Notes under the pieces: model-generated | Told to the model about the DNA's origin: nothing | What the model saw: the letters and a program-made list of their open reading frames with translations, nothing else | Databases searched by the model: none | Program-made: the position numbers and the translations under genes | In this document: in pieces, positions 1-64,000 of the stretch | Numbering within the stretch: the first letter of the stretch is position 1 | Layout of the letters: every line of letters starts with the position of its first letter | Origin: a virus | Taxonomy: Duplodnaviria > Heunggongvirae > Uroviricota > Caudoviricetes | Length of the DNA: 64,000 nucleotides | IMG/VR virus record: IMGVR_UViG_3300021138_000004 | Direction: 5' to 3' (one strand)

Positions 1-17
1 CACTGCGACCTTAGGTC

Positions 18-56
18 AAAAGGAAAGCGAGCAAGTCCCAACACCTGCTCGCTTCC
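18..56 (-). terminator. putative rho-independent terminator downstream of gene 61..327
   Basis: GC stem gcgagca/tgctcgc followed on minus strand by T-rich run tttcctttt. Confidence 0.3.
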
Positions 57-60
57 AGTA

Positions 61-327
61 TCAGTGAAGGGTGGCGGCCTCGATGGGCAGTTCCATGGAC
101 TCCACCTGATTGACCAGCTGTTCGAGTTCCCGGAACATCGCATCCTGCTCTTCGGTCAGGAACATCGTGGCATTGAGGACCACGTAGCCGTCCTTGTGCT
201 CGAACTTTGGATCCGGATCGATGCGGATGCCAGCAACGGCGCCCTTGGTGATCAGTTCCAGTCCAAGCACGATTGCGTCGATCTCATTGCGGCACGGAAA
301 CGACATCTTGCGTTCGATAGTAGCCAT
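61..327 (-). CDS. hypothetical protein (88 aa)
   Basis: ORF track; sigma70-like promoter motif (TTGACC...TAAAAA) upstream on minus strand. Confidence 0.5.
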   Translation of the reverse strand: MATIERKMSFPCRNEIDAIVLGLELITKGAVAGIRIDPDPKFEHKDGYVVLNATMFLTEEQDAMFRELEQLVNQVESMELPIEAATLH

Positions 328-464
328 AGCGTGTAACCTTATTTTGTAAGCATCATTGCCTACTCGTTGTTTTTAGCAGAGTTAGCCCTAAGGTCAAGAA
401 CTATTTTAGAAAAAAATTAGCTGTTGACTTGCCCCAAGATATTGGTCTCCTTGGGGCACTAGAG

Positions 465-518
465 AAAAAAGATCAAAAAAATGGAGCAAGCGCCTTGACA
501 CTTGCTCCATTTTGTGTT
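465..518. terminator. bidirectional rho-independent terminator
   Basis: 9-bp stem tggagcaag/cttgctcca flanked by A-run upstream and TTTTG downstream; lies 3' of gene 517..1053. Confidence 0.5.
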
Positions 519-1053
519 AGGCAGCGATCTCGCCCGCTTCTTCAGCAGCAGCGTTCTCGGCTTCGAGCTGCGCGTCTTCGGCGTCAGCAGCAGCAGCCCA
601 GTCTTCCATCTGCTGGGCGGCCTTGCTCTTGCGCTTGGGCTTTGCAGCAGCGGGCAGCTCGATGATCTTGTCGTCAACTTCGGTGTTGACAACGGGCTCA
701 TCTTCTGCAACAATGGCAGCCGGCGCTTCTTCAACGACAGCGTCCTCGACAGCAGCAGCAGGAGCAGCAGCAGTCTTGGGCAGCGGATTGCCCAGCACGG
801 CGTGCATCGCAGCAATGATCGCCGTGCCCGTGCTGAACGCGGGCAGCGTCAGCAAGTGGTCGACCGCGTCCTGCTTGTCCATGGCGTAGGGCAGCTCGAT
901 CAAGTTGATGTCGGTGTGGCCGTTCTTGTCCAGCACCTTCACGCGAGTGATGTCGTTGGCAAAGCGCGCCTTGAACTGGCCGTTGAGCTTGCTGACACCA
1001 GCAACAGTAAACGTCTTCATATGCTTTACTCCGTTGCGTAGTAGCAGCAACAT
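517..1053 (-). CDS. hypothetical protein with Ala/Glu-rich C-terminus; paralog of 16805..17200
   Basis: ORF track; N-terminus MKTFTVAGVS resembles MSTFTYAGVS of 16805..17200. Confidence 0.6.
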   Translation of the reverse strand: MLLLLRNGVKHMKTFTVAGVSKLNGQFKARFANDITRVKVLDKNGHTDINLIELPYAMDKQDAVDHLLTLPAFSTGTAIIAAMHAVLGNPLPKTAAAPAAAVEDAVVEEAPAAIVAEDEPVVNTEVDDKIIELPAAAKPKRKSKAAQQMEDWAAAADAEDAQLEAENAAAEEAGEIAA

Positions 1054-1498
1054 CGCTGCCTACTCCTCTGTTTTAACATCGTGTGCTCGCCCGTCAATAA
1101 AAAAATGCCGCTCTCATGAATTATTTTTCCTGTTCTTGGGGCACTGCCGCAAGGTCTAGACTCCCGCGTCCCCACTGGGGCACTACCCCAAAAAGACAAA
1201 AAAGTGCTTGACATCATCCAAAATCCAAGCTACAGTCTGAATACCGAGCCGACACGGTTATGTCTTAAACCCGCATAACCAAATCGGTTAGGTTGAGTTT
1301 CCCTATGTGCCGTATCGGGCGCAGGCCGCCTTGTGTCCCTGCGTGGCCGCTGCTTGTGTGTCATATCGTGCGACCACTTCGCTGGATCCGTTGTGGAAGA
1401 ACACACATGTTTCGAAACGATATCCCAACATCAGAATCTCGGGCATCTCTACAGTGGATACTTCAGTGCGATCAAACGTGTCGATCAACTGCCATTGC

Positions 1499-1954
1499 TC
1501 ACGGAACATACTGTGTGGCCTTTTCAAAGCATTCCCGAAGGTAATAAACACGAGTAGGGTAGTTGTCCTCGTAGAACACTTCCCGACAACGATCGTAGAT
1601 CATTGCATAGACCTCAGTGACATTACCTTCCCACCAAGGTCCCTGACGAATCATCTTGCGAATAGCACGGCGAAGAATCCACCGCTCGATGAAGTTACAG
1701 CCATGAAGCATCTTCGTCGTCCTCTTCCTGCCAAGCAACAACCGCACAGTAAGCGCCGTGGTTGTGTTCCCAAAAGCGACGCTGAATCTTGCTAGCATTC
1801 TTCCGACCTTCGACCACACAGTGAAAAAGATCAGTGAACACATCGTCCGGTCCGCAGTGCATGACTGCAATGCCCTGTGCATCAGCATAGGCCAGCACTG
1901 ACCTTGCAGCACTGCGCGTGATATGTTCTGCTGAGATTTTGAAGAACGACACAT
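1499..1954 (-). CDS. hypothetical protein (151 aa)
   Basis: ORF track; preceded by promoter 1993..2032 and AAAGGA RBS. Confidence 0.5.
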   Translation of the reverse strand: MCRSSKSQQNISRAVLQGQCWPMLMHRALQSCTADRTMCSLIFFTVWSKVGRMLARFSVAFGNTTTALTVRLLLGRKRTTKMLHGCNFIERWILRRAIRKMIRQGPWWEGNVTEVYAMIYDRCREVFYEDNYPTRVYYLRECFEKATQYVP

Positions 1955-1992
1955 TGCGATCCTTTAAGCATAGCACAGCGGGGTCTTGTGTG

Positions 1993-2032
1993 CTCTGTGC
2001 AATGACACTAGCATCTGCACAGAGCCTGTCAA
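1993..2032 (-). promoter_or_regulatory. sigma70-like promoter with inverted repeat (-35 TTGACA, -10 TAGTGT)
   Basis: minus strand TTGACA-16nt-TAGTGT; inverted repeat ctctgtgca...tgcacagag spans the -35/-10 region. Confidence 0.5.
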
Positions 2033-2272
2033 TTAGTAATGCAGCCGCGACCCCACATAGTTGTAGTCGTCGAGCAAGTCCTGATCCTGTTCCCACGCAA
2101 ACTGATCTGCGCGATCGTCATACAGCGAGGGATCGTCACGATCAATGAGTTCCTGCTCGATGTCGTAGAGCAAGAGATGATCATTGTCGTCGGCATCCCC
2201 ACTGCGAATGCGGTCACGAATCTCCGATTCAGCGTTCATAAGCCGAGAAGTGGACCATTCCGAAATACGCAT
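2033..2272 (-). CDS. hypothetical acidic protein (79 aa)
   Basis: ORF track; upstream TTGACA-17-TGTATA and AGGAG RBS. Confidence 0.55.
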   Translation of the reverse strand: MRISEWSTSRLMNAESEIRDRIRSGDADDNDHLLLYDIEQELIDRDDPSLYDDRADQFAWEQDQDLLDDYNYVGSRLHY

Positions 2273-2453
2273 AACAGTGTCTCCTTGTTCTAGTTCACAC
2301 TATATACAAGCAGTCAAAGTTGATGTCAAGTGATTTATTGTCCTAGCGATGGGGCACTTCCCCGTCATGGAGAGATTGCCTATTGACAACTGCCAAAATC
2401 CATGCTATTCATAGAACATGGAGAGAGTCAATCCTCTCTCCGTGCCCGTTCAA

Positions 2454-2669
2454 TCAATTCCAATCATCATCCCGAGCCGTGAGTGGATCGTAGCCAATCT
2501 CGTCCTTCCAAGTGCCGCCGAACAGTTCCTCTTCCTCGACTTCCCATTCGTCGAGATCAACTTCTTGGAAACCGTCGAGCTCTTCCTCGACCTCCGCATC
2601 CTCATCAAATCGACGACGATGTCCCGCGCCTTTGAACAGACGATCTAAAGGTGTAAAACGATCATTCAT
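2454..2669 (-). CDS. hypothetical acidic protein (71 aa)
   Basis: ORF track; AAGGAG RBS; overlaps upstream gene stop. Confidence 0.55.
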   Translation of the reverse strand: MNDRFTPLDRLFKGAGHRRRFDEDAEVEEELDGFQEVDLDEWEVEEEELFGGTWKDEIGYDPLTARDDDWN

Positions 2670-2948
2670 CTTCTTCTCCTTCTAGTGTAACTTCAATAAA
2701 GGGCATTTCATTCCAGTGCTGATCCCCTTCAATTCTACTATATTGTTCGAGATAGGACTCACAGATGTCTGCTAGCCAAACAAATCGATATTGATCTTCA
2801 GCACTCATTTTAACTGAGGCAGCAGAGTCTATGCGCTCGAGAACTGCGACAGTATAAGCGAGATCGTTGAGTGTGTCCGCAGACAAACAATGATCAATGT
2901 CTAACCGATGACCGGTCTCAAAGTTTACATAAGTGACATTCCTGTCCA
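2662..2948 (-). CDS. hypothetical protein (start adjusted to MDRNVTY)
   Basis: ORF track 2662..3009; internal ATG preceded by AAGGA RBS and promoter 3000..3028. Confidence 0.5.
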
Positions 2949-2999
2949 TGATCAATTCCTTGTATATACGCACACATGAGAGCGCGTGTTCATTGTGTA

Positions 3000-3028
3000 T
3001 ATATAACACACACTCACGAGCGTGTCAA
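3000..3028 (-). promoter_or_regulatory. sigma70-like promoter (TTGACA-17-TATATA)
   Basis: read on minus strand. Confidence 0.5.
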
Positions 3029-3039
3029 TACAAGTAGAC

Positions 3040-3780
3040 AACCTTTTTTGACTATATAGTGAGAACTAGGTCAACGAGAGATCATCGTATATAGAGAGAT
3101 CCTTGTATACGCGCAGTCCCATGCACAACAGCACAGCGGGGTCTTGGCTGTAGTGGGACTAAATGTGGTTCTATACAGTGACTGCCCCACTAAACAAACC
3201 ACCGAAAACCTCGAAGAATCGGGGAGTTCTTGGTCAGGTTTGACGGGATTTTTGAACGATTTGGATCAGTTTTCACAGGTTTTTTACTGTAAAAAAATTT
3301 GGATTGGCTACGGTGGAGAGAGGCTATGCTAGAATGGTTTTCATTCTTTTCTCAATTTTTCAATCTATATATGATCACCCTCTCGCCTCTTTCTCAATTT
3401 TTCAATCTATATATGATCACCCTCTCGCCTCTTTCTCAATTTTTCTCTCATCTCTCACTATATAAGCATCACCCTCTATATAGTCCCACTCTATATACGC
3501 AATCTCTCGATCACCCCCAGTTTCTCTATATATGAGTTCTAGTATATAGTCAATCACCCGCTCTGCTTCTAAACAGCTCTAGAGATTGTGTGTATATACA
3601 GCGCATTCTAGTTCTACAGTGGATTGGCTTATATAGTCAATCGTTCTGTTTTTATATAGTGAATTGGCATAAATAGTCATTGACTTTAGTGCCTTTGTTC
3701 TGTATACTTGATGTTGAGTTTGAACATTCGTTGAGTAGTTCTTCTATATAGATAGGGTTCACTTATACAACGAGTTCTTT
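3040..3780. repeat. about 0.7 kb non-coding AT-rich region with iteron-like repeats (TATATAGTCAAT x5 and tandem 42-bp units)
   Basis: no convincing ORF; repeated tatatagtcaat/tatatagtgaat elements; candidate origin or regulatory hub. Confidence 0.5.
3346..3500. repeat. tandem direct repeat, 42-bp unit tttctcaatttttcaatctatatatgatcaccctctcgcctc, 2 perfect copies plus degenerate copies
   Basis: seen directly at 3347-3431 then decaying. Confidence 0.7.
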
Positions 3781-4072
3781 ACTCAATACAATATCGAAAA
3801 AGAAATATACTGGCCCGCTTTTCGTCAGTGACAGTATATATAGCATAGAGTTCGTCGTCGTCTTCAATCTCGCGACTATATATCAATCCATATTCTTCTT
3901 CGATATAGTCTACTACCAGTCGAGGATCACCGGCCTTCATTAGCCGTCTTGCTATATGAAATATTCTATTCAAGGAAAGTTTAACTTCAGCCACAGTATT
4001 TGAGTATGAAAAAAGCGGCTCTTTTTTCATCAGTGACAGCATAAGCAACACGGCGGCCTCTTTGGAAGTCAT
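3779..4072 (-). CDS. hypothetical protein, paralog of 3987..4190 (shared C-terminal VTDEKRA..F..YC)
   Basis: ORF track; true start may be an internal Met. Confidence 0.45.
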   Translation of the reverse strand: MTSKEAAVLLMLSLMKKEPLFSYSNTVAEVKLSLNRIFHIARRLMKAGDPRLVVDYIEEEYGLIYSREIEDDDELYAIYTVTDEKRASIFLFRYCIE

Positions 4073-4190
4073 CGAAGGTAATTTGGTATGGAGTATATAC
4101 TAGTCCGAATTCCTGTTCGAGATCACAGTCAGAGAGACCTGCATATATAACGCGCACTTCTTGTTCTTCTGTGAGTTTGATTATCTTCAC
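3987..4190 (-). CDS. hypothetical protein, paralog of 3779..4072
   Basis: ORF track; conserved C-terminal motif. Confidence 0.45.
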   Translation of the reverse strand: MKIIKLTEEQEVRVIYAGLSDCDLEQEFGLVYTPYQITFDDFQRGRRVAYAVTDEKRAAFFILKYCG

Positions 4191-4220
4191 ATGATAAATC
4201 CCGTGAGTGCAATTGCGGGA

Positions 4221-4505
4221 TTATAGTGCATCGTCTGTGTCCTCGTTGTAGTAGACCACACAGGAGTCGAAGTCTCGGCTCCAGTAGGATAGTTGATCGA
4301 ATTTTTCCCAGCTGAGGTGTGCGTCGAGCCACGGTAGTTCATTTGGGTCACGGCCCTGTGAGATCAACTCGCATCGTTGATCGTATCGGCGATCTATCTC
4401 TGCCATGAGGTGTTTGTAGAATGCGCGGATCTGTAGTAACTGGACTACAAACGATCCAGTTACTACCACTAAGGCCACAGCGACTAGGGCAATTATTGCA
4501 GTCAT
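4221..4505 (-). CDS. membrane-anchored protein (N-terminal TM helix)
   Basis: ORF track 4221..4532; start moved to MTAIIALVAVALVVV. Confidence 0.5.
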   Translation of the reverse strand: MTAIIALVAVALVVVTGSFVVQLLQIRAFYKHLMAEIDRRYDQRCELISQGRDPNELPWLDAHLSWEKFDQLSYWSRDFDSCVVYYNEDTDDAL

Positions 4506-4560
4506 CTTTGAGTCCCGTAAAAGATTGCACAACCAAACACCATAGAAGGCGGGTCGAACT

Positions 4561-4746
4561 TCACTGCCAAATTCCCGGATGGGTCATTATATTCATGATG
4601 CCAAGCCCGATGTTCATTACCACCAGACCGAAGTTCATGATGGCCACAGGAACACTACGACCAATTTCCCAAGTCATGATGCCACAAACAGTGATGAAAA
4701 GTGCAGCCGTAAAGCTGAGCAGTCCGCTATGAATCAAAAACAGCAT
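4561..4746 (-). CDS. small membrane protein (61 aa)
   Basis: ORF track; two hydrophobic segments. Confidence 0.5.
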   Translation of the reverse strand: MLFLIHSGLLSFTAALFITVCGIMTWEIGRSVPVAIMNFGLVVMNIGLGIMNIMTHPGIWQ

Positions 4747-4795
4747 TGTCTTTCTCCTATGTGTTGTTTATAGCAAAGACCTAGGGCAATGTCAA

Positions 4796-5278
4796 CTAGG
4801 CTTTCTTGCCGTAGTTCTTATCCCATTTACGAGCACAGCCTTCGATGATCATCACAGCATAACGGCAATGGAACTCGTCAAAGGTCTTGAGCAGGGCAGT
4901 ATCCACGGGCACATTGCAGTCACGCAACAGATAGCGAGCAATGGCCACCGGAAACACTCGGTCCGAATATTCGGGAGGGCGACTGCGAAGGTGCTCAACC
5001 AGCTCTTCACGGTTGTGGCCCAGCATCCACTGGCATTCGGCAATCTCAGCATCCCAATCATCATGTGAGCGGGCCTTGCGGGCAATCTCTGTGTAATTGG
5101 AACGACCGATCTGCGGACCCCGGGTAAAGTAGGTCAGTTTGGTCTCGGGTGCTGCAAAGTTCTCATGGAGAAAAGAGTAAAGATCATCCCAAGCACGATT
5201 TGCCTCTGCATGATCTCCATAGACAGTAGCCTCAATCACCGGACGAATCAACATAAGTGCAGTCTGATACTTGTCCAT
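4796..5278 (-). CDS. hypothetical protein (160 aa)
   Basis: ORF track. Confidence 0.55.
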   Translation of the reverse strand: MDKYQTALMLIRPVIEATVYGDHAEANRAWDDLYSFLHENFAAPETKLTYFTRGPQIGRSNYTEIARKARSHDDWDAEIAECQWMLGHNREELVEHLRSRPPEYSDRVFPVAIARYLLRDCNVPVDTALLKTFDEFHCRYAVMIIEGCARKWDKNYGKKA

Positions 5279-5330
5279 TTGTGTAACTCCTTGCTCTATG
5301 CTTATTGCATAGCAGCACTATCAGTGGAAG

Positions 5331-6043
5331 TCAACGAAAATAACGGCTCTCGCCAAACTGGAATCTATCAACGCTGGGCCCACCGAGTGCAGACCATGCG
5401 CGCAAGGCTTGCAGACCAGGCCAATCGCTGGCAAAGAACTTGACATCGTAACCATAAATGCCGCCGCCCCCGCCGCCCGAGCCGGTATGGATTCCTGTGT
5501 TCTTGAACACATCGGACCCCCAGCGAACATCCTTGTGGCTGACTTCGAATTCGATGCGACCCGACCATCCCGGGTATCCGCGTGGAGCAGGAGTGCCGTC
5601 CTTGAGCTTAGTATCTCCACCCCAATTAGTGACACCATCACGCGGGCAGGCGTGTGTGTTGCTGACACCAGGGCTATAGTTCAGTTCGAGCAGGGTGATC
5701 TTCACAGACCAATCCGAGCGAAGCTTTTCGTGTCGGGCACGATCGCTGTCCCAACCTCGATTGAGTCCGTTGTCAAAGAAGAACTCAGGGTGCAGTTCGA
5801 CCCACCGCATGATCTCTTCGAACCCGCGCTGATTGTTGAAATCGTCGAGCAGAGCTTGCCTACGGCGATTGCGAATATTTCGATAGATGCGATCTTGACG
5901 AATCCGCTTGAGGTGTGCAACATAGCTTTTCTTGGCACCAAAGATCTGCTTGGTCCATGGGCATTGAAAGCCTGTGGCAGCCTTGGCCACTGAAACAGGA
6001 ATGATAGCACCATTTCCTTTGTAAACTTTAATTTTGGGCATTG
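5331..6043 (-). CDS. hypothetical protein with Gly-rich tract (start MPKIKVY)
   Basis: ORF track 5331..6188; internal ATG preceded by GGAGG RBS. Confidence 0.5.
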
Positions 6044-6216
6044 TAATACCTCCAACCACCGATAGGAGAGAACGAAGCAATGAGTGCCCCGTCAAGCAGC
6101 ACAACAGCCTCAAAGCCGGCCTTCTTCGCTGCATCCATAGCATCGTGCAGCGACTCACCGATGTAGACATCATTGCCAAAGTTGACAAGCGTAGCTTGGT
6201 AGATTTGCGGAAGCAT
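6028..6216 (-). CDS. hypothetical protein (62 aa)
   Basis: ORF track; AAGGAG RBS; overlaps downstream gene start. Confidence 0.55.
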   Translation of the reverse strand: MLPQIYQATLVNFGNDVYIGESLHDAMDAAKKAGFEAVVLLDGALIASFSPIGGWRYYNAQN

Positions 6217-6304
6217 TTGTCTATCTCCTTGCTTGTGTATTAGCAGAGAACTAGATACAGGTCAACTTATTTCTTGGCCTTCATGTCGCCGTAAGAAATC
6301 AGGA

Positions 6305-6580
6305 TCAGTAAAGTTCTTCCATCTGTTCGTCAGTGATAACCAGGTATTCCTGCAAGGTTTCCTTAATTTCAGAAGTCCAGTCGTAATCACCATAATCGGT
6401 GCCTTCGGTGGTAGCACGATAGAGCTCGTCGTCAAAAGTGCTAAGCCATTCAGGAGTAGGCACAAAATCCTTGCTCTTGAGATCAGCACGAGTTCGAACC
6501 AGAACAACACCTGTATCGCTGCGGGTACCTTCCTGCTTGATCTTCGAAGAAAGAAACTTGATAGCCGCCTTAATATCCAT
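6305..6580 (-). CDS. hypothetical protein (91 aa)
   Basis: ORF track; AAGGAG RBS. Confidence 0.6.
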   Translation of the reverse strand: MDIKAAIKFLSSKIKQEGTRSDTGVVLVRTRADLKSKDFVPTPEWLSTFDDELYRATTEGTDYGDYDWTSEIKETLQEYLVITDEQMEELY

Positions 6581-6636
6581 GCTAGTTCTCCTTGCTCTAT
6601 AACTGACTATTAGCAGAGCAGAACTAGGTTGTCTAC

Positions 6637-6921
6637 TTATTTCTCATCCAATGGCATATCGTAGAAGACATCATACAGGCCATCTGGTCCTTGACGCAGA
6701 ATTCCTCGATCCTTGGGATTTCGTTTAGGCGGTTCCTTGTGCCGCATTTCACCGCGATCCCATGCTTGATACAAGGGTTCAATCCAGTCGGGTTCGTCGG
6801 GACTTTGCTTTACTTGTCTAGCAGTATAAGGATCATCTTCGTAGGTGCGAAAGGTGCCTACAGGAAAGGTGATATCATAGTATCTCCGCCCGCCAGCATC
6901 TGTGCATGGATATTCGGTCAT
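6637..6921 (-). CDS. hypothetical protein; paralog of 46384..46590
   Basis: TFRTYEDDPYTARQVK...WIEPLYQAWDRGEM vs TFRMYEDTPYVWTQVK...WILPMFAAWERGDM. Confidence 0.6.
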   Translation of the reverse strand: MTEYPCTDAGGRRYYDITFPVGTFRTYEDDPYTARQVKQSPDEPDWIEPLYQAWDRGEMRHKEPPKRNPKDRGILRQGPDGLYDVFYDMPLDEK

Positions 6922-7166
6922 ATTAACCCTAATGCCTGTCTTTCTTCGGGAGTCAGTTTGGCCAAGGCGCGCTCGCGAAGCTTTTCCCGGGTGTTGTTCT
7001 CGTAGTCTTCCACAGTGTCAAAAAGGGTGATGGATTTCTTCCACACACCTCGATACATACTGGTGCCTACCAGTTTTTTGGCCTCTGCTTCACTGGTGAA
7101 ATTGGCGATGGCAGTCATGTTCCGGTCATAGCCCTCGTTGACTTCCCAGTATTCAATGGTGCGCAT
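6918..7166 (-). CDS. hypothetical protein (start MRTIEYWEV)
   Basis: ORF track 6918..7265 truncated to ATG overlapping stop of upstream small ORF (ATAATG). Confidence 0.5.
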   Translation of the reverse strand: MRTIEYWEVNEGYDRNMTAIANFTSEAEAKKLVGTSMYRGVWKKSITLFDTVEDYENNTREKLRERALAKLTPEERQALGLI

Positions 7167-7321
7167 TATCGTTTCTCCATGGTCATACGGAACAGTGCAT
7201 AGAATACTAGGATGTAGGCAAAGATAAACGATGCAAACGGATAGTGGAGGATAGGGGCTGGCCAAATATTCAGCCAGGCACCCACAGCCACTCCGAACAG
7301 AAATATGTTACGTTTGCTCAT
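7166..7321 (-). CDS. small membrane protein (51 aa), below the ORF-track threshold
   Basis: ATG with GGAG RBS; hydrophobic MSKRNIFLFGVAVGAWLNIW...; stop overlaps next start. Confidence 0.4.
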   Translation of the reverse strand: MSKRNIFLFGVAVGAWLNIWPAPILHYPFASFIFAYILVFYALFRMTMEKR

Positions 7322-7335
7322 TTGATGTCTCCTTG

Positions 7336-7659
7336 TTATCGACAGACACTGACTGCTGCGTCAGGATTTTCCTGGCAGGCCCTCAGATAGTCTTCAACAA
7401 ATGGAACAAAATGTTCGTACAGCCCCCAACCGTTGGCAGCATTGAACTTCGAATAGTAGTCGGGATCGGCTTTGAGCTTGGACAGTCCTTCAGTCAACGG
7501 CTCAATCAATTGATCCGCATGAGTGATTCCGATTTCTTCGGGCCGCCACAGGTGCTGATAAATTCCAGCCTCGGCAGCCATCTTGCCCAGATTGTGAGTG
7601 ATGTTGCGCCAATAGACCTCTGTGGGCCGGGCTGCGATCAGTGTTACATCCAGGCTCAT
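7336..7659 (-). CDS. hypothetical protein (107 aa)
   Basis: ORF track. Confidence 0.6.
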   Translation of the reverse strand: MSLDVTLIAARPTEVYWRNITHNLGKMAAEAGIYQHLWRPEEIGITHADQLIEPLTEGLSKLKADPDYYSKFNAANGWGLYEHFVPFVEDYLRACQENPDAAVSVCR

Positions 7660-7883
7660 TAGAACACCTCTGCCTGGATCTCACTGCGATGATCGCTGAG
7701 TGCTCGAACCTGCTTCTTGACCTTGCGGATGGCCTGCGATTCCTTCTTGGAACCCTTGACCACTGCGAGGATCTCCCAATCCTCCCAAGACTCTACAACA
7801 AAATCCCAGCCGTCTTCGTTGTAATGCTCAATAGCGTGAGCACGAACAGCGTCAACGAGATCCTGATCAGTTACCTTGTGCAT
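7659..7883 (-). CDS. hypothetical protein (74 aa)
   Basis: ORF track; upstream TTGACA-17-TATAAC promoter. Confidence 0.6.
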   Translation of the reverse strand: MHKVTDQDLVDAVRAHAIEHYNEDGWDFVVESWEDWEILAVVKGSKKESQAIRKVKKQVRALSDHRSEIQAEVF

Positions 7884-7988
7884 TTGTTTGGTCCTTGTGT
7901 GTGTTTCTATGCTTTGTTATACTAACATCGCAACGGAGTGTCAACTGGAAAATCTAATTCTTGATGAATTTATACGGTAAATATCTGT

Positions 7989-8627
7989 ATGAAAAAGCTA
8001 TTTGTTCCTACTAGGTTATATATTAAAAGAATTGGAAATCTCCGGTATTTCGGAAAAACAAGTAATCTCAATGTTGAGAATTATCCTGGTTCTGGTAAAA
8101 TATGGAGAGATAAAATTAAAAAATATGGTAAATCGTCCATCATTACTGAATGGATTTCAGACTGGTATTACGATGCTGATGAAATTCGGGAAGTAGCAAT
8201 ATCATTTAGCATAGAGAATGATATTATCGATTCTGAAAATTGGGCCAATCTAAAAATAGAAAATGGAATAGATGGGGGACCGTGCGCCCATACAGTAGAA
8301 TCTAGGTCTAAAATCTCTAGGGGAGGCAAAGGTCGAATATGCTCGGAAATAACTAAAAGAAAAATAGCCAATGGAAAGCTGGGAAAGAATCATCCTTTAT
8401 TTACCGGACACTATGTAACACCTTGGGGAGTATTCGAATCCTCGTATGAAGCAAAACGAATGCTTGATCAAGATAGCGAATACAGCACATTGGCTCAAAG
8501 AACAATCCATCAATATTGTAAAGCTAACTGTGATAAAAGATTTGGTAAAAATGGAAATCTTCCTATCAACCGATGGTATAAAACCCCTAGAGAATTAGGT
8601 TTTGGATTTATTCCGGCAAATAATTAG
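7989..8627 (+). CDS. GIY-YIG-like homing endonuclease
   Basis: LYIKRIGNLRYFGKTS and ENWANLKIENG resemble I-TevI GIYxIxN..YVGSA / ENFWIKELNS; plus-strand insert in a minus-strand block. Confidence 0.6.
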   Translation: MKKLFVPTRLYIKRIGNLRYFGKTSNLNVENYPGSGKIWRDKIKKYGKSSIITEWISDWYYDADEIREVAISFSIENDIIDSENWANLKIENGIDGGPCAHTVESRSKISRGGKGRICSEITKRKIANGKLGKNHPLFTGHYVTPWGVFESSYEAKRMLDQDSEYSTLAQRTIHQYCKANCDKRFGKNGNLPINRWYKTPRELGFGFIPANN

Positions 8628-8638
8628 TTTATATTTCT

Positions 8639-9004
8639 TTATGTTCGTTTGAAATCCACCGATTCACTATAGTAGCCATTGGAAGAGCCATAGAACCGAA
8701 TGGTAACATACCCTTTGATAGTTGCTAGCCTGTAGAAGGTCCAAGTGAACGAGTCGTCGTAACCGTCGATGGGTTGGCACCCATCATTGTCGTTGACGCT
8801 GGACACCTCTTCGGCCATGAGGATCGGAGTGCCAATGAGATCGTCGAGGTCGCCGTCGATGGATTCCACATAGACCGATTCGCAGCAGTCCTGCTCGTGG
8901 TAGAGCTTATAGCTCTCGTCGTCGCTGACAACGAAATGAACTTCGTATTCGTCGCTCCAACACCGAGCAAGGGTCTTGCCGACAAGCGCGCTGAAATCGA
9001 GCAT
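8639..9004 (-). CDS. hypothetical protein (start MLDFSAL)
   Basis: ORF track 8639..9019 begins with TTG; ATG at 9004 has GGAG RBS. Confidence 0.55.
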   Translation of the reverse strand: MLDFSALVGKTLARCWSDEYEVHFVVSDDESYKLYHEQDCCESVYVESIDGDLDDLIGTPILMAEEVSSVNDNDGCQPIDGYDDSFTWTFYRLATIKGYVTIRFYGSSNGYYSESVDFKRT

Positions 9005-9006
9005 GA

Positions 9007-9252
9007 TTATTCTCCGCAATCCATAACGAAATAGTCAAAGACTTCCATGACCTTGAAATCATCGCAGTCCTGCAACCACTCTTTGACTTGCCGGGCAACC
9101 TTCTCAGGAAGCTCACTGACCTTGTCCTTGTCAGCATTGATGATCCCAAGATCAAAGTCCAGCATCATGTTCCAATCGTCAACCGTAAGGCCTTCGCGGC
9201 TTTCAATGTCATCCATGATACGATCGATGATAATTTTACGCATTTCATTCAT
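9007..9252 (-). CDS. hypothetical protein (81 aa)
   Basis: ORF track; AAGGAG RBS. Confidence 0.6.
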   Translation of the reverse strand: MNEMRKIIIDRIMDDIESREGLTVDDWNMMLDFDLGIINADKDKVSELPEKVARQVKEWLQDCDDFKVMEVFDYFVMDCGE

Positions 9253-9296
9253 TGTTTGTCTCCTTGCTTTGTTTGTAGCAGACAGTTAGAGAAGTG

Positions 9297-9626
9297 TCAA
9301 GGTTTCTTTTTGTGTTTCTTTACCAACCGATAGCCTAGTGCATCGGCAGCCTGCGTGATCAATTCGAGATCACGATGCTCTTGCCCGGGCCGCCATGCAG
9401 TATATGCCAAAGGAGTGAATGACGAATAGTGCTCAAGAGCAACCAGCGTCTGAGTATCAGCGTGGACACACTCGACAACAGATCCGTAACGACCAAGGCC
9501 TGATGCGAGCTGCATATTAATGCCCAATGTGCTCATATCGTGACGGATTTTCTGCCCGAGTGCAGGATCCTTGCTCCACTCGTGAGTGGCATCGTTGTTG
9601 AGCATAACCACAGTTCGAAAACCCAT
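9297..9626 (-). CDS. hypothetical protein (109 aa)
   Basis: ORF track. Confidence 0.55.
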   Translation of the reverse strand: MGFRTVVMLNNDATHEWSKDPALGQKIRHDMSTLGINMQLASGLGRYGSVVECVHADTQTLVALEHYSSFTPLAYTAWRPGQEHRDLELITQAADALGYRLVKKHKKKP

Positions 9627-9627
9627 A

Positions 9628-9945
9628 TTATTTGCTCCAGTCGGGTATCTTGTCTACCCACTTGAGGCAGAAGTCGTTGTATCTTTGCTTATACACTCGG
9701 CTCTCGCGCCGGTTGAGAAAGAATCCTGCGACGCCGACTGCAATGCCGATACCATAGGCCCAAACCAGTGGCTGGTAGTGTGCGATATGATCAACAGTGA
9801 ACAACACACCGGTCAGCGAAAACAGCCAAATGCCGCTGAGCATCATCAACGGCAGTCCTACTGCACCATTGCTCTGTTGGAGCCGCCGCCATTCTGCACG
9901 GAATTGAAGAGAGTTATCCCAACCCTTTTTGTATTCGTTGTCCAT
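9628..9945 (-). CDS. membrane protein (two TM segments)
   Basis: ORF track; hydrophobic stretches. Confidence 0.6.
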   Translation of the reverse strand: MDNEYKKGWDNSLQFRAEWRRLQQSNGAVGLPLMMLSGIWLFSLTGVLFTVDHIAHYQPLVWAYGIGIAVGVAGFFLNRRESRVYKQRYNDFCLKWVDKIPDWSK

Positions 9946-10064
9946 TACGAAAATCCTTTCTTTCCGCGGCAGGCGCGCCGGCGCCCTTCCTTCTTCTTGT
10001 CCTTGACAATCTGCGGCTTGTTATAGCGCCACGCATTGCCTGCTACCGGATTCCGGGTCTTCAT
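9945..10064 (-). CDS. small basic protein (39 aa), below the ORF-track threshold
   Basis: ATG with GGAG RBS downstream of TTGACA-17-TATAAG promoter; stop overlaps next start (TAATG). Confidence 0.35.
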   Translation of the reverse strand: MKTRNPVAGNAWRYNKPQIVKDKKKEGRRRACRGKKGFS

Positions 10065-10123
10065 TGTCTGTCTCCTGTGCGTCATGAATTACTTATATGA
10101 CAACACATAGAAGATGTCAACGA

Positions 10124-10585
10124 TTAATCCACATAGTATCTTTTCTTTGCCACTCCATCTCCGATGGCAAATCTCTCTACCCCGACATATTGAATGTCTT
10201 CGAAGTAGCCAGAACCACGGTTGTCAATGGAAATATCACGCCCGAAGTCGTCCTTGAACTTGATAGTGTATTCTTCGGAATGTTCAGTGACGTACTTGGC
10301 CAGCTTGTCCGCTTGAGTTTCCGAAATCGTAGCATGAAGAATGTCGATCTTTCCATAAGCACGACCGAAGCTGTCTCCAGTGTCGTAGATCATATAGACC
10401 ACATAGACATATTCAGCATCATCGGGAACGACAAACGATTCGCTGCAATAAGGAACATAGGCATCGTCTGCAATACGATAGGCATCGGTCACACTCGAAG
10501 AATATTTTTCTTCCCAATCACCATACGCCACATCCTCAAAATACGAATGGGTGCAGTCTTCTTCATAGTCAACTCGGATACGCAT
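10124..10585 (-). CDS. hypothetical acidic protein (start MRIRVDYEED)
   Basis: ORF track 10124..10633; GGAGG RBS before internal ATG. Confidence 0.5.
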   Translation of the reverse strand: MRIRVDYEEDCTHSYFEDVAYGDWEEKYSSSVTDAYRIADDAYVPYCSESFVVPDDAEYVYVVYMIYDTGDSFGRAYGKIDILHATISETQADKLAKYVTEHSEEYTIKFKDDFGRDISIDNRGSGYFEDIQYVGVERFAIGDGVAKKRYYVD

Positions 10586-10586
10586 A

Positions 10587-10979
10587 TCAATCCTCCTCGT
10601 CGTAATCATCGATCCAGATATCATAGTTGTCATACCATGGATCGTTCTTGATCTCGGGCGTGTTCACCTTGGCCCACGCTAGGTATACTTCTGCATCAGC
10701 AAGATCATGGAACAGGTAGTGATCGTTGTGGTGTGCACCGATGTTGAGATCACCCAGGCATCCACTGGACTTGAATGTCTCGCTGCTCGACGAGCTGTCC
10801 ACATCATATTCGATCTCTCGAAAACCTGAATCATTGGTATGAAGATTGCGAACATTCTTCATCTCGGTCATGAAGCTGGCGCTGCCCAAGCCGTGGACAC
10901 CATACAGTGTCTTGCCTAGCAGACCGAACAGAATGGGCTTTTCTCTTTCGATTGCACCAAAGGGATAATTGTGAGTCAT
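10587..10979 (-). CDS. hypothetical protein (start MTHNYPFG)
   Basis: ORF track 10587..11318; AAGGAG RBS and TTGAC-17-TATAAG promoter upstream of internal ATG. Confidence 0.55.
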   Translation of the reverse strand: MTHNYPFGAIEREKPILFGLLGKTLYGVHGLGSASFMTEMKNVRNLHTNDSGFREIEYDVDSSSSSETFKSSGCLGDLNIGAHHNDHYLFHDLADAEVYLAWAKVNTPEIKNDPWYDNYDIWIDDYDEED

Positions 10980-11007
10980 TGTCGGTCTCCTTGCTTTGCT
11001 TATAGCA

Positions 11008-11373
11008 CTAGGGACGATAACCGTCAACAGGAATTTCTTCTCCGTCCGACAAAAGATCATCATGAAATTGCGCAAGGCGGCGAGGATATTCTGCAATCGC
11101 CCAGTCGATAATCTTCTGGACTTTTTGCTTGACATCTTGAATCGATGCAGGCAAATCGATGGAGATCCAACTGCTGTGATCAAGGCAGACCCGATCAATA
11201 CTGGGATCACACTTGTTGAGGTCGTCCTCCATGTCTTCCTGCAAGCGATGCAGAATGTTGGTGCGTTCGCTCCAGTACCACCGAGGTTCATTAGGCTGCA
11301 TCTGCCACATTGCATCAAATGGAGCCAATGCTTCGTCTAAGTGAAGTGTTGCGCCGTAAGTAATAGTGATCAT
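11008..11373 (-). CDS. hypothetical protein (121 aa)
   Basis: ORF track. Confidence 0.6.
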   Translation of the reverse strand: MITITYGATLHLDEALAPFDAMWQMQPNEPRWYWSERTNILHRLQEDMEDDLNKCDPSIDRVCLDHSSWISIDLPASIQDVKQKVQKIIDWAIAEYPRRLAQFHDDLLSDGEEIPVDGYRP

Positions 11374-11406
11374 TTCACGATTCCTTGTTGTTTGTGCTAT
11401 ACTAGC

Positions 11407-11652
11407 CTAGGCAGCTTGCAGCAGGAGGTCTTCTTGCTCGAGTTGGCGATAGTATTCGCAACGAGCAAGGAAATCCTCAGGTGATTCGTTGTGATACGGG
11501 CGTTCACCGTATTCCTTGATGATGTCGCGGATTTCGCGCGGAAGGCTGTCGTAGTATTCCATTTCTTCGGCAGCCCACATCTTGATTTGTTCGTTGATAA
11601 AGATCATTTCCCAATCTCCTTGTTTTGTGTGTTGCGTATAGCGTAACAGCAC
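11407..11652 (-). CDS. hypothetical protein (81 aa)
   Basis: ORF track. Confidence 0.6.
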   Translation of the reverse strand: MLLRYTQHTKQGDWEMIFINEQIKMWAAEEMEYYDSLPREIRDIIKEYGERPYHNESPEDFLARCEYYRQLEQEDLLLQAA

Positions 11653-12599
11653 TAGGCTGTCACGAGGCCTTCTCCGCGGCTACTTTGAGCAGCTGACTTG
11701 CATAGACTGCGATACGCGGCCCTGCTGAGCGCCCTGCCCTTGCTGTCATATTCCTGAACAACCGTTTCGGTAATGACCGGTGCGTCATACTCGGTGTTGA
11801 CCGTTCCTTCGAGTGTTTCGTCGGCGCCCAACTCGCCGACGATCTCATACCTGCAGCTTCGACCCTTGCTGTCATTGTAATCGCTCGGAATCGACACCAC
11901 ATCGCGCGGGTTGATCTTGAGGATCATGATGCGATCACCGCCGAAGTAATTCAGGTAGTGCTGGCTGCAAAAGTGCAGGCCCTCGGAGCAGGTACGATCC
12001 TTGTCATCGTCGACAGCGTTGCGATCCATGCTGACCACAGTAATGCCGTTTTCAACAGCAACAGTGACCTTGCCGGCCTTCATGGGCATCGCAGCCGCTT
12101 CTTCAACAGTGAGCAGATCAGCGGGCTTGTTCAGCACCGTGCCTGAATGGATATCGAAGTAGTCGTTGCGGACCTTCTTGTAGGCCAGGAAATGACCATC
12201 AGGAGTGATGGGCAGTTCGCCCTTTTCCAGGAACCCATAAAGCTCGTCCACAGCCCGCTTCGAAGGATTCTGCATCAGGTTTTCCATGAACAGCACCATG
12301 GGCTCAATGCTGAAGCCTTCCTGATACATATTGATGATCTTGATGGCCAGCGAGTTGTGAAGCTTGTCACCCTTCCAGAACAGCGTATCGCCCTGGATGG
12401 TCACATTGCCCTGGCCGTAGTTGATCACAGTGGCCTTCGGATCGATCAGCTCGTCGATAGCAGCCCAGTCACTGGCCTTGATCGCGTCGATGATGCGGTT
12501 GTAGAACAAATGGGTGGAAGAAAAAGCGTGTGGCTTGTTGCCGATGACCACCGTCACATTTTTTCCCTGGACGATGAACGGATACCCCTTAGTATTCAT
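11652..12599 (-). CDS. rIIB: rIIB membrane-associated protein
   Basis: FMENLMQNPSKRAVDELYGFL, DGHFLAYKKVRNDYFDIHS, DRTCSEGLHFCSQHYLNYFG and PRDVVSIPSDYNDSKGRSCRYEIV match conserved T4 rIIB blocks recalled from memory; size about 315 aa. Confidence 0.85.
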   Translation of the reverse strand: MNTKGYPFIVQGKNVTVVIGNKPHAFSSTHLFYNRIIDAIKASDWAAIDELIDPKATVINYGQGNVTIQGDTLFWKGDKLHNSLAIKIINMYQEGFSIEPMVLFMENLMQNPSKRAVDELYGFLEKGELPITPDGHFLAYKKVRNDYFDIHSGTVLNKPADLLTVEEAAAMPMKAGKVTVAVENGITVVSMDRNAVDDDKDRTCSEGLHFCSQHYLNYFGGDRIMILKINPRDVVSIPSDYNDSKGRSCRYEIVGELGADETLEGTVNTEYDAPVITETVVQEYDSKGRALSRAAYRSLCKSAAQSSRGEGLVTA

Positions 12600-12659
12600 A
12601 ATTAACTTACTCCTTGTGAGTGTGTAGTGCCTAACTTGTCTCTGTAGTATATACGAAAT

Positions 12660-13403
12660 CTAAAGCGTGTCAACTGATTCTTGTCGGAAAAAATATCCTT
12701 TATGTATTTTATTCCTTCCACGAATACAGCTTCGAACTGATGAATAACAAAATCCATTGGCTTTGATTTCTTTGCAGCCTTTCATTCTTATTTCGGGACC
12801 TCCTTCTAATGGTGTTGCAATTATCTCTCCTTTATATGAGGGATTTAATTCTTTGTCAAGACCTTTGTGTCCTTTGTTTGCTAAAGAAATTTTCTGTTTT
12901 GATTCGTTTGAGTGATTTCCCCACGAACGACCCTTTGCGCGGTCGCTTATTTTCTTGGCTACTTCGGGTCGTTTAGAAACATTCCCGTCGCCCTGTTGCC
13001 GAATATTCGGCCGGCCTTTTAATGTCTTACTTGTCTTCTCTCGGGTTTCTGCGGATACGATCCGACCTGAGTTTCGTTGGCTCACTTCGTCAGCATATCG
13101 CCTGCGTATCCATCCAAACAGCTTGTTAGTAGTGCGCGGAGTGTTTTTGTTAGACATTGACATAGCCTGACAGGCATATACTAAAGATGGCTCGGTTGGA
13201 TAAATCTTAACCAACAGTAAATGAGCTATCCAATGCTCCTCTGGAGTGAGATAAATCAAGTTGAGCTTGTCGTTAGATCCGCCCATGCATCGAGGAACTA
13301 TATGGTGCCGTTCATAATATACATACCCCGGCATTCCTCTGCGTTTTTTGGTGCGTCCTTGTGACCTTGCTATTAGTTGGTTATATACCTTTTGATAATC
13401 CAT
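12660..13403 (-). CDS. HNH homing endonuclease with NUMOD-like basic repeats
   Basis: YERHHIVPRCMGGSNDKLNLIYLTPEEHWIAHLL HNH motif; lies between rIIA and rIIB. Confidence 0.8.
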   Translation of the reverse strand: MDYQKVYNQLIARSQGRTKKRRGMPGYVYYERHHIVPRCMGGSNDKLNLIYLTPEEHWIAHLLLVKIYPTEPSLVYACQAMSMSNKNTPRTTNKLFGWIRRRYADEVSQRNSGRIVSAETREKTSKTLKGRPNIRQQGDGNVSKRPEVAKKISDRAKGRSWGNHSNESKQKISLANKGHKGLDKELNPSYKGEIIATPLEGGPEIRMKGCKEIKANGFCYSSVRSCIRGRNKIHKGYFFRQESVDTL

Positions 13404-13457
13404 ACTTTATCCTCCACACTATTTAGTCGTGCTTTGGATAAAGTATGGATATGCCGA

Positions 13458-15611
13458 TTATTTTCCTTTCGCAGCATCCACAAGCCGGATGTATTCAGCG
13501 ACAGCAGTCGCTTCGGCATAGTGATTGATCTGCGACAGTAGCGGATACCGATTGACCGAGCTGCGAAGCGCGGCAGTTTCGACATCAACTTTGACAGTCA
13601 CATCCTTCTGAGTGATCTTGTCACCATATGCAGTGATCAGCGAGCGCAGAGCATGATGATCGAACTTGATCTTGTCAGCAGCACGGATAGCTTCGATCGA
13701 AGTCTTATACGGGCTGTCTGCGGCAATCAACTTCAGCACATCGTCGGTGTAGCGATAACGGTCACCGTTGTCAACCATCGATGCAGCCATCTTCGAAATA
13801 GTTGCTGCATCAATGCCGTTGATCGTGTCAACGACCACAGTTTCGAAGTTAACCCAATTAGCCATATTCGCAATCGCATCGCGAGCGTCCTTGCGAAGTC
13901 CGTAGACCTTAATACCCTCGGCGAACAGGCCTGCCGAAACTGCCTTGCGAACCAACTCACTGACTTCGATCTGGCCTTCAAGCTCGGCGGTCAGTGCCTT
14001 GATGGGCACATAGTAATGAGTCGCAGTCTTGTCAAAGCTGGCAATGGGCTTGTCTTCGCGCCAGACCAAGTCTGCATCACGCGACCGATAGGCATAGCTG
14101 CCGGCGTTGCGCTTCTGCAGGACGAACGCATTGGACAGCACAGGAGCCGCAGCAGGACCACGCACGGCCTTCTCCGACGGCGTGAGCGCGCTGACCATGA
14201 TCTGCTTGGGCGGATTGTGCAGCGCCTTGATCAAGGCTGCGGTGTTCATGGGCACCTTCTTGTCAATGGGCTGAGCAAGCCAAACAATATGCTCACCATA
14301 GAGCGCCTTGAAGTGCCGCTTGGCACGAATCAGCGGATTGCTCTGACCGTCGTTGATCACAAGATTGAAGTGGCTGGCCACAGGAATCTGCCAAAAACTG
14401 ACCGAACCTTTGCTGACATGATCGTATTCGGTATCAACGCGGATGGTCTTGACGACATCACTGTAGCTAGCGGACCTGAAGGCCGAGAAGCTGATGTTCC
14501 ATTTGACAAGATCAGCAGCATTGATCCGCAAACGATTGACGTGCGGGCGACCGTAGTAGCCATTGGAAATCAAATCGTTTGGATTGTTGTTGAGATATTG
14601 CGTGGCAGCAGCCTGCGTCAGCTTGCTGGCGCCGAACTTCTCAAGCTGGAGAGCAAAATCCCATTCGTTGGTATACTGCTTCAATTCTTCGGCAATATAC
14701 GATTCAAGGTGATCGGCAACAGCCTGCAGCTTGGCCTTGATTGCAGCAATGGTCTCCGGAATGTAGCTGAGACCTTCGCGTGATGCCTGGATGTCAAGCT
14801 CACCGATGTCAAAGTGCAGCTCGAGGCCGCACTCGAGCACTTGTGCAAGATCACCGAGGTTAGCCACCGCGTTGGGCACCTGCAACGGATAACCAATGTT
14901 ACCCATCACTGCGGTGCTGTAGTGGCTGCGACCGAGCTCATGCACGCCGGGCATGATGTCCTTGCGAGCATAGTTGACAGTCTCGGGCTCAAACCCGTCA
15001 ACGCCGATCACGTTGGGCTTGGTAGCGAAATACTTGAACACTTCGCGAGCTTCTTGGTGGAACTTGCGGAAGTCGTAGCTGTCATTGACACCAAAACGGA
15101 CTTCAACACCGTTCGGATCAGTAGTCTCTTCTTCCATCATCAGTGCGATCGACGGAACACCGTGTTCGTTGATGAACGCAGTATATACGCCGCGCCGGCC
15201 GTCCTTGACTGCGGTAACAGTGAAGTTATCGGTATAGGAAAACGCAGCCTTGGAACCAAGACCGAGGCCGCCGATAACGTCGTTCGACTCAGACTTGGTC
15301 GACTCGAAGTAGGTGGTGTAAATCTGCACCACGCCTTCATGGCTCAAACCGATGCCGTAGTCGCGAACAGCGAACCAAGGCTCCAAGGTGTTCGGAAGAT
15401 GCACATCGAACGGGCAATCAGCGCGGCCAGCCATGATGTGCGAATCCCAAGCATTGCAGGAATACTCGCGGATGATCGCCTTGATCTTGTTGGCATACAA
15501 GCCGCTGGAAAGAATCGAAAATGCCTTTGCGCTATTGCGAATGCGGAACTCACCAGTTTCGCCGACATTGCTGAGAACAGGCAAATTCTCAGCAGCACTC
15601 TTGATGATCAT
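13458..15611 (-). CDS. rIIA: rIIA protein (GHKL-type ATPase fold)
   Basis: EYSCNAWDS (N box), VRDYGIGL (G1), GGLGLGSKAAF (G2); about 717 aa; immediately upstream of rIIB as in T-even phages; start at MIIKSAAENL with AAGGA RBS. Confidence 0.85.
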   Translation of the reverse strand: MIIKSAAENLPVLSNVGETGEFRIRNSAKAFSILSSGLYANKIKAIIREYSCNAWDSHIMAGRADCPFDVHLPNTLEPWFAVRDYGIGLSHEGVVQIYTTYFESTKSESNDVIGGLGLGSKAAFSYTDNFTVTAVKDGRRGVYTAFINEHGVPSIALMMEEETTDPNGVEVRFGVNDSYDFRKFHQEAREVFKYFATKPNVIGVDGFEPETVNYARKDIMPGVHELGRSHYSTAVMGNIGYPLQVPNAVANLGDLAQVLECGLELHFDIGELDIQASREGLSYIPETIAAIKAKLQAVADHLESYIAEELKQYTNEWDFALQLEKFGASKLTQAAATQYLNNNPNDLISNGYYGRPHVNRLRINAADLVKWNISFSAFRSASYSDVVKTIRVDTEYDHVSKGSVSFWQIPVASHFNLVINDGQSNPLIRAKRHFKALYGEHIVWLAQPIDKKVPMNTAALIKALHNPPKQIMVSALTPSEKAVRGPAAAPVLSNAFVLQKRNAGSYAYRSRDADLVWREDKPIASFDKTATHYYVPIKALTAELEGQIEVSELVRKAVSAGLFAEGIKVYGLRKDARDAIANMANWVNFETVVVDTINGIDAATISKMAASMVDNGDRYRYTDDVLKLIAADSPYKTSIEAIRAADKIKFDHHALRSLITAYGDKITQKDVTVKVDVETAALRSSVNRYPLLSQINHYAEATAVAEYIRLVDAAKGK

Positions 15612-15679
15612 TGTGTAGTCCTTCTGTTGCTGTCTACCTCTCTGTTTTAGCAGAAAAGTAGACAGCGTCAAGTGGTTTT

Positions 15680-15850
15680 TTAGGCTTTGTTATCGATCCT
15701 GAAGACCATTTGTCTCCATTGCCGCTCCAACTCAAGGACCACGGTGTCCCAATAGGCTCGTGCCCATTCACCTACGGCAAGATCGAGCGCATCACGGGCA
15801 GAGTCGAGCCTACGACCTGCTTGATTGATTTCTTCTTCGCATCCAAACAT
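15680..15850 (-). CDS. small hypothetical protein (56 aa, start MFGCEEEINQ)
   Basis: ORF track 15680..16024 truncated to ATG that follows TTGACC-17-TATAAC promoter and RBS. Confidence 0.45.
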   Translation of the reverse strand: MFGCEEEINQAGRRLDSARDALDLAVGEWARAYWDTVVLELERQWRQMVFRIDNKA

Positions 15851-15987
15851 TGTTACCCTTTCTGGACGTTGTGAGTTTGTCGTTATAGCAGCATTAGATG
15901 ACAAGGTCAACGGATAAAGATAAATAAAAGTGCCAATCGCGATCCTGCAAGATCCATTGGCCCTAACGCTTACAAGGAGCATCAGCA

Positions 15988-16599
15988 ATGAATATTTATT
16001 ACGTCTACGCATACCTTCGAACAAAAGATCTCACACCATATTACATCGGCAAAGGTAAAGGTCGCAGGGTTTATGAAAAACATAACGTCCCTGTTCCTTC
16101 TGATAAATCCCGTATCGTGTTTCTTGAAAAAAACCTAACTGATATCGGCGCGTGTGCATTAGAGCGAAGATATATTCGTTGGTATGGACGAAAAGATATC
16201 AACACTGGAATACTCCGGAATAGGACCGACGGCGGCGAAGGAACTTCTGGTTTCATCCGTGACCAAGAATTGGTAGTTAGAACAATGGAAACCAGAAGAA
16301 AAAACGGAACGTGGTCGACAGTTACTCCGGAATCTATTGCGTTGAGAACAGAAACTAGAAAACGCAATGGTTACCAATTTACAGAAAAATCTGCGGAAAA
16401 AATGCGCCAAACAAAAAATAAAAATGGAACCTCTAATTCTAATTCTCCGGAGTCTAATGCTAAACGAGTCGCTACTCGAAAGAGTAATGGCACCTACAAA
16501 CAGACTCCGGAGTCGATCGCCAAAATGCTAGAAACAAAGAGGCGAAATAAAGAATTAAGACTTAGTAGTAACATTGGATTTGAAAAGCATACCGGTTAG
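15988..16599 (+). CDS. GIY-YIG homing endonuclease (Seg-like) with NUMOD3-type repeats
   Basis: [33 protein letters not shown] motif; repeated SPESIAxxxETRKRNG units; AAGGAG RBS. Confidence 0.85.
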
Positions 16600-16770
16600 C
16601 ACCGACAGCCCCCACGCCTGGCCCCAACCGATCTGATGAAGCCCCGATACTGCGTCAACAAGGCAGCCGTTCCACAGCCACATCACGGGCAGCGCAAACA
16701 GGAGGCCGATAACGAAAATAGCGAGGATGCCAAGCACGGCAACACCGACAACAGTAGAAATAGTATTCAT
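16555..16770 (-). CDS. small membrane protein (start [12 protein letters not shown])
   Basis: ORF track 16555..16818; AAGGAG RBS before internal ATG; 3' end overlaps the HEG. Confidence 0.5.
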
Positions 16771-16804
16771 TTTTTTCTCCTTCTTTCGAGTTGGCAATTC
16801 GCCA

Positions 16805-17200
16805 TCAAGCTTCAGCAAAGACCACCCCTGCTTCTGCCAGTTCTTGAACCATCATTTTCGCAGCAGCATCTCTGGCGTCCGCCGCCTGTGCGAGAATCGA
16901 ATTGGGTTTTACCACGCCGCCACGCAGCTTCTTGGGCTTGATATCCACAAGGTCTGCGAGTTTGCGCTTGCGAGCTTCTGCCTCCATTGTTGCTCGAACT
17001 TCGGCATTGCCGTTGTCGAAGTCAATGCGGAACAGATACCGCAGGGTGTCATCCTTGGACATTGCATTCCGCAATTGGATCATGTCAATTTTATTATGAC
17101 CACACTTGATAAGGACTGCTACTCGTTCAGCACTGTTTGCCCATCGAACCCGCATTTTTCCTTCTAAGCATGACACTCCTGCATAGGTAAAAGTGGACAT
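16805..17200 (-). CDS. hypothetical protein, paralog of 517..1053 (start MSTFTYAGVS)
   Basis: ORF track 16805..17299; AAGGAG RBS; TTGACA-17-TATAAC promoter. Confidence 0.6.
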   Translation of the reverse strand: MSTFTYAGVSCLEGKMRVRWANSAERVAVLIKCGHNKIDMIQLRNAMSKDDTLRYLFRIDFDNGNAEVRATMEAEARKRKLADLVDIKPKKLRGGVVKPNSILAQAADARDAAAKMMVQELAEAGVVFAEA

Positions 17201-17339
17201 AAACTTCTCCTTATTGCTGTCTATGGATGTGTTATAGCAAGATCTAGCTAGTATGTCAAGCGGTAATGATAAATAAAAGTGCAAACCGCGATACCGCAAA
17301 TATCCGTTTGCTCTAACAGTTTAAGAGGAACTATCAGCG

Positions 17340-17993
17340 ATGTATTTACACAACAAATATTCTAAATGGTATAATTCGATTATCGAAAGAGCGCGTTCTC
17401 GTTCAATTGAGGGTTATACTGAATCACACCATATTATTCCTAAATGTATAGGCGGCACTAACAAGAAAGAAAATCTAGTGCGTCTTACCTATCGTGAACA
17501 TCGACTATGCCATTTATTGCTACCATATATGGTTACCTCTGAATACAAAGGACTGATGTGGAGGGCTGCAAAAGGTGTTCTAATGTATAATGGGCCAAAT
17601 CATGAACGGGTTGAAAGTAGAAGCCGATTAGCTGAGAAAGCTAGGATCGAAGCTACTTCGTCTCGCAAAGGTATTCCTCGCAGTCCGGAAACTATCGCTA
17701 AAATAAAAGCTACCAAAGCAGCGCGTCCGATGTCCGATGAAAATCGCGAACTATCTCGACAAAAACGAATTCGAGCAAACCAATCTCGAAAAGGAATGCC
17801 ACATAGTGCTGAACATAATCGAAAAGTTTCGGAATCACGAAACGGACAACAGTCACCAAATAAAGGAAAATCGATGAGCTTCGAGCAGCGCCAAAAAATA
17901 AGCGAAGCTCATAAGGGAAAAATAAGGAGCGTCGAACATTGTCAAAATATCAGCAAAGCAAAGACGACCGAGCTTAAGAATCGATCTACCTAA
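17340..17993 (+). CDS. HNH homing endonuclease with NUMOD3-type repeats
   Basis: ESHHIIPKCIGGTNKKENLVRLTYREHRLCHLL; repeated SPETIAKIKATK / SAEHNRKVSESR units. Confidence 0.85.
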   Translation: MYLHNKYSKWYNSIIERARSRSIEGYTESHHIIPKCIGGTNKKENLVRLTYREHRLCHLLLPYMVTSEYKGLMWRAAKGVLMYNGPNHERVESRSRLAEKARIEATSSRKGIPRSPETIAKIKATKAARPMSDENRELSRQKRIRANQSRKGMPHSAEHNRKVSESRNGQQSPNKGKSMSFEQRQKISEAHKGKIRSVEHCQNISKAKTTELKNRST

Positions 17994-18008
17994 CCTTAGT
18001 GAAGAATG

Positions 18009-18125
18009 TCAACGGTATTTCCGCATCACCCAACGAAAAATCTCATTGAAGATTTGTGCAACGATAAAAAGGACGACAAATCCTATGACTCGAATTGGCC
18101 ATATTGGTTTGTCGTCCTTGCTCAT
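18009..18125 (-). CDS. small membrane protein (38 aa)
   Basis: ATG overlapping upstream stop; hydrophobic core VIGFVVLFIVAQIF. Confidence 0.35.
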   Translation of the reverse strand: MSKDDKPIWPIRVIGFVVLFIVAQIFNEIFRWVMRKYR

Positions 18126-18126
18126 C

Positions 18127-18318
18127 TTACCACTCCAACGTATAGCCGTCTGCAGGTTTGTATGTATAGTGACGCAGATCTCGGACTTCTTCGTGCATGG
18201 CGGTGCCCGACCATCCTTGATAGCGGAGGCACTCAACGAACTCGCCGTCCTTGTAGACATTGACATGATAGTCTAGCATCTTGCTCTGGCCAGGCGTATC
18301 GAGTTTTTGGACTTCCAT
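18127..18318 (-). CDS. hypothetical protein (63 aa, start MEVQKLD)
   Basis: ORF track 18127..18807 truncated; GGAGG RBS. Confidence 0.5.
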   Translation of the reverse strand: MEVQKLDTPGQSKMLDYHVNVYKDGEFVECLRYQGWSGTAMHEEVRDLRHYTYKPADGYTLEW

Positions 18319-18343
18319 TGTGTGCCTCCTTTGTTGCTGTGTT

Positions 18344-18826
18344 TTACGCGGCCCGCTGGGCGTTGTCAAGCTCGATTGCAGTCTCGAGCAGCGTAAAGAC
18401 GGGCAAGCCGGCCTCGTCAGTTTCCTCATGATCGTTGACATACCAAACACCGTCGATGCTGAGGTAATTGTATTCCTGTCCGAGCTCAGAGAGCCATTCG
18501 ACTGCATCCTTGTAGGTCTTGGCTTCACAGTTCTTTTCGCCTCGATCACGCCCGTAGAACAGACACCAGCCGTCATACTTGTCCCGATGAGCAATCCATT
18601 CATCGGTACCATACTTGAATGGATTGCCGAACGGGTGCTGCTCGCCGATCTCTGGACGGAGGCAGCTGACATCGCCCAGCGACAGCAGAGTGTCCAGCTT
18701 TTGAGCGTGATTGTAATAATTCTGCAAGATATAGCCATTGTAGCTGATGTAACCATCCCAGTGACAATATAGGGCCGTAATGCTACCATCCCCATTTTTG
18801 CGTCCAATACTCGAGCGTGTTGCCAT
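18344..18826 (-). CDS. hypothetical protein (160 aa)
   Basis: ORF track; AAGGAG RBS; promoter 18851..18882. Confidence 0.65.
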   Translation of the reverse strand: MATRSSIGRKNGDGSITALYCHWDGYISYNGYILQNYYNHAQKLDTLLSLGDVSCLRPEIGEQHPFGNPFKYGTDEWIAHRDKYDGWCLFYGRDRGEKNCEAKTYKDAVEWLSELGQEYNYLSIDGVWYVNDHEETDEAGLPVFTLLETAIELDNAQRAA

Positions 18827-18850
18827 TTACCTTACTCCTTTGTTTGTGTG

Positions 18851-18882
18851 TTGACACTAGCAACCTGCGTCCCTAGTGTCAA
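18851..18882 (-). promoter_or_regulatory. palindromic sigma70-like promoter (TTGACACTAG...CTAGTGTCAA)
   Basis: minus strand TTGACA-17-TAGTGT; 10-bp perfect inverted repeat covers both elements. Confidence 0.5.
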
Positions 18883-18887
18883 CCTGA

Positions 18888-19199
18888 TTAATCGCCGCTG
18901 TCGATGGTGTAATGGTCCCCGCAGTGCTTGCAGGTGTAGCCCCAATAGCAATTGCCTTTCTGATAGCCTTCGTATTCGTGAACACAAGGCTCACCGTTGT
19001 CTCGGCGTGGCCGCACCTGACCGGTAGGATATCCCGGAAACTGAGTCTGTCCACCGCAGTTCTTGCAAGGAACAGTATCGGTTTCCTTATCATACCCATA
19101 CCAGCCATACTTGATTCCGTAGTCGCGAGTGATGTCGTTTTCACAAGGAACTCGAAGAGTACCGTTGCAGACCGGACAAGTGCAAAGACCTTCAATCAT
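18888..19199 (-). CDS. Cys-rich zinc-ribbon-like protein (103 aa)
   Basis: CxxC pairs (CTCPVC, CKNCGG, CKHCG); GGAG RBS. Confidence 0.6.
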   Translation of the reverse strand: MIEGLCTCPVCNGTLRVPCENDITRDYGIKYGWYGYDKETDTVPCKNCGGQTQFPGYPTGQVRPRRDNGEPCVHEYEGYQKGNCYWGYTCKHCGDHYTIDSGD

Positions 19200-19211
19200 T
19201 GTATATTCTCC

Positions 19212-19487
19212 TCAATTCGACCAGTAAGACTCGGACCCGACCGAACAATGAAACGGAGTGTCGATGGCTTCTTCGATCCACTTACCACTCATGATGTTCT
19301 GCACCCAGCGATAGCCTTCCTTGGCCGGCTGTTCAACAAGATCTCCCGGATCGTTGGTATAGTGGAACTCACCTTTGCTGTGATCGTGCAGAATATACCT
19401 GGAAGTAGGGTTGCCGAACACCGATTCAGGAAGCAGAGCCCAACCAATGGACCGTGCGTTTTCTGGAGTGTTGCGGTAAGTGTGCAT
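19212..19487 (-). CDS. hypothetical protein (91 aa)
   Basis: ORF track; AAGGAG RBS. Confidence 0.6.
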   Translation of the reverse strand: MHTYRNTPENARSIGWALLPESVFGNPTSRYILHDHSKGEFHYTNDPGDLVEQPAKEGYRWVQNIMSGKWIEEAIDTPFHCSVGSESYWSN

Positions 19488-19515
19488 CTCGTCTGCTCCT
19501 TATTGTGCTGCGACT

Positions 19516-19544
19516 GTATTAACAACAGCACACGACCTTGTCAA
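19516..19544 (-). promoter_or_regulatory. sigma70-like early promoter (TTGACA-17-TAATAC)
   Basis: conserved spacer ...TGTGCTGTTG... shared with promoters at 19966, 20574 and 20914. Confidence 0.5.
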
Positions 19545-19550
19545 CAATTT

Positions 19551-19826
19551 TTAACGGATGCGGAAGAGATAGCTATTGCTGCCCTTGGCGAACACGATCT
19601 CAACGCCCGCGGCCTTGAGCGGACCATAGAGACGGTCTTCCTTTTCCTGAGCAGTCAGCTGGTTAGGAAACAGCGGGCGCTCGACCTTGACCACAGTGAA
19701 GGGCTTGCGATTGATACCGCGCTCATTTACGTAGAGCTTGGCGCCGTTGAAGAAGTCCTTGACGATGGCCTTGGTGCTCTCGACACGAAGGATGTGGTCG
19801 GGATCGTTGAAGAAATCTTCGTGCAT
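19551..19826 (-). CDS. hypothetical protein (91 aa)
   Basis: ORF track; AAGGAA RBS. Confidence 0.6.
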   Translation of the reverse strand: MHEDFFNDPDHILRVESTKAIVKDFFNGAKLYVNERGINRKPFTVVKVERPLFPNQLTAQEKEDRLYGPLKAAGVEIVFAKGSNSYLFRIR

Positions 19827-19836
19827 TTCCTTGGCC

Positions 19837-19935
19837 TAGCGGCAGCGATCCGCGGCGTCAAGCGCGGCGTGCTTGGCAGCAGCAAAGGAATAGGTAGTGT
19901 TGGTTTCGATTTCACGCTCTGCGAGGACATTCATG
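19837..19935 (-). CDS. small ORF (32 aa)
   Basis: ATG with GGAG RBS between promoter 19966..19994 and the next gene. Confidence 0.3.
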
Positions 19936-19965
19936 TTCGTTCTCCTTGTTTGTGTTGTGCTGTCA

Positions 19966-19994
19966 CTGTATTAGCAACAGCACAAGGCAATGTC
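19966..19994 (-). promoter_or_regulatory. sigma70-like early promoter (TTGACA-17-TAATAC)
   Basis: read on minus strand. Confidence 0.5.
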
Positions 19995-20004
19995 AAGAAC
20001 TATT

Positions 20005-20223
20005 TTACTGGTTGACCGCCAAACTTGCTTCGGTGTCTTCGATGTCCAATCCCATAGCGGTAGATTCGGCCCATGTCAAATCTCGATCGTCATTCAATTC
20101 AAGAACAGGAAATAGCTTGACATGGTCGCCATTTGGCAGCAGAATCATACGAGGACTGACATCGTCTAACCGGCTGCCCTCAGGGACTTCAATCGTCCCT
20201 GAGAGTGTGAACTTGATAATCAT
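20005..20223 (-). CDS. hypothetical protein (72 aa)
   Basis: ORF track; immediately downstream of tRNA-Lys. Confidence 0.55.
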   Translation of the reverse strand: MIIKFTLSGTIEVPEGSRLDDVSPRMILLPNGDHVKLFPVLELNDDRDLTWAESTAMGLDIEDTEASLAVNQ

Positions 20224-20249
20224 TGGGCTTCATCCTCTTCTAAACAGTT

Positions 20250-20326
20250 TGGTGGACCCTCTGGGACTCGAACCCAGGACAACCGCATTAAAAGTGCGAT
20301 GCTCTAACCTACTGAGCTAAGGGTCC
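20250..20326 (-). tRNA. tRNA-Lys (anticodon UUU), CCA encoded
   Basis: hand-folded cloverleaf: acceptor GGACCCT/AGGGTCC, D arm GCTC/GAGC, anticodon stem TCGCA/TGCGG with loop CTTTTAA, T arm CTGGG-TTCGAGT-CCCAG. Confidence 0.85.
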
Positions 20327-20336
20327 ATTAACTTAT

Positions 20337-20546
20337 TTAAGCAACACGCCAGTTTTCAATGACCATTGTATCGCGGAAATCCTCGTAGAGGTATCCTTCT
20401 TCCATGGCAGCGATCAGTGCATCGCCGTTGCCGATGATTCGTTCACCATGGCAGTTTTCCATGATGTATTCGGAGTATTCCATATCGAGCCGACAGTCGT
20501 CAAACGCCTCTTCGAACTCTTCAACAGTCTGGAACTTCTTGGTCAT
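20337..20546 (-). CDS. hypothetical protein (69 aa)
   Basis: ORF track; AGGAG RBS. Confidence 0.6.
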   Translation of the reverse strand: MTKKFQTVEEFEEAFDDCRLDMEYSEYIMENCHGERIIGNGDALIAAMEEGYLYEDFRDTMVIENWRVA

Positions 20547-20573
20547 TGCGCGACTCCTTTGTTTGTTGTGCTA

Positions 20574-20602
20574 TGTATAGCAACAGCACATGACCTTGTC
20601 AA
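20574..20602 (-). promoter_or_regulatory. sigma70-like early promoter (TTGACA-17-TATACA)
   Basis: read on minus strand. Confidence 0.55.
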
Positions 20603-20606
20603 TGAT

Positions 20607-20882
20607 TTATTCTGCCTCTTCAATCCAATTCAGGACCTTGTAGAACTCTTCGCGCGGAGCAGTATCCTGCCGATAGATACGATCGCTAAGGATATCAACG
20701 TCGCGATCGTCGAGGAAGTCAGCAAGATTGCCGGCATTGTAAGCGATATCGTCATCGAGCATTGCCACCATTTCGGTGTCGCCTTTCTTTGCCCAATATT
20801 CGGTCTGCAAACGAAAATCCTCGAGAACCCGCAGCATCTCATTCTTGATCTGTTCAACGAGTTCATCAGTGGCCTTAGCCAT
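20607..20882 (-). CDS. hypothetical protein (91 aa)
   Basis: ORF track. Confidence 0.6.
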   Translation of the reverse strand: MAKATDELVEQIKNEMLRVLEDFRLQTEYWAKKGDTEMVAMLDDDIAYNAGNLADFLDDRDVDILSDRIYRQDTAPREEFYKVLNWIEEAE

Positions 20883-20913
20883 TTACCTGCTCCTGTGTTT
20901 GTGTTGCTGCTAC

Positions 20914-20942
20914 TTAATAGCAACAGCAACACACCTTGTCAA
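20914..20942 (-). promoter_or_regulatory. sigma70-like early promoter (TTGACA-17-TATTAA)
   Basis: read on minus strand. Confidence 0.5.
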
Positions 20943-20968
20943 CTGGTTAATCGTTGAAAATCTCAATT

Positions 20969-21295
20969 TCATCTTCGAACTTGTCGACGAGGTAGTGATC
21001 GGTGCGCCAGCATTTCTTCAACCAAACGAACTGCCTTTGCGCTTTCACCGCCGACGTGCCATTCATAGCCGCGCCGCGGAGTGCCCGAGTAAGTCTTCCA
21101 GTCATAGATGGTGGCAACAGTGCCGTCTTCGAATTCGATGATCCATTCGCAGGTCACCTTGCCATCGATGTCAGAATCGGGCCCGTCATTGGGCTCGCCC
21201 AGGATCGCCTTGATCTCGTCATAGGTTGCGAACACATAGCCCTGAAGATGAGTCATGTTGGCCGCGAAGAAGTCGTCTTGTTTGATGAAATCCAT
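20969..21295 (-). CDS. hypothetical protein (108 aa)
   Basis: ORF track. Confidence 0.55.
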   Translation of the reverse strand: MDFIKQDDFFAANMTHLQGYVFATYDEIKAILGEPNDGPDSDIDGKVTCEWIIEFEDGTVATIYDWKTYSGTPRRGYEWHVGGESAKAVRLVEEMLAHRSLPRRQVRR

Positions 21296-21352
21296 TTACT
21301 TGCTCCTTTGTTTGTGCTGTGACAATAGCATCATAGACAGTTAAGTCAATGA

Positions 21353-21715
21353 TTATTTCAACAGCGCAGGATCAAACTTACCGTATTCGATCTTGGCCAG
21401 TTCGCGCTGACACTTGCCGTTCTTGTAGTAATTGCGCCACAGGTCACCGCTTTCCTCGCCTTCGCCCGACAAGATGAACAGCAAGTCCGGATACCTGCGG
21501 CTGATTTCCAGCATATTTTCGTCGTATTCATACCACTTGTGGGTATCATCGTCGAAGAGGCTGTCGTAGCCCGAAAGGTCTACGAGTTCGCGAGTGACTT
21601 CGTCTTTATCGATGCCGATATTGACTTTGATCTTTTCGCCCTTGGCATCTACGCCAGTTACCCAGCGTTCACCGGTGCCGGAGATTTCAAGATCGAACTT
21701 GGTATAATAGCCCAT
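21353..21715 (-). CDS. hypothetical protein (120 aa)
   Basis: ORF track. Confidence 0.6.
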   Translation of the reverse strand: MGYYTKFDLEISGTGERWVTGVDAKGEKIKVNIGIDKDEVTRELVDLSGYDSLFDDDTHKWYEYDENMLEISRRYPDLLFILSGEGEESGDLWRNYYKNGKCQRELAKIEYGKFDPALLK

Positions 21716-21726
21716 TTCTGCTCCTA

Positions 21727-22083
21727 TTACAGTTTGAAGAACTTGTTGACCATGTCGGCCGCAGCTTGGCCAGCAGCCGAATTCAGTGCTGCATCGGCAC
21801 GATTGGCATTTTCGAGCTCGGTGACCTGGCGATCATACTCGTCGAGCGTGTCAGCCAACTTGCCGGAAATGATTCCGTCGAGCATAATATCGGCATACTT
21901 GCCACTGGTCACCAGCTGGTTGTCGATCCACACAGTGGCAACCCATCCGCCGCCTTTGAGCTCATCGATTTCGACATTGTGTTGAATGCCAAACAGCTCG
22001 TTCATGAGCTTGTGCTTGATCTTCATACAGTCAATTTCAAACTGTGACTCAAGGCGTTGGGTTGCAAGAACTGCCCTCTTCAT
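21727..22083 (-). CDS. hypothetical protein (118 aa)
   Basis: ORF track; AAGGAG RBS. Confidence 0.6.
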   Translation of the reverse strand: MKRAVLATQRLESQFEIDCMKIKHKLMNELFGIQHNVEIDELKGGGWVATVWIDNQLVTSGKYADIMLDGIISGKLADTLDEYDRQVTELENANRADAALNSAAGQAAADMVNKFFKL

Positions 22084-22095
22084 TGTGTATTCTCC

Positions 22096-22398
22096 TTAGA
22101 TAGACTGGCTATCTTTGTTGGATTCCATTGCTTCCAGCGCGGCCTTGTCGGCAGCAGCCTTTTCCTTGGGCGACAGCGGCGCAGTCTCGTGCTTGATCAG
22201 TGCCGCATGGTCTTCGGCGCTCATGCGCGACAAGATGTCCTCGCGAGCTGCTTGGAGACGAACAAGTTCTGCATCTCCGTTTTCAGGATATACCCGACCA
22301 AGCACAACCTGTGATTTTACTCCTGCAATGCGGAGTTCACAGTGCTTCAAATGAAGCTGCTCTGCGGTGTATTCGAATGCTTTCTTGCTCATGTTCAA
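22096..22398 (-). CDS. hypothetical protein (100 aa)
   Basis: ORF track; promoter 22424..22456. Confidence 0.6.
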   Translation of the reverse strand: MNMSKKAFEYTAEQLHLKHCELRIAGVKSQVVLGRVYPENGDAELVRLQAAREDILSRMSAEDHAALIKHETAPLSPKEKAAADKAALEAMESNKDSQSI

Positions 22399-22423
22399 TT
22401 CCTTGCTTTGTTGTTCTATAAAA

Positions 22424-22456
22424 TGACACTAGCGCCCTTCGACGCTAGTGTCAAGA
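22424..22456 (-). promoter_or_regulatory. palindromic sigma70-like promoter (TTGACACTAGCG...CGCTAGTGTCA)
   Basis: minus strand TTGACA-17-TAGTGT; 11-bp inverted repeat. Confidence 0.5.
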
Positions 22457-22461
22457 TATTA

Positions 22462-23118
22462 TTAGTCCGCTACTGGAACTTCAGGAAAATCCCATTCCAT
22501 GTGGACGGCCAGCTGTTCCAGTTCATACCGCTCGAACCGCTGGCAGCCGATCTGAACATGGTCGGCATTGACCTCAGCACACTTGGTGTAGCCGTTGTAG
22601 CTTTGGTAGTCCATCACATCGCTGACCTTGCGGCCAGCAGCCCACCGCGCCGCAGCGAAGTTCCACAGGCGTCGGACCGTGTTCGGCGTTGCGCGATGAT
22701 CTGCATCACCCCGGGTGCGACGGATGAAGTTCTTGCCGAAGGTCACATGGGTGGCCACAGTCCAGCCATCGGGCACATCAGCGAACGGATACGGCGGCAC
22801 CGGCGGCTTATTGGCTTCCAGGGTGTCGAGAATGTGTTGCTTGACTTCCGAGAACTGGCGAACAGTGTCGATATCTTCCTCGGTGAGTGTGATACCTTTC
22901 TGCTCCAGCAGCATGGGCAAGGCCGGTGAGTTGTCGTCCAGTGCCGCCATCAGGTTCTTGACACTGAAGAACTGCTGGACATTGTCCACGATCAGCACAG
23001 TGACCGCAGGATCCTTGTAAAGTTCGGCCAGCGTGGTGGCCATTTCCTCGGTCTTGAGCTTGTTCAAACCAGCACGATCGACGACCGTGCCTGCATTCAA
23101 CTTGGTAATGAAAGTCAT
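22462..23118 (-). CDS. hypothetical protein (218 aa)
   Basis: ORF track. Confidence 0.6.
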   Translation of the reverse strand: MTFITKLNAGTVVDRAGLNKLKTEEMATTLAELYKDPAVTVLIVDNVQQFFSVKNLMAALDDNSPALPMLLEQKGITLTEEDIDTVRQFSEVKQHILDTLEANKPPVPPYPFADVPDGWTVATHVTFGKNFIRRTRGDADHRATPNTVRRLWNFAAARWAAGRKVSDVMDYQSYNGYTKCAEVNADHVQIGCQRFERYELEQLAVHMEWDFPEVPVAD

Positions 23119-23183
23119 TTGCTTCGCTCCTTTGTGTTGCGCTCGTTGTATAGCGCGGCATTATTGGGCTGTCAACGACTATT

Positions 23184-23480
23184 TTAACCGTTGTCCATCC
23201 ATGCGTTTGGAAAATCTTCGTAGACGTGAATGCGATACCTACGCCGCAGCGAGCCTCCCCACTGCCGCCGGTCGACACTTTTCAGTTCCACAATTTGACT
23301 TTTGATACCTGCACCCTTGAGCATCAGCTGAAAGGATTCGTATTGCGGCAAATCCCAGCCCCAGACCTTGAGACTGCGGCGACCATCAGCTAGTAGATCA
23401 TTGAAGATGTGATTGCCTTTGCCAGTGTGTTTGATATGACGACGAGCCAAGCGGCGGGTTTCGGTAACATACATGATCAA
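23184..23480 (-). CDS. hypothetical basic protein (98 aa)
   Basis: ORF track. Confidence 0.5.
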   Translation of the reverse strand: MIMYVTETRRLARRHIKHTGKGNHIFNDLLADGRRSLKVWGWDLPQYESFQLMLKGAGIKSQIVELKSVDRRQWGGSLRRRYRIHVYEDFPNAWMDNG

Positions 23481-23496
23481 ACCTCCTTACAAAAGA

Positions 23497-23661
23497 TCAA
23501 CGAGAGGTGTTAAATCCGTGGACAATATGTCCAAAGAAAGCACCGATCATTTCAGGATGAAGGATGGTGTAACCGGCGGCACTGAAAATAGCCAAGACCA
23601 GAAATACCACAAAGGCAAACCAGATTTTGAAGAACAACGGCATCTCAAATTGATTACGCAT
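23497..23661 (-). CDS. small membrane protein (54 aa), below the ORF-track threshold
   Basis: ATG after AAGGAG RBS and promoter 23679..23719; hydrophobic FFKIWFAFVVFLVLAIF. Confidence 0.4.
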   Translation of the reverse strand: MRNQFEMPLFFKIWFAFVVFLVLAIFSAAGYTILHPEMIGAFFGHIVHGFNTSR

Positions 23662-23678
23662 CACAGTCTCCTTGAAAA

Positions 23679-23719
23679 ACTCTGTGCAGACACACTAGCA
23701 CCTGCACAGAGTCTGTCAA
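23679..23719 (-). promoter_or_regulatory. sigma70-like promoter with inverted repeat ctctgtgcag...ctgcacagag (-10 TAGTGT)
   Basis: minus strand TTGACA-16-TAGTGT; 10-bp inverted repeat. Confidence 0.5.
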
Positions 23720-23761
23720 CTGAATATTTGAGGTTTGCGCTGGGTTTGTATAAATAATAAT

Positions 23762-24469
23762 ATGATACCTGGATATGCTTATTTGATTGAAAACACTGTT
23801 ACTGGACAGTATTATTATGGATCTCGGACTGCTAATGTTAGGCATAATCGATTGCCTGTAGATGACCTGTGGAAATGTTATTTCACTTCATCGCGCGATG
23901 TTAAACGAATAATCAAGGAATTTGGAAATGAATCGTTTGTTGTCAAAGTGGTATTTGAGAGCACCGATTTAGATGAAGTGTATTGGGTAGAACAGTCACT
24001 GATTAAACAATATATTGAAGATCCCCAGTGCATTAACAAAAAATATCAAGATAAAGATTCGGGACACGAGATTTTCAGCACCGCCGGTAAAATTTCATGG
24101 AATAAAGGATTACCTTCTTTGAAAAAAGGTATAACCCGATCTCCGGAAATTAAGGCAAAGATAAGTGAAGCTAGAAAAGGTAAAGGTCTAGGGATTGCAC
24201 CTTCGAATAAAGGAATCCCTATGTCTCCTGAAAGGTATGATCTGCATATGGCTGCAATTTCTAAACGAAGGTCTTATGCGGGCGAAAACAATCACTTCTT
24301 TGGAAAAACTCATTCACCCGAAATCAAAGCCCTCATTGCAGCAAACACTAGCAAAGCACAAAAGGGCAAGCCTAAAACTAAAAAGGCTTGCCCTCATTGT
24401 GAAAAATTATATGCACCTCACCTTATGTCACGACATCGGTGTGTTATGCCGCCCGACGTAGAAGCGTAG
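23762..24469 (+). CDS. GIY-YIG (Seg-like) homing endonuclease
   Basis: MIPGYAYLIENTVTGQYYYGSR...DLW..YFTSS shared with 28173 and 46744 genes; C-terminal repeated SPEIKAKISEARKGK units. Confidence 0.75.
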   Translation: MIPGYAYLIENTVTGQYYYGSRTANVRHNRLPVDDLWKCYFTSSRDVKRIIKEFGNESFVVKVVFESTDLDEVYWVEQSLIKQYIEDPQCINKKYQDKDSGHEIFSTAGKISWNKGLPSLKKGITRSPEIKAKISEARKGKGLGIAPSNKGIPMSPERYDLHMAAISKRRSYAGENNHFFGKTHSPEIKALIAANTSKAQKGKPKTKKACPHCEKLYAPHLMSRHRCVMPPDVEA

Positions 24470-25301
24470 TTTTTGCCATTGCTTGCCAATTGAGTGGAAA
24501 GCTCTTTCGCAAATCGGCCAATTTCAACACAATTCGCAGCGATAATTCTCGCATGGTAGTTTTGTGGTCGTCTACAAATTGGATCAACTCATCTTTCACT
24601 ACATCGTCGAACTTGTAGTCACTGAGCATACCGTCGTTGACGATCTGTTTGATACGAAGCATTTTCTCTCGAGTAGTGTCCATTTCGAGGTCGATATAAT
24701 GGCATCGTGATTCAAGTGCGTTCAGGTGTTCTTTGAGAGTCTTGCTGCGAACATGAGCAAACTTGATGTTCGTAATAAAGATTACCGCACCTTTGAACTC
24801 AAACCGATTTGGAATCCCTTCTCCTCGCAGAAGGCGCGAATCAGTATTCCACGAAATCCATCGCTTTTTGCCGCTATCGAGTGCAGCTTTGAGCAAGTTC
24901 AGACATTGCATATCATAAAAGATATTGTCAGCATCATCGAACACTACGACATTACCTGCCTCAGAGAACTCATGCAGTTTGGCGTAAAGTCCGAGGGCAC
25001 TAAGGCTGCCCTTGACGATCTCGAACTTGGGCTTCCAACCTGCAATGTTGTCAAACAGGCCCTGCTTATTGAGCTCTTCTTCGACGCCGAATGACTTGCC
25101 TACACCTGGAGGTCCAGACACGATCATTGCACGAACAGCGCCGCTCTTAACGGCCGCAGTCATCTGCGTGAGAACCTCAAAACGGCCACGCAGTCGTTCA
25201 ACAATTTGTTCGTCAGTTTCGCGCTCAACTTCAGCAGCTCGGAGGGCAATTGCCTCCTGATCGAACTCGATGATATTGGTCTTCATTTCTCGCTTGGCCA
25301 T
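24444..25301 (-). CDS. AAA+ ATPase (possibly clamp-loader/RFC-like)
   Basis: Walker A GPPGVGKS, Walker B VVVFDDAD, SRC-like LESRCHYI; start MAKREMK with AGGAG RBS. Confidence 0.6.
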   Translation of the reverse strand: MAKREMKTNIIEFDQEAIALRAAEVERETDEQIVERLRGRFEVLTQMTAAVKSGAVRAMIVSGPPGVGKSFGVEEELNKQGLFDNIAGWKPKFEIVKGSLSALGLYAKLHEFSEAGNVVVFDDADNIFYDMQCLNLLKAALDSGKKRWISWNTDSRLLRGEGIPNRFEFKGAVIFITNIKFAHVRSKTLKEHLNALESRCHYIDLEMDTTREKMLRIKQIVNDGMLSDYKFDDVVKDELIQFVDDHKTTMRELSLRIVLKLADLRKSFPLNWQAMAKTTLLRRAA

Positions 25302-25358
25302 GTGTGCTCCTTTGCTGTGAAGTTGTGTTATAGCTGACTCTGCAAAGTATGTCAACGA

Positions 25359-25517
25359 TTATTCTGCAGAAATTTTCGCACTCATTACCGTGTCGGCAAT
25401 CTCACTGTCCATGAGAACAGATGCAGCGAACGCTTGAAGAGTTTCCAGTGCAAGACGAACATCGTCTTGTTGAATGGCACTGAAAATTTCGTTGTAGGTA
25501 TCGGTCAGTTCGTCCAT
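25359..25517 (-). CDS. small acidic protein (52 aa, start MDELTDTY)
   Basis: ORF track 25359..25631 would overlap the tRNA; internal ATG has GGAG RBS. Confidence 0.45.
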   Translation of the reverse strand: MDELTDTYNEIFSAIQQDDVRLALETLQAFAASVLMDSEIADTVMSAKISAE

Positions 25518-25549
25518 ACCAAATACTCCAAAGAATGGTGCGATTAAAA

Positions 25550-25636
25550 TTGGTGGGCGCGGTCGGACTCGAACCGACACGGGGGAACCCCGGGAGATTT
25601 TAAGTCTCCTGCGTATGACCAGTTTCGCCACGCGCC
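25550..25636 (-). tRNA. tRNA-Leu (anticodon UAA), type II long variable arm, CCA encoded
   Basis: hand-folded: acceptor GGGCGCG/CGCGCCC, anticodon stem GGAGA/TCTCC with loop CTTAAAA, variable arm GGGG-TTC-CCCC, T arm GTCGG-TTCGAGT-CCGAC. Confidence 0.85.
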
Positions 25637-26220
25637 CTTAATTTTTTCGCTCTTACATAGTTTCCGCCTTTTGGCGTAAGTCCTACTTTCTGTAATGCTT
25701 GACGAATATTAGCTGATTCTGTCAACGCTGTCAAGAGTTTTTCGTCATCGATTTTTACCTTTCCTGTGTTAATGTTCCTACCCCGCCAAGTTGGCGTTAA
25801 GGCGTGACAGTTACAACACAACAGTTTCAGGTTCGATTTGATATTATTCCTGTTATCTCCGTCAGTATGTTCGAGTTCTAACGGAATAGGTTGATGATTC
25901 CACTCGGTTAGATTGCACTCTTCACACTGATGTCCGCGTTCTTGAATAAGGAATTGTTTATGATTCCCGGTTCCGTTGTATTCAAACACCGTTTTTGGAA
26001 AAACATCTTTGTTCCATGCCATTTTCTTTTTTGAATCATCTGGCAGATCTCTATAAGCGTCACTACCGGATTTTCTTTTCCCAGTTTCGTAGACTAGTTT
26101 AGTAGAATCCGAATTGATTTTCTTGAGAACTGAACAACCCGAAGGCCGTTTAGAACAACAATTTTTTCCATTCTTTAATTGAAACTTAGCTTCTTTACCA
26201 CATCCATAATCGCAATACAT
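25600..26220 (-). CDS. HNH endonuclease (zinc-finger type)
   Basis: CCNCHALTPTWRGRN HNH core with N-terminal Cys cluster; AGGAG RBS; 3' end overlaps the tRNA-Leu 5' end. Confidence 0.75.
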   Translation of the reverse strand: MYCDYGCGKEAKFQLKNGKNCCSKRPSGCSVLKKINSDSTKLVYETGKRKSGSDAYRDLPDDSKKKMAWNKDVFPKTVFEYNGTGNHKQFLIQERGHQCEECNLTEWNHQPIPLELEHTDGDNRNNIKSNLKLLCCNCHALTPTWRGRNINTGKVKIDDEKLLTALTESANIRQALQKVGLTPKGGNYVRAKKLRARGETGHTQET

Positions 26221-26330
26221 GACACTTCTCCTGCCACGTATTTATTCTGGTAGGCATAAAGTTAAGTTAAAATTACCTATTCCGCCACGCTCGCATTGTT
26301 TGCCTATTATAGCTTATGCCTTAGGCAATG

Positions 26331-26582
26331 TCAACTGATTCCAAAAAATATCTTTATCCGCTTGCTGACTGCGTCTGCACCAATGCGGAACACTCGAGCT
26401 CGCGCCGGAGTAAATGAATATTCAGCATCGTCCTTGGCCCGCTCGCATTGGGCAACGCAATCATCAATGACGCATTTGGCGAACTTCTCGATCGCACTGG
26501 CAGACACTGATGAATAGTCACCGTCTCGCGGCCAAACAGTGAAGGTGCTTTCTTCCCAAAGTGCTTTGATGTAGTTGTTCAC
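26331..26582 (-). CDS. hypothetical protein (83 aa)
   Basis: ORF track. Confidence 0.6.
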   Translation of the reverse strand: MNNYIKALWEESTFTVWPRDGDYSSVSASAIEKFAKCVIDDCVAQCERAKDDAEYSFTPARARVFRIGADAVSKRIKIFFGIS

Positions 26583-26611
26583 TGTTTGGCTGCTCCTTTG
26601 TTGCGCTGCTA

Positions 26612-26639
26612 GTTATAGCACAATTTCAGATGAAGTCAA
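26612..26639 (-). promoter_or_regulatory. sigma70-like early promoter (TTGACT-16-TATAAC)
   Basis: read on minus strand. Confidence 0.45.
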
Positions 26640-27013
26640 GCGGGTTCAAAAGAAATCTTGAGTCCCATCTCGGCGGCAACATCCTTAAGTGCCTCTAGAT
26701 CGGCCACTGCGTCATCGTAATTCCGCTTGTCGCCTTGGTAGTTCAACTTAAGGAGCAAGTTGACGGCCGGCTCCACTTCAAAAGTTACAGGAACAATGAA
26801 TCCTTCGAGATAGCCGGCAGCCATCTCGGCTTTGCCCTCGCGGATCCATTCAACAGCAGACCGCATAGTATCGGAAGTTTCTTCAACGTGGCGACGAAAA
26901 GCCTTGGCATATTCGTTGTTTGACGTTTCGAAAAAGTCGTGAAGATACACGCCGCGAGCGCCCTCCATATCAATCATGCAGTGCTTGGCGGCAATCAATT
27001 CCAGATCGTTCAT
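26636..27013 (-). CDS. hypothetical protein (125 aa)
   Basis: ORF track. Confidence 0.6.
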   Translation of the reverse strand: MNDLELIAAKHCMIDMEGARGVYLHDFFETSNNEYAKAFRRHVEETSDTMRSAVEWIREGKAEMAAGYLEGFIVPVTFEVEPAVNLLLKLNYQGDKRNYDDAVADLEALKDVAAEMGLKISFEPA

Positions 27014-27069
27014 TTTCTGCTCCTTTGTTGTGCGCCTATACTAGCACAAGATTAGGCAATGTCAACAAA

Positions 27070-27330
27070 TTAGTTCACCGGATACAGCACAATCGACGTT
27101 GGACGACTCTGCATTTCCTCAAACTCGTCGTCGTCCATGCAACAGTCGTCGGCGCTGAAATGCAGATCGTAGAAATCGCCACTCCACGTGGAATCCGGAA
27201 CGTAATATCCTTCATCGGCACCAGCCAAGGGCGAATAGCCATTGCCCTCGGAGTCCTTCTGCAGGACGATTTCGGTTTCGGGATCAAAGCCCTTGAGATA
27301 GTTGATGAGTTCCTTGACGTTCATTTTCAT
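27070..27330 (-). CDS. hypothetical acidic protein (86 aa)
   Basis: ORF track. Confidence 0.6.
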   Translation of the reverse strand: MKMNVKELINYLKGFDPETEIVLQKDSEGNGYSPLAGADEGYYVPDSTWSGDFYDLHFSADDCCMDDDEFEEMQSRPTSIVLYPVN

Positions 27331-27335
27331 TTCTC

Positions 27336-28034
27336 CTAGTCAATAACAAAACCCGAGGTGTCCTTGCGAGCATGACCCTTGGCCTTCAAACCGATCACGC
27401 ATTGCGTGTGATTAAGGAAGCGAAAATCGTCCTCGTCGCCGTCGACCACAGGCAAGCCCAGGTGCGTTGTGGGCAAAACCTTACGGAACACCGTTGCGAC
27501 ATTGTAACCCTGCTTGACAGCTTCGACAACGTCAGCAAGATTGCCGTCTGCCTGCGAGAATGTCAAGTGATAGTTTGGCAATGCGGCGGTCTTGCGACCC
27601 AGGATCTTGGTATAGTCGTAGAACTGCACCGTCGGAAACTCTTGGATGATGCCATACTTCTCCCAGGCAATGTCCGAAGTGCCGTTCAACCGAAACACCG
27701 GCACCATGTCCTTCTTTGCAGCCTGCTTGATGGCCTTGGCAATGTCTTCCTTGAGTTGAGCAACAAAGCCCGCCCGATCTTCCACGAAGAAGCGAGTCTT
27801 GCGCTTGCGAGCTTCCTGCACATGATTGGTGGTCATTCCGGGTTTGAACATACCACCTTGACCGGCAGTATTGAGGCAAGCGGCCTTGCATCCAGCAGTG
27901 GCCTTCGGACACATATTGCCTACGCCGGCTACATCGCTGGGCGAGAGATGCAGAATGTAGGTGGAATAATTCTTTTCGAGACTTTTTGCGGTTTTCGGGT
28001 TGCCATTAGGCTGAGTAAGAAGTTTGAAAGTCAA
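27336..28034 (-). CDS. hypothetical protein (232 aa; TTG start, Cys cluster CPKATAGCKAAC)
   Basis: ORF track; AGGAG 6 nt upstream of TTG. Confidence 0.55.
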   Translation of the reverse strand: MTFKLLTQPNGNPKTAKSLEKNYSTYILHLSPSDVAGVGNMCPKATAGCKAACLNTAGQGGMFKPGMTTNHVQEARKRKTRFFVEDRAGFVAQLKEDIAKAIKQAAKKDMVPVFRLNGTSDIAWEKYGIIQEFPTVQFYDYTKILGRKTAALPNYHLTFSQADGNLADVVEAVKQGYNVATVFRKVLPTTHLGLPVVDGDEDDFRFLNHTQCVIGLKAKGHARKDTSGFVID

Positions 28035-28172
28035 TCGAATCTCCTGTGCAGCGGTTGTTGATTAACGGTATAAAAGAGTTTCAACATACTGTCAAGAGGT
28101 ATTTTGATAAATAAGTATGGTTCGCGGAACGGGAATTCCCAACCACTCTAAAACTGATTAGGAGTTTCAGCC

Positions 28173-28808
28173 ATGTCTATTTATTACACTTACCATCTAT
28201 ATCACAAGCTAACTGACAAAAATTATTATGGAGTCAGGTATGCAAAAGGATGTCACCCTTCTGATCTATGGACAATTTATTTCTCATCTTCTAAAGAAGT
28301 GCGTAAACTTATCGAAGAACACGGTAGAGATTCATTCGTAGCACAAGTTCGAAAAACTTTTCCTACTAAAGATGCAGCCATAGAATGGGAAACCCGGTTT
28401 CTGCGAAAAATTAACGCTGCTAATAATGACCGATGGTTAAACCGATCAAACGGTGATAAAAATTTCAGAGGGACAGGATTGTCTAGTGATAAACAACGTC
28501 GAGCGTCTAGTAAAGCAAATAAAGGAAAAATCGTTAGCGAAGAGACTCGTCAAAAAATACGAGATGCCCGAAAACGGCAGGCTCCGCCTAGTGAAGAAAC
28601 TCGTCGTAAAATCAGTGAGTCGAACAAAAATCGAGTGCATAGCGAAGAGACTCGCCGAAAACTAAGTGACGCTCAAAAAGGTCGCGTTTTCAGTAAAGAG
28701 TCTCGTGCTAAAATGAGTGAAGCAAGAAGAAACATTACTGAAGAAACGCGACTTAAATTGAGTTTGGCAAAAAAAGGCCAAATTCCTTGGAATAAAGGTA
28801 AAAAATGA
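28173..28808 (+). CDS. GIY-YIG (Seg-like) homing endonuclease with NUMOD3 repeats
   Basis: MSIYYTYHLYHKLTDKNYYGVRYA; repeated SEETRQKIRDARK units; close paralog of 46744..47424. Confidence 0.8.
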   Translation: MSIYYTYHLYHKLTDKNYYGVRYAKGCHPSDLWTIYFSSSKEVRKLIEEHGRDSFVAQVRKTFPTKDAAIEWETRFLRKINAANNDRWLNRSNGDKNFRGTGLSSDKQRRASSKANKGKIVSEETRQKIRDARKRQAPPSEETRRKISESNKNRVHSEETRRKLSDAQKGRVFSKESRAKMSEARRNITEETRLKLSLAKKGQIPWNKGKK

Positions 28809-28833
28809 AAAAATAATAGAAAATTAAAATCTA

Positions 28834-29727
28834 TTATTTTTTAAGGGCATACATAAAATCTTTTGGGATAGCACCACTTGCTTGGAACGGTGCAGTCATC
28901 ATCACGTTGCTGGAGGCCTTGGCGGCCTGAGCTGCCAACGCCTTGGCCTTTTCAACGGCCATCTTCGCAGGTTCGACTCTCTGCGGATCCCCGGTAGGAA
29001 GATCGGTTTCTACCATAGTCCAAACCTGGCCCAGCACTGGGGTAACGTCCCACGGTGAGCGGCGAATCCAATACTTCTCATTGATGGGGATTGCCAAACT
29101 GTCAACCATATTGGCAAAAACCGAATCAAGCCCCACAAAGATCTCTGCCCCTTCCAAAATTGGAATCCAATCAAAAATGCTCCAACCCAAATGTTGGTCG
29201 ATGTCCACAATCTGTGTCCCCACAGGTATCCAACTGAGATCTAGGTCTACGCGCCCGGAACTGCCGGTAAGATGGACAACGGCATATGGTTTGGAAAGTT
29301 GCAGTTTGCTTTGCAGCTCGGATTCACGGTTTTCATTTCTGGTGATACAATCGGCGAGTGTCCACTTTTTGGTAAATGGAACTTGGCTGACCCAATACTT
29401 ATATTGGTCGAACTTCAACACTGCGAACAGTTCTGGATCGGTTAGTTCTGGCATTGAGCTCAGATATTGGTAGAGGTAAAGTTGATCCTCTTCTGGAATT
29501 CCTTCTTTGGCCAATGCTGCTCGCGGACCATCCAGGAAGAATAGGCCCTGTGGATCTGTGGTAAGCGGAATCCAGTTGACCCAAGGAACGTTATCTACAA
29601 ACGAACTGTGAAATTCCTCACAGATGGGCCAGTAGATTTCGTCACCTAGGTCGTGGTAATGTTTTGCGATCGGCAATGCAATAATAATATCACCTAGACC
29701 GCGACTTTGAATAATTCCTCGTTTCAT
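28834..29727 (-). CDS. putative GT-B glycosyltransferase (GT9-like N-terminus)
   Basis: MKRGIIQSRGLGDIIIALPIAKHY resembles the RxxxLGD N-terminus of heptosyltransferase-type GT-B enzymes; start moved from track 29766 to MKRG. Confidence 0.45.
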   Translation of the reverse strand: MKRGIIQSRGLGDIIIALPIAKHYHDLGDEIYWPICEEFHSSFVDNVPWVNWIPLTTDPQGLFFLDGPRAALAKEGIPEEDQLYLYQYLSSMPELTDPELFAVLKFDQYKYWVSQVPFTKKWTLADCITRNENRESELQSKLQLSKPYAVVHLTGSSGRVDLDLSWIPVGTQIVDIDQHLGWSIFDWIPILEGAEIFVGLDSVFANMVDSLAIPINEKYWIRRSPWDVTPVLGQVWTMVETDLPTGDPQRVEPAKMAVEKAKALAAQAAKASSNVMMTAPFQASGAIPKDFMYALKK

Positions 29728-29728
29728 T

Positions 29729-29872
29729 CTACATCCTAAAAAAGCTGACCAGTGAGCCCGGCCCATACATATGCTCGACCAGCGACCTAACTTCGCTGTC
29801 GTAGTCAGCGTTAACCATAATAGTTGCGCGCTGGGTTTCAGTAAGACGAACGATTGCCCTATAACGATTCAT
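29729..29872 (-). CDS. small ORF (47 aa)
   Basis: ATG ORF ending 2 nt before the glycosyltransferase start; weak support. Confidence 0.3.
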   Translation of the reverse strand: MNRYRAIVRLTETQRATIMVNADYDSEVRSLVEHMYGPGSLVSFFRM

Positions 29873-29946
29873 TGTTCATGTCCTTTGTATGTATGTGTAC
29901 ACATATTTGATATATGCGCGAGCACACTGTATGCTCGTACTTACGC

Positions 29947-30216
29947 ACAGCGGGGTCTTTGCACACGGCGTTCTGGCCCAGCGTTGTCTAAGTTCCTGCA
30001 GTATATGATAGCGCACATCATAGGTCAAGCATTAATTTGCACACGCTTGCTCATACACACAACAAGTTACAGCGGGGTCTTTAGCGTTAATGGTAAACAT
30101 ATGCACTTGACACGGAATAAGTGCGTATATATAATGCAGGCATACACATCACATCCGTGGTGTGGTTTCAACCTAGATTTATGTGTGAACACGCATAAAG
30201 TTACAGCGGGGTCTTT
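29947..30216 (+). repeat. three copies of 14-bp motif ACAGCGGGGTCTTT spaced about 122 and 134 bp apart in the divergent control region
   Basis: copies at 29947, 30069 and 30203; further copies at 1975 and 3133. Confidence 0.6.
30107..30135 (+). promoter_or_regulatory. consensus sigma70 promoter TTGACA-17-TATAAT heading the rightward block
   Basis: ttgaca cggaataagtgcgtata tataat on the plus strand. Confidence 0.6.
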
Positions 30217-30221
30217 ACATT

Positions 30222-30386
30222 ATGAGTAAGATTGCTATCATTTCGATCACTGTTATCCTTTCTGTGACCTTCGGCGGAGCGTTTGCGCTCGCAGCTTGGG
30301 AAGATCATGTTCGAGGACAATGCCGCGCTGCATATGCTACATCCACTCGTAGTGTAGTTGAAATCCAAGCTATCTGCGGAAATTAA
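30222..30386 (+). CDS. small membrane protein (54 aa)
   Basis: ATG 5 nt after the GGGGTCTTT motif; hydrophobic IAIISITVILSVTFGGAFALAAW. Confidence 0.4.
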   Translation: MSKIAIISITVILSVTFGGAFALAAWEDHVRGQCRAAYATSTRSVVEIQAICGN

Positions 30387-30517
30387 CATGACTGTTGACT
30401 ACGAGGCGCTGTGGAGAAAGTTGCACCTTAACGGTAATTACGGGCAGCTACCGAAAAGGATTTATTGATGGCTCGCCTGCGCTTTTCTGATTTGTGTGTT
30501 CCTGAGCCTGTGTTCTA

Positions 30518-30727
30518 ATGCCTTTTAGTCCCATGGATCAAAATGATAACGCTACCGTTGAGAAGCGGTATGTCAATTGCATTTATAAAATCACAGTTAA
30601 AGAATTTTTTATTCCAGACTGTGATTGGATGGCAACACAGATGAAAGGCAGATGGTATGGGCGAAGCCGGTATTTTATATTTGAGCTAGAGAAGGACGCT
30701 GTCCTATTTGCGTTAAAATACTCATGA
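30518..30727 (+). CDS. small protein, divergent member of the C-terminal-tail family (ends LFALKYS)
   Basis: ORF track. Confidence 0.5.
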   Translation: MPFSPMDQNDNATVEKRYVNCIYKITVKEFFIPDCDWMATQMKGRWYGRSRYFIFELEKDAVLFALKYS

Positions 30728-30737
30728 GAGGACAATA

Positions 30738-30989
30738 ATGGTAAAGATTATTCATGTCAATCGACAGCACATTGCTATGAACGCAAAAGATGGAAAGAAT
30801 CGTCCAGTCTATACAGTCAAAGACCGTGGACAAACAAGGTATGCTCGTGAGGTTATTATCAACGGACCATCACGGTTAGTGTACAGTGGGCAGCAGCTCA
30901 CTTGTGGTGCAAGGGCTTGGATCGAAACTGATTCTGATCTTGTTCTCGTTGATGAAATGACTTTTAAGGAGGCACGAAATAATGATTAA
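30738..30989 (+). CDS. hypothetical protein (83 aa)
   Basis: ORF track; GAGAGG RBS. Confidence 0.6.
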   Translation: MVKIIHVNRQHIAMNAKDGKNRPVYTVKDRGQTRYAREVIINGPSRLVYSGQQLTCGARAWIETDSDLVLVDEMTFKEARNND

Positions 30990-31329
30990 TTATCGACTAG
31001 TTAGACAGGCTGCCAAGGAAGTATCTATCGATGCAGCAAAACTTATCAGTGTGGTATCTGCATTCATTGGCTTAATCTTTGGACTAGCTTGGACATTGTA
31101 TGCAGGGCATTATTGGGTTGCTCCTGTGGTTCTGGCCACAGTAGCTTTGGGAATGTTCACTTACCGTCGCTATAAAGAGCTACACGCACGCGATCTCAAG
31201 GAAAAAGAAAAGGTCCTCGAAGCATTGCGCCGAAGTGAAGATGCTGCCATGCAACGGTCTCGATTGGACGCATTGAATGGTCGACACGCCACCGTAGCTT
31301 TCGTTGACTCTCTCAACACGCCATTCTAA
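30982..31329 (+). CDS. membrane protein (2 TM) with basic C-terminus
   Basis: ORF track. Confidence 0.6.
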   Translation: MINYRLVRQAAKEVSIDAAKLISVVSAFIGLIFGLAWTLYAGHYWVAPVVLATVALGMFTYRRYKELHARDLKEKEKVLEALRRSEDAAMQRSRLDALNGRHATVAFVDSLNTPF

Positions 31330-31392
31330 TAATCTAACCTAGGGCAAGATTAAAAAATAGTTAAATACTCCTATATTAGGTTGGAGTACAAC

Positions 31393-31524
31393 ATGACTAT
31401 TCTTCATTTAGTTGCCCTAGGTTGGATTCTTGCAGTGCTAGGAATATCTCTTAGCACAGTTAAACAAATGTGTTGCGCTCGTCGCGATGCAATATGTCAG
31501 ATCGAAGATGAATCTGCAAAGTAA
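31393..31524 (+). CDS. small membrane protein (43 aa)
   Basis: GGAG RBS; hydrophobic ILHLVALGWILAVLGISL. Confidence 0.4.
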   Translation: MTILHLVALGWILAVLGISLSTVKQMCCARRDAICQIEDESAK

Positions 31525-31735
31525 TCGCTTTCCATATCAAACAAAAAATCCATGGCCATTCTCTTCTCACTACGGTGATTGGACTAAAGCAGTGACAGAT
31601 CTCGAAACATGGTTAGAAAACTATGTAGGAGATTGTATGGTACAGTGGGCATGGTGCGGTGGACAATTGCTCGAGAACCTGATCTTATCTTATTTCTACT
31701 CCGCTGGAGTTGACATTAACACATTTTTATGTTAA
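31487..31735 (+). CDS. hypothetical protein (start uncertain)
   Basis: ORF track; overlaps preceding small ORF. Confidence 0.4.
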   Translation: MQYVRSKMNLQSNRFPYQTKNPWPFSSHYGDWTKAVTDLETWLENYVGDCMVQWAWCGGQLLENLILSYFYSAGVDINTFLC

Positions 31736-31758
31736 TATGATCTCATTACGGAGTAACT

Positions 31759-32175
31759 ATGACTGAAGTAGAGCAGATAATGAGCGGAATCAAACAAGCA
31801 CTTGACCAAGCAACGCAAACATCGTTGTTTGATTATAATGTCGTTTGCAGTGTAGATGATGCAACTGCTAATGTTGATGTATTTTTTACTCCAGCAACAC
31901 CTGTTCAGTGGATAGATGTGCGTACTTTTATTAGTCCAGAGGGACCTATGCGATTAAAGTGGCGAAAATTAGAAGGTAAAAAACGAACTTTAGAATGTAG
32001 TTTGCATTATGAGCACAATCCTGAGGTGTTTACACCTACGGGATTGCGTGACGAACATCTTGACCCGGTTCTGGTATGGTGCAGGGATAACAACTGTGGA
32101 TATCGTACTAGCTACAATCATTTTGCATTTGACACAGACAAGCAAATGACATTGTTTTTATTGAGGTGGGCGTGA
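31759..32175 (+). CDS. C-terminal-tail family member 1 (ends DKQMTLFLLRWA)
   Basis: ORF track; stop overlaps next GTG start. Confidence 0.65.
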   Translation: MTEVEQIMSGIKQALDQATQTSLFDYNVVCSVDDATANVDVFFTPATPVQWIDVRTFISPEGPMRLKWRKLEGKKRTLECSLHYEHNPEVFTPTGLRDEHLDPVLVWCRDNNCGYRTSYNHFAFDTDKQMTLFLLRWA

Positions 32176-32384
32176 CGCGGATCTGTATCACTGATCATCG
32201 TATTATGAAAAGCGCAGAAACAGAAATTGTTGAATTCTTTGAACAGTATGTTGGTCCTTTAGTTGACTCTGCCTCTGATGGACTCCACGGTCAAGGATGG
32301 AGCATTCTTGTTGAAGAGGACGAGTGGTATCTCAAAGTCGACGATGAACAGTTAATGACGTTGGTTCTACTGAAATGGTCATGA
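32166..32384 (+). CDS. family member 2 (GTG start; ends EQLMTLVLLKWS)
   Basis: ORF track; GTGA start/stop overlap. Confidence 0.6.
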   Translation: MGVTRICITDHRIMKSAETEIVEFFEQYVGPLVDSASDGLHGQGWSILVEEDEWYLKVDDEQLMTLVLLKWS

Positions 32385-32596
32385 CATACCGAGTAACTTT
32401 TCGTGAAGGTGAAGAACCTGATTGGTATGTGAAAGCCTATGACATCGCTTGGGATAATAGATCTGGCTTCACTACATGGGCAAAAATTTGGAATGATTAT
32501 TATCCCGATACTAAGCTGAGCCATTCTGTCAGAGACATCGCGGTTACCTTTGAATCTGAGCAGGCATTTACCATGTTTTTATTGAGATGGGTATGA
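32375..32596 (+). CDS. family member 3 (ends EQAFTMFLLRWV)
   Basis: ORF track; ATGA overlap. Confidence 0.6.
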   Translation: MVMTYRVTFREGEEPDWYVKAYDIAWDNRSGFTTWAKIWNDYYPDTKLSHSVRDIAVTFESEQAFTMFLLRWV

Positions 32597-32802
32597 TCAT
32601 TGTTTCAGAACACCGTTGTCAAACGGCAGTTAACAAAATTAAAAAGCAGATTCCGACGGTTGTGTCTTTTTCTCAATTTGAAAGTGAGTTCAAAAGAATT
32701 ACAGGCGTACATTGTTTCCATACTTGTACTGTTGCCAACGAACTAATGCTAAGATTTGACAAAGAAGTAGATTTCACTATGTTTTTATTGAAGTGGTCAT
32801 GA
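32587..32802 (+). CDS. family member 4 (ends VDFTMFLLKWS)
   Basis: ORF track. Confidence 0.6.
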   Translation: MGMIIVSEHRCQTAVNKIKKQIPTVVSFSQFESEFKRITGVHCFHTCTVANELMLRFDKEVDFTMFLLKWS

Positions 32803-32993
32803 TTAAAACAGTTACTAGAAAGCAGCATGAAAAAACAGCAATCGAGGAATGGTGTCGAGAAAACCTTGGCCCCGAAGGGTATCGCTGGTGGTTCAACTTT
32901 GACGATGTTCGTTACTGTCAAATTGCCTTTGAAGTTGAAGATGACCAACAAAAGTTTCTCACTATGTTTTGGATGAAATGGCCAGGTGATTAA
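32793..32993 (+). CDS. family member 5 (ends QKFLTMFWMKWPGD)
   Basis: ORF track. Confidence 0.6.
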   Translation: MVMIKTVTRKQHEKTAIEEWCRENLGPEGYRWWFNFDDVRYCQIAFEVEDDQQKFLTMFWMKWPGD

Positions 32994-33316
32994 TGCACGA
33001 TGATTTAGAAGAAATTATTAAAAAGCATATGATGGACAGTTTTCTTGCCACTACCATGAATGTAAACTTTGAGAAGATAATAATGTCTAAGAAATTCACC
33101 GCAGGAGAAGATAACCATACCGTGTTTAGCGGCGAGTTGCCTTACACTCTTACATTTGAAGGATATAGCAACCGTGAGGTTAAGGTCATGTTAGTGCAGA
33201 CATTGGGAACACAGAAGCAGCCTGTGATCTCTGGCCGATACTATTTGCATCCTGATGACGTTATCTATTTCCGCAGTGCAGCTGATCGTACTATGTTTGT
33301 ATTAAAGTGGGCCTAA
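32993..33316 (+). CDS. family member 6 (ends ADRTMFVLKWA)
   Basis: ORF track. Confidence 0.6.
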   Translation: MHDDLEEIIKKHMMDSFLATTMNVNFEKIIMSKKFTAGEDNHTVFSGELPYTLTFEGYSNREVKVMLVQTLGTQKQPVISGRYYLHPDDVIYFRSAADRTMFVLKWA

Positions 33317-33705
33317 TGAATTTTTTAGAAGCTCTTGAATCCCGATGGAGGGGCAAGCGAGAAAAAAGGTTCCTGGCCGAATACGGCTGCGAAACTTGGG
33401 AACAGTATCATCGCAAGTATGATCCTGACTTCAGCTACATGTCCACAAAAATCAAAAGTATCTATCACGGATATGCACACATCGCTATTCCTGATGAACG
33501 AAGATATCGTTGGGATGAATATGATACAATAGTTGACTGGTGCAAAGAACGGTGTGTTGGCAAATGGCGGAGTGATGTACATCGAGTAATCTACGACAAA
33601 TGGAACGGTGGCTGGGAATTAAATGGCATCGGCGGCGCCGATTACATGTTTTTCGCGTTCAAAGATCCCAAGGACGCTACTCTGTTTCTTCTACGCTGGT
33701 CCTAG
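33307..33705 (+). CDS. family member 7 (ends PKDATLFLLRWS)
   Basis: ORF track. Confidence 0.65.
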   Translation: MGLMNFLEALESRWRGKREKRFLAEYGCETWEQYHRKYDPDFSYMSTKIKSIYHGYAHIAIPDERRYRWDEYDTIVDWCKERCVGKWRSDVHRVIYDKWNGGWELNGIGGADYMFFAFKDPKDATLFLLRWS

Positions 33706-33706
33706 G

Positions 33707-33736
33707 TTGACAACTAGGTAACTCCTGCGCTATACT
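33707..33736 (+). promoter_or_regulatory. internal sigma70-like promoter TTGACA-18-TATACT within the array
   Basis: plus strand. Confidence 0.45.
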
Positions 33737-33807
33737 TTCCTTGTAAATTTAAAGGATCTATCTATGATTTTGCGTTTTATCGAATTAAATGAACGGTATA
33801 ACCCATT

Positions 33808-33990
33808 TTGTATTTTTGTAAGGTGGGTGTTGAAATGACGTTCCAGTTTGTAGCAGGGTTTGCCTGTGGTGCATTATTGTTTGATCTAATGTGGCGATGG
33901 TTATTTCATCGTTGGATGGCCATTTATGCTAGGCAGCAAGAACATTCAAAGTGGATGCGTAGTCGAATATTCGACGACGATTTAAAATGA
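33808..33990 (+). CDS. small membrane protein
   Basis: ORF track; hydrophobic FVAGFACGALLFDLMW. Confidence 0.5.
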   Translation: MYFCKVGVEMTFQFVAGFACGALLFDLMWRWLFHRWMAIYARQQEHSKWMRSRIFDDDLK

Positions 33991-34382
33991 CCGGTAGGTA
34001 CTATGGTGATGGTTCAACCTATCCATGGTATGCGCCCGCCGGATACATAAGACAACACCAAGCTCACTTGAAAGCACTAAAAATGTCGGAAACTGATTCA
34101 ATTATACGCGCATCAAAGAACTTTACTATGATTAAAAGTGTGCATCGTCACCAGAGTGGCAGGGGTGCTCGTTTTCAGAATCACAAAGTTACCAGCTATA
34201 AGATTGCTGCCAATTATTTTATCATGAGTGAAGACCAGCTACAGTCACGATATGCCGAAATATCTGCACTAATAAAAGCAGACTTTGATCGCAACGGACC
34301 CAACGGCCGTACTACATGGAAGTTCTATAATCAGCGAGATGCTGACAAGGCTTGGGTATTACTGGGGTTGAAGTACTCGTGA
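33987..34382 (+). CDS. family member 8 (divergent tail ends KAWVLLGLKYS)
   Basis: ORF track. Confidence 0.55.
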   Translation: MTGRYYGDGSTYPWYAPAGYIRQHQAHLKALKMSETDSIIRASKNFTMIKSVHRHQSGRGARFQNHKVTSYKIAANYFIMSEDQLQSRYAEISALIKADFDRNGPNGRTTWKFYNQRDADKAWVLLGLKYS

Positions 34383-34567
34383 TCAACATCGGCTCATTGC
34401 ACATGGACATAGATTATACCTATATTGAAATAGGTGAGATCACTGAGCCGATGTTCGATTGGCTCAATAGCAGCAACTCTGGCAAAGGTCATTTTGGCCT
34501 AGGCGGACACGGAGTCTATTTTGAACTAGCAGAAGATGCAACTTGGTTTGCAATGAAGTGGAGTTAA
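34379..34567 (+). CDS. family member 9 (ends AEDATWFAMKWS; GTG start overlapping the upstream TGA)
   Basis: track ORF 34352..34567 begins with TTG; GTG/TGA overlap repeats the junction pattern seen at 32166. Confidence 0.45.
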   Translation: MINIGSLHMDIDYTYIEIGEITEPMFDWLNSSNSGKGHFGLGGHGVYFELAEDATWFAMKWS

Positions 34568-34568
34568 T

Positions 34569-34754
34569 ATGAATCGAAATCAACTAATGTTTGCGTGGAC
34601 CATGGTCATAATTGATATGTTTTGTCTAGTCGTGAGTAGTTTTAATTTCGGCTATTCTATTGAAAAGCATTCCTGGACGGGAATAATTGATCTGCTTCTG
34701 CTTCTTCTATGGGCTCGCTGGTTTATTCGAGATACAGAAAAGCTGCGTCGATGA
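34569..34754 (+). CDS. small membrane protein (61 aa)
   Basis: ORF track. Confidence 0.5.
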   Translation: MNRNQLMFAWTMVIIDMFCLVVSSFNFGYSIEKHSWTGIIDLLLLLLWARWFIRDTEKLRR

Positions 34755-35176
34755 CCGTCTCTAACGCTATACAACGCATCGGCCGTGGCATTCGTAACAA
34801 AGAGTTAACTGTATTCGTGGCTAACAACCCTACCGTTCTAAGTTATGTTACCGATGGCATTCTTCCGGAGTTTAAATCCGGATACCAACGTAATTTTACA
34901 CATGACCATTGGTGCTATAATAGCAACACCGATCGGTGGACTTTTCACAAGGGTAGACCCTACCACGAATATGTTGCGGGCAGTGATCGAATTCTTGCTC
35001 GTCGCGAGGATGGCACATTCTATTGGTACAAGAGGCGTGACATCACTACACCCTGTGAGATTGACGAAGCTGAACTCAAGAGTTTATTGTTTGTTATTCT
35101 TGGTGCGGAAGAAGTAAAGAAGACACGATGGCAACCGACATGGGTAACTGAAATCGATGCTTCCACCATTAAGTAA
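34751..35176 (+). CDS. hypothetical protein (start MTVSNAIQ, ATGA overlap)
   Basis: ORF track 34709..35176 trimmed to coupled ATG. Confidence 0.55.
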   Translation: MTVSNAIQRIGRGIRNKELTVFVANNPTVLSYVTDGILPEFKSGYQRNFTHDHWCYNSNTDRWTFHKGRPYHEYVAGSDRILARREDGTFYWYKRRDITTPCEIDEAELKSLLFVILGAEEVKKTRWQPTWVTEIDASTIK

Positions 35177-35504
35177 AGTTAGGAGAGTTATGCCAACGAC
35201 AATTTGGAATGGACCGGGTATTAAGCCACCACTTGTTCCGCCTAAGATTCCTATTGCACAGATGCGACAACGACGCAACCGTTACAGGTTAGTACGCCGC
35301 AGTGACAAGTGGGTAGTGCGGGCTCGATTCTTGGCAAATTATCCTGGACAGGAATGGTTAGAAAGTTCCGGAGCTATTGAGATAAGATGTCCTGTGAATA
35401 CTGATAGTGAATGGGTTTATTTCAGCGGTCCACAAAGATGGGACTTTGATTTTTGGTTTCGCACTCGAGGTGAAGCTATAATGTTTATGATGAGGTGTGA
35501 ATAA
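35157..35504 (+). CDS. family member 10 (ends RGEAIMFMMRCE)
   Basis: ORF track. Confidence 0.55.
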   Translation: MLPPLSKVRRVMPTTIWNGPGIKPPLVPPKIPIAQMRQRRNRYRLVRRSDKWVVRARFLANYPGQEWLESSGAIEIRCPVNTDSEWVYFSGPQRWDFDFWFRTRGEAIMFMMRCE

Positions 35505-35875
35505 TGCAACTAGCAATAGCAGACAACACAGGCAAAGTTTCTCTCTGGTGTTATCATGACGGCATGGACGAAGATGGCACTATTCATTTTTCAGTGATCA
35601 ATGGTGCATGGGCAGGCACATTCAAGGATAACACCGTATATGTTGAATACACTAAGGGAACATTTCCTGGTTTCCTAGTATGGGCAGGAATCGCAGGCCC
35701 TAAAGAACATGCAGACGGGCATTGGTCTAGATTTTCGGATAGTTACTACAATGAAGCCATTGCTTGGATTCAAGAACAGATCGCCGATCCTGAATACACA
35801 ATGATTCCCTATGAGCAGATCAAAGCCTATGAACCTGAGAAATATGAATTGGATGACGATGACGTCCCGTTCTGA
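35504..35875 (+). CDS. hypothetical acidic protein (123 aa)
   Basis: ORF track; ATAATG overlap. Confidence 0.6.
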   Translation: MQLAIADNTGKVSLWCYHDGMDEDGTIHFSVINGAWAGTFKDNTVYVEYTKGTFPGFLVWAGIAGPKEHADGHWSRFSDSYYNEAIAWIQEQIADPEYTMIPYEQIKAYEPEKYELDDDDVPF

Positions 35876-36227
35876 CGATATAATTATCACTCAATACAAG
35901 GGTAGAACTACAGCAGATGCAGGTGCATTCTATGCACCTTATGTTCCATTGGATGTTGGTAAAATGAAAATTGAAATTAGATACGACCGAGGAAACCCAT
36001 CAGGTTGGACTGATGATCTAGGAATCATTGCAGACACGAACCAGTGGGTTCAAGAACGTCTATCTGGTTGGTATGCTTGGATACATCATAGTCAAGCGAC
36101 GGAAGTACATGATTGGTGTGAACAGAATTTACAGGGTTATTGGACTCTTAGAGCTGGTACTCTTAAACGTGAACTATATATGAGTCTAGACAAAGACGTC
36201 ACACTATTTTCGTTAAAATGGTCTTAA
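35811..36227 (+). CDS. family member 11 (ends DKDVTLFSLKWS; true start probably a later in-frame ATG near 35853)
   Basis: ORF track. Confidence 0.5.
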   Translation: MSRSKPMNLRNMNWMTMTSRSDDIIITQYKGRTTADAGAFYAPYVPLDVGKMKIEIRYDRGNPSGWTDDLGIIADTNQWVQERLSGWYAWIHHSQATEVHDWCEQNLQGYWTLRAGTLKRELYMSLDKDVTLFSLKWS

Positions 36228-36252
36228 ATTATTAAAAATTAAAAGGATTAAT

Positions 36253-36936
36253 ATGAGTACTGGAATGGTTACTGCTGAAGATTATAAGTTTTTTGATTTT
36301 CTTGCACCTTATCGATGGCCTAACAAGTCTAAAAAAGAAATTGCTCTTTATAGAGAATTAGTCGAACATGGCGATCTTCAAATCGAAACTCTTTTTGAGA
36401 ATGCGTTAGCTCAATCATCTAACGGTGCCTATAAACGGTTAGCTGAAGTAGGTAGAGACTTCTGCGACAATGGTGATGCTAAAAAAGCAGTAAGTCAATT
36501 TCGAAATAATAACATAGCAAAGCAGCACTGGACAAACAGTTGTGCAATTCGTGACGTTAAAAACAAGATTGGGCTGCTTCGAGTGATTTGTTATAGCAAA
36601 GAACAAGATCGATTCTATTTCTTTGCCATTCCTCATTCTGCCTACGCCGGGTTAACTGTGGTAGAAATTTCAATGGATCGATTTGTCGGGTATAAGGGAA
36701 CTCCTTTAGGAATTCCTAAAGGCAAATGGACAAAATTCCAGGTAGAGACTTTCGAAAGATTGGCTACCATTACTGAGGCAGAAGCAGAACAATTGGCCAC
36801 TAAATCAAATTCAGTATTTGATCTAAATGAGGTTAATGAAGTCTTGTCATCACCGGAGATCAATCTCGACAATTCTATTATATCAAAAGTATTGTCCGCT
36901 CTAAAGACCAAGCATGGCTTACAGATTATCCCTTAA
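36253..36936 (+). CDS. hypothetical protein (227 aa)
   Basis: ORF track; AAGGA RBS. Confidence 0.65.
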   Translation: MSTGMVTAEDYKFFDFLAPYRWPNKSKKEIALYRELVEHGDLQIETLFENALAQSSNGAYKRLAEVGRDFCDNGDAKKAVSQFRNNNIAKQHWTNSCAIRDVKNKIGLLRVICYSKEQDRFYFFAIPHSAYAGLTVVEISMDRFVGYKGTPLGIPKGKWTKFQVETFERLATITEAEAEQLATKSNSVFDLNEVNEVLSSPEINLDNSIISKVLSALKTKHGLQIIP

Positions 36937-37129
36937 TGGTGCAAATGGCACACACCAATGGTGGAATAATTTTCTGAATGCTCGCGGCAATGACGATTTG
37001 CTTACTGTAATGCTTGAAGAAGGTCTATGCCCGTTGTTCATGGAGGGACTAGATAACAACACTGTGGTACAGCATTTAGAGTTCAAATCAGATCAGCACC
37101 GCACTATGTTTATTCTGAGGTGGTCATGA
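36914..37129 (+). CDS. family member 12 (ends DQHRTMFILRWS)
   Basis: ORF track. Confidence 0.6.
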   Translation: MAYRLSLNGANGTHQWWNNFLNARGNDDLLTVMLEEGLCPLFMEGLDNNTVVQHLEFKSDQHRTMFILRWS

Positions 37130-37407
37130 GAGATATAGAAGATGAAATAGTCAAGGCCCTGGTATCATCTATAAAAGAAGAAATCGATCGTGAGATCCTT
37201 GAAGCATTAACAAGTTCGATGTCGAAATCCCTAACGATCAATAACTCTGGCAACATATTTCCGCAGGGATATTCTAAGCGAGAACTCGAAGAAATGATGG
37301 CTTGGTTAACCGAACATAGCGGAGTTGATGGATGGGCGTTCACAGGTCGAGTGTTTCACATCAGAGATCCAAAAGTTAAGATTATGTTTATATTGAGGTG
37401 GTCATGA
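37120..37407 (+). CDS. family member 13 (ends DPKVKIMFILRWS)
   Basis: ORF track. Confidence 0.6.
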   Translation: MVMRDIEDEIVKALVSSIKEEIDREILEALTSSMSKSLTINNSGNIFPQGYSKRELEEMMAWLTEHSGVDGWAFTGRVFHIRDPKVKIMFILRWS

Positions 37408-37700
37408 GAATCTACGACAAAACCATAATAGAATTTGTCAACGATCGGCAGAAGTATCCAGGACAACTTGACCCGGCAACTTTTGAAAACATAGGCCCTA
37501 CTGAAGACGAAATCAAATGGCACCCTTATCCTGCAGATGGTCCTGAGAGAGATATATTCGCCCTAGGAAAATGGCTACACGAACACAACGTCGCCGATTG
37601 GTGGTGGAAAGACCGAGCACCTGATCGGATGGTTCATCGTTATACATTATTTTTTAAGAATGAACGAGATCGTACTATGTTTGCGTTAGTATGGCCTTGA
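37398..37700 (+). CDS. family member 14 (ends ERDRTMFALVWP)
   Basis: ORF track. Confidence 0.6.
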   Translation: MVMRIYDKTIIEFVNDRQKYPGQLDPATFENIGPTEDEIKWHPYPADGPERDIFALGKWLHEHNVADWWWKDRAPDRMVHRYTLFFKNERDRTMFALVWP

Positions 37701-37751
37701 CACAGTAGTTGATTAATAATATAATAAACTATCTTTAAATCAGGAGCTCCT

Positions 37752-38075
37752 ATGGAACTGTTTTTCTTACTGCTTTTTGGTCACGCACTTGCTGACTATC
37801 CCCTACAAGGTGAATATCTTTCTCAATCGAAAAATCCCAACAGTCCGCTAGGCGCCAACGGCGTGTGGCTGCATAGTCTAATAGCCCACAGTATTATTCA
37901 TGGTGGCACTGTGTTCTTAATCACAGGCTCATTTATATTGGCCATTGCTGAAACAATCGTTCACGGCATTACTGATTACTGTAAATCCGTGGGTAAAATT
38001 AGCTACAATGTTGACCAAGCAATTCATGTTGCTTGTAAAGCATTGTGGGCAATTATTATCCTTGCTGTTCAATAG
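37752..38075 (+). CDS. membrane protein, DUF3307-like (HALADYPLQ motif)
   Basis: ORF track; N-terminal LLFGHALADYPLQ and multiple TM segments. Confidence 0.55.
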   Translation: MELFFLLLFGHALADYPLQGEYLSQSKNPNSPLGANGVWLHSLIAHSIIHGGTVFLITGSFILAIAETIVHGITDYCKSVGKISYNVDQAIHVACKALWAIIILAVQ

Positions 38076-38083
38076 GAGGTTTT

Positions 38084-38275
38084 ATGAACGAATATAACAA
38101 GATGCCGTTTCAGTCTTTTTCCTTCTCATATACTGTACCAGGATATTCTGCTCCGAAGGTACGGTCAGTGGACGACACTATTGCACTCTATGATACTTTT
38201 GATAGAGTGCTCGAAGTTGCCGAGTCATTTCCTCTAGCTGAAGAAATGCTAGCAGCGATCGGAATTAAAGAATGA
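38084..38275 (+). CDS. hypothetical protein (63 aa, start MNEYNK)
   Basis: ORF track 38045..38275 trimmed to ATG after AGGAGG RBS. Confidence 0.55.
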   Translation: MNEYNKMPFQSFSFSYTVPGYSAPKVRSVDDTIALYDTFDRVLEVAESFPLAEEMLAAIGIKE

Positions 38276-38463
38276 GCGGACCTGGAATTATTATGACCGA
38301 ACCGGCACAGATGTGCGAACTCTGTGGTGTAGTTGAAGAGTGCAGGCCTTATGGTCCAAATGGTGAACAGATTTGTTTCGATTGCGGACAGAAGGATAAA
38401 GAAACCACTGAAAAAAGGATGGCTGCATATTTGTTCGGAGTCAATATTAATGAAGATGGATAA
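38272..38463 (+). CDS. Cys-rich zinc-ribbon-like small protein
   Basis: CELCG...CFDCG paired CxxC motifs. Confidence 0.55.
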   Translation: MSGPGIIMTEPAQMCELCGVVEECRPYGPNGEQICFDCGQKDKETTEKRMAAYLFGVNINEDG

Positions 38464-38500
38464 AGATAATAAATAAGATATAGAATTAGGAACTACCTTT

Positions 38501-39775
38501 ATGAACTCAGATGTTAATGATATTGCTAGAATCAAGAACTTTTTAGACGAATTAATGGAATGCGAACTGTTAGCAGAAAGCAGCACATTGATGCGTCAGT
38601 TCGGTAATGATTTTGCAGCTCAAATGTTGATCAAAGAATTGCACAAGCAACATAAGATCAGCGATAGCGCAAATATTGAAGCACATCCGATGAGCCAAAA
38701 GAATTATTCAGCAGATTTTAAGCAACATCCAGATAACTTACTAATTGTACAATGTACAAAAGGATGGGCAGCAGTAGTTCCTAATAAAAATTTTATGATG
38801 ACTAAATGGAATTGGGATTTTGCCAAAGGTACTCCTCCAACTCCACGCAGCGGACACGGTGGAAAGCCTGCAGAAACTAATGATCTTCCCTTCCAGATCT
38901 TTTATGTAAAGAATGCATATCAACCAAGTCCTATCGATACAACTGGTAAGCCTTTTGAACCTCGTCCTGGCAGCGATCAGCGAGGAGTTACCCGACAGGA
39001 CAAACTTCAAGGTCCGATTGAAAAGCATCGCATGGGAAGTCGCTCGAAGATCGGTCCCTCTGGTGCCCAGCTCAAACAGCAAAAAGCAGAAGCACCTAAA
39101 ATTCAAGTGCAGACTGTTTCAAATGACCGTATGGGTAAAATCGGATCATTTGACATGCGAAACCCGGGTAACATTTTAAACTTTATTAGATTTGATATTT
39201 TCGGTACACCAACTGGTGACCCTTACCTGAATAAATCAGGTGAAGTGGTCACTGACGCAAATGGTAGACATAGAAAAGAAGAACCCGATAATGTTGTGCA
39301 GATTTGGAGAGTAGAAGGACGCGAAGATCCAGAAAGCTTTGATGTTCCACCAGAAATGCGCATGGGTCAACATGGAAAAGAAATTGCTCCAAGCGGTGCA
39401 AGCGTTGAGCGTTCGAAGATTATGGCACGCCGACCAGGCGAAGAGTTACACCCAGACGATAGAGAAAAGATCAATCTCGATAAACGAGTAACTGCTGTAG
39501 CTACTAGAGTTTCGAGAATTGTTCCATTAATTGCTAGAACAATGAGAATTGACGCAAGAAGAGCAGGAGCAGATCGCGAAGTATTGAATAGAGCCGCTGA
39601 AATTGTTTCTCTCGATCCTCAAGAAATTGCTGCCAAGACTACAAAATATCTTAGTAATTATCTAGGCACCGGCGGCGATATTGAGTCGCTTGAAAAGGGT
39701 GATCTCACTCCATTTATTGATAGCATTAAATCTCAAATGGCTCGTGAGATTGGGTTCAAAATTACGAAAATTTAA
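38501..39775 (+). CDS. hypothetical protein (424 aa), convergent with the MoxR/vWA operon
   Basis: ORF track; 3' end overlaps the 3' end of 39762..40508. Confidence 0.65.
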   Translation: MNSDVNDIARIKNFLDELMECELLAESSTLMRQFGNDFAAQMLIKELHKQHKISDSANIEAHPMSQKNYSADFKQHPDNLLIVQCTKGWAAVVPNKNFMMTKWNWDFAKGTPPTPRSGHGGKPAETNDLPFQIFYVKNAYQPSPIDTTGKPFEPRPGSDQRGVTRQDKLQGPIEKHRMGSRSKIGPSGAQLKQQKAEAPKIQVQTVSNDRMGKIGSFDMRNPGNILNFIRFDIFGTPTGDPYLNKSGEVVTDANGRHRKEEPDNVVQIWRVEGREDPESFDVPPEMRMGQHGKEIAPSGASVERSKIMARRPGEELHPDDREKINLDKRVTAVATRVSRIVPLIARTMRIDARRAGADREVLNRAAEIVSLDPQEIAAKTTKYLSNYLGTGGDIESLEKGDLTPFIDSIKSQMAREIGFKITKI

Positions 39776-40508
39776 AGTTTTTACCGCCGACGTGCTGATC
39801 TCTGAGCTTCTGGGTGAGCTTGATGGTGTTACCTAGTCCCTTACCACGAAATTCATGAAAGATCTTTTCGATACCTCTATTAGAACCTGTGAATCTTACC
39901 TTAAATTTATGATATCCGTCGAGTCCATTAATTAAAGCCAACTTTACTAATGGCAGATTGCTACTGTATTCTAGCATGACTTTTCCGGGATTCGGAGTAG
40001 GTTCTAACAGATTTGAAATATCTTCAAGATTGGGACAATTATCTAGATTAAGTACAGTGAATCCACCGTCATTTGAAAAACCACGAGTGCTCATTAGTGA
40101 TTGATTATTTTCAAAAATATAGTCCTTTGCTCCGACAGGACATCCTTCGAGGTCAGTTATCTTGCTACCGTCAACTACTAACGATTCTCGAATTTTACAG
40201 TGTTCTAATCCTTTTAATGATGTTAATTTTTGGGCTTCGAATATTGTGAGGCCTTCGACCATGAGTGGAAAATTTTTAAAATTAGTAATGCCAGTGCCAT
40301 CTAATGCAAATTGTCCTGAAACTTTTAAAATGTTAACAGGAAGACTTTCGAGTTTTTCCCACTCTCTTTCTTTTGAATTATTAAGCAGATTTCCTACAAC
40401 AACTACGCCTAAGGGATCTGAAAAATCTGCGTGGCCGCCCTTGACTGTGAAATATTTGTTAAAGGTAGGTTCGTTTGTGCTTTCGGTAAGCAAGTTTTTA
40501 AGTTTCAT
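39762..40508 (-). CDS. LRR-like repeat protein (248 aa)
   Basis: repeated LxxLxGLEhCxI-type units (LTSLKGLEHCKIRESL, ITDLEGCPVGAKDYIF, LNLDNCPNLEDISNL). Confidence 0.55.
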   Translation of the reverse strand: MKLKNLLTESTNEPTFNKYFTVKGGHADFSDPLGVVVVGNLLNNSKEREWEKLESLPVNILKVSGQFALDGTGITNFKNFPLMVEGLTIFEAQKLTSLKGLEHCKIRESLVVDGSKITDLEGCPVGAKDYIFENNQSLMSTRGFSNDGGFTVLNLDNCPNLEDISNLLEPTPNPGKVMLEYSSNLPLVKLALINGLDGYHKFKVRFTGSNRGIEKIFHEFRGKGLGNTIKLTQKLRDQHVGGKNFKFS

Positions 40509-40523
40509 TTTAAATCCTTAAAT

Positions 40524-41615
40524 TCACCATTGAGTTTTCGATTCATCGGGGAAATGTGATATCCAATCATATTTAACACCTAACTGTTTGATCACATATT
40601 CGTATGATCTTTTGTCTGCTAATAGCGTAAAAAATCTTCCGCTACCTGAACTTGCATTCTTAGCAAGACGTTTTAGATTATCTAAGTTATGACCTGCAAC
40701 ATCACTGTCTGTAACTAGGATGACATTGTACTCTTTACTCAATACCGAAGTAGCAGCAGACGTAACTTCGTCGGGCAGTTCATTATACCCGTTACTGCCG
40801 ATGCTAAAGAATTGAGATAGCGGATATGTGCCAGTAGATGGTACTGGTTTTTCTGCACCTTCGAAATTAGTAGTTGGCCAAAATCTATTATTATCGAGAT
40901 CTAGAGCAAAATATCTAGGCTCCCCGCCTGTTAGCACAACACTTACAATACCAGCAACTCCATCATTTAGTGATTCCAAAAGATTCTTCACATTGGACAT
41001 AGTAGTTTTAATTTTGCTGATCATGCTTCCTGAGCTATCTAGGATGAATGCTAATTTAACTGCGTTTTCTGTGGCTTTTTCACCAGGTTTTAATGCGCCA
41101 GCGCCTAGTTCGGCTGCTGCTGCAACACTGGCGCCTGCTCTTTTATTGATCTTAGACCATGATGGGTCAAAGTTCTTTTCAGTTTCTGCAAATTGTTCCA
41201 GGATAGATTCCCAACTGTAGGTAGGTTTAGGAATTTTACCGATATCTCTGAGTCCCATATCTGGTGTATCTTTAGTGCTAGAAGTGTTTATCTCTCCGTC
41301 ACCGTTATCTACCCCGCCCTCTCGATCGGATCCTTGACCCTTTCTCTTGCTAAGAATGTCGTCAATATCTTTTTTTGTTCTAGTTACAGTATCGCGGTCT
41401 TTATCTCTGCTATCAGATTTTTCGTTCCCCGGCTTACCTGGCTGTGGTTGTCCCTGCCCCGGCTTACCTGGCTGTGGTTGTCCCTGCCCCGGCTTACCTG
41501 GCTGTGGTTGTCCCTGCCCCGGCTGTGGTTGATTTTTTTGTCCTTGATCGCCTTGCTGGTTAGCATCTTGCTTTTTACGAAAGGTACCTTTGTTCCAAGT
41601 TTCAGTATTGGTCAT
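40524..41615 (-). CDS. von Willebrand factor A (vWA) domain protein with N-terminal PGQGQPQ repeats
   Basis: MIDAS motif LAFILDSSGSM (DxSxS); 3 perfect 30-bp repeats encoding PGKPGQGQPQ. Confidence 0.7.
   Translation of the reverse strand: MTNTETWNKGTFRKKQDANQQGDQGQKNQPQPGQGQPQPGKPGQGQPQPGKPGQGQPQPGKPGNEKSDSRDKDRDTVTRTKKDIDDILSKRKGQGSDREGGVDNGDGEINTSSTKDTPDMGLRDIGKIPKPTYSWESILEQFAETEKNFDPSWSKINKRAGASVAAAAELGAGALKPGEKATENAVKLAFILDSSGSMISKIKTTMSNVKNLLESLNDGVAGIVSVVLTGGEPRYFALDLDNNRFWPTTNFEGAEKPVPSTGTYPLSQFFSIGSNGYNELPDEVTSAATSVLSKEYNVILVTDSDVAGHNLDNLKRLAKNASSGSGRFFTLLADKRSYEYVIKQLGVKYDWISHFPDESKTQW
41427..41531. repeat. perfect tandem repeat 3.5 x 30 bp (ccccggcttacctggctgtggttgtccctg) inside the vWA gene
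   Basis: seen directly. Confidence 0.8.
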
Positions 41616-42876
41616 TGTCGTCCTCTAAGTCGTCTAAATCGGAATTATCAAGGTCGTTGTCTGTAGGTGGAATTTGCTTATTAACTACTGGCGGCGCACG
41701 GTTAATTGCAGGATGCGGCGCTGCTGTTGGAGCATCGATCTGCACCTCTACCGAGCCGTCGTTGTTAATTTTAGTAACAATTCCTTCTTTGCCGGCACTG
41801 TTCACAACTCGATCTCCTACTGCAATCTCTTCGCCGTTTCCGTCGTTTTGATCATCATTTTGATCGTTTTGATCATCGTTTTGATCGTTTTGATCATCAT
41901 TTTGGTCGTTCCAGTCATTATCGTCATCGTCGATTATAGGATCATTATGTACATCTGCTTGTGTTACTTGTTCTAACCAATCAAGTAATTGTGTATCATT
42001 AATTTTTCTAAGCTCTTCGCTGACGGTTTTAATAAGTTTATCATAAGACGGAGTTTCTGGTCTATCAAAATTGAGATCGTCGCTGAATAATCCCATAGGT
42101 AATTGTTCATATCCTGATTTAACCAGCGAATAATTAATTCTAAAATCTTGTGCCCAATTATGTGCCATGTGATCGTATTTGTCAAATCTACGACTGGTAC
42201 TGAAGTCACCTTCAATGAAATGCATAAGTTCATGCAGGATTAAGAATTCGATGTATGCATAACCATTAGGAAATGGTCCACCGTTGGCCTCGTATTTTTC
42301 ACCTTTTGGTTTTAGATCTACGACTTTTGCGTAGTACAGAAGTTGCTGCATAAAATTACGATTGAATATAAATGTTGCATTGGGTGTAGCAGCAGCCGTA
42401 GGAATCTCACCATATTCGTGTCCGGGATTAGGATCATTTGATGAAACTAACAGAGTTTTCGTCCCACTGTATCGCTTGAGAGAACCGGGTTCTCTCAATA
42501 ATAGCATGGCTTGGGGATGCTCTCTTTCTATTTCCTTGATTAACATTTTGAAATCGATATCTTCAAATTCGACATCACTTAAATCTAGTGAACCCATCTT
42601 TGCAGATTCTTGTATATGGTTAAATGCTGCATTTTCTGCGATATTTTTTACAAGAGTATCATATAATTTAGGACTAGTTTTCTGTAAAGCTGCAAATTCT
42701 TGAGAATATTTTTCCATACTTTTTATGATTATCTGTGCAGGGACTTTGGTCCTTCTAGACAGATCAGCGACAACACTTTGGATATGTGGATCATTCATTG
42801 CAGATGACTTAAAAGGGACTTCTCCCTTTTCTGATCGAGTTCTAACGAATGCTTCTAAAAGTTCTTTAATTCTCAT
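41602..42876 (-). CDS. zincin-like metallopeptidase motif protein (HExxH) with acidic DNDQ repeat tail
   Basis: ILHELMHFIEGDF; C-terminal DQNDDQNDQNDDQNDQNDD encoded by 21-bp repeats about 41844-41910. Confidence 0.6.
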   Translation of the reverse strand: MRIKELLEAFVRTRSEKGEVPFKSSAMNDPHIQSVVADLSRRTKVPAQIIIKSMEKYSQEFAALQKTSPKLYDTLVKNIAENAAFNHIQESAKMGSLDLSDVEFEDIDFKMLIKEIEREHPQAMLLLREPGSLKRYSGTKTLLVSSNDPNPGHEYGEIPTAAATPNATFIFNRNFMQQLLYYAKVVDLKPKGEKYEANGGPFPNGYAYIEFLILHELMHFIEGDFSTSRRFDKYDHMAHNWAQDFRINYSLVKSGYEQLPMGLFSDDLNFDRPETPSYDKLIKTVSEELRKINDTQLLDWLEQVTQADVHNDPIIDDDDNDWNDQNDDQNDQNDDQNDQNDDQNDGNGEEIAVGDRVVNSAGKEGIVTKINNDGSVEVQIDAPTAAPHPAINRAPPVVNKQIPPTDNDLDNSDLDDLEDDNDQY

Positions 42877-42889
42877 CGATCAGTTCCAA

Positions 42890-45748
42890 TTACGAAAGTA
42901 TGTCCATCAACTTGATATATTGATTAGACATTTCTTTGGCTATTTTATCAAGATTTATTTCGGCGTTATCTGAATCCCATTCGTTGGCAAACGCTTCCAT
43001 AGCCCTATCGAGTATAATACTTATAGTTCGGCTCATTGGGAGATAGTTATCTCTTTCAAGTCTGGCTTGTTCGATGGCATCGTGCATAGTTTGGATTATC
43101 CATTCAAACGATCCGACGTTATTACTAAAAAAGAAGTCTTTGCATTCGGGATAATCGATTCGTCGACCGCCTTCGTCGAGGAAGGGTTTGACTTGGTTGT
43201 TAACAAATGCGTAGAAATCTTCATCGAACTCTGCTCTAGTAGTGTTTGACATGTAATCGTAGAAATCTTCATTTCTAGCAAGCGGCTTGGCACTTGAATT
43301 GCTAGATAGTTCCTTGATGTATTTGTTAATGATTTCACCGAATCCGCCAACTGGTTGAGCAATGTTTTCGACAAATTTAAAGCTGACTTGATCACGAATG
43401 ATTTTTGCTAGTAATTGCCAGAAATTCTCACTGGCTTCCATGCTCTTGGTATATTGATACCAATCGAGATGCTGCCTAAACATGTCTAGTGCAATATCGG
43501 TGATTTCTTCGACGATCTCAGTCTGTTCAAGATGCTCGCCTTGATCTAGTCTAGATCGCAATTGATCCATAGTCATGTCAATTTGCACAACTAAGTCTTC
43601 AAATAGATTATCATAGTCTCTTGGATTGAAGTACAGCTCAGCATCTCCATCTCCAACAGTAATGCGGAATTGTTTTTGTAGAGCATTGGACTTTTTCTTT
43701 TTAGTATCTTGCTCTTCTAACCCCATTGAATCACCGAACGATTTGATAACATTGATCGAAGTATCAACGGCATCGTCACTAAACTCCTCGCGGAGGTTTT
43801 GTGCCCGCATTTCTAGGAAGTTTATAGTTGCATTCCAATCTGGTTCGGCATGGATAACATCAACAGCATCTTTGAAGTGCTGTGTCATTTGAATAACGCC
43901 TGCGTCTTCTGGATTCATTGCACCTAAACACAGTATATCATCGGGCAATCGAAATTGATGATTAAATTCTTTTTCTAGAATTAATCGACGAAACGCATTA
44001 AACACTGTAACAGTCTTAACTCGATTGATTTCGTCGAAGAACAGCACAAACCGATAACCAGGTGTTCCATCCGGGCGAGGCGGCTTGTTCCACCATTCAT
44101 CGAATACTTCCCTAGCAGTTCTTCCGCCTAGCTCTCCTTGTGCTTCTAGACGTTGCAATCGATCACCGTAATCTCTAGTAGCTTGCTGCATATCCGCTAA
44201 TATGCGAGATAAAAGTTCTGGCTTTGAAAATTGTGTTTCTCTACCGTGTGGTCCCATTTTGCTTACCGGTAAACCTGTAACAGAGTCTGCACTAAATTCT
44301 GGACAGTCTAATGACAAGAATCTCATATTATATGGTTCTTGTTCAAACATTTTACCAATTTGGGTTTTACCAATACCTGGCTCACCTGAGATGACTGGAA
44401 CATATTTCTTATCCTTGCCAATTTTATCTTGTAACATGATTTCATTGACAACTAGTTCACGCCAATTAGTATTAGCAACTCGTCTAACTTTGCTGTAGTT
44501 GATTCCGGATTTAGCAGACAGTGTTTTGATAATGTTCTTTAAAAGATCACGAACATCAGTTAACTCTTCTGGGACGTCTTTTTCTTTATTTTCAAGCTGC
44601 ATCATTAATACAGTTTCTAAATTGCTAACAGTTTTTTCATCTTCAAAGGGGTAGATAGCATTGATCTTGGCAATAATGTCTGACCATCTGCGCGGACTTA
44701 CACGCATTTCATCTGCGCCCCTGTCTTCCCCACGCTGTCGTTGCAAAACTTCGTCTTTTAGGTTAATTACGAACGCATCGAGTACGTCTTTCTTTAATGG
44801 TTGTCCAGAACGATTAAGGGTAGAAATAACATTGTTTAACCAAATATTTACAGTAGGCGCCTGATACTTGATTAAATTAAAGGTAGCGTGTTTAGAAGCT
44901 GCTCTATCAATGCCCTTGTCATACAAGTTAGTTGCATAGGTAGTGTAAGTTCCTTGAGGTAATTCTTGGTTACCTAATCTACCGTTTAAGATTGCACGCA
45001 AACTGTTTCGAATGGCATTAGATGTCTTTCTTGAAAATTCGTCTAAGAATAATATCCTTTGATATCTTGATCTAATTAAATCGATCTTACCGGGAAAGTG
45101 TTTCTCAATAGCTTGAAAATAATCCTGGGTAGACTGAGGTAAGCTAGCAATGTGAGCAGCAAATTGATTGTCTGGAACATGCGTTAATTTATCTAATTCG
45201 GAAATAAGGTGAGAGCGAGCTAGTTCGACTTCGTATTGTTTTCCTTGATCGTCAACTCCGTCACCGTCAGTATCTACCAATTCGATTTTTTCACTACTGT
45301 AAGTTTTTTGACCATTAGGAGTTTCGACAACAAATGGAATATCAATGATATGTTCTTCTAGTGTATGGGGAACTTCCATAATAACAACTGGAAGGCCTAG
45401 AATATTCGTAATTTCTTTAACAAAACTGGTTTTACTGATACCAGTGTCGCCACCCCATAGGATTCTTTTAGTGGTGTTCGGCTTGAGCATGTTCCCTGCG
45501 ATGTATTGGAACATTCTTAACTTGGGACCATAGTCGATATTAAATGGTGCTTTAGTAACTGGTGATACGTCAGCTGTATTTGGTCTCGCTTTAGGTTTAG
45601 CTGGTTGCTGAGGAGCATTACCCTGCGGTTCAACGGGCTGTGTAGCAGTTGATTGTTGATCGGAATAAGTGTTCGGATCTAGGTCTGCGTCATCTTGTTC
45701 AAAGATTCTTCGTTTAGGTGATTTCTTAATAGACACTTTTATTCCCAA
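42890..45748 (-). CDS. large double AAA+ ATPase, MoxR-like (952 aa)
   Basis: two modules: GGDTGISKTS + LFLDEFSR and GEPGIGKTQ + LFFDEINR (the DEINR-type Walker B/sensor typical of the MoxR/RavA family). Confidence 0.7.
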   Translation of the reverse strand: MGIKVSIKKSPKRRIFEQDDADLDPNTYSDQQSTATQPVEPQGNAPQQPAKPKARPNTADVSPVTKAPFNIDYGPKLRMFQYIAGNMLKPNTTKRILWGGDTGISKTSFVKEITNILGLPVVIMEVPHTLEEHIIDIPFVVETPNGQKTYSSEKIELVDTDGDGVDDQGKQYEVELARSHLISELDKLTHVPDNQFAAHIASLPQSTQDYFQAIEKHFPGKIDLIRSRYQRILFLDEFSRKTSNAIRNSLRAILNGRLGNQELPQGTYTTYATNLYDKGIDRAASKHATFNLIKYQAPTVNIWLNNVISTLNRSGQPLKKDVLDAFVINLKDEVLQRQRGEDRGADEMRVSPRRWSDIIAKINAIYPFEDEKTVSNLETVLMMQLENKEKDVPEELTDVRDLLKNIIKTLSAKSGINYSKVRRVANTNWRELVVNEIMLQDKIGKDKKYVPVISGEPGIGKTQIGKMFEQEPYNMRFLSLDCPEFSADSVTGLPVSKMGPHGRETQFSKPELLSRILADMQQATRDYGDRLQRLEAQGELGGRTAREVFDEWWNKPPRPDGTPGYRFVLFFDEINRVKTVTVFNAFRRLILEKEFNHQFRLPDDILCLGAMNPEDAGVIQMTQHFKDAVDVIHAEPDWNATINFLEMRAQNLREEFSDDAVDTSINVIKSFGDSMGLEEQDTKKKKSNALQKQFRITVGDGDAELYFNPRDYDNLFEDLVVQIDMTMDQLRSRLDQGEHLEQTEIVEEITDIALDMFRQHLDWYQYTKSMEASENFWQLLAKIIRDQVSFKFVENIAQPVGGFGEIINKYIKELSSNSSAKPLARNEDFYDYMSNTTRAEFDEDFYAFVNNQVKPFLDEGGRRIDYPECKDFFFSNNVGSFEWIIQTMHDAIEQARLERDNYLPMSRTISIILDRAMEAFANEWDSDNAEINLDKIAKEMSNQYIKLMDILS

Positions 45749-46074
45749 TTAACTAACTTATCGTATGCACGAGGATTTGATTTTTTTAAATCTCGTACCC
45801 ATTCTACGGTTTCCGGAGTTGCGTTGTGTGCTAACGGGCCTAGGTTAATTTTATCATCGAGTGCGTCAAATGCCGTTTTCTGTTCTCGATCGACGATGTC
45901 GAACCTGCCACCCATTCGTTCATAGACCATCTGCATCATTCCTAAGTTTGACTTATCTGTAAATGTATTTTTAACACGTCGCCAAAGTTTGAGATTTTCG
46001 GGTATAATACGTTGGGTTGGTTGAACAGCAGCTTGGCATTCTTTCAGCGTTAATTTTGTCATAGAAGTATTCAC
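45739..46074 (-). CDS. hypothetical protein, first gene of the MoxR/vWA operon
   Basis: ORF track; overlaps the AAA+ gene start; promoter 46090..46118. Confidence 0.55.
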   Translation of the reverse strand: MNTSMTKLTLKECQAAVQPTQRIIPENLKLWRRVKNTFTDKSNLGMMQMVYERMGGRFDIVDREQKTAFDALDDKINLGPLAHNATPETVEWVRDLKKSNPRAYDKLVNWE

Positions 46075-46089
46075 CTTAAAATGATATGT

Positions 46090-46118
46090 TATTTATTAAG
46101 TTTACACTCTTTGGTCAA
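46090..46118 (-). promoter_or_regulatory. sigma70-like promoter TTGACC-17-TAAATA for the minus-strand MoxR/vWA operon
   Basis: followed by AAGGTGA RBS and the ATG of 45739..46074. Confidence 0.5.
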
Positions 46119-46133
46119 TGATTAAAAGAGCGA

Positions 46134-46162
46134 TTGACATACACCATTACCTATTTTATAAT
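46134..46162 (+). promoter_or_regulatory. consensus sigma70 promoter TTGACA-17-TATAAT (divergent from 46090..46118)
   Basis: followed by AGGAGG RBS and ATG at 46183. Confidence 0.6.
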
Positions 46163-46182
46163 GCAGATATAGGAGGAAAAAT

Positions 46183-46383
46183 ATGGCACAGATTAATGTT
46201 AAGTATCGCGTTCATTGCGTAGAATCCGAACGTGGATGGGGACAGAAACCCTTTCATGCAGATTTTGACACACGCAGTGAAGCTGAGGCTTATATGAAAC
46301 GAATCAATGATCAGAACAACTTGCCATATGTTCCGGACTATTATGAACGAGCTGACAGCATCGAACTGATCGAGGTCAAGTAA
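46183..46383 (+). CDS. hypothetical protein (66 aa)
   Basis: ORF track. Confidence 0.65.
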   Translation: MAQINVKYRVHCVESERGWGQKPFHADFDTRSEAEAYMKRINDQNNLPYVPDYYERADSIELIEVK

Positions 46384-46590
46384 ATGGCAACGCCCGCACA
46401 ATACACATATCCGTTAACGGACACTGATGGTCGGGCATACCAAGAACTGACTATGCCTACAGGTATCACTTTCCGTATGTATGAAGATACGCCTTATGTA
46501 TGGACACAGGTCAAAGACTGTCCTGAGTGCAGTTGGATCCTGCCTATGTTTGCAGCATGGGAACGTGGCGATATGAAAGTAAAAAAGTGA
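46384..46590 (+). CDS. hypothetical protein, paralog of 6637..6921
   Basis: shared TFRxYEDxPY...W(E/D)RG(D/E)M block. Confidence 0.6.
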   Translation: MATPAQYTYPLTDTDGRAYQELTMPTGITFRMYEDTPYVWTQVKDCPECSWILPMFAAWERGDMKVKK

Positions 46591-46751
46591 CGGTTAAAGA
46601 ACTCAAAGAATTGCTTGACGAATTGCCTAGCGATGCTAAAGTGTTTTATGAAGGCGGCGAATACAAGTATGACTATCGCAGCGTCTACAAGGTAGAATAC
46701 AACGAACATGCAACTTTGGCCTCGACCGGCCATTCAGTTTTTATTAGGTGA
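46587..46751 (+). CDS. small protein (GTG start overlapping the upstream TGA)
   Basis: ORF track 46527..46751 trimmed; GTGA junction. Confidence 0.45.
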   Translation: MTVKELKELLDELPSDAKVFYEGGEYKYDYRSVYKVEYNEHATLASTGHSVFIR

Positions 46752-47424
46752 CCGAGTTTCTTGGTTTACCTTTTTTAGAGTTGCTGATCTTTTGTTTGAC
46801 TTCTTCTGAGTGTCTGTAACCTGTTTTTAGTAGCGATTCACTTATTTTACGTTTTTGTTCTTCACTCATCGGTCCCCTGACTCTACCTTTTGCAGCATTG
46901 CCCATTTTTTGACGAGTTTCTTCACTTAATGTTCTACCTAGGCCACGGTTTTTACTGGCTTCACACATTTTCTGACGAGTTTCTTCACTAATTGGTGGCC
47001 TCTTTCTTCTTGATTCGGACATTTTCTGTTTTGTTTCCTCACTATGCGATTTACCGAGTCTAGACTTACTCATTTTACGGCGAGTTTCGTCAGTGTGGAT
47101 TATGGCACCTCGAAATTTTTTATCACCATTTGATCGGTTTAACCATCGATTATTAGTAGCCGCTTTGATTTTTTGTAAAAAATTTGATTCCCATTCTATG
47201 GCTGCTTCTTTGGTAGTAAATGTTTTTCGAACCCTGGCAACAAAAGTTTCTTTCCCGAATTCTTCGATAAGATTCTGTACTAATTTAGAAGATGAAAAAT
47301 AGGTGGTCCATAGATCCGATGGGTCACATCCGTCGGCATATCTGACACCATAGTAATGTTTGTCAGTCGGTGCATGATATAGGTGGTACGTGAAATAAAT
47401 AGACATGGCTGATAGTTCCTTCAT
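46744..47424 (-). CDS. GIY-YIG (Seg-like) homing endonuclease, close paralog of 28173..28808
   Basis: MSIYFTYHLYHAPTDKHYYGVRYADGC...; repeated SEETKQKMSESRR units. Confidence 0.8.
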   Translation of the reverse strand: MKELSAMSIYFTYHLYHAPTDKHYYGVRYADGCDPSDLWTTYFSSSKLVQNLIEEFGKETFVARVRKTFTTKEAAIEWESNFLQKIKAATNNRWLNRSNGDKKFRGAIIHTDETRRKMSKSRLGKSHSEETKQKMSESRRKRPPISEETRQKMCEASKNRGLGRTLSEETRQKMGNAAKGRVRGPMSEEQKRKISESLLKTGYRHSEEVKQKISNSKKGKPRNSVT

Positions 47425-47550
47425 AACTGTTAGAGTGAGTAGGAATTGGCGTTCCGTGACTCACACTTATTTATCTTCATAGTTGACACTCGCGGTGTTA
47501 TATGTTATTGTGTTGAATACAATTTAAACTACACTAATGGAGAAATCAAA

Positions 47551-47916
47551 TTGGGCATTTCAACTCACTACTACACCGTTTATGGTGTAAAGATTGACAA
47601 GTACGACGACGAGCTGAGCAACGTCCTTTACGATGAAGAGGATCGATACTCGCTGTTCGAAGATGGCACACTGCCCGAAGATTTTGGTTTAATCATGGAT
47701 GTCATGAGTGGCAGCTACATGGTCTTTGGTAAGATCCTGTTTGATTCGGGCGACCTGCGATATAATGATTTCAAGGACACGTTTGTTGAAGTGAGCCTCG
47801 ATAAGCTATATGATTACAAGCGCGATTATACTCGTAAGTTTTCTGAATATTTTACAGAATTTGATCATTACCTCGAGGAAGACTGGAAGTTAATGACTTT
47901 CATGCATCTCAGCTAA
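47551..47916 (+). CDS. hypothetical acidic protein (TTG start after GGAG RBS)
   Basis: ORF track 47446..47916; a TTGACA-17-TATTGT promoter lies downstream of the track ATG, so the later start is favoured. Confidence 0.45.
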   Translation: MGISTHYYTVYGVKIDKYDDELSNVLYDEEDRYSLFEDGTLPEDFGLIMDVMSGSYMVFGKILFDSGDLRYNDFKDTFVEVSLDKLYDYKRDYTRKFSEYFTEFDHYLEEDWKLMTFMHLS

Positions 47917-48197
47917 TGAAACTACCAGTTAACTATGATGAGCTGACTCCTAAGCAACGGCGAGAAGTTAGAGAATTCTATTGTAAGTGGCAAGAGTGGA
48001 AGTGCTGCCACTGTAACGCACACCTGCTAAAGGAACCCGCAGATTTTGTTCAAAAAATGAAGTTGGATCTAACTTTGTTTCCACAGGGTTTCTTAAGGCA
48101 TCCTATTCATTTGCACCACGATCATAAAACAGGCTTGACCATAGGCGCAGTACATGCTAAATGTAACGGTGTCCTTTGGCAATATCACGGAGAATAA
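47916..48197 (+). CDS. endonuclease VII-like / His-Me finger nuclease (93 aa)
   Basis: CCHCN ... HLHHDHKTG ... HAKCNG resembles the T4 endo VII HLDHDH zinc/HNH-like core. Confidence 0.45.
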   Translation: MKLPVNYDELTPKQRREVREFYCKWQEWKCCHCNAHLLKEPADFVQKMKLDLTLFPQGFLRHPIHLHHDHKTGLTIGAVHAKCNGVLWQYHGE

Positions 48198-48198
48198 C

Positions 48199-48483
48199 AT
48201 GAATCATGAAATTAGATCTGCGATGCAGCTTTTTGAAAACAAGCTGGCATCCTTTTGGCAGCTCGATGGTGAGATGCAGTGGTGTGAAGATGATCGCATC
48301 TACAAGATGGAATCTCGTCAACGAACTCTCGAAGCAGAAGTCAATAAGGCCCGCGATAATCTTATTGCTGCTATTGAACGTCTTGAGAAAAAGCCTGTTG
48401 AAGCAGACTGGGAAGATCGAATGGGCGGACAGTTTACGCAGGAAGAAATTGATGAAGCAAGACGAGGCGGCCACGGCTGGTAA
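48199..48483 (+). CDS. hypothetical coiled-coil protein (start MNHEIRS)
   Basis: ORF track 48154..48483 trimmed; GGAG RBS. Confidence 0.55.
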   Translation: MNHEIRSAMQLFENKLASFWQLDGEMQWCEDDRIYKMESRQRTLEAEVNKARDNLIAAIERLEKKPVEADWEDRMGGQFTQEEIDEARRGGHGW

Positions 48484-48492
48484 AAATACCTC

Positions 48493-48521
48493 TTGACTTG
48501 ATCAGTATTCTACACTAAAAT
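48493..48521 (+). promoter_or_regulatory. sigma70-like promoter TTGACT-17-TAAAAT for the membrane cluster
   Basis: plus strand; AAGGAG RBS follows. Confidence 0.55.
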
Positions 48522-48553
48522 AGCGACATACAAACACACACAAGGAGTTACAC

Positions 48554-49054
48554 ATGCGTAAAATTATTGCTCTTACCGCACTCACTGCTGCTACTTTTGC
48601 TCTTGCAGGTTGTGATGTTACGCCCAGTTCCGACGACATTCAGAATCACAATCAGGAACAGTTGAACAAGCAGGCTGTGCAGTCTGTGGGCATGCCAACA
48701 ATCACAAACTTCCAAGAAAAGCGTGTCTACAAGGACATCTTGGAACTGCGCGATACTGCTAACCTGCGCACTTATGCCTATATCACCGACCTTAACGGTC
48801 ACTTGCACAAGCGTTGCGACAGCATCGGCTATGGCATTCCTTATGCTACTCAGTATACTAGCCCACAGAAGATCGCTGATCACTATCAGGGCGGATATGC
48901 TATTCTTCCGCAGGCTGATCCTAACGGCCTGTACAGTCCTGCTAACGCAGAAGGCACTTGGGTGCTTTGCAAGGTTCCGAATAGTGACAAGGTCAGCCCT
49001 GTCTACATCGAAGACCGCGTGACGGTTTCCACTTTCCCCCTTGAAAATAACTAA
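48554..49054 (+). CDS. lipoprotein (signal peptide plus LAGC lipobox), tandem paralog 1
   Basis: MRKIIALTALTAATFALAGCD; similar to the next gene over its whole length. Confidence 0.7.
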   Translation: MRKIIALTALTAATFALAGCDVTPSSDDIQNHNQEQLNKQAVQSVGMPTITNFQEKRVYKDILELRDTANLRTYAYITDLNGHLHKRCDSIGYGIPYATQYTSPQKIADHYQGGYAILPQADPNGLYSPANAEGTWVLCKVPNSDKVSPVYIEDRVTVSTFPLENN

Positions 49055-49066
49055 GGAGTTGACGCA

Positions 49067-49525
49067 ATGAAGCGTATTGCACTCGTAGCTGCATTGGCCT
49101 GCACTGTAGCACTGGCTGGATGTGACGGCCAGGATCTTCGTACCAGTGATCAGATACAGTATCAGCAGCAGGAAGTTATGCTCAAGCAGGCAACTAAGGA
49201 ACTTGGTATGCCAGCTATCACTAACTTTGCAGAAAAGCGCATGATGAAGGACATCCTGGAACTGCGCGACAAGAATGTGCGAACCTATACCTATCTTGTA
49301 GGCATGAACAACCAGCTTACCAAGCTCTGTGATTCAGTGGGCTACGGTCTGCCTTACGCCACTCAGTATACTAGTCCAAATCAAGCTGATCCCAACGGAC
49401 TGTATAGTCCTGCTAGTGCAGACGGCACTTGGGTTGCTTGTAAGGTTCCTGGTAAGGACAATATTTCGCCCACGTATATCGAACCGCGTATTATCGTTTC
49501 GACCTTTCCTTTGATTAAGGAATAA
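49067..49525 (+). CDS. lipoprotein (LAGC lipobox), tandem paralog 2
   Basis: MKRIALVAALACTVALAGCD; shared GMPxITNFxEKR...DILELRD...YGxPYATQYTSP...DPNGLYSPA...GTWVxCKVP...VSTFPL. Confidence 0.7.
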   Translation: MKRIALVAALACTVALAGCDGQDLRTSDQIQYQQQEVMLKQATKELGMPAITNFAEKRMMKDILELRDKNVRTYTYLVGMNNQLTKLCDSVGYGLPYATQYTSPNQADPNGLYSPASADGTWVACKVPGKDNISPTYIEPRIIVSTFPLIKE

Positions 49526-49528
49526 ACA

Positions 49529-49795
49529 ATGAAATACGTATTTGCTACATTGGTGTCAATTTTTGTGTTGATGATGGCCTATGGCTTGTCTGCTATTAAT
49601 CAAGTCGACGAATTCAGTCATTATATCAATCAAGACATTGACAGGATTGGTCACCATAATCTAAAAGTGATCCAAGAAGATAAAGGCGAAAAAGAATTGC
49701 CTTATCCTAATGTAGACGAAAGTTACTATAATCTCAAGCATTCATGGCCTTGGGATCGAAATTTTGCTGCCATGGTTGTTTATGAAAAGGAATAA
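49529..49795 (+). CDS. secreted or membrane protein (N-terminal hydrophobic segment)
   Basis: ORF track. Confidence 0.55.
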   Translation: MKYVFATLVSIFVLMMAYGLSAINQVDEFSHYINQDIDRIGHHNLKVIQEDKGEKELPYPNVDESYYNLKHSWPWDRNFAAMVVYEKE

Positions 49796-49801
49796 TGACA
49801 A

Positions 49802-50128
49802 ATGAAAGATTTTTTTGCAGTCGTACTTACCCTTTGCCTCGGCGTTGCCGCTGTTGTCGGTCTTAGCTTTGGCAGCTACAAGATGTACGAGTATTTCGCA
49901 CCACGCTACACAGCAGTGGATGCAAAGGTGTTCAAGGAAAGCGTTCAATACAATGATGGTATGATCCGCGATCTTAGTGAACTTCAGCAGCAGTATGAAA
50001 CTTCTGATGCTGCAACCAAGGCTACTTTGAAGCCTATCATCATTCATCGTTTTGAAGTGTATGATGAAAATCGTTTGCCCGCAGATATGCGTCAGTTTTA
50101 CGATTCACTGAAGTCTAACGTAAATTAA
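49802..50128 (+). CDS. membrane-anchored protein (N-terminal TM helix)
   Basis: ORF track. Confidence 0.55.
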   Translation: MKDFFAVVLTLCLGVAAVVGLSFGSYKMYEYFAPRYTAVDAKVFKESVQYNDGMIRDLSELQQQYETSDAATKATLKPIIIHRFEVYDENRLPADMRQFYDSLKSNVN

Positions 50129-50153
50129 GTTCAATTTAACAAGAGGTGTTTAA

Positions 50154-51569
50154 ATGATTATTATTGCTGCTATTGCTCTTGCAGCGTTGCTAGTGGTCGG
50201 TGCTATGTTCACTGCACTCAGCTGGCGCCGTGTGGTTCCGACCAACATGGTACACATTGTACAGAGCGCCAAGAAGACTATTTCGTTTGGTTCTAGTCAA
50301 GCCGCAGGCAACACTTACTACGAGTTTCCAAGTTGGATTCCAGTAATCGGTGTTACTGTTAGTAAGTTTCCTGAGTCGGTGTTTAGTATTTCGCTTAAGG
50401 ACTACGAAGCCTACGATATTGGACGTTTGCCTTTCAAGGTTGATGTTCGTGCGTTCTTCCGTATCTCAGACAGTCAGATTGCTTCACGTCGTGTGTCAGA
50501 CTTTACACAGTTGCAGGATCAGTTGCTAGGTGTGCTACAGGGTGCAGTGCGACGTATCCTTGCTACCAACACGCTGGAACATACTATGCAAGATCGTTCT
50601 TCTCTGGGCCAACAGTTTACTGAAGAAGTTGACCACGGTCTTACTGAATGGGGCGTAAGCACTGTTAAGATGATCGAGTTCATGGACATTCGAGACCACG
50701 ACGGTTCGCAGGTTATTCAGAACATGATGGCCAAGGAAAAGTCGCGTATTGAAAAGGAATCGCGTATCGCTGTTGCTGCCAACATTCAGGAAGCAGAAAC
50801 CAAGGAAATCGAAGCCAAGCGACAGGTTGCACTTAGCCGAACTGAAGCTGAACAGCAGGTCGGTATCCGAGAAGCTGAAAAGGCCAAGACTATTGGTATT
50901 GCTCAGGAAAAGAGCAGCCAGGAAGTTCAGTCAGAAGCTAAGACCACTGCTGAACGTCAGATGGAAGTGCAGAAGGTCAACGAAGTTAAGGCTGCAGAAA
51001 TTGCCCGAGATGTTGCTGTTGTTAAGGCACAGCAGGATCAGCAGGTCAAGGTTGTTGCTGCACAGGCTGAACGTGACGCTGCTACCCACATTGCAGATGG
51101 TAAGTTGAATGCTACCAAGAAGGAATCCGAGGGTGTTAAGGCACTTGGCGAAGCTAAGGCTGATGCTGAGTCTAAGATGCTGCTTGCTCCGGTTAACGCA
51201 CAGTTGACGCTGGCCAAGGAAATCGGTGACAACGAAGGTTATCAGGCTTACTTGATTAAGGTTCGTAACATCGAAGCTTCGCAGGCTGTGGGTGTTGAAA
51301 TGGCTGGTGCTATTAAGGCAGCTGACCTTAAGATTATCGCTAACAGCGGTGATGTACAGGGCGGCATTGGAAACCTTGCAGATGTATTCACTCCTAAGGG
51401 TGGTACTTCGATCGGTGGCATGTTGACTGCACTGAGTCAGACTCCAGAAGGTGCTGCTCTAGTTGATGGTGTAGTAGCTAAGTTGGGTGCAACTCCTCCG
51501 GGTGCAACTGCCGCTGCTGCTAAGGCTTATGGACGTGGCAAGGCCAAGGACGCTAACATCGTTAACTGA
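50154..51569 (+). CDS. SPFH/band-7 (flotillin-like) protein with N-terminal TM helix and long coiled-coil
   Basis: N-terminal TM, SPFH-like core, then EA-rich heptad region (ESRIAVAANIQEAETKEIEAKRQ...) typical of flotillin/YqiK. Confidence 0.7.
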   Translation: MIIIAAIALAALLVVGAMFTALSWRRVVPTNMVHIVQSAKKTISFGSSQAAGNTYYEFPSWIPVIGVTVSKFPESVFSISLKDYEAYDIGRLPFKVDVRAFFRISDSQIASRRVSDFTQLQDQLLGVLQGAVRRILATNTLEHTMQDRSSLGQQFTEEVDHGLTEWGVSTVKMIEFMDIRDHDGSQVIQNMMAKEKSRIEKESRIAVAANIQEAETKEIEAKRQVALSRTEAEQQVGIREAEKAKTIGIAQEKSSQEVQSEAKTTAERQMEVQKVNEVKAAEIARDVAVVKAQQDQQVKVVAAQAERDAATHIADGKLNATKKESEGVKALGEAKADAESKMLLAPVNAQLTLAKEIGDNEGYQAYLIKVRNIEASQAVGVEMAGAIKAADLKIIANSGDVQGGIGNLADVFTPKGGTSIGGMLTALSQTPEGAALVDGVVAKLGATPPGATAAAAKAYGRGKAKDANIVN

Positions 51570-51586
51570 TTTAGCGATTAGTAAAC

Positions 51587-51623
51587 AAAAAGGCCCTAGT
51601 GTAAAAACTAGGGCCTTTTATTG
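51587..51623. terminator. bidirectional rho-independent terminator
   Basis: aaaaAGGCCCTAG-tgtaaaaa-CTAGGGCCTtttatt. Confidence 0.7.
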
Positions 51624-51627
51624 TGGC

Positions 51628-51822
51628 TTAAGAAATGCGACCTAGTCTATGCAACAAGTTTGCTATTTTAGATACACGCTCATCATCTTCTGGGATATCC
51701 TTAAGAAGGGCGTACAGGGCATCTTTAATCAGAGGAACATCTGCAGGAGCAAATGCTCCTCCTCGTGCTTCTCGTGGTTTAGTTGGAATGTCATTCCAAT
51801 CGGCATCTAACGGTATACTCAT
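51628..51822 (-). CDS. hypothetical protein (64 aa)
   Basis: ORF track. Confidence 0.5.
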   Translation of the reverse strand: MSIPLDADWNDIPTKPREARGGAFAPADVPLIKDALYALLKDIPEDDERVSKIANLLHRLGRIS

Positions 51823-51825
51823 ATT

Positions 51826-52086
51826 TTATCCAATTAATGGTTGATCTGGATTATCGCTAATCGCAGGTCTAGTGGGTTCTCTAGGAGGAGCGTTTTCAAA
51901 TGCTTCTAGTTTTGATTCCCACATTTTGATATTTTCAGTTACTCTTTTAAGGGCACGATTAATATCTTTAACACGAACGGAATCAGGAAATACATTTTTA
52001 TTTTCCTGTTCGAGGTATCGGGTTAGCTTTAGCTCTTGAAGCTGTTGCAATTTGATGTGGGCTCGAATTTTATTGAGTTTGTACAA
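51826..52086 (-). CDS. hypothetical protein (86 aa)
   Basis: ORF track. Confidence 0.5.
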   Translation of the reverse strand: MYKLNKIRAHIKLQQLQELKLTRYLEQENKNVFPDSVRVKDINRALKRVTENIKMWESKLEAFENAPPREPTRPAISDNPDQPLIG

Positions 52087-52445
52087 TTTGGGTTTCCTTT
52101 TATGCAGTATTTAATCGTATTTACAACACAGGTTGTCGTTGTGAACTCAGACTAAGGTTGCTTTTCAAGTGGATTTGCTATATAATTAGCTACTAGGAAG
52201 AGAAAAACTAGACGAACCTGTTTTTGTACATTGCATTACAGGCGTTGTAAACAAGGATGAGTGAAATTATTAACTGACAACATAACAAAAATTGTCTCAA
52301 AATGGACAATTTGTTGCCCGTTACACCAAAATGATTTTACAAAGTGCTTAACTACTAATGCGTCTCTGCTCAAAAAGCTGAGATGTGGTCACTATGACAA
52401 TACAGAGAACAAGACACAGACGACCAAACTAAGGAGGACATCGAT

Positions 52446-53072
52446 ATGTCTATGATACGCAGTGCAAAATATGCGCTAATAGCAATATCGGTAATGGCAT
52501 TCCAAAGCGTAAGTCATGCCGAGACCCCGGATATAGCGGGTCAAAAAATAGCCATTGTTGAATCAACGAAAGTTGCTCAACAGGCAGCAAAAATAGTTTT
52601 GCCCAAGGGCACAATCCAAGAGCAAAGCGCAATAACAAAAGTAAATTTAAAGGAAATACAGTGTTTAGCGAAGAATATATTTTACGAGTCTGCTAGCGAA
52701 CCCGAAGAAGGCAAGATAGCAGTAGGAGTAGCAACACTGAACCGCACGGGAGATCGACGATTTTCTTCAACAGTATGCGGAGTAATAAATCAGCGTAGCT
52801 CTGGTCGGTACAAGGGAAATTGTCAATTCTCTTGGCGTTGCAGCAATGTGAAGCCGCCTAGTGCAACTGATAAACGATGGGTAAAGTGTCAGGAAATTGC
52901 AAGCAATCTACTAACTCAGCCCAGCGTCTATGAGGCGTTGACGAAAAAATATGCGAATGTTCTTTATTTTCATGCCACGTTTGTGCGCCCTTTATGGGCA
53001 AGGCAGAAAGTACAAGTCGCTCGTGTAGGTAATCAGATGTTTTACAAAGATCGTAAAATAACGTATATCTGA
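52446..53072 (+). CDS. secreted cell-wall hydrolase, SleB/Hydrolase_2-like
   Basis: signal peptide; CLAKNIFYESASEPEEGKIAVGVATLNR matches the SleB-family signature. Confidence 0.7.
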   Translation: MSMIRSAKYALIAISVMAFQSVSHAETPDIAGQKIAIVESTKVAQQAAKIVLPKGTIQEQSAITKVNLKEIQCLAKNIFYESASEPEEGKIAVGVATLNRTGDRRFSSTVCGVINQRSSGRYKGNCQFSWRCSNVKPPSATDKRWVKCQEIASNLLTQPSVYEALTKKYANVLYFHATFVRPLWARQKVQVARVGNQMFYKDRKITYI

Positions 53073-53091
53073 AACTGAACTAAATAAAGAT

Positions 53092-53310
53092 ATGAGAGCC
53101 CAAGAATTTATATCTGAACGTAAAGCTAGCCCAACTCTGTGCCGATCCGGTAAAAAGCTAGGAAATAGTGACCAATCTAGTTGTGTTGCCCAAGGGCTCC
53201 GGGCACACTCTAGTAAAGGTAAAGGCCACACAGACGGACACGGTAAGTACCTTAAGGGTAAGAAGCGCAAGAGCGTACACTACGGCGGCGATGTTCCTGA
53301 CTATTCATAA
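53092..53310 (+). CDS. small basic protein (72 aa)
   Basis: ORF track. Confidence 0.45.
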   Translation: MRAQEFISERKASPTLCRSGKKLGNSDQSSCVAQGLRAHSSKGKGHTDGHGKYLKGKKRKSVHYGGDVPDYS

Positions 53311-53313
53311 TGT

Positions 53314-53556
53314 ATGTTATACCGCATACTAACAACTCAAACAATTAAATTGAATCCTAAAGAAACTCGTAATTACGATGCCGGCTCTGGTGTCATAATG
53401 ATACCTGAAGTTGATTCAAAAATATACGTACATTGGCTCAACGGTGATCGTCTCCGTTCGACTCTCACTCTATCACAAAGCTCGGAAATACGCGAGCAGG
53501 TTAAATTAATAAACGGACTTGATACTCCGGCAATTATTAATGTTATTAAGATTTGA
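53314..53556 (+). CDS. hypothetical protein (80 aa)
   Basis: ORF track. Confidence 0.5.
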   Translation: MLYRILTTQTIKLNPKETRNYDAGSGVIMIPEVDSKIYVHWLNGDRLRSTLTLSQSSEIREQVKLINGLDTPAIINVIKI

Positions 53557-53581
53557 CATCACCAGGAACTCCTGCTATAAT
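53553..53581 (+). promoter_or_regulatory. consensus sigma70 promoter TTGACA-17-TATAAT upstream of the ligase
   Basis: plus strand. Confidence 0.6.
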
Positions 53582-53607
53582 AGAGATATAGACAGTTGAG
53601 GAACCTT

Positions 53608-54915
53608 ATGCACAACATTATTAAAGAACTCGAAGCAGACAATAGTCGTTTGGCCAAAGAAGCAATTCTCAAGCGAGAAGCAGATGCAGGTAACACTGGC
53701 TTTTTCGACGGTGTTCGAATGGCACTAGACAACTACATCACATTCGGTGTTAAGAAAGTTCCTATTCACGGCGGGCCCGATGGACAGGGTCTACCTTGGG
53801 AAGCGTTTGCTGCTCTTGCGACGTACCTTTATATGCGAGAACTAACCGGTCACGAAGCTCGTGATGCAATTGAGCTTGCAATGAGCGCAGCTACACAAGA
53901 CGAGTGGAACTACTGGTATCGTCGAATCCTTATCAAGGATCTTCGCTGCGGAGTCAGTGAAAAGACTGTTAATAAGATTCTTAAGGGATCTGAGATTCCT
54001 GAAGTTCCTGTTTTTGAATGTATGCTTGCACACGATGGTGCAAATCACGAAAAGAAGATCAAAGGTAAGAAGCTGCTTGAACCCAAGCTAGATGGCGTTC
54101 GCTGTCTTACCGTAATCAATTACGAAGCAAAAAGTGTAATCATGTACACTCGCAATGGCAAGGTACTTGAAAACTTCAGCCACATTGCTGAGGGTGTTCT
54201 TAAGAACATCGAAGATTTCGGTCGTAGCTATGTAATCGACGGCGAGGTTGTTTCGAATAGTTTTCAGGAACTCATGAAGCAGGTGCATCGCAAGGACGAT
54301 GTGCAGGCAACAGATGCACGGTTGATGGCATTTGATATTCTTCCACTCAGCGAGTTCCAAGCTGGTAAGAGCGCAATGGGTCAGCGTCGTCGTAGCAACT
54401 TCCTGCGCACCCTAAAGCCTATCCTAGACAAGTGCGGCAGCATTGATGTTATTACACAGCTTGAAGTTGATCTCGACAGTCTTGTTGGAGAACTTCAGTT
54501 TAAGCAATACAACAAGGATGCTATTGAAGCAGGATACGAAGGTATCCTTGTAAAAGATCCAAACTCAGTTTATGAATGCAAACGAAGTGTATCATGGTTA
54601 AAAATTAAACCAGTAATAACTGTTGATTTAACAGTAGTATCTCTTGAAGAAGGGACTGGTAAAAATATAGGGAAGCTAGGTGCATTGGTTTGCGAAGGAA
54701 CTCACCAAGGAAAATTTATTCGTGTCAATGTTGGGTCAGGATTAAATGATGACCAACGTGCAGAAATTTGGAATGATAAGGATGCAATTTTAGGACAGGT
54801 TGTTGAAATTAAAGCTGATTGCATTACTCAGAATCAAGATACTGATAGCGAATATAGCTTGAGATTTCCTAGATTTGAACGTTTTCGAGGTTTCTGTGCA
54901 GGAGATAAAATATAA
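53608..54915 (+). CDS. ATP-dependent DNA ligase
   Basis: adenylation motif I KLDGVR (KxDG); size and layout typical of phage ligases; ATG after GAGG RBS (track start is TTG). Confidence 0.85.
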   Translation: MHNIIKELEADNSRLAKEAILKREADAGNTGFFDGVRMALDNYITFGVKKVPIHGGPDGQGLPWEAFAALATYLYMRELTGHEARDAIELAMSAATQDEWNYWYRRILIKDLRCGVSEKTVNKILKGSEIPEVPVFECMLAHDGANHEKKIKGKKLLEPKLDGVRCLTVINYEAKSVIMYTRNGKVLENFSHIAEGVLKNIEDFGRSYVIDGEVVSNSFQELMKQVHRKDDVQATDARLMAFDILPLSEFQAGKSAMGQRRRSNFLRTLKPILDKCGSIDVITQLEVDLDSLVGELQFKQYNKDAIEAGYEGILVKDPNSVYECKRSVSWLKIKPVITVDLTVVSLEEGTGKNIGKLGALVCEGTHQGKFIRVNVGSGLNDDQRAEIWNDKDAILGQVVEIKADCITQNQDTDSEYSLRFPRFERFRGFCAGDKI

Positions 54916-54964
54916 TAACCTATCATAATTCCTTCATAACCATAAATACACAAAGGAGTATATT

Positions 54965-55732
54965 ATGACTAATTTGTGTATTTATGGTTGCGGGAAAGAA
55001 GGTATTATCAAGAATAAATCAAATCCGGGTTGGCGATGTGCAGTAAGCCCGAATAGTTGCGCAGGTATTAAGGCTAAGAAGAGGCAAATTCTTATTGATA
55101 CATACGGTGTGACGAACGTAAGTCAAATTCCGGAAGTGCTGGCTAAAAAGAAAAACACATGGATAGAAAACTATGGAGTTGATAATCCTTCGAAAGCAAA
55201 AGTGATTGTTGATAAAATTAAAGATAGTTGGGAAGCTATTAACACTAAACGAAAACTAACGATGTTGAAAAAATACGGTACTGAAAGTTATAACAGCACA
55301 GATGAATTTAAAGATCGCAGAAAGAAAACATGGATGGAAAAATATGGAGTCGATAATCCTACCAAAAACGAAGAAATCCTTCATAAATCTATGTTATCTA
55401 ATGCAAAATCGGAATATCGAACAAAAACACTTACATTGCCTAGCGGTAAGATTATTAGATATCAGGGATTTGAAGACCAAGTAATAATGGATTTATTAAA
55501 TTCAGGGGTTCACGAAGATGATATCGTAACAGGACCAGGAAATGTTCCGCATATTAAATATGAGTTTGAAGGAAAGAGCTGTAGATATTATCCAGACATA
55601 TATCTTCCAAAACTTAACAAAATTATTGAAGTAAAATCTCAATATACTTGGGACAAATATAAAGAACGAAATGCAGCAAAGGTTGCTGCTACTAAGTCTG
55701 CAGGGTTTGAAGTTGAGGTTATTATTAAATGA
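54965..55732 (+). CDS. putative nuclease (possible homing endonuclease): N-terminal Cys cluster, three YGV(D/T)NP repeats, C-terminal PD-(D/E)xK-like motif
   Basis: CIYGCGKEG...CAGIK; YGVTNV / YGVDNPSK / YGVDNPTK; YYPDIYLPKLNKIIEVKS. Confidence 0.45.
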   Translation: MTNLCIYGCGKEGIIKNKSNPGWRCAVSPNSCAGIKAKKRQILIDTYGVTNVSQIPEVLAKKKNTWIENYGVDNPSKAKVIVDKIKDSWEAINTKRKLTMLKKYGTESYNSTDEFKDRRKKTWMEKYGVDNPTKNEEILHKSMLSNAKSEYRTKTLTLPSGKIIRYQGFEDQVIMDLLNSGVHEDDIVTGPGNVPHIKYEFEGKSCRYYPDIYLPKLNKIIEVKSQYTWDKYKERNAAKVAATKSAGFEVEVIIK

Positions 55733-55935
55733 TCATGATCAAATGGCTAGGTACAACATTACTTGTATCAGCAAACGTATGTCGTGCATTTAATTTTCAT
55801 ATAGCTGATATGGCCTGTACCTTAATTGGTGCAGGCCTTTGGGCGTATGCAGCATGGCGAACAAACGATAAGGCTCTGATAGCTGTTAATGCAGTGTCAG
55901 TAGCACTTATGACAATAGGATTATACAATGCATAA
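55729..55935 (+). CDS. small membrane protein (68 aa)
   Basis: ORF track; ATGA overlap. Confidence 0.55.
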   Translation: MIMIKWLGTTLLVSANVCRAFNFHIADMACTLIGAGLWAYAAWRTNDKALIAVNAVSVALMTIGLYNA

Positions 55936-56134
55936 GGAGAGTAACTTGGGAAACAAAATAACTGTTACTAGTGATAGAACGAAGACTATTAACGAACATG
56001 GTTTTGAAGACGAAACTATCGAAATTGATGCCGATTTCGATGAATCGATTTCACCAGAAACTGTTCAAGAATTGCTAAAAGCAATAGCAGACACAGCAAT
56101 CTACGAATTAGAAAACATTAAAGGAGATATTTAA
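55928..56134 (+). CDS. small acidic protein (68 aa)
   Basis: ORF track. Confidence 0.55.
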   Translation: MHKESNLGNKITVTSDRTKTINEHGFEDETIEIDADFDESISPETVQELLKAIADTAIYELENIKGDI

Positions 56135-56232
56135 CTAAGTGGAGATGAGTGTCCATTCTAAGGTAAACATAAACGTAATAATGTAAATACATGACTGATA
56201 GTTCCTTTTCAACTGTTAGAGTCGGTGGATCC
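56130..56232 (-). pseudogene. possible remnant of a Seg-like HEG 5' end
   Basis: about 35-bp near-repeat of the RBS/start region of HEG 46744..47424 (ctgatagttcctt...aactgttagagt), followed by only a 24-codon ORF. Confidence 0.3.
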
Positions 56233-56274
56233 TGCAAGATCGCGATCGACAATTTTATTTAGTAAGGAACAAAA

Positions 56275-56490
56275 TTGAAAGAAGAATTAATTGAATTAGA
56301 AGGTGTTGTGGAAGAATGTTTGCCCAACACTCTGTTTCGTGTGAAGCTAAATGAAGCACACACTATTCTTGCTATGATTAGCGGAAAAATGAGACAAAAT
56401 CGCATCCGTATATTAACGGGCGATCTAGTTAAAGTAGAAATGTCGGCCTACGATTTAACCAAGGGTAGGATCACTTACCGAAGTAAGTGA
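56275..56490 (+). CDS. infA: translation initiation factor IF-1 homologue (S1-like OB fold), TTG start
   Basis: [54 protein letters not shown] closely follows bacterial IF-1 (LPNxxFRVxLENGHxVxAHISGKMRKNYIRILxGDKVxVELTPYDLSKGRI); AAGGA RBS. Confidence 0.75.
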
Positions 56491-56495
56491 TCCGC

Positions 56496-57008
56496 TTAAC
56501 CCAAGTAAACAGCCCATTCAGGATATTTTAGGTCGATATTCATAGCTTTGCGCTTTTCGACCAATTCCCAATAACTAGGCTTATGTGGAACCTTTGCAGG
56601 CTTAATACGCTTGTCGTTGCCCTTGCGACCATTACAAGGCGAACACGCTGTTGCAGAGTTCTCAAATGTACTTTTACCGCCGTGACTGATTGGCAGCACG
56701 TGGTCTAGTGTTGCGGTCTTTTTAGTTACTGCAACACCGCAATATTGACATTTGAATTCATCTCGAAGATAAACGTTCATCTTCGAGAATCGAACATGCG
56801 CTTTCTTCTTCTGAAATTCCTTAAGCATAATAATGGAAGGAACGCGGGTTTCCCAGGTAGCAGAACGTACAATCCAGTCATTATGCCATTCTAGAACATT
56901 AACTTTGTCTAGAACTAGGTAACGAATAGCTTCCTGCCATGTGATTGCACTTAATGGCAACATGGAAACAGGGCTTCCGTCCGTGTTTAGCAATAACGTA
57001 TCGATCAC
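56496..57008 (-). CDS. HNH endonuclease
   Basis: CQYCGVAVTKKTATLDHVLPISHGGKSTFENSATACSPCNGRKGND. Confidence 0.8.
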   Translation of the reverse strand: MIDTLLLNTDGSPVSMLPLSAITWQEAIRYLVLDKVNVLEWHNDWIVRSATWETRVPSIIMLKEFQKKKAHVRFSKMNVYLRDEFKCQYCGVAVTKKTATLDHVLPISHGGKSTFENSATACSPCNGRKGNDKRIKPAKVPHKPSYWELVEKRKAMNIDLKYPEWAVYLG

Positions 57009-57044
57009 ACTTCTCCTTGATAAATATTGTTAAGGATCAATTTA

Positions 57045-57665
57045 ATGTATTTACCTAACAAATATACAACATGGTATTATGCTATAATAACACACGCACT
57101 GACTCGTGTCAATGAAAACAGATATGTAGAGAAACATCATATTATACCAATCTCATTGGGTGGTACAAATGATGATGGAAATCTGGTAAAACTTACCGCC
57201 AGAGAACATTTTATATGCCATAGATTGTTAATAAAAATGACTACCGGAATTAATAAACAAAAAATGTGCCATGCTGCATGGGCAATGGCAACTCTTAAAA
57301 ATCCGAAGCAGGAAAGGATAAAAATAACATCAAAAGTATATGAACATTTACGAAGCAATTTATCATTAACAGACGATCACAAAAGAAAAATATCAGAAGC
57401 AAGTCGAGGAATTCCTAGAGGACCGTTTTCGGAAGAACATAAAAGAAACATGCGTAAACCGAAAAGTGAAGAACATAAACGAGCACTTTCGATAGCAAGG
57501 TCTGGTAAAACTTATGGTTATAAACATTCGGAAGAAACGAAAAGAAAAATGTCGGCATCTTCAACTGGAAGATTTCAAGGATCAATGATATGTGAACATT
57601 GCGGAAAAGAAACATCTATTGGAAATCATAATCGTTGGCACGGCATGAAATGTAAGCACCGATAA
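57045..57665 (+). CDS. HNH homing endonuclease with NUMOD3-type repeats
   Basis: EKHHIIPISLGGTNDDGNLVKLTAREHFICHRLL; SEEHKRNMRKPK repeats; ATG chosen over track TTG. Confidence 0.8.
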   Translation: MYLPNKYTTWYYAIITHALTRVNENRYVEKHHIIPISLGGTNDDGNLVKLTAREHFICHRLLIKMTTGINKQKMCHAAWAMATLKNPKQERIKITSKVYEHLRSNLSLTDDHKRKISEASRGIPRGPFSEEHKRNMRKPKSEEHKRALSIARSGKTYGYKHSEETKRKMSASSTGRFQGSMICEHCGKETSIGNHNRWHGMKCKHR

Positions 57666-57673
57666 ATATACAT

Positions 57674-57925
57674 ATGTACGGAAAAACTACCCTTAATGAG
57701 ATCGCTTCGTCTGCTGAAGCATTAAAGACTGCTAGGTCAGAACCTATTCAACAAGAAGCTGCACCTCGTCGCAGCATGGACTTCATTAGAAGTTTGATCC
57801 TAGACCTTCCTATTCAAACCCTTGTAGAAACTCCCGAGCCCGTTGTAGAAGAAATCAAAGTTGTAGAAGATGAATCTATTTCTGAAATTTTAAGATTAGC
57901 GGGCATGAGCAAGAATAAAGTATAG
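57674..57925 (+). CDS. hypothetical protein (83 aa)
   Basis: ORF track. Confidence 0.5.
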   Translation: MYGKTTLNEIASSAEALKTARSEPIQQEAAPRRSMDFIRSLILDLPIQTLVETPEPVVEEIKVVEDESISEILRLAGMSKNKV

Positions 57926-58001
57926 TTATTACTAAATACCCAAAAGGGGATATTAAAACCATGACGGTTATTCTCCTGTAATAAAAAGAGAGGTAATGAC
58001 A

Positions 58002-58454
58002 ATGGATTATAATATTGAAGTCGAAAAGACTAAGATGCAACTTTGGGTATTAAAGCTCATGGCTTTGGCTCTAGGTTCTATCATGGTAGCAACGGTGCTG
58101 GTAATGCTCATAGGTTTGTTTACTCCGAATACAGTTATTGATAACAGAGAAATTTTCAAGATCCTTGGTCCTGCATTTAGCATGGTCGTTGGTGCGTTTG
58201 TAGGTTCTTTTGCTACAATGATGGGTATGAAGACTGAACCGCTTAACCCGAATGCAAAACTACAGGCAGTCAATGACGACCCAACTCCGCCAGCTGCACC
58301 TGCTGTTGCTGCACCGACTGCGGTCGATACACCTGCTGCTCCTGCTGTTGCTGCGCCTGCTGCTGCACCTGCTGATAGCGATGACGATGACGATGACGAC
58401 GATGATGACAAGAGTGATACACCTGCTGCACCAGCAGATCACGGTCCATTCTAA
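58002..58454 (+). CDS. holin-like membrane protein (2 TM) with Pro/Ala-rich and poly-Asp tail
   Basis: TM segments LMALALGSIMVATVLVMLIGLF and FSMVVGAFVGSFATMMG; immediately upstream of the endolysin. Confidence 0.55.
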   Translation: MDYNIEVEKTKMQLWVLKLMALALGSIMVATVLVMLIGLFTPNTVIDNREIFKILGPAFSMVVGAFVGSFATMMGMKTEPLNPNAKLQAVNDDPTPPAAPAVAAPTAVDTPAAPAVAAPAAAPADSDDDDDDDDDDKSDTPAAPADHGPF

Positions 58455-58465
58455 GGAGATATGAA

Positions 58466-59647
58466 ATGCAAGTAACACCACATTTTTCACTACAAGAATT
58501 GACTGTTTCTAATGCTGCTCAGAAACTGCACTTGGCAAATAATCCTCCAGCAGGAACACTGTCAAATATGCAGAATCTATGCAATGGCATTTTAGAAAAA
58601 GTCCGAGCACATTATGGAAAGCCTGTTTCGATACTTTCTTGCTACCGTGCTCCAGATGTAAACAAAGCAGTTGGCGGCTCTGCTGACTCTCAACACGTAA
58701 CTGGCGAAGCTGCTGACTTCATTGTCAAAGGCGTTGCTAACAAAGACGTTGCTGAATGGATCATCGAAAACCTAGAGTATGATCAGGTTATCCTTGAAGC
58801 CTACAGCGACGGACAAAATTGGGTACACGCTTCACTCAGTGCCAGCGGACACAACCGTAAGGAAAAGTTTGTTGTCACTAAGGCGGCTGGAGAAGATTCG
58901 ACTAAGGTTGCAGTCACTGACTTTAACACTGTGCCTGCTGCTGTTGCACCTGTTGTAGCTGCTGCTGCAACTGCTCCTGCAGCGTCTCCTAACCCTTCTG
59001 CTCCTGCTAAGGCACTAACAGGTCTTGCTGCTACAAACGCACTTGCTGCGCTACAAGCTAAATGCGGAATCACAGTTAATGGTACATGGGATGCAACAAC
59101 ATTTAAAGCTGCTATGAAATACTATGGATTGAGCGCAACACGCGCTGCCCACTTTTTTGGCCAATGCAATCACGAAACTGGTAACTTTCATACATTTACT
59201 GAAAACCTTAACTATTCGGACAAGGGATTGGTTGGTATTTTCCATAAGTACTTTCCTACGATTGGGTCAACGGCTGGTTACGCTCGTAACCCGCAGAAGA
59301 TTGCAAACAAGGTCTACTCAAACCGAATGGGAAATGGCCCTGAAGCTTCGGGTGATGGCTTTAAGTTTTGTGGTAGAGGTGCGGTCCAACTCACGGGTCG
59401 TTCCAACTATCAGGCTTTTGCTGACTACATCAAAAGACCAGACGTAATGACTAATCCGCAGATTGTTGCCACTGAATTGGCATTCGAATCTGCACTATTC
59501 TTCTTTGAACGCAATCACCTTTGGGCAATTGCTGACAAAGGATTAGATACCGCAACTATTACTGCGGTTACTAAGAGAGTAAACGGCGGAACAATCGGTC
59601 TACCTGATCGTATTGCTAAAACTAAGTTGTTTGCCTCTTGGGCATGA
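58466..59647 (+). CDS. bifunctional endolysin: N-terminal M15-family peptidase plus C-terminal GH19/lysozyme-like domain
   Basis: SCYRAPDVNKAVGGSADSQHVTGEAADF (M15 SxHxxGxAxD signature); Ala/Pro linker; C-terminal AHFFGQCNHETGNF...CGRGAVQLTGRSNY (GH19-like). Confidence 0.75.
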   Translation: MQVTPHFSLQELTVSNAAQKLHLANNPPAGTLSNMQNLCNGILEKVRAHYGKPVSILSCYRAPDVNKAVGGSADSQHVTGEAADFIVKGVANKDVAEWIIENLEYDQVILEAYSDGQNWVHASLSASGHNRKEKFVVTKAAGEDSTKVAVTDFNTVPAAVAPVVAAAATAPAASPNPSAPAKALTGLAATNALAALQAKCGITVNGTWDATTFKAAMKYYGLSATRAAHFFGQCNHETGNFHTFTENLNYSDKGLVGIFHKYFPTIGSTAGYARNPQKIANKVYSNRMGNGPEASGDGFKFCGRGAVQLTGRSNYQAFADYIKRPDVMTNPQIVATELAFESALFFFERNHLWAIADKGLDTATITAVTKRVNGGTIGLPDRIAKTKLFASWA

Positions 59648-59662
59648 GAGGAGAATACTAAG

Positions 59663-59899
59663 ATGAACTTCAGTGCAATTGGAAATTACATCCATCAAAT
59701 TCTAGCTGAAAGCAACGGTACGCCAAGTTCGAAGCGTGTAATCGTAATGATCTGCACAATTCTAATGGCTGTGGGTTTTATCGGCAACGAGTTTTATGGA
59801 AAGACTATTGACCCGAACATCTTTAATTCAATTATGTTTGTTGTAATTGGTGGTATGGGGATCACCGGCGCAGAGAAATTTGCACCAAAAGGTTCCTGA
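59663..59899 (+). CDS. small membrane protein (holin/spanin-like, 2 TM)
   Basis: ORF track; GGAG RBS; follows the endolysin. Confidence 0.55.
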   Translation: MNFSAIGNYIHQILAESNGTPSSKRVIVMICTILMAVGFIGNEFYGKTIDPNIFNSIMFVVIGGMGITGAEKFAPKGS

Positions 59900-59967
59900 G
59901 CATTAACTACGCAGTTGTCGTTGCCGCTATAGGATTTAAATATACATATTAATTTAGGAAATAATTA

Positions 59968-60732
59968 ATGACCATTCTTTACATTAATACAGGTTCAAGT
60001 CCTAACAGCGGCGACGGTGATACATTAAGGACTGCATTCAATAAAGTGAATGCTAATTTTTCTTATCTTGCATCAGTTGATCTCACGGCAACTAGTCAAA
60101 CAATTATTAATCTTCAAAACAGCATATCTGCTGTAGAATGGTCTATACCCACCGCTGTCAGTTCATTGACTAATGATGTCGGTTATCTTACATCGAGCAC
60201 AGTTAATCTATATGTTACTAGGCAAAGTGGAGGAAGAGTACTTCTTCAAGACATTGCTGTTACTTCGGCAACTACTCATGTTGCACTAACTGCTTTCAAC
60301 AATGCTGTCTATCTAAATTACGAAATTGAAGTCATTGACGCCACTAAAGGAATGGTAATTCAAATGTCAACAGATGGTGGCGCAACTTATGATAGCGGTA
60401 ACAACTACGATCATTCAAGTGCTGTATGGGGTTCATCGGGATACGATTCAACTTATCAAGGCGAAAATAGTAATTCAATCTTTATGACAGGAGGCAGCAA
60501 TGGTGCACCAGATTCAATGGACATGACCATTAAGTTGTATAATCCTGCCAGTACTACCCGTCATAAACGAGTAAAATTTGATGGTATATTTGCATCAACT
60601 GATGGACACAGTTACGCCACTGTTGGAGGTGGTCGTTATAAGAGTACAAGTACGGTTACTGCAATACAGCTTGTTGGCAATGGCGGTAACATTGTTGATG
60701 GGCGTTATCGATTATACGGTATTCTGATCTAA
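59968..60732 (+). CDS. tail fibre / receptor-binding-like protein
   Basis: N-terminal GDGDTLRTAFNKVNANFSYL, a motif I recall from phage tail-fibre N-termini; Ser/Thr/Gly-rich. Confidence 0.55.
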   Translation: MTILYINTGSSPNSGDGDTLRTAFNKVNANFSYLASVDLTATSQTIINLQNSISAVEWSIPTAVSSLTNDVGYLTSSTVNLYVTRQSGGRVLLQDIAVTSATTHVALTAFNNAVYLNYEIEVIDATKGMVIQMSTDGGATYDSGNNYDHSSAVWGSSGYDSTYQGENSNSIFMTGGSNGAPDSMDMTIKLYNPASTTRHKRVKFDGIFASTDGHSYATVGGGRYKSTSTVTAIQLVGNGGNIVDGRYRLYGILI

Positions 60733-60925
60733 AATAAATGGAATGCACGTAATTATTAGGGCGGCAAACTGTCTGTATCTATGATAATCCGTTAACTGAT
60801 GACAAAGATCTTAATAATTTTAAAGCAGAACAATATAGATTTAACGTATGCCATTTTGGCATTCAATCTACTAACACATAAATAATATCGTGCAGGGACA
60901 ATACAGGCCCGCCGAGGAGAATTAA

Positions 60926-61300
60926 ATGTTAACAAAAATGATCGGTACACCGACAGTAATTACAATGTCGTCTACTCCGCAGACAGTTCCAGTTACTACC
61001 TTTGAATATGGAACAGTAATGGGGCAACCGAATAAGAATATTCCTGCTACTAAAATTAGAATTGCAACTAACTCGCAGCCTGCATATGTTAGCTTTGGAA
61101 CAACCGCTACTACAACTACCAGCGTTATGATTCCTGCAAACTCAGCAGAACATTTTAAGATTGAAGTTCAGACAATTACCACAACCACTACCTACGATTT
61201 CAGCAATGTATATAATACAATCACATTGGCAGTAACGGCTACGGTTAGCGTGTTGTCAGCAGGTACAGGTGGTCTTATTTCCATCGTAGCAGTAGCATAA
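60926..61300 (+). CDS. Thr-rich putative structural protein
   Basis: ORF track; GAGGAG RBS. Confidence 0.5.
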   Translation: MLTKMIGTPTVITMSSTPQTVPVTTFEYGTVMGQPNKNIPATKIRIATNSQPAYVSFGTTATTTTSVMIPANSAEHFKIEVQTITTTTTYDFSNVYNTITLAVTATVSVLSAGTGGLISIVAVA

Positions 61301-61310
61301 GGATACAGCA

Positions 61311-61622
61311 ATGAAAGTCGCAGAATTATTAAGAAAACTAGCAGATGTTATCGCTGCTGCTGAAGGTGGACAGGAAACTGGTGAACTAACGCAACCAAAT
61401 AAAGCTGAACTAACTCCTGCCGAAGCTGATCAAACTGATCATTCCGATGGTAATGTTTTTGTTCCACCGTTGCAACAAAAATTAGAACTCCTAAAGAAAG
61501 CCACAGGTGTCAACAGCGTATACGGTGGAGAAGAAGCAGAAGGTAGTGACGAACTTGCAGACATTAAAAAGAATGCAGGTATAGTTTTTACCGCAGGCGA
61601 AGATAACGACATAGGAGACTAA
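61311..61622 (+). CDS. hypothetical acidic protein (103 aa)
   Basis: ORF track. Confidence 0.55.
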   Translation: MKVAELLRKLADVIAAAEGGQETGELTQPNKAELTPAEADQTDHSDGNVFVPPLQQKLELLKKATGVNSVYGGEEAEGSDELADIKKNAGIVFTAGEDNDIGD

Positions 61623-61627
61623 GTCCT

Positions 61628-64000
61628 ATGGGACATACTAGAAAGGTCAACGCTGGCCTAGCACAAATTGATTCGACGAGATTCGTTGGTGAATACGGAC
61701 ATATTTTCTATGACAATGATACAGGTGCATTAAGACGCAGTGATGGCGAAACTCCGGGTGGATTACCTGTAACAGTTGCATTAACTACCGCTAGTATTGG
61801 CGATTTAGTCATTCAAGGTTCAACAATCAGCACTATTAATGCCAATGAAAATATTGTATTGCAGAGTAATGGGACCGGAGAAATTTCTGTAATTGGATCA
61901 TTTATGGTCCAAACTCCCGGCGGACAACCGGTTTTAGAAATTGCCGATGACGGAACTGTTAGTTATATTGCTCCCACTGTTACTAGCAATGATGTAGCTT
62001 TTGAAATTATTGGCAATGCCAGTGGTACGAGTTTACCACCGACTAATACCGGGGGAATGTTAGAAATAACTGGTCAGCCTAATTTACCAAATAGAATTTA
62101 TTTTGATGCTCAAAATAATTATCCTGTAATTGTTGGTCGTAGATATAATGGTAGTACTGCTGCTCCTACACAAGTTTTAAATACTCAGACTTTTATGCGC
62201 ATTGGTGGAAATCCCTATAATACAGGTGGATTTACCTCATTAGGAACTACTAGAATTGATTTTGTTACCTTAGAAGATCAAACTGTTTCTAATCAAGGAT
62301 CAGCTATTCAATTCTATACCACTCCAATTGGTAACAATCAGCCATTGGTAGGCATGCAAATTAGTAATGAGGGCATCTATCATGCGGCTAATGTGGTTCC
62401 ATTATTGGATGAAGGTAGCAGTTTAGGCAGTCCCACCCAGCGTTGGCAATATGCATATGTTGGCAAAGGTGGCTTATATATTGCTGATAATTCAACTGAT
62501 GCCAATATCCAAATCGCTGTCAATAGTGGCTCATTTTACATTAATGGTGTACAAAACATCGTGCTGGGGCAGATCGTAGTCGCCGGTAGTACACTAGAAT
62601 CCACAGTTCCTTCTAGTGATATCACTATTGGTAATGTAAATGATACTGGCCTGTTTACGGTTAATCGCCAGACCTATATATCAACGCCAAACTTTTCAAC
62701 CAGTACAGCTATATTGACCATTGACGGAGTTAATTCAACTTCAACCATAGCAGATTTGACTATTGCGGGCACATTAATACACGCTGTTAATCAGCCAGGC
62801 CATAATGCTGCTATTGTAGTTGATAGTTATGGTGCAGGCATATGGCCCATATTTATGAGTCGTGCGGCTCGAGGCACAGTGGCGGCGCCATCTGCTGTTC
62901 AAAATGGTGATGTCATCGCTAGCCTTGTAGGTAACGGCTACGGCGGCGGATTCAATTCGGGATATGGTGCTATTCCAAATACCAGTCGTATTGACTTTGT
63001 AGCCACCGACAATTACAGTCCCACGGCCCGTGGCAGTCAGATTGACTTTTGGGCTGTGCAACCCGGAACGACCACATCCACGTTGGTAGCTGCTGTGGAT
63101 TACAAAGGTATTAGAACTCAAGGCATAACTTTTAGTGGCGATGGCAGTTATCAAACCACTGCAGGAGTGCCTGTAACTTCTGTGGGTATCAGCAATGGTA
63201 TTGCACAATTAGGTCCTGATGGTAGACTCGCCGCAAGTCAGATTCCGACCAGTCTTCAGGGTGCAGTTACATTTGCCGGCGGATGGAATGCCAGCACGAA
63301 TACACCTAATCTGGCAAATAACACTAGTACCTACTCGACGGGCACAGAATTTGTAATAACGGTTAGTGGAACTCAAAACCTAGGCACACAAACTGGCAGT
63401 GTAAATTATCTTGCAGGTGGGTTTGTTATATATGGTGCGGGTGTTTGGAATTATAGTCCGAGTGCTAGTGCATTTTTGGGAATAAGTGCAATCAACCATA
63501 TCAGTGTGAATACCGGTACAGGACTCATCCAGGTTTCCAGTGACGCTACTTCTAATAACACCACTTCCACAATAGTTGCCAGAGATGGATTTGGTAATTT
63601 TTCTGCCAATGTTATTACAGCAACATTAAGTGGCGCTGCTACTAGTGCAGGAACAGCAGCAACAGTAACCGGTGCAAGTCAGCCGGCCATTACGAGTGTG
63701 GGCATCCTGTCAGGATTATCTGTATCTAGTACGATAGTCGGTAGTATTCAAACTGCCAACAAACTAACAACTGCAACTACAATTAATGGAGTTACATTTG
63801 ACGGCAGTTCTCCTGTTACCGTTCATACAGCAGGAACTGGCATCAGTATCAGTGGAACAACTGTAACAAACACCGGCGTTGTTAGTACTGCGACGTTAAT
63901 GACAAATGCAGTCAACGCAACTACTGCAAGTTTTGCAACTACGAGTGGATATGCTCAATCATTTAACACATCGACACTGGTAACAAATGCAGTCAACGCA
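61628..64000 (+). CDS. large tail fibre / spike protein, 5' partial (runs off the window end)
   Basis: open frame from ATG 61628 with no stop to 64000; Gly/Thr/Asn/Val-rich with repeated LVTNAVNA units. Confidence 0.65.
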   Translation, partial: MGHTRKVNAGLAQIDSTRFVGEYGHIFYDNDTGALRRSDGETPGGLPVTVALTTASIGDLVIQGSTISTINANENIVLQSNGTGEISVIGSFMVQTPGGQPVLEIADDGTVSYIAPTVTSNDVAFEIIGNASGTSLPPTNTGGMLEITGQPNLPNRIYFDAQNNYPVIVGRRYNGSTAAPTQVLNTQTFMRIGGNPYNTGGFTSLGTTRIDFVTLEDQTVSNQGSAIQFYTTPIGNNQPLVGMQISNEGIYHAANVVPLLDEGSSLGSPTQRWQYAYVGKGGLYIADNSTDANIQIAVNSGSFYINGVQNIVLGQIVVAGSTLESTVPSSDITIGNVNDTGLFTVNRQTYISTPNFSTSTAILTIDGVNSTSTIADLTIAGTLIHAVNQPGHNAAIVVDSYGAGIWPIFMSRAARGTVAAPSAVQNGDVIASLVGNGYGGGFNSGYGAIPNTSRIDFVATDNYSPTARGSQIDFWAVQPGTTTSTLVAAVDYKGIRTQGITFSGDGSYQTTAGVPVTSVGISNGIAQLGPDGRLAASQIPTSLQGAVTFAGGWNASTNTPNLANNTSTYSTGTEFVITVSGTQNLGTQTGSVNYLAGGFVIYGAGVWNYSPSASAFLGISAINHISVNTGTGLIQVSSDATSNNTTSTIVARDGFGNFSANVITATLSGAATSAGTAATVTGASQPAITSVGILSGLSVSSTIVGSIQTANKLTTATTINGVTFDGSSPVTVHTAGTGISISGTTVTNTGVVSTATLMTNAVNATTASFATTSGYAQSFNTSTLVTNAVNA

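Follow-up and report, generated by a model that had tools for sequence, protein, structure and literature searches.

The 64,000-nt stretch of DNA analyzed here (the window), early-region DNA of an uncultured T4-like phage from lake water (freshwater), has probably accumulated ten sporadic, free-standing homing endonuclease genes (HEGs) of the HNH (Mob/I-HmuI-like), GIY-YIG (Seg-like) and, in one case, PD-(D/E)xK types; the member in the rII region is probably a site-specific cassette. The HEGs reach a density of 15.6 per 100 kb and occupy 10.4% of the bases. Their ORFs have a lower GC content than the surrounding DNA: 0.396 against 0.493 within the first 30 kb, and 0.357 against 0.416 over the remainder. 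HEGs of this kind are already well known; the members described here are new, the architecture of the rII cassette is a variant, and the comparison of genomes with and without the inserts is unusually clean.

The initial annotation had placed an HNH gene between rIIA and rIIB. Profile matches and the gene calls of the source contig, which give identical products of 717, 247 and 315 aa, agree on the coordinates of all three genes:

13458..15611, minus strand: rIIA, 717 aa; phrog_612, E 4.5e-128
12660..13403, minus strand: HNH/NUMOD3 HEG (HNH12660), 247 aa; phrog_655 "homing endonuclease", E 1.3e-53; NUMOD3
11652..12599, minus strand: rIIB, 315 aa; phrog_609, E 1.7e-68

The location thus holds, but the insertion is not simply intergenic: it lies inside the ancestral 5' end of rIIB. 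The references for mapping the insert boundaries were L025, L026 and L028, which belong to a set of metagenomic relatives (L025, L026/L027 and L028/L029) that are 95–98% identical to the window in the DNA flanking the inserts. The amino-acid identity of rIIA is 97% in L025 and 86% in L026/L027; L028/L029 share 95–98% nucleotide identity with the window around the ligase gene. At rII, 778 nt of the window (12679..13456, minus strand) are absent from L025, in which the flanks abut with 0 nt between them. Read 5' to 3', the cassette comprises a displaced rIIB 5' fragment, a late-promoter-like motif of T4 type, (N)NTAAATA, a Shine-Dalgarno sequence with the HNH ORF, a sigma70-like promoter and a rebuilt rIIB start. 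Its principal elements are:

13428..13455, minus strand: leftover of the ancestral rIIB 5' end, GGCATATCCATACTTTATCCAAAGCACG; left cassette boundary, 2 nt past the rIIA stop codon
13398..13450, minus strand: predicted RNA hairpin of 15 bp; computed dG -26.9 kcal/mol, z -7.05
12646..12673, minus strand: sigma70-like promoter for rIIB, TTGACA-16-TATACT, 11/12 matches
12565..12620, minus strand: rebuilt rIIB start; Shine-Dalgarno AAGGAG, ATG at 12597-12599

The consensus of rIIB codons 3–10 matches the window without mismatch at the true rIIB start and with one mismatch at the leftover; all remaining matches in the window have three. The leftover forms an intact mini-ORF, MS[YF]P[YF]I[IV]QG, in L030, L102, L104 and L106, and is degraded in the window, L035, L036 and L042. 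In L030, a 19-nt direct repeat is present on both sides of the cassette. Downstream, the -35 box of the rIIB promoter falls within the final codons of the HNH ORF, and the new rIIB ATG is followed by three extra codons (AAT ACT AAG) and then by the duplicated codons GGGTATCCGTTCATCGTCCAGGG. To judge from the sequence, the new Shine-Dalgarno, ATG and duplicated first codons restore a full rIIB. Because this downstream copy retains the duplicated codons, immunity must be assumed to depend on sequence differences.

HNH12660 combines an HNH core, NUMOD3 and a C-terminal I-HmuI-like DNA-binding module; all 13 homologs aligned share its catalytic motif, E-HH...N...H, without change. Full-length homologs (52–68% identity) lie between rIIA and rIIB in all eight lineages sampled, each inserted after about codon 9–10 of the ancestral rIIB; the rIIA proteins of these lineages are only 38–52% identical to that of the window.

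One arm of the predicted hairpin, ATCCATACTTTATCC at 13436-13450, belongs to the leftover; its pairing partner, GGATAAAGTATGGAT at 13398-13412, takes in the HNH AUG and half of the Shine-Dalgarno GGAGGA. Between them, in the loop, is the late-promoter-like motif ACTAAATA (13420-13427). The hairpin is found in four lineages, with energies of -27 to -31 kcal/mol and z from -5.3 to -7.9, and one of its positions is compensatory (C-G, G-C and U-A, three Watson-Crick pairs). In the remaining four, another hairpin, short and perfectly paired, terminates at the AUG. The TAAATA upstream of the rII HNH gene is invariant in all eight lineages, and ACTAAATA is a 6/8 match to TATAAATA. Across the window, ATAAATA occurs 12–71 nt upstream of eight of the ten HEGs (chance expectation 0.105, Poisson P 3e-13), and none of 20000 random placements yielded so high a count. 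The window does not include the gene for the late sigma factor.

How might such a cassette be expressed and spread? In T4 genes e, soc and 49 and in I-TevI, the Shine-Dalgarno and AUG are sequestered in read-through transcripts, and a late promoter inside or beside the 5' arm renders late transcripts translatable; a scheme combining a hairpin with a late promoter is also documented for Aeh1 mobE (PMC3014915). The control predicted for the rII cassette would resemble this scheme, with ACTAAATA instead of TATAAATA; unlike in T4, two hairpin designs serve one HNH lineage. In early read-through transcripts from rIIA, the displaced fragment would fold onto the HNH ribosome-binding site and AUG, and no nuclease would be made. 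Putative late transcripts would begin within the hairpin, lack the 5' arm and allow translation of the HNH. During co-infection, the presumptive nuclease would cut the rIIA/rIIB junction of a HEG-less relative, and repair templated by the HEG-bearing genome would transfer the cassette and, along with it, adjacent parts of rIIA and rIIB.

Eleven free-standing endonuclease genes had been proposed for the window, and all 11 are intact ORFs with a nuclease assignment. Seven of them run against the local gene direction, in line with the initial report of several on the strand opposite to their neighbors. Besides HNH12660, the sporadic members and a decayed twelfth copy are:

7989..8627, plus strand (opposite): GIY-YIG-like/NUMOD3; phrog_314, SegE_GIY-YIG, degenerate motif, E 4.8e-9; window-specific segment ~7903-8657 missing from L026/L027
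15988..16599, plus strand (opposite): GIY-YIG, assigned only by a YVYAY..YYIGKG motif and by similarity to a further GIY-YIG N-domain (79% identity); insert 15868-16579 missing from L025; ATAAATA 68 nt upstream
17340..17993, plus strand (opposite): HNH/NUMOD3; phrog_655; insert 17192-17999 missing from L025; ATAAATA 71 nt upstream
23762..24469, plus strand (opposite): GIY-YIG/NUMOD3; phrog_314, SegE_GIY-YIG; insert 23727-24472 missing from L025; perfect TATAAATA begins 13 nt upstream
25600..26220, minus strand: HNH; phrog_14736, N-terminal Cys-rich motif; insert ~25638-26273 missing from L026/L027; ATAAATA 25 nt upstream
28173..28808, plus strand (opposite): GIY-YIG/NUMOD3; phrog_314, SegE_GIY-YIG; in L026, two small ORFs replace segment ~28032-28939
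46744..47424, minus strand: GIY-YIG/NUMOD3; phrog_314, SegE_GIY-YIG, 58% identical to the 28173 gene; likely start at the second ATG, 47406; right edge of a 9,052-nt island (38425-47476) missing from L028/L029
54965..55732, plus strand: DUF7487/PD-(D/E)xK type; DUF7487 E 2e-50, C-terminal D..ExK motif; directly past the DNA ligase gene; nothing in L028 aligns with segment 54807-55728; ATAAATA 23 nt upstream
57045..57665, plus strand: HNH/NUMOD3; phrog_655; insert 57019-57661 missing from L028/L029 and 56 IMG/VR loci; ATAAATA 25 nt upstream
56118..56262, minus strand: decayed GIY-YIG remnant; shared HEG leader and 24-codon ORF (MYLHYYVYVYLR...), within a window-specific 337-nt insert (55941-56277)

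Comparison with insert-less relatives, as had been proposed, defined sharp boundaries: ten of the 11 genes are absent there. L025 is without HNH12660, GIY15988, HNH17340 and GIY23762; L026/L027 are without these four plus GIY7989, HNH25600 and GIY28173; and L028/L029 are without PD54965, HNH57045 and the 9-kb block bearing GIY46744. No orthologs of the ten were found in about 95 related loci searched, and a six-frame phmmer scan of the window found no further HEG paralogs. The exception is the eleventh gene:

56496..57008, minus strand: conserved HNH-domain gene (HNH56496), 170 aa, GTG start; Pfam HNH/HNH_5

It is present in 41 related loci, syntenic, on the same opposite strand and at 54–71% identity, which rules it out as a sporadic HEG. 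It is a core gene, and the only one of the 11 that is conserved in this way.

Homing is documented to cause co-conversion of neighboring DNA (PMC2988022), and the rII flanks are mosaic. The last ~500 nt of rIIA are 81–92% identical to HEG-less L025, vs. 97–100% in the remainder of the gene. On the rIIB side, identity to L025 ranges from 55 to 98% (~84% at the nucleotide level for rIIB) and is only 55–75% in 12479-12678, the first 200 nt from the insertion boundary, comprising the promoter, the leader and roughly the first 120 nt of rIIB. A similar tract adjoins PD54965:

54540..54915, plus strand: mosaic DNA ligase 3' end, 55–73% identical to L028 (93–100% upstream)

There, the divergence covers the last 360 nt of the ligase gene, and the ligase C-terminus resembles the L046 allele. 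Co-conversion is not visible at every insert, as flank divergence is almost nil at 15988, 17340 and 57045.

The pattern of similarity suggests the grouping ((window, L025), L026). Because L025 and L026 both lack the HEG, one gain of the HNH gene is more parsimonious than two losses, and we infer a gain in the window lineage. Alternatively, the cassette could be an old vertical resident that was kept in the window and lost in L025 and L026, either deleted or replaced through recombination with an allele lacking the HEG, an account that we regard as possible but doubtful. Among the HNH-bearing lineages (28 pairs), HNH identity rises with rIIA identity (Spearman 0.67), which implies a strong vertical history of the HNH gene at the rII site and leaves recent horizontal transfer into the lineage of the window a tentative reading. 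Most of the nearest outgroup clade, with an rIIA about 50% identical, carries the HNH gene. An 80-nt promoter spacer with homology to the cassette 3' end is also preserved in L025 and L026; in distant HEG-less phages, by contrast, the rIIA stop is coupled straight to the rIIB start (..TAAAATG). The spacer is equally compatible with earlier loss of the HNH gene and with an ancestral spacer. Under the suggested grouping, however, loss would need two events with near-identical end points, or one loss followed by transfer. A simple deletion would also keep the flanks ~98% identical, not lower them to the 55–92% observed, and L025 and L026 have neither the leftover fragment nor the three extra rIIB codons.

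The sporadic distribution could also reflect promoter-cassette shuffling, in which inserts move by homologous recombination between repeated promoter/leader modules and the nucleases are mere cargo. PeSL-mediated indels of this sort are described for T4-type phages (PMC2839356, PMC4122927). A ~75-nt leader is common to four HEGs of two nuclease families (an HNH gene among them), to a HEG in L025 and to the decayed copy; repeated ~70–80-nt intergenic elements are present among the early genes; and at several inserts the flanks are clean and show no conversion tract. We nevertheless judge this explanation unlikely: the shared leader lies on one side only of each insert and so cannot alone supply two crossover points, each of the ten indels of single-gene size that were checked encodes an intact nuclease, the rII and ligase inserts border on sharp mosaic tracts, and the rII HNH position is exactly identical in eight lineages. 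Rather improbable, in our estimation, is that the rII HNH gene has been domesticated, that is, kept for a benefit to the phage such as excluding competing phages or cutting host DNA. All eight lineages do have an intact full-length ORF with an invariant catalytic motif, conservation is higher for the HNH than for rIIA in every one of the 28 pairs, and the expression control is elaborate and conserved. Yet persistence of a selfish HEG likewise requires an intact nuclease and tight regulation, marker exclusion is already a normal by-product of homing (PMC2988022), and the closest relatives do without the gene.

Homologs of HNH12660 are annotated as homing endonucleases in 1104 GenBank phage records, and it is <45% identical to any GenBank phage protein. 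Its closest known counterparts are the T4-family HNH Mob endonucleases, especially MobE of Aeromonas phage Aeh1, likewise a free-standing gene adjoining a conserved phage gene with its ribosome-binding site concealed in an RNA hairpin (PMC3014915, PMC2988022). MobE targets nrd genes, whereas the presumed target of HNH12660 is the rIIB 5' end. Also unlike the MobE case, rIIB is neither split nor untouched but receives a new start and its own promoter, and the hairpin 5' arm is built from the displaced target fragment. A sequence search of the PDB returned no match to HNH12660; the best solved-structure match to its predicted model was I-HmuI, the intron HNH nicking endonuclease of Bacillus phage SPO1 (PDB 1U3E), and this match is weak (Foldseek E 7e-3, TM-score 0.22–0.29, 21% identity), as is a Pfam match to the I-HmuI NUMOD-like domain, which falls under the curated cut-off. 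Both proteins have an elongated multi-module architecture, although I-HmuI is encoded within an intron.

The window GIY-YIG genes share with the T4 Seg family (SegA-G) a GIY-YIG N-domain with NUMOD3 repeats, an intergenic and often opposite-strand position, and a sporadic distribution in related phages; for SegF and SegG, the literature describes both marker exclusion and co-conversion of the flanks (PMC2988022). They are only distantly similar to the Segs in sequence and, unlike them, have the leader in common with an HNH gene. In one relative, moreover, a 79%-identical GIY-YIG nuclease domain sits at another site and is joined to another C-terminus. As in the PeSL cassettes of T4-type phages, promoter modules stand at indel boundaries between close relatives (PMC2839356, PMC4122927); in the window, unlike in PeSLs (early promoter plus terminator), the modules accompany nuclease genes and the leader bears a late-type motif.

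The rII locus is arranged as the initial annotation had described it, with an HNH/NUMOD3 gene separating rIIA from rIIB.

Genes of the rII locus
11652..12599, minus strand, rIIB (phrog_609, E 1.7e-68)
12660..13403, minus strand, HNH/NUMOD3 gene (phrog_655 'homing endonuclease', E 1.3e-53; Pfam NUMOD3 above its cut-off)
13458..15611, minus strand, rIIA (phrog_612, E 4.5e-128)

The eleven free-standing endonuclease genes listed in that annotation, named here by type and start coordinate, are all intact ORFs with nuclease-family matches (five GIY-YIG/NUMOD3, five HNH and one DUF7487), and seven of them run counter to local transcription, in keeping with the opposite-strand placement that had been noted. 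Among the GIY-YIG genes, those at 7989, 23762, 28173 and 46744 match phrog_314 (E values from 3e-32 to 5e-9); the motif is degenerate in GIY7989, and the SegE_GIY-YIG profile exceeds its cut-off in GIY23762 only. GIY15988 was assigned by its YVYAY..YYIGKG motif and by its likeness to the GIY-YIG nuclease domain of L025, a close metagenomic relative. PD54965 matches DUF7487 (E 2e-50) and carries a D..ExK motif at its C-terminus. No additional full paralogs of the nuclease genes were found in a six-frame phmmer scan of the window. The reading of these genes as inserted homing endonuclease genes (HEGs) stands for ten of the eleven and fails for the HNH gene at 56496..57008, which had been misclassified. 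The ten sporadic HEG ORFs occupy 10.4% of the window (15.6 per 100 kb), and the GC content of HEG ORFs is below that of their surroundings (first 30 kb, 0.396 against 0.493; remainder, 0.357 against 0.416). HNH25600 (25600-26220) and PD54965 (54965-55732) have in common an N-terminal Cys-rich motif, C.YGCGKE...C....P..C...K, which suggests a common zinc-ribbon DNA-binding module on two distinct catalytic domains.

Cultured phages were unusable as HEG-less comparators because the GenBank relatives are all less than 46% identical: no GenBank phage gave a megablast match to window positions 11000-17000, and the window's rIIA is below 46% identity to any of them by tblastn. A 143-kb contig from a lake metagenome (ENA ERZ27271863) also carries the window's proteins, as do short contigs of JGI 3300000176 and a Logan run, always in the same context. 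Metagenomic loci supplied close relatives: rIIA is 97% identical to the window's in L025 and 86% in L026/L027, and L028/L029 have a DNA ligase 89% identical to the window's, with flanking DNA at 95–98%. The IMG/VR comparison set further comprised 18 more distant rII loci and 56 ligase loci. Comparison with insert-free relatives, which the initial annotation had proposed, was run, and BLASTN shows sharp insert boundaries for ten HEGs.

Window segments and the relatives that lack them (BLASTN)
~7903-8657, GIY7989 insert, missing in L026/L027
12679-13456, HNH12660 insert, missing in L025
15868-16579, GIY15988 insert, missing in L025
17192-17999, HNH17340 insert, missing in L025
23727-24472, GIY23762 insert, missing in L025
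~25638-26273, HNH25600 insert, missing in L026/L027
28032-28939, GIY28173 segment, two small ORFs in its place in L026/L027
38425-47476 (9,052 nt), island with GIY46744 as its right-hand gene, missing in L028/L029
54807-55728, PD54965 insert, missing in L028/L029
55941-56277, 337-nt window-specific piece, missing in L028/L029
57019-57661, HNH57045 insert, missing in L028/L029

By tblastn, orthologs of the ten sporadic HEGs were absent from ~95 related loci, with two exceptions: the lineage of HNH12660 and a partial match to GIY15988. At the empty rII site of L025 and L026/L027, rIIA and rIIB are separated by a gap of 79–86 nt with no ORF. L025 carries an insert of its own, a GIY-YIG gene of 155 aa, where the window has an empty site (~19501/19540). 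The nuclease domain encoded there shares 79% identity with that of GIY15988 over 91 residues and the C-terminus is unrelated; the pair represents a domain swap tied to a different insertion site. Close relatives have far fewer HEGs than the window: where L025 and L028 overlap it, they carry one sporadic HEG plus the conserved HNH gene. Further L025 inserts missing from the window (4056-5322 and 6910-7688) encode proteins of 172 aa, with a weak DUF1281_C match, and 242 aa, with no matches; neither is nuclease-like. Near the rII locus, extra opposite-strand HNH/NUMOD3 genes occur in L036 (7117-7848), L039 (3191-3922) and L102 (305-1183) and are missing in the same-type contigs L037 and L038, giving more occupied/empty pairs.

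The HNH gene at 56496..57008, counted in the initial annotation among the sporadic elements, is conserved and syntenic. It is 98–99% identical in L028/L029, and orthologs with 54–71% identity occupy the same position and orientation in 41 loci, in the order ligase, small gene, eIF-1a-like gene, HNH gene on the opposite strand. By the refuting condition given in the initial annotation, it is a conserved component and not a mobile element. Annotators should be cautious accordingly, as phage 'HNH' genes comprise conserved core genes as well as selfish ones. Positions 56275-57008 form a conserved pair, in which a gene for a 71-aa eIF-1a/S1-like protein (the Pfam PF01176 match was found on the L028 ortholog) is followed by the HNH gene, which starts with GTG on the opposite strand; in ~40 related phages the two keep this arrangement downstream of DNA ligase.

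How does an element enter a translationally coupled gene pair without inactivating the downstream gene? The rII cassette, i.e., the HNH12660 insert, shows how this can happen. In distant HEG-less relatives, the rIIA stop is coupled to the rIIB start (..GGAGTTTAAAATG..), and rIIB begins MS[YF]P[FY]I[IV]QG. In the window, a fragment upstream of HNH12660, GGCATATCCATACTTTATCCAAAGCACG (13428-13455, minus strand), lies 2 nt past the rIIA TAA. A degenerate pattern for rIIB codons 3-10, applied to the window, had no mismatches at the real rIIB start and one at this fragment; the other five matches all had three mismatches, which is the chance level. The fragment, hereafter the leftover, is a decayed copy of the first rIIB codons. 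It is followed on the minus strand by ACTAAATA (13420-13427), the Shine-Dalgarno sequence GGAGGA and the HNH ORF. The rIIB promoter, TTGACA-16-TATACT (12646-12673; 11/12 matches), has a -35 box that overlaps the last six HNH codons, and downstream of it come AAGGAG and the ATG, then three additional codons and a repeat of the YPFIVQG codons, with which the functional rIIB opens. The leftover and the duplicated codons together place the element inside the ancestral rIIB, after about codon 9–10. Read in this way, the cassette restores rIIB through a duplicated 5' end and a promoter of its own.

Full-length homologs of HNH12660 (52–68% identity) lie between rIIA and rIIB in the same orientation in all eight lineages to which they were traced (the window, L030, L035, L036-41, L042-45, L102, L104 and L106), whose rIIA is 38–52% identical to the window's. 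The leftover stands directly upstream of an invariant TAAATA in every one of the eight; L030 and L104 match TATAAATA perfectly, and the late motif of L035, L102 and L106 fits NATAAATA. In four lineages the leftover is an intact mini-ORF of 9–11 codons: MSYPYLIQGK.. (L030), MSFPYIVQGKA (L102), MSYPYIIQG (L104) and MSFPFIIQGL (L106). The L030 cassette is flanked by a 19-nt direct repeat (89% identity); in the window, L035 and L036 the flanking repeat has decayed so far that the repeat finder missed it, and only the degenerate pattern reveals it. Between the HNH 3' end and rIIB, each of the five lineages checked (the window, L035, L036, L044/L045 and L030) has a sigma70-like promoter. Weaker homologs matching in the nuclease domain only (43–48%; L031-L034) have flanks without an rIIA or rIIB match. 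In all, the homolog search gave 217 HNH homologs at E <= 1e-10.

Two candidate generalizations were rejected. An N-terminally extended rIIB is found in six of the eight HNH-bearing lineages and is not a rule, as rIIB of L104 and L106 starts MFPY, unextended. Outward sigma70 promoters are not a feature of every cassette, strong ones being present only for rIIB and upstream of HNH25600. A sigma70-type scan of the window returned 36 sites vs. 25.8 ± 4.9 in shuffles, a difference of ~2 sd that does not amount to clear enrichment.

We tentatively propose, at somewhat less than an even chance, that the insert is a 're-heading' cassette: an insert within a coding sequence, with neither intron nor intein, that sustains its host gene and turns the displaced target into an anti-ribosome-site arm, and possibly a nuclease-binding site. 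The host gene would be kept alive by the duplicate first codons, promoter and ribosome site carried in the cassette. The displaced target copy would have been recruited as the anti-ribosome-site arm of a translational switch, and might, by analogy with I-TevI autorepression, also be bound by the nuclease. Were re-heading general, translationally coupled genes could be open to HEG invasion at their 5' ends; if true, it might help to explain larger HEG-bounded islands, such as that at 38425-47476.

A limited literature search turned up no account of a HEG between rIIA and rIIB. Other material at this position includes a pair of small ORFs, of 104 and 144 aa, in L008 (12178-12910), a 78-aa ORF between rIIA and the leftover in L106 (3198-3434) and ~140 extra nt at the junction in L011 and L014 (~12155-12300). 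The boundary between rIIA and rIIB looks like a general hot spot.

The spacer RNA of the window is predicted to form a 15-bp stem in which the leftover arm (13436-13450) pairs with GGAUAAAGUAUGGAU (13398-13412), an arm spanning half of the Shine-Dalgarno sequence and the AUG of the HNH gene, with TAAATA in the loop. The hairpin has a dG of -26.9 kcal/mol (z -7.05), and none of 200 shuffles was as stable. The same hairpin is predicted in L035, L036 and L042 (dG -27.7, -30.7 and -28.2; z -7.65, -7.88 and -5.28), and one of its pairs covaries across lineages as C-G, G-C or U-A. The other four lineages have a short perfect hairpin that runs from directly after the late-promoter motif to the AUG. 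The same arrangement is documented for T4 e, soc and 49, for I-TevI and for mobE, a free-standing HNH gene of phage Aeh1, and it has been implicated for segB; in these systems RNA from early read-through is untranslatable, and late transcripts that begin within the structure are translated (PMC3014915). The predicted hairpin and late-promoter-like motif of the rII HNH gene thus resemble the T4-type scheme of I-TevI and mobE. That two RNA designs would keep expression late-only argues that delayed expression is under selection. Ribosome-site-occluding hairpins were not significant for the other nine HEGs (95-nt folds, z -0.25 to -2.0).

Of the 18 exact ATAAATA sites in the window, eight precede a sporadic HEG by 12–71 nt on the same strand as the gene (0.105 expected; Poisson P 3e-13; none of 20000 random placements reached eight); the remaining two sporadic HEGs have TAAATA variants upstream. 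A leader of ~75 nt, of the form GATAAATAA - stem-loop - CTCTAAC - AGGAAC - TATCAGC - ATG, lies on one side of five HEGs, being common to GIY15988, HNH17340, GIY28173, GIY46744 and the HEG of L025. PeSL mobile regulatory cassettes, by comparison, would place a repeated unit of early promoter plus stem-loop on either border of the indel. The same leader, followed by a 24-codon stump (MYLHYYVYVYLR...), occurs at 56118-56262 (minus strand) inside the 337-nt window-specific piece, and we interpret it as the remains of a twelfth HEG. A conserved TGTCAA(C/G) stands 10–45 nt upstream of the late motif at HEGs 7989, 15988, 17340, 23762, 28173 and 46744; it reads TTGACA on the other strand, where a matching -10 box was not found.

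Was the rII HNH gene gained by the window, or lost by its relatives? HNH identity exceeds rIIA identity in all 28 pairs of HNH-bearing lineages (means 57% vs. 43%), and the two are correlated (Spearman 0.67, P 1e-4), from which a long, partly vertical history of the element at the rII site follows. By rIIA similarity, HNH-bearing lineages are interspersed among HNH-less ones. L025 and L026 have neither leftover, HNH ORF nor extra rIIB codons; their promoter spacer of ~80 nt is homologous to the 3' end of the cassette. Sequence similarity suggests the grouping ((window, L025), L026), under which a single gain would be more parsimonious than two losses; the conversion tract would then measure 1.4 kb or more, and the donor, ~85–90% identical, would be unsampled. 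An earlier loss in the ancestor of the trio, then re-invasion, as in the classic cycle, fits the spacer best.

The flanks bear on the same question. Against L025, rIIA is 97–100% identical over its first 1.9 kb and 81–92% over the final 500 nt. Past the boundary on the rIIB side, two initial 100-nt bins, which cover the promoter, leader and start of rIIB, have 55% and 75% identity, and the sequence beyond them 83–98%. Over those two bins L025 and L026 are 73% and 92% identical to one another. With L026 as the outgroup, the window and L025 were not distinguished as the recombinant, L026 being equidistant across the tract. At the second locus, the window's ligase is 93–100% identical to that of L028 to about 54540, then 55–73% to the stop beside PD54965, where its C-terminus is an L046-like allele; proteins of the genes neighbouring ligase are 94–100% identical to those of L028. 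The right flank of GIY23762 is diverged (63–82%), and there is almost no divergence beside 15988, 17340 and 57045. Homing is known to convert flanking sequence as a by-product (PMC2988022), and the mosaic tracts beside the rII HNH gene are compatible with homing.

In HNH12660 itself, residues E31, H33, H34, N48, H57 and H61 are invariant among 13 aligned homologs. NUMOD3 scores 23.2 bits (cut-off 20.4); Pfam HNH and the I-HmuI NUMOD-like domain (20.6 bits, cut-off 27) fall below their cut-offs, and residues 193-243 match the HTH family phrog_3855. A sequence search of the PDB returned nothing meaningful; the top PDB match of the predicted model (pLDDT 78.7) was I-HmuI (1u3e), a weak one (E 7e-3, TM-score 0.22–0.29). 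HNH12660 belongs to a large family of proteins annotated in T4-like phages as free-standing homing endonucleases, with 1104 GenBank records, all below 45% identity. For the elements as a whole, we infer nuclease function, namely cleavage, target and timing.

Local gene conversion and mosaicism in phage genomes are attributed to free-standing homing endonucleases, a view that draws most of its evidence from T4 and a few cultured relatives. Uncultured freshwater phages here provide natural occupied/empty site pairs, at 95–98% identity, for ten elements, and insertion points, conversion tracts, element decay and nuclease-domain swapping can be read from sequence alone. The practical value is modest, consisting of candidate site-specific nucleases with an inferable target region. 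All of the elements belong to well-known families, to which they add new members; what we have not seen described is the variant architecture of the rII cassette, with re-heading and a displaced target fragment as putative translational operator. T4 has been quoted as an outlier with 15 HEGs and 11% of its coding potential (PMC2988022), and Pectobacterium phage CB7 has 23 HEGs, the ORFs of 21 HNH genes making up ~7% of its genome (PMC7344957). HEG density in the window is at the top of the T4/CB7 range, a figure drawn from just 64 kb, the whole genome being 143 kb or longer.

The island at 38425-47476, in whose place L028/L029 have ~26 nt, could be cargo travelling with a HEG.

Genes of the island, left to right
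plus strand: 424 aa
minus strand: 248, 363, 424, 952, 111, 81 and 79 aa
right edge: GIY46744

The 952-aa protein is an AAA+ ATPase with no exact record and no relatives in IMG/VR, and PADLOC gave no matches on the island genes. The ATAAATA motif stands upstream of two island genes, at 38501 and 46074. A weak match to the DUF2201_N metallopeptidase family was obtained for the 424-aa gene at 41602-42876; this gene and the adjacent 40524-41615 (both minus strand) overlap by 14 nt and match consecutive parts of phrog_1314 (positions 46–182, then 161–298), suggesting a split or frameshifted gene.

Near position 30000 of the window, composition and gene direction switch together, from mostly minus-strand genes at ~49% GC to mostly plus-strand genes at ~41% GC. 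Intergenic repeats of ~50–80 nt among the small early genes (18835-18883, 19940-20005, 20542-20613 and 20876-20952) cross-match several positions in L026/L027 and are reminiscent of PeSL promoter/stem-loop repeats. Finally, a perfect 13-bp GC-rich palindrome at 22424-22453 (TGACACTAGCGCC..GGCGCTAGTGTCA) scored as terminator-like on both strands.

What the first reader, a model, noticed from the sequence alone, without database searches (positions are those of the whole stretch)
48493..51623. Promoter-to-terminator membrane cluster: two tandem paralogous lipoproteins, two membrane proteins and an SPFH/flotillin-like protein
A self-contained transcription unit has a TTGACT-17-TAAAAT promoter at 48493 and a strong bidirectional terminator at 51587. 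It encodes two adjacent paralogous lipoproteins with LAGC lipoboxes, a signal/TM protein, a TM-anchored protein and a 471-aa flotillin-like SPFH protein with an N-terminal TM helix and a long EA-rich coiled coil. Phage lipoproteins are classic superinfection-exclusion or receptor-masking factors (T5 Llp, T4 Imm/Sp style). A phage-encoded flotillin homologue that could organise membrane microdomains is uncommon. The GC content here is visibly higher than in the flanking DNA.
Basis: partly seen in the sequence, partly recalled or inferred. Interest (0 to 1): 0.7.

Follow-up and report, generated by a model that had tools for sequence, protein, structure and literature searches.

The report
Phage membrane operon: lipoprotein pair plus flotillin
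A large phage carries a real, early-type operon that joins two separate, widespread but uncharacterised phage membrane modules: a membrane protein that almost always travels with a lipoprotein, and a flotillin-like scaffold; none has a known function.

Summary
All five ORFs, both LAGC lipoboxes, the 59%-identical paralogues, the SPFH domain (Pfam Band_7, E 3.7e-13), the promoter and the -24 kcal/mol bidirectional terminator are present at the stated coordinates. The interpretation needs revising. The cluster is not one conserved unit.

ORF4 (bitopic membrane protein) and the lipoprotein family form a near-obligate two-gene module. They were adjacent in 135 of 137 seeded loci, usually in the order orf4 then lpp, with a median gap of 11 nt. 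The module occurs in jumbo, T4-like, T5-like, N4-like and Clostridium phages (841 clusters at 50% identity) and has no Pfam, NCBIfam, PADLOC, PDB or fold match.

The flotillin-type protein is a separate, already-annotated phage gene: 51 GenBank phage records and more than 1000 metagenomic homologues. It usually occurs without the pair; the two are joined only in the window's own clade. ORF3 is a low-GC, lineage-specific passenger.

Occurrence in phages of single-membrane hosts and a frequent Asp/Glu at +2 argue against outer-membrane receptor masking (Llp/Cor) and against spanins. The most likely role is early action at the outer face of the cytoplasmic membrane (exclusion or envelope protection), with a cytoplasmic flotillin cage alongside. 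Function is inferred, not shown.

The parts
48493..48521 (+). sigma-70-type promoter TTGACT-17-TAAAAT
   Evidence: 10/12 consensus match. A TTGACN-17-TAnnnT site is conserved at the same position in L026, L014 and L025.
48554..49054 (+). lpp1: lipoprotein of the 'QADPNG' family (phrog_24725), 166 aa, lipobox LAGC, Cys20, Asp at +2
   Evidence: dN/dS 0.06 against the L014 orthologue.
49067..49525 (+). lpp2: paralogue of lpp1 (59% identity), 152 aa, lipobox LAGC, Cys19, Asp at +2
   Evidence: dN/dS 0.02.
49529..49795 (+). ORF3: 88-aa protein with an N-terminal signal or anchor; low GC (0.356); lineage-specific passenger
   Evidence: No match in the phage collection. Present in L026 (94% identity). 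Distant homologues in L040, L045 and L051 lie several kb from the pair. L014 has an unrelated 88-aa gene in this position.
49802..50128 (+). ORF4: bitopic membrane protein (TM helix about residues 2-32 plus a small helical bundle); near-obligate partner of the lipoprotein family
   Evidence: AF2 model pLDDT 85. Adjacent to the lpp gene in 135 of 137 seeded loci. dN/dS 0.15.
50154..51569 (+). flotillin-type SPFH protein, 471 aa: N-terminal TM helix, Band_7 domain, Ala/Glu/Lys/Gln-rich coiled coil, conserved C-terminal region
   Evidence: Pfam Band_7 E 3.7e-13. PDB: QmcA 1.9e-10, stomatins, flotillin-1 7.7e-5 over residues 101-393. 50-60% identical to proteins of Brevundimonas, Ralstonia and Vibrio phages.
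51588..51619 (.). bidirectional intrinsic terminator hairpin (13-bp stem) flanked by an A-run and a T-run
   Evidence: -24.4 kcal/mol, z -5.6. G+C-rich hairpins followed by T runs can also be read after flot in most, though not all, of the relatives inspected by eye.

Best explanation
SHOWN. The operon is a lineage-specific fusion of two independent phage membrane modules, plus one passenger gene.

Module 1 is ORF4 plus the lipoproteins. ORF4 has an N-terminal anchor helix and a compact helical domain. The lipoproteins are an exported domain tethered to the membrane, with invariant GYGxPYATQYTxP and QADPNGLYS loops. The two families are adjacent in nearly every locus examined, across five or more unrelated phage groups and in hosts with one or two membranes. 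The lipoprotein gene is duplicated here (two copies) and triplicated in a relative.

Module 2 is a flotillin-type SPFH protein. Its positive charges follow the TM helix, which places the bulk of the protein in the cytoplasm.

INFERRED. Transcription is from a host-type (sigma-70) promoter and therefore early. ORF4 inserts N-in/C-out like a signal anchor, so its helical domain and the lipid-anchored lipoproteins meet on the outer face of the cytoplasmic membrane. There they act on a component that is conserved between bacteria with one and two membranes. The effect is to change the envelope of the infected cell, most plausibly by blocking genome entry or envelope damage from later-arriving phages, and/or by keeping the membrane intact until programmed lysis. 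Like other SPFH proteins, the flotillin assembles into a cage on the cytoplasmic face that stabilises or compartmentalises a patch of the same membrane. Whether it works with module 1 is unproven.

The confidence figure refers to the inferred mechanism. The anatomical and evolutionary part is about 0.9.
For: Pairing: 79 of 80 viral loci and 56 of 57 genome loci have ORF4 next to lpp. In 130 distinct loci the order is orf4>lpp(>lpp) in 114, with a median gap of 11 nt and 28 overlaps. No other neighbour is conserved.

Breadth: S-SRM01 (T4-like), Cody (T5-like), PG11 (N4-like), phi3626 (Clostridium) and jumbo-phage contigs. 841 clusters at 50% identity, with no domain fusions.

Export and tethering: lipobox in 114 of 120 members, otherwise signal peptides, TM anchors or prepilin-like leaders. 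Two invariant Cys residues in the mature domain would fit a disulfide.

Early context: a conserved sigma-70-type promoter, and neighbours that are nucleotide-metabolism or replication genes.

Purifying selection: dN/dS 0.02-0.19.

Flotillin: SPFH membership and near-colinear alignment with flotillin-1. Charge distribution around the TM helix.

Modules are separable: about 20 flotillin loci lack the pair, including the syntenic L119. No lpp-seeded locus outside the window's clade has a flotillin within 8 kb.
Against: There is no functional data for any of these families. The lipoprotein model is poor (pLDDT 67) and has no fold match. ORF4's fold is a generic helix bundle. ORF4's orientation is not resolved by charge statistics. 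The very strong conservation of the lipoprotein is atypical of known exclusion proteins, which track fast-evolving phage targets. Flotillin adjacency occurs in one clade only, so any coupling between the modules may be accidental. PADLOC shows no similarity to known defence proteins.
Confidence: 0.35

Rival explanations
1. First reader's model. The lipoproteins are outer-membrane receptor-masking factors of the T5 Llp / Cor type, and the flotillin organises microdomains for them, so the whole cluster is one exclusion system.
For: The lipoboxes are real. The genes are co-transcribed with a flotillin in this clade. Lipoprotein gene duplication could widen specificity.
Against: The family occurs in phages and prophages of Clostridium, Romboutsia and Acetobacterium, which have no outer membrane. 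Asp or Glu at +2 in 65 of 114 members is the inner-membrane retention signal in enterobacteria (the rule itself is established knowledge and host-dependent). Sequences are 35-40% identical across hosts whose receptors differ. There is no similarity to Llp or Cor. The flotillin is on the cytoplasmic side and is usually encoded without the pair.
Confidence: 0.08
2. ORF4 and the lipoprotein form a two-component spanin (i-spanin plus o-spanin) that fuses the inner and outer membranes at lysis.
For: The family-wide layout is a type-II-like membrane protein followed immediately, and often overlapped, by a lipoprotein gene. That is the classic Rz/Rz1 arrangement (established knowledge). No obvious spanin lies next to the candidate lysis cassette at 57996-59899.
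Against: The pair is present in phages of single-membrane Firmicutes. It is never in a lysis cassette; it sits among early or replication genes. The mature lipoprotein of about 145 aa is highly conserved, has predicted helices and strands and two conserved Cys, and shows dN/dS 0.02-0.06. As recalled from the literature and not tested here, o-spanins are short, proline-rich and fast-evolving. ORF4's soluble part is about 75 aa folded back into a bundle, which by my own estimate (not measured) is too short to span a periplasm. The +2 Asp/Glu argues against outer-membrane sorting. In the window the gene order is reversed and there are two lipoprotein copies.
Confidence: 0.07
3. Module 1 targets the cell wall or its lipid-linked precursors. 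It would bind or modify peptidoglycan, lipid II or a synthase or hydrolase, in order to stop host growth or division or to tune lysis timing, not to exclude other phages.
For: Conservation across hosts with one and two membranes implies a universally conserved extracytoplasmic target. The invariant loops are rich in aromatic, Asn, Asp, Gln, Pro and Gly residues, a composition common in glycan-binding sites (inference). A secreted SleB-type cell-wall hydrolase lies just downstream in the window and its relatives.
Against: No similarity to any known wall-binding or wall-acting domain. No catalytic motif is recognisable. The nearby hydrolase is kept with the flotillin, not with the pair (L119).
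Confidence: 0.2
4. The flotillin is the functionally important gene and acts alone. It would form a phage-made SPFH cage that reinforces or repairs the host inner membrane, or sequesters a host membrane protease such as FtsH, to prevent premature lysis or membrane-depolarising abortive infection. The ORF4-lpp module next to it is an unrelated insertion.
For: The flotillin is conserved at this locus without the pair in the syntenic L119. It is widespread as a stand-alone gene, usually followed by what reads as its own terminator hairpin. It is under purifying selection. SPFH proteins form membrane cages, some of which enclose FtsH (PDB hits to QmcA, stomatin, flotillin-1; the cage biology is established knowledge).
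Against: No NfeD-type partner or protease gene is linked to it. No experimental data exist. In the window's clade, orf4 and flot are separated by only 25 nt and share a promoter and a terminator. The direct junction looks ancestral, because the sequence flanking the L025 insertion is duplicated.
Confidence: 0.25

Closest known systems
Bacterial and eukaryotic flotillins and other SPFH scaffolds (YqiK/FloT, flotillin-1/2, QmcA, stomatin)
   Same: N-terminal membrane anchor, Band_7/SPFH domain, long Ala/Glu-rich coiled coil and a conserved C-terminal region. The family profile aligns with flotillin-1 residues 101-393.
   Different: It is phage-encoded. It scores far below the FloT equivalog cut-off (25 vs 700 bits). 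The only Pfam family it matches at E<=1 is Band_7. It has no NfeD partner gene. By sequence, its SPFH domain is nearer to QmcA and stomatin than to flotillin-1.
Phage flotillin genes already deposited (Brevundimonas phages Domovoi, Kabachok and Papperlapapp; Ralstonia RP13; Vibrio Thalassavirus such as Cody gp117)
   Same: 50-60% identical over about 90% of the length, with the same architecture. By eye, a hairpin followed by a T run follows the gene in Domovoi, less clearly in RP13 and Cody.
   Different: In those phages the gene is not next to ORF4 or the lipoprotein. Cody encodes the pair 23 kb away from its flotillin.
Membrane-tethered superinfection-exclusion proteins (S. thermophilus TP-J34 Ltp lipoprotein, lactococcal Sie2009, T4 Imm and Sp)
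   Same: Small phage-encoded proteins anchored in the cytoplasmic membrane with an extracytoplasmic domain, and not part of the lysis or structural modules (recalled knowledge). Here the genes have an early-type promoter and an early-gene context.
   Different: No sequence or fold similarity. This is a two-protein module, far more conserved and more widely distributed than known Sie proteins.
Two-component spanins (lambda Rz/Rz1, T4 PseT.3/PseT.2)
   Same: A gene for a membrane protein with an N-terminal TM helix, followed tightly by a lipoprotein gene.
   Different: Found in phages of single-membrane hosts. Not in lysis cassettes. The lipoprotein is large and strongly conserved. Asp/Glu at +2 is common.
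T5 Llp / Cor receptor-blocking lipoproteins
   Same: Phage-encoded lipoproteins with a lipobox.
   Different: Llp and Cor are small outer-membrane proteins specific for one receptor (recalled knowledge). This family spans hosts from cyanobacteria to Clostridium, is likely retained at the cytoplasmic membrane, and shows no similarity to them.

Membership tests
SPFH / Band 7 superfamily | SPFH domain recognised by the curated profile (PF01145) | tested here: met
   50.3 bits vs cut-off 23.6, E 3.7e-13. All 36 family members match. PDB QmcA 1.9e-10, plus stomatins.
SPFH / Band 7 superfamily | N-terminal membrane anchor followed by a coiled coil after the SPFH domain | tested here: met
   A hydrophobic helix at residues 1-25 followed by WRR. 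Residues 205-345 are 56% E+A+K+Q.
SPFH / Band 7 superfamily | Assembly into a large ring or cage on the membrane | not testable with these tools
   Needs cryo-EM or native mass measurement.
Flotillin subfamily (FloT/YqiK/flotillin-1) | Meets the FloT equivalog model | tested here: not met
   NF058507 scores 25.4 bits against a cut-off of 700.
Flotillin subfamily (FloT/YqiK/flotillin-1) | Colinear similarity to a solved flotillin beyond the SPFH domain | tested here: met
   Profile positions 125-408 align with flotillin-1 residues 101-393, E 7.7e-5. This is modest support.
Flotillin subfamily (FloT/YqiK/flotillin-1) | Adjacent NfeD-family partner gene, as with yqiJ-yqiK and yuaF-floT (recalled knowledge) | tested here: not met
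   ORF4 and ORF3 have no NfeD hit. ORF4 is modelled as all-helical. The upstream genes in Domovoi and RP13 are unrelated to ORF4.
Bacterial lipoproteins (signal peptidase II substrates) | Positively charged N-terminus, hydrophobic core, and a lipobox [LVI][ASTVI][GAS]C | tested here: met
   lpp1 MRK...LAGC20, lpp2 MKR...LAGC19. 114 of 120 homologues have a lipobox.
Bacterial lipoproteins (signal peptidase II substrates) | Actual lipid modification and cleavage | not testable with these tools
   Needs globomycin sensitivity or palmitate labelling.
Two-component spanins | Membrane protein gene followed by (or containing) a lipoprotein gene | tested here: inconclusive
   Met family-wide: orf4>lpp in 114 of 130 loci. 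In the window the order is reversed and ORF3 intervenes.
Two-component spanins | Restricted to phages of double-membrane hosts and located in the lysis cassette | tested here: not met
   Present in phi3626 and in Clostridium, Romboutsia and Acetobacterium contigs. Neighbours are early or replication genes.
T5 Llp / Cor / T4 Imm / T4 Sp exclusion proteins | Sequence or fold similarity to the named proteins | tested here: not met
Known anti-phage defence systems (PADLOC) | Match to any PADLOC model | tested here: not met
   0 families for all five proteins.
phrog_24725 (unknown function) | Profile match | tested here: met
   lpp1 E 2.5e-29, lpp2 E 8.2e-25. The family has no annotation.

The most novel reading that the evidence does not exclude
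The ORF4-lipoprotein pair is a previously unrecognised, near-universal two-component phage device. It would act on the outer face of the cytoplasmic membrane against a target shared by bacteria with one and two membranes, for example by sealing the envelope against further genome injection or against lysis from without. In the window's clade it would be physically coupled, through ORF4's transmembrane helix, to a phage-built flotillin cage on the cytoplasmic face. That would give a trans-membrane platform assembled entirely from viral proteins.
Probability: 0.15. Interest if true: 0.75.

Novelty: new variant of a known kind. Interest (0 to 1): 0.45.

Why it matters
Phage-encoded SPFH and flotillin proteins are annotated repeatedly, yet no function has been shown; one genome paper states that the reason for their presence 'remains unclear' (PMC13239085). 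The more useful result here is the ORF4-lipoprotein pair. It forms 841 clusters at 50% identity, is tightly linked in nearly every locus, and is shared by jumbo, T4-like, T5-like, N4-like and Clostridium phages, but it has no entry in Pfam, NCBIfam or PADLOC and no fold assignment. A conserved early membrane module of this breadth probably reflects a general step in how phages handle the host envelope. It is directly testable, because cultured systems carry it: Vibrio phage Cody gp163/gp164 (and gp117 flotillin) on V. harveyi BAA-1116, phi3626 gp44/gp45 on C. perfringens, and S-SRM01 on Synechococcus.

Tried and rejected
1. ORF4 as an NfeD-like flotillin partner. Rejected: no NfeD hit, all-helical model, and ORF4 travels with the lipoprotein, not with the flotillin.

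2. The roughly 100-aa genes upstream of flot in Domovoi and RP13 as ORF4 homologues. Rejected: no similarity.

3. The S-SRM01 'membrane protease subunit' as recurrent evidence for a link between the pair and SPFH proteins. It has no Pfam Band_7 hit, and hhalign against the flotillin profile gives probability 0.6%. It has only borderline hits to the prohibitin-2 and HflC coiled-coil regions (E 1.3e-3 and 0.4). It belongs to a separate 62-record phage family and is adjacent to the pair only in S-SRM01. I keep it as a single weak hint.

5. Domain fusions in 149 diverse family representatives: none. The extensions are low-complexity Pro/Ala tails.

6. A further conserved neighbour of the pair: none found. 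The next largest cluster is an antisense artefact.

7. Genome-level co-occurrence of flot and the pair could not be measured.

8. ORF4 topology from the positive-inside rule is ambiguous: 1.15 vs 1.41 K+R.

9. PADLOC and NCBIfam scans gave no lead.

10. Literature searches on phage SPFH, flotillin and band-7 found only annotation-level mentions.


Full report
**1. What is in the sequence**

Five + strand ORFs lie between 48554 and 51569, each preceded by a Shine-Dalgarno sequence:
- lpp1, 166 aa
- lpp2, 152 aa
- ORF3, 88 aa
- ORF4, 108 aa
- a 471-aa protein

lpp1 and lpp2 are 59% identical (E 4e-66). Both have a canonical signal peptide ending in LAGC, followed by Asp. ORF3, ORF4 and the 471-aa protein each start with one hydrophobic helix. 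The 471-aa protein matches Pfam Band_7/SPFH above the curated threshold (50.3 vs 23.6 bits). It also matches solved SPFH proteins: QmcA and stomatins. A profile of its family aligns almost colinearly with human flotillin-1 residues 101-393 (E 7.7e-5). Residues 205-345 are 56% Glu, Ala, Lys and Gln.

It is not a FloT orthologue. It scores 25 bits against a 700-bit cut-off, and Band_7 is the only Pfam family it matches at E<=1. 'Flotillin-type SPFH protein' is therefore the accurate label.

**2. Transcription signals**

TTGACT-17-TAAAAT at 48493 is only a 10/12 match, in a region where such matches occur at about the chance rate (20 found vs 16.2 expected). However, relatives with diverged sequence keep a TTGACN-17-TAnnnT site at the same place upstream of the first lipoprotein gene (L026, L014, L025). 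I therefore accept it as a promoter.

The hairpin at 51588-51619 folds at -24.4 kcal/mol (z -5.6). It is flanked by A and T runs and faces convergent minus-strand ORFs, so 'bidirectional terminator' is justified. Reading the sequences by eye, a G+C-rich hairpin followed by a T run also comes after flot in most of the relatives shown, though not in all.

No + strand terminator-like site separates the cluster from the + strand genes at 47446-48483, so read-through from upstream is possible.

GC is 0.468 against about 0.40 on both sides. That is unexceptional for this window: the mean is 0.443, and 28% of 3-kb windows are at least as high.

**3. The genome**

The window has no near DNA match among 50,697 phage records. 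It does carry typical large-phage content: two tRNAs, homing endonucleases, a DNA ligase and cell-wall hydrolases. Its 952-aa AAA protein matches only the Ralstonia jumbo phage RsoM2USA, at 30%. The closest metagenomic copies of ORF4 and the flotillin lie on contigs of about 357 kb. It is therefore most likely an uncultured jumbo phage.

**4. The cluster splits into modules**

The lipoprotein family (phrog_24725, unknown function) has more than 2100 members at 90% clustering and 841 clusters at 50%. Wherever I looked, an ORF4 homologue sits beside it:
- Synechococcus phage S-SRM01, Clostridium phage phi3626 (gp44/gp45), Vibrio phage Cody (gp163/gp164) and Vibrio phage PG11
- jumbo-phage contigs
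- 79 of 80 IMG/VR loci; the single exception has the lipoprotein gene 128 nt from the contig end
- 56 of 57 loci in genome assemblies

Over 130 distinct loci the order is orf4>lpp, or orf4>lpp>lpp, in 114. The median gap is 11 nt, and 28 junctions overlap. No third gene is conserved around the pair, and no domain fusions exist.

The window's clade has the minority order, lpp(s) then orf4. It has two lipoprotein copies here and three in L014.

ORF3 is not part of the module. It has much lower GC (0.356). It has no match in the phage collection. Its distant homologues lie several kb from the pair in other contigs. L014 has an unrelated 88-aa gene at that position.

**5. The flotillin is a separate gene**

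Proteins 50-60% identical to it occur in 51 phage records: Brevundimonas jumbo phages (annotated 'flotillin'), Ralstonia RP13, Vibrio Thalassavirus, and Xanthomonas and Erwinia phages. More than 1000 metagenomic proteins also match.

In those phages the neighbouring genes are unrelated to ORF4 or the lipoprotein. Of about 20 further flotillin-seeded loci, only those from the window's own clade carry the pair. L119 shares the window's downstream synteny (flotillin, small minus-strand genes, Hydrolase_2, ligase) but lacks the pair upstream. Conversely, no lipoprotein-seeded locus outside this clade has a flotillin within 8 kb.

Within the clade, direct orf4-flot adjacency looks ancestral. In L025 and L118, and in L026, minus-strand genes are inserted between orf4 and flot: a 306-aa gene in L025/L118 and a 229-aa GIY-YIG-like gene in L026. 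In L025 the roughly 35-nt junction is duplicated on either side of the insert.

One other juxtaposition with an SPFH-related gene exists. In S-SRM01 the pair is followed by a 135-aa protein whose best PDB hits are the coiled-coil regions of prohibitin-2 (E 1.3e-3) and HflC (E 0.4). That protein belongs to a different 62-record family and is not next to the pair anywhere else. Gene-neighbourhood support for a functional link between the pair and SPFH proteins is therefore weak.

**6. What the proteins look like**

The lipoprotein model is weak (pLDDT 67). It shows two helices and a small beta-sheet core. Confidence is lowest in the best-conserved loops, GYGxPYATQYTxP and QADPNGLYS. No significant fold match was found, and profile searches of PDB, Pfam, NCBIfam and PADLOC are empty.

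All four conserved genes are under strong purifying selection against L014. dN/dS is 0.06, 0.02, 0.15 and 0.19, though dS is near saturation.

**7. Location inference**

Almost every family member carries an export or anchor signal. This is a lipobox in about two-thirds to 95%, depending on the sample; the rest have signal peptides, TM anchors or prepilin-like leaders. The residue after the lipid-modified Cys is Asp or Glu in 65 of 114 members. In enterobacteria that residue retains a lipoprotein in the inner membrane (established knowledge, host-dependent).

The family also occurs in phages and prophages of Clostridium, Romboutsia and Acetobacterium, which have no outer membrane. Together this places the domain on the outer face of the cytoplasmic membrane.

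ORF4's very short, Lys-containing N-terminus followed by a hydrophobic helix resembles an uncleaved signal anchor (N-in, C-out), but the charge statistics are ambiguous. The flotillin has no charge before its helix and WRR after it, so its bulk should be cytoplasmic.

**8. Mechanism**

The pair sits among early, nucleotide-metabolism or replication genes in every context examined. In the window's clade it is preceded by a host-type promoter.

The best-supported reading is an early-expressed complex of ORF4 and the lipoprotein(s) on the outer face of the cytoplasmic membrane. It would act on a target conserved across bacteria, to protect or close the infected cell's envelope, with the flotillin forming an SPFH cage on the inner face. 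This is inference, and I give it 0.35.

Rivals:
- A cell-wall-directed function: 0.2.
- The flotillin acting alone as a membrane stabiliser, with the pair an unrelated insertion: 0.25. This overlaps with the main reading.
- Spanins: 0.07.
- Llp/Cor-type receptor masking: 0.08.

The last two are disfavoured by the occurrence in phages of single-membrane hosts, the +2 residue, the genomic context and the strong conservation.

**9. Novelty and literature**

Phage SPFH genes are mentioned only as annotations. Two jumbo-phage overviews do not mention them. I found no description of the ORF4-lipoprotein pair.

The flotillin is a new member of an already-annotated phage gene family. The pair is a sequence-known (PHROG) but unnamed and uncharacterised two-gene module. 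Their fusion into one operon is specific to this clade. Overall this is of moderate interest. The anatomy is solid, the function is open, and cultured phages are available for testing.

Noticed in passing
window 57996-59899: Candidate lysis cassette: a 152-aa membrane protein with an Ala/Pro-rich region and a poly-Asp tail, a 393-aa two-domain endolysin (Peptidase_M15_3 plus Glyco_hydro_19), and a 78-aa ORF with two hydrophobic segments that looks holin-like. No obvious spanin pair follows.
   Followed up: partly
window 52446-53072: Secreted SleB-type cell-wall hydrolase (Pfam Hydrolase_2) with a signal peptide. It is conserved downstream of the flotillin gene in relatives L014, L118 and L119, followed by an ATP-dependent DNA ligase.
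   Followed up: partly
window 46134-46162 and 53553-53581: Two perfect sigma-70 consensus promoters (TTGACA-17-TATAAT, 12/12), which suggests this phage relies on host RNA polymerase for some genes.
   Followed up: no
L026 3706-4395 (-); L025 6659-8000; L118 2905-3825 (-): The orf4-flot junction is a repeated insertion site for minus-strand homing-endonuclease-like genes (229-aa GIY-YIG-like in L026, 306-aa in L025/L118). In L025 the roughly 35-nt junction is duplicated. In L026 the C-terminal half of ORF4 is replaced by divergent sequence.
   Followed up: partly
window 46744-47424 (-), 56496-57008 (-), 57027-57665 (+): Several homing-endonuclease-type genes lie close to the cluster. 46744-47424 matches NUMOD3 in Pfam. 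The other two are read from their sequences only, HNH-like and NUMOD-like, without a domain search.
   Followed up: no
L004 4486-4893 (Synechococcus phage S-SRM01): A 135-aa protein consisting of a TM helix plus a coiled coil, annotated 'membrane protease subunit'. It resembles only the C-terminal coiled-coil part of prohibitin-2 and HflC (E 1.3e-3 and 0.4). It defines a separate family present in 62 phage records, including S-PM2, Klebsiella jumbo phages, Erwinia PhiEaH1 and Salmonella SPN1S.
   Followed up: partly
proteins P0324 and P0405 (lipoprotein family representatives): Two family members replace the lipoprotein signal with an N-terminus that looks like a prepilin or pseudopilin leader.
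   Followed up: no
L121, L137, L151, L160 and other genome-contig loci: Many carriers of the pair in genome assemblies are contigs of 270-460 kb binned as Patescibacteria/CPR or other MAGs. These look like mis-binned large phage genomes.
   Followed up: no
L008 255-1402; seven loci in the neighbour clustering: ClpP-like protease genes lie within a few kb of the ORF4-lipoprotein pair in several jumbo-phage contigs. One has a faint NfeD1b_N hit.
   Followed up: no
window 20250-20326 (-) and 25551-25637 (-): tRNA-Lys(ttt) and tRNA-Leu(taa) genes.
   Followed up: no
L008 4388-4660, L010 4418-4636, L030 6317-6574: A small conserved membrane protein (72-93 aa, motif [11 protein letters not shown]...AIPGIK) lies just upstream of ORF4 in nine loci.
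   Followed up: no

Follow-up and report, generated by a model that had tools for sequence, protein, structure and literature searches.

Genomic Context of the infA Gene

The DNA analyzed here, referred to as the window, is a 64,000-nt stretch of the Caudoviricetes record IMGVR_UViG_3300021138_000004 from IMG/VR. On its plus strand, at positions 56275–56490, lies infA, an open reading frame for a 71-aa phage translation initiation factor IF-1, which begins with TTG and ends with TGA at 56488–56490. Further genes of the window include rIIA (13458–15671, minus strand), rIIB (11652–12599, minus strand), an ATP-dependent DNA ligase and an endolysin, together with at least seven genes of homing-endonuclease type and two tRNAs. 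The window represents a large lytic phage, and infA is located inside a bona fide phage genome with phage genes on both sides. No deposited phage genome matched the infA region in a megablast search. The best matches of the rIIA product, in T4-like phages and other large ones, were 36–43% identical, and those of the ligase reached no more than 35%. Identical or near-identical IF-1 proteins were found on metagenome contigs of up to 143–171 kb.

The ligase gene (53596–54915, plus strand; PF01068, PF14743) forms the upstream anchor of a ligase–infA–HNH block. It is followed on the same strand by a DUF7487 homing-endonuclease-like gene (54965–55732; PF24308, 172 bits, and PHROG homing-endonuclease families) and by a gene for a 68-aa DUF6552 small membrane protein (55729–55935; PF20189, 29 bits); in close relatives (loci L001–L005 and L007) the DUF6552 gene is positioned directly upstream of infA. 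On the other side, separated from infA by 5 nt and convergent with it, is the gene of a 170-aa HNH-domain protein, HNH170 (56496–57008, minus strand; PF14279, PF01844). The nearest cultured relatives of HNH170 are encoded by the jumbo phages PA5oct, Atu_ph07, Phosso and Mx1 (38–45% identity; 41–45% for the first three), and HNH170 belongs to the conserved core of this phage family rather than to the mobile endonucleases. An HNH–NUMOD3 homing endonuclease gene (57027–57665, plus strand; PF07460, PHROG 655 at 2e-39) is inserted between HNH170 and a gene for an 83-aa protein.

In total, three endonuclease-type insertions were located within 3 kb of infA. The original prediction had placed infA next to a homing-endonuclease remnant on one side and an HNH gene on the other, and this arrangement was found, with the remnant at 56143–56277 (an intact gene in locus L090) and HNH170 as the HNH gene. 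The DUF7487 gene is absent from L001–L003, the HNH–NUMOD3 gene is absent from L001–L003 and L089, and L004 has a DUF723 endonuclease gene overlapping infA at its 3′ end.

Identification of the Product as IF-1

The infA product matched the Pfam profile PF01176 over positions 1–64 of 64 with 93.7 bits (E 5e-27; gathering score 30.2) and the NCBIfam infA equivalog TIGR00008 over positions 1–69 of 69 with 106.3 bits (cut-off 61.15). Scores with the archaeal and eukaryotic aIF-1A/eIF-1A models were far under their cut-offs. Solved bacterial IF-1 chains in the PDB were aligned with residues 2–71 at E-values of 1e-24 to 1e-19, and PHROG 30201, labelled “unknown function”, matched at 1e-30. At the level of sequence, the similarity is far beyond chance, and the open reading frame is identified as that of a real IF-1 ortholog carried by a phage. 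The assignment of the 71-aa product to IF-1 in the original prediction was thereby confirmed end to end, and the IF-1 motifs quoted there were all present.

The TTG codon had also been named as the start, correctly so: it is the sole start in the window that yields a full-length IF-1 product, because an in-frame TAA is situated at 56263–56265. Among deposited phage genomes, which include Lak megaphages and the Sinorhizobium phage Phosso as carriers of IF-1, the closest protein reached at most 68% identity to that of the window.

Conservation of infA in the Phage Family

Loci L001–L003, in which the body of IF-1 is 100% identical to that of the window, share the gene order ligase, DUF6552, infA, convergent HNH (169–170 aa), 83-aa gene, 151-aa gene and endolysin. 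The central block was also found in L004, L005 and L006, on contigs of 90–338 kb whose IF-1 proteins are 74–79% identical, and the order ligase, small membrane protein (in some cases), infA and opposing HNH170 is retained in relatives with 57–79% IF-1 identity. The ligase–infA–HNH170 position was conserved in six metagenome loci.

In a scan of IMG/VR, at least 583 viral stretches encoded IF-1 relatives, and the best 80 were inspected for neighboring genes. The ligase and/or HNH170 adjoined infA in 64 of these 80 loci, both of them in 61; the ligase was present in 63 (51–76% identity) and HNH170 in 62 (55–71% identity). Across 54 distinct loci, pairwise IF-1 identity was correlated with that of HNH170 (r 0.55) and of the ligase (r 0.47; Mantel p 0.001). 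The corresponding correlation between ligase and HNH170 was 0.49, so that IF-1 tracks its two neighbors as tightly as these track each other.

In a neighbor-joining analysis of 211 distinct sequences, all 53 synteny-confirmed phage IF-1 proteins fell into one clade. The smallest such clade also held further metagenome and IMG/VR sequences and none of the sampled bacterial-genome sequences or references; the tree is indicative only, as it is based on 68 columns and carries no bootstrap. The original prediction had proposed phylogeny for identification of a donor lineage. The tree delivered a phage-only clade and a sister group of six metagenome proteins with the motif AHTSGKMRKNRIRVLAGD, which we take to be alphaproteobacterial, and named no donor. 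The best match in bacterial genomes, found by an 8-mer contig scan, was 71% identical and came from Gammaproteobacteria MAGs, in a ranking that is biased because the 8-mers were specific to the query.

The median pairwise dN/dS within the family was 0.12, and 98% of the pairs were below 0.3, as determined from 162 pairs with dS between 0.05 and 1.5, with synonymous sites near saturation overall. Taken as a whole, synteny, correlated divergence, the phage-only clade and the low dN/dS show long vertical retention of infA under strong purifying selection.

Patchy presence among the relatives was limited to the endonuclease genes, while the position of infA was fixed. On both sides, infA is flanked by landing sites for such genes, which makes it their target or neighbor and not their passenger. 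Endonuclease genes of the DUF7487, GIY-YIG, HNH–NUMOD3 and DUF723 types insert around and into infA, and they did not bring it. A cargo or moron gene moved by homing endonucleases was considered and rejected on account of the fixed position and of the divergence correlated with neighboring genes. Acquisition by mobile-element traffic, as suggested originally, is not supported in view of the same synteny and Mantel correlations and of the phage-only clade.

Native Initiation Region of infA

In L001–L003, the start of infA reads GCATAAGGAGATATTAAACTAA GTG GCT AAA GAA, giving a product that begins with M-A-K-E-E-L. A GTG start was found in 48 of 55 distinct loci of the family and ATG in 4, and in 47 of 50 loci the Shine–Dalgarno (SD) sequence AAGGAG was located 11–13 nt upstream of the start. 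Other genes of the related phages are initiated differently: among 107 called genes from four loci, 91% had ATG and SD spacing peaked at 6–8 nt, the usual range being 5–9 nt, and of the six GTG starts and the four 12-nt spacings among them, infA itself contributed three in each case. In sampled bacterial infA genes, ATG was used in 35 of 50, and SD spacing was mostly 5–10 nt.

The stop codon of the long upstream open reading frame was located within −4 to +2 nt of the infA GTG in 28 of 51 loci. In most of the remaining loci it was 7–19 nt before the GTG, at or adjoining the SD. This juxtaposition of stop and start suggests that translation is coupled and the dosage set; on the simplest reading of the geometry, infA in this family would be coupled to the preceding gene. 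Autoregulation, on the model of infC and its AUU start, was considered for the combination of GTG and an 11–13-nt spacer, and was set aside, except as part of the takeover-factor proposal described below, since the stop–start juxtaposition makes coupling the simpler explanation.

Insertions at the infA Start and Origin of the TTG Codon

The native initiation region is still recognizable in the window. Alignment with L001–L003 showed that AAGGAGATATTTAACTAAGTGG is retained at 56121–56142 on the plus strand; this orphaned region, AAGGAGATATTTAACTAA GTG G, is identical to L001, L002 and L004 at 21 of 22 nt. The old GTG (56139–56141) now opens only a stub of 15 codons (56139–56186). Directly after it, a 135-nt insert (56143–56277) replaces the CT of codon 2, and the infA sequence resumes with AAA GAA at 56278.

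The insert is the remnant, on the minus strand, of a homing endonuclease gene of putative GIY-YIG type. In L090, which originates from another sample, a complete endonuclease gene for a 223-aa product (852–1523, minus strand) occupies the place of the 135-nt insert between the same flanks, and its presence is thus polymorphic. The window remnant retains 14 codons from the beginning of this gene and a few from its end; its ATG is the complement of 56190–56192 and its SD the complement of GTTCCTT at 56201–56207. The break falls at a GTCCA repeat (56151–56155), which indicates that the remnant arose by internal deletion.

The 223-aa product carries an N-terminal YVY...YYVGKG followed by R...E...N, as recognized by eye, and matched PHROGs 15526 and 10829. 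As none of the Pfam GIY-YIG models scored above threshold, the GIY-YIG assignment rests on the motif and on two PHROG families of unknown function. In BLASTP, the product had no significant match to the 226-aa product of the GIY-YIG/NUMOD3 gene of the window. A 40-nt stretch shared by the two endonuclease genes (blastn) was confined to their 5′ ends and upstream regions. A self-splicing intron was also considered for the 135-nt insert and rejected, as no Rfam intron was found and L090 identifies the insert as a collapsed protein-coding gene. Between 55400 and 57200 there was no Rfam match at E ≤ 1, and elsewhere only a chance-level riboswitch match appeared.

The new SD of infA, TAAGGA (56263–56268, plus strand), is located 6 nt upstream of the TTG and is absent from L001–L003. 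The whole TAAGGA-N6-TTG element sits in the upstream region of the inserted endonuclease gene, and its spacing of 6 nt falls within the 5–9 nt usual for genes of related phages.

A further insertion of 187 bp (55934–56120, plus strand), flanked by AAGGAGA direct repeats, separates the DUF6552 stop from the old ribosome binding site (RBS) of infA. It is absent in L001–L003 and present in L087, L088 and L090. It carries a small acidic open reading frame, read either from TTG at 55946 to 56134 (62 aa) or from ATG at 55928 (68 aa), for which no Pfam or PHROG match was found. The stop–start juxtaposition typical of the family no longer exists in the window allele: the TTG of infA lies 88 nt past the stop of the stub and 140 nt past that of the small open reading frame.

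The TTG start is secondary, a by-product of endonuclease insertion and not the native start of infA. The proposed order of events begins with an ancestral infA that would have started with GTG and been coupled to the upstream gene. Insertion of a GIY-YIG-type endonuclease gene after GTG-G, in codon 2, would have uncoupled infA, and the upstream region of the insert itself happens to supply an in-frame TAAGGA-N6-TTG. A product one residue shorter, with Ala2 lost, could still be made from the TTG. A later deletion between two GTCCA repeats would have reduced the endonuclease gene to the 135-nt remnant.

Expression and Population Status of the TTG Allele

The new SD is part of an inverted repeat, GUUCCUU/AAGGAAC (56201–56270, plus strand), which encloses an inner hairpin at 56221–56250. 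The plus-strand RNA from 56195 to 56275 has a predicted folding energy of −20.5 kcal/mol (z −2.05), and in this fold the SD is paired with GUUCCUU. The inner hairpin (predicted −10.7 kcal/mol) is followed by the U-tract UUUUAUUU, just upstream of the TTG on the plus strand. The minus-strand fold is weaker (z −0.9) and can pair the endonuclease gene's own SD. A scan for sigma-70 promoters and terminators near infA gave nothing above the expectation from shuffled sequences. Good expression of the TTG allele is in doubt because the predicted hairpin can cover the new RBS.

Besides the window, four assemblies carry the TTG allele, which is present in at least three haplotypes. The window haplotype is the same as L087 and L088 (100% identity over 2 kb), L089 is without the HNH–NUMOD3 gene, and L090 carries the intact endonuclease gene. 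The allele is in the minority, with 9 contigs compared to 65 that carry the GTG form. The two alleles do not differ in coding sequence, so neither selection nor decay has yet had time to leave a trace.

On these grounds the window allele could be effectively silenced, that is, a young, not yet decayed pseudogene whose TTG with a partly occluded SD yields little or no protein. Consistent with silencing are the reduction of the native SD–GTG region to the opening of a 15-codon stub, the pairing of the new SD with GUUCCUU in the minimum-free-energy fold, the hairpin followed by UUUUAUUU upstream on the plus strand, and the minority status of the allele. We nevertheless regard silencing as unlikely. 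The in-frame TTG is preceded by a 6-nt SD match at a spacing typical of these phages, and the open reading frame is intact and unchanged across three haplotypes, irrespective of whether the endonuclease gene is intact or deleted and NUMOD3 present or absent. The z-score of the fold is modest. In addition, infA mRNA with a UUG start behaved in vitro like the AUG form at 20–40 °C, and UUG competed about as well as AUG (PMC5499595). In the same study, a GUG start was weaker than AUG in competition, especially at low temperature.

Predicted Fold and 30S-Contact Residues

The AlphaFold2 model of the window IF-1, built from a 46-sequence alignment, had a mean pLDDT of 89.5 and an OB fold with the topology b1-b2-b3-helix-b4-b5 (strands 5–16, 20–24 and 30–35, helix 37–41, strands 51–57 and 63–70). 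It is modeled as a single five-stranded OB barrel of about 70 residues with a short helix between strands 3 and 4. In a Foldseek search against the PDB, the top 14 matches were all bacterial IF1. The model was superimposed on the E. coli 30S-bound IF1 (9fco_I) with a TM-score of 0.93 and an rmsd of 1.3 Å, and on the chain from the Thermus 30S–IF1 crystal (1hr0_W) with a TM-score of 0.90. The OB-fold check proposed with the original prediction thus agreed with it in profiles, PDB chains and Foldseek alike.

Compared with bacterial IF-1 (InfA; 1AH9, 1HR0, 9FCO), the window protein is alike in length, in its single OB domain and in its basic 30S-binding residues. It is 60–76% identical to proteobacterial IF-1, with the same predicted fold (TM 0.90–0.93), and the N-terminus of bacterial IF-1 corresponds to the M-A-K-E of the phage relatives. 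The residues T, G, H, K and Y of E. coli IF-1 are replaced by C15, A28, M34, Q41 and R43, and the chain stops at K71, lacking the RGRA tail found in E. coli. The window protein is encoded by a lytic phage, and its gene starts with a secondary TTG; the native start in the phage family is a GTG, apparently coupled upstream, in contrast to the ATG of most sampled bacterial infA genes.

For C. difficile IF1, structural and NMR work defined a basic 30S-binding surface of K39, R41, R46, R64 and R66, in which R41 and R46 touch the flipped bases A1492 and A1493 and K39 touches the 530 loop, while H35, Y60, R64 and R66 face S12 (PMC10913371). Earlier work, as it is cited in that study, described C-terminal residues such as Arg70 as critical to IF1 function (PMC10913371), and C-terminal Arg69 (E. 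coli mature numbering) is given as essential for 30S binding in a review (PMC4611024). The contact list compiled from both sources, in Met1 numbering, comprised K39, R41, R46, R/K64, R66, H30, H35, Y60 and R70. Eight of these nine residues are retained in the window protein as K38, R40, R45, K63, R65, H29, Y59 and R69, its numbering being one lower because Ala2 is absent. The sole change is H35 to M34. The E. coli H34D mutant of IF1 was active with somewhat reduced affinity (PMC5499595).

M34 and Q41 are also present in ordinary actinobacterial IF-1 (L120, L122, L126). Changes specific to the phage family are Q41, in 55 of 56 proteins, and R or K at 43; position 45 is Q in most of the family and R in the window protein. 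Such changes could alter how the protein behaves on the ribosome. The basic surface through which IF1 contacts helix 44 of 16S rRNA, the 530 loop and S12 is retained, and the sequence holds nothing that speaks against a working IF-1.

Proposed Function and Alternative Explanations

The predicted fold, the contact residues and the constraint best support the family IF-1 as a working protein that would bind the A site of the host 30S subunit. We consider it probable that the gene is a functional IF-1 ortholog, inherited as a core gene by large lytic phages of a widespread, uncultivated family. During infection, the phage factor would take the same position as IF1 in the A site of host 30S subunits and would add to or replace host IF1. 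By such topping up or replacement it would presumably sustain initiation on phage messages, and 30S initiation complexes would keep forming fast on these messages once host gene expression declines.

A more specific proposal is that IF-1 acts as a dosage-controlled takeover factor, whose helix changes favor the phage choice of start site or mRNA and of which the TTG allele is an uncoupled variant. If true, the GTG start, distant SD and stop–start geometry would tie IF-1 synthesis to the upstream membrane-protein gene. Q41, R/K43 and often Q45, in the helix that contacts the 530 loop and h44, would alter selection on host ribosomes. The TTG allele would be a natural variant with uncoupled expression, made by a homing endonuclease, and would share its populations with the coupled allele. 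We regard this combination as distinctly doubtful.

We also give little credence to a factor that binds the ribosome in a selective or antagonistic manner, shifting start-site or mRNA choice to the phage or blocking host initiation. The family-wide replacement of K/M by Q41 and of Y/F by R/K43, and mostly of R by Q45, in the helix–loop contacting the 530 loop and h44 would fit such an action. However, the window IF-1 retains R45 and all other contact residues but one, R43 and Q41 occur in ordinary bacterial IF-1, and the protein has no extra domain or extension and no sequence sign of mRNA discrimination.

Very improbable is a role mainly off the ribosome, with IF-1 as an OB-fold RNA chaperone, a substitute for a cold-shock protein or an antiterminator. 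The OB fold is common to IF-1 and cold-shock proteins, and the PDB fold search also returned the OB domain of RsgA (E about 1e-3). Bacterial IF1 can stand in for cold-shock proteins and shows antitermination activity. Against such a role, it is the 30S-interface residues that the phage family has conserved, and the similarity to IF1 is far above that to any other OB protein.

That infA is recent homing-endonuclease cargo, or the region host DNA or a chimeric assembly, can hardly be credited: the three insertions less than 3 kb from infA and the endonuclease genes adjoining it in L004 would fit, but the ligase–HNH170 position conserved in the IMG/VR and metagenome loci, the correlated divergence, the phage-only clade, the identical 2-kb stretches in independent assemblies and the phage genes on both sides all argue against it.

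Relation to Known Phage Systems

Phage-encoded IF-1 has already been published, and its presence in the window is for this reason unsurprising. Many huge phages carry IF1 and IF3, for which a redirection of host translation was proposed (Al-Shayeb et al. 2020, PMC7162821), and “translation initiation factor 1A” is among the 39 conserved core genes of the Jug gut phages (PMC12880540). As in those huge or jumbo phages, IF-1 of the window comes from a large phage genome that also encodes other host-like functions, and as in the Jug phages it is a conserved core gene. The difference is that the window belongs to a separate uncultivated family defined by the ligase–infA–HNH170 block, not all members of which are “huge”, since the contigs of close relatives are about 140–170 kb long.

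Ribosomal protein bS21 of phages (Chen et al. 2022, PMC9723584) is likewise a small host-derived component of initiation in large environmental phages and is thought to favor phage translation. It is a different protein at another ribosomal site, and IF-1 is a transient factor and not a component of the subunit; the bS21 paper contains no mention of IF1 (PMC9723584).

In our literature search, no experimental study of any phage IF-1 was found. The coupled GTG start and the endonuclease-rebuilt start were absent from literature searches, which were not aimed at them. What the analysis adds is that infA belongs to the core genes of a large, widely sampled phage family without cultivated members, that a presumably coupled GTG start is conserved there, and that an endonuclease gene has rebuilt the start in this genome. 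A long-held, constrained core gene argues that the supply of IF-1 is a standing part of the infection strategy and not an accident of transfer, and the native GTG, the distant SD and the stop–start juxtaposition suggest controlled, coupled expression. The two alleles, with a presumably coupled GTG and an independent TTG, occur in the same populations and are directly comparable for expression and fitness. The ligase–infA–HNH170 block also provides a handy marker of this phage family in metagenomes.

The 223-aa endonuclease gene resembles the free-standing GIY-YIG (Seg-like) genes of T4-type phages in sitting between or within conserved genes and in its variable presence among near-identical genomes. 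Hairpins that sequester the RBS are known for T4 endonuclease genes, and the 223-aa gene similarly has an inverted repeat able to cover its own SD. Unlike the Seg-like genes, it is inserted inside the coding start of its neighbor, in the second codon of a conserved gene, and not in an intergenic spacer, and its own flank rebuilt the neighbor's initiation region into a working-looking start.

Homing-endonuclease genes

At least seven intact genes of the homing-endonuclease type were found within the 64-kb window, and this endonuclease load is unusually high. Five of the seven genes lie on the plus strand (17340-17993, 23735-24469, 28173-28808, 54965-55732, and 57027-57665) and two on the minus strand (12660-13403 and 46744-47424). 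Their assignment was based on PHROGs 655, 314, and 3339, together with NUMOD3, HNH, and DUF7487. The gap between rIIB and rIIA is occupied by one of them.

A stretch of about 40 nt (56182-56222), covering the start codon as well as the upstream sequence of the GIY-YIG-type endonuclease remnant at infA, the phage IF-1 gene, was matched at two other positions of the window, 17311-17350 (in reverse orientation) and 47396-47436, with 85-90% identity. Both partners are the 5' ends of endonuclease genes belonging to different families. As judged from this similarity, the common stretch hints at a shared regulatory cassette.

Surroundings of infA

Throughout the phage family, the fixed core neighbor of infA is the gene for a 170-aa HNH protein (56496-57008, minus strand). 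Relatives of this protein occur in the jumbo phages PA5oct, Atu_ph07, and Phosso, with identities of 41-45%, and it does not show the behavior of a mobile endonuclease. Inside its coding region, a glutamine riboswitch model gave a sub-threshold match (56772-56848, plus strand; 19.9 bits, E 0.33, compared to a gathering score of 35), which is most likely due to chance.

A second, independent insertion touching infA is present in a 338-kb relative (L004), where the last 33 nt of infA (8001-8219) are overlapped by a DUF723/HNH-type endonuclease gene (8187-8954, minus strand). Within a few kb of infA in a 222-kb relative of the family (L006), genes for Fe-S cluster assembly (NifU_N and two Fe-S_biosyn) were observed at 2867-4578.

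Other features of the window

A three-gene module on the minus strand (40524-45748) encodes a 952-aa AAA-type ATPase, followed by proteins of 424 and 363 aa, each with a weak match to PHROG 1314 ('HNH endonuclease') and neither matched in Pfam. Directly 5' of the endolysin gene, a plus-strand gene (57996-58454) encodes a 152-aa protein whose N-terminal half is hydrophobic and which also contains an Ala/Pro-rich repeat and nine consecutive Asp residues. No family match was obtained for this protein, which could have an accessory role in lysis.

The G+C content is about 0.47-0.53 in positions 1-28000, compared to about 0.38-0.45 in positions 30000-64000. The drop near 28-30 kb coincides with a switch in the sign of the GC skew, and a border between modules of replication or transcription may lie there. 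Two tRNA genes were identified on the minus strand, tRNA-Lys(UUU) at 20250-20326 and tRNA-Leu(UAA) at 25551-25637; both tRNAs read A-ending codons, in keeping with the A+T-richer portion of the genome.
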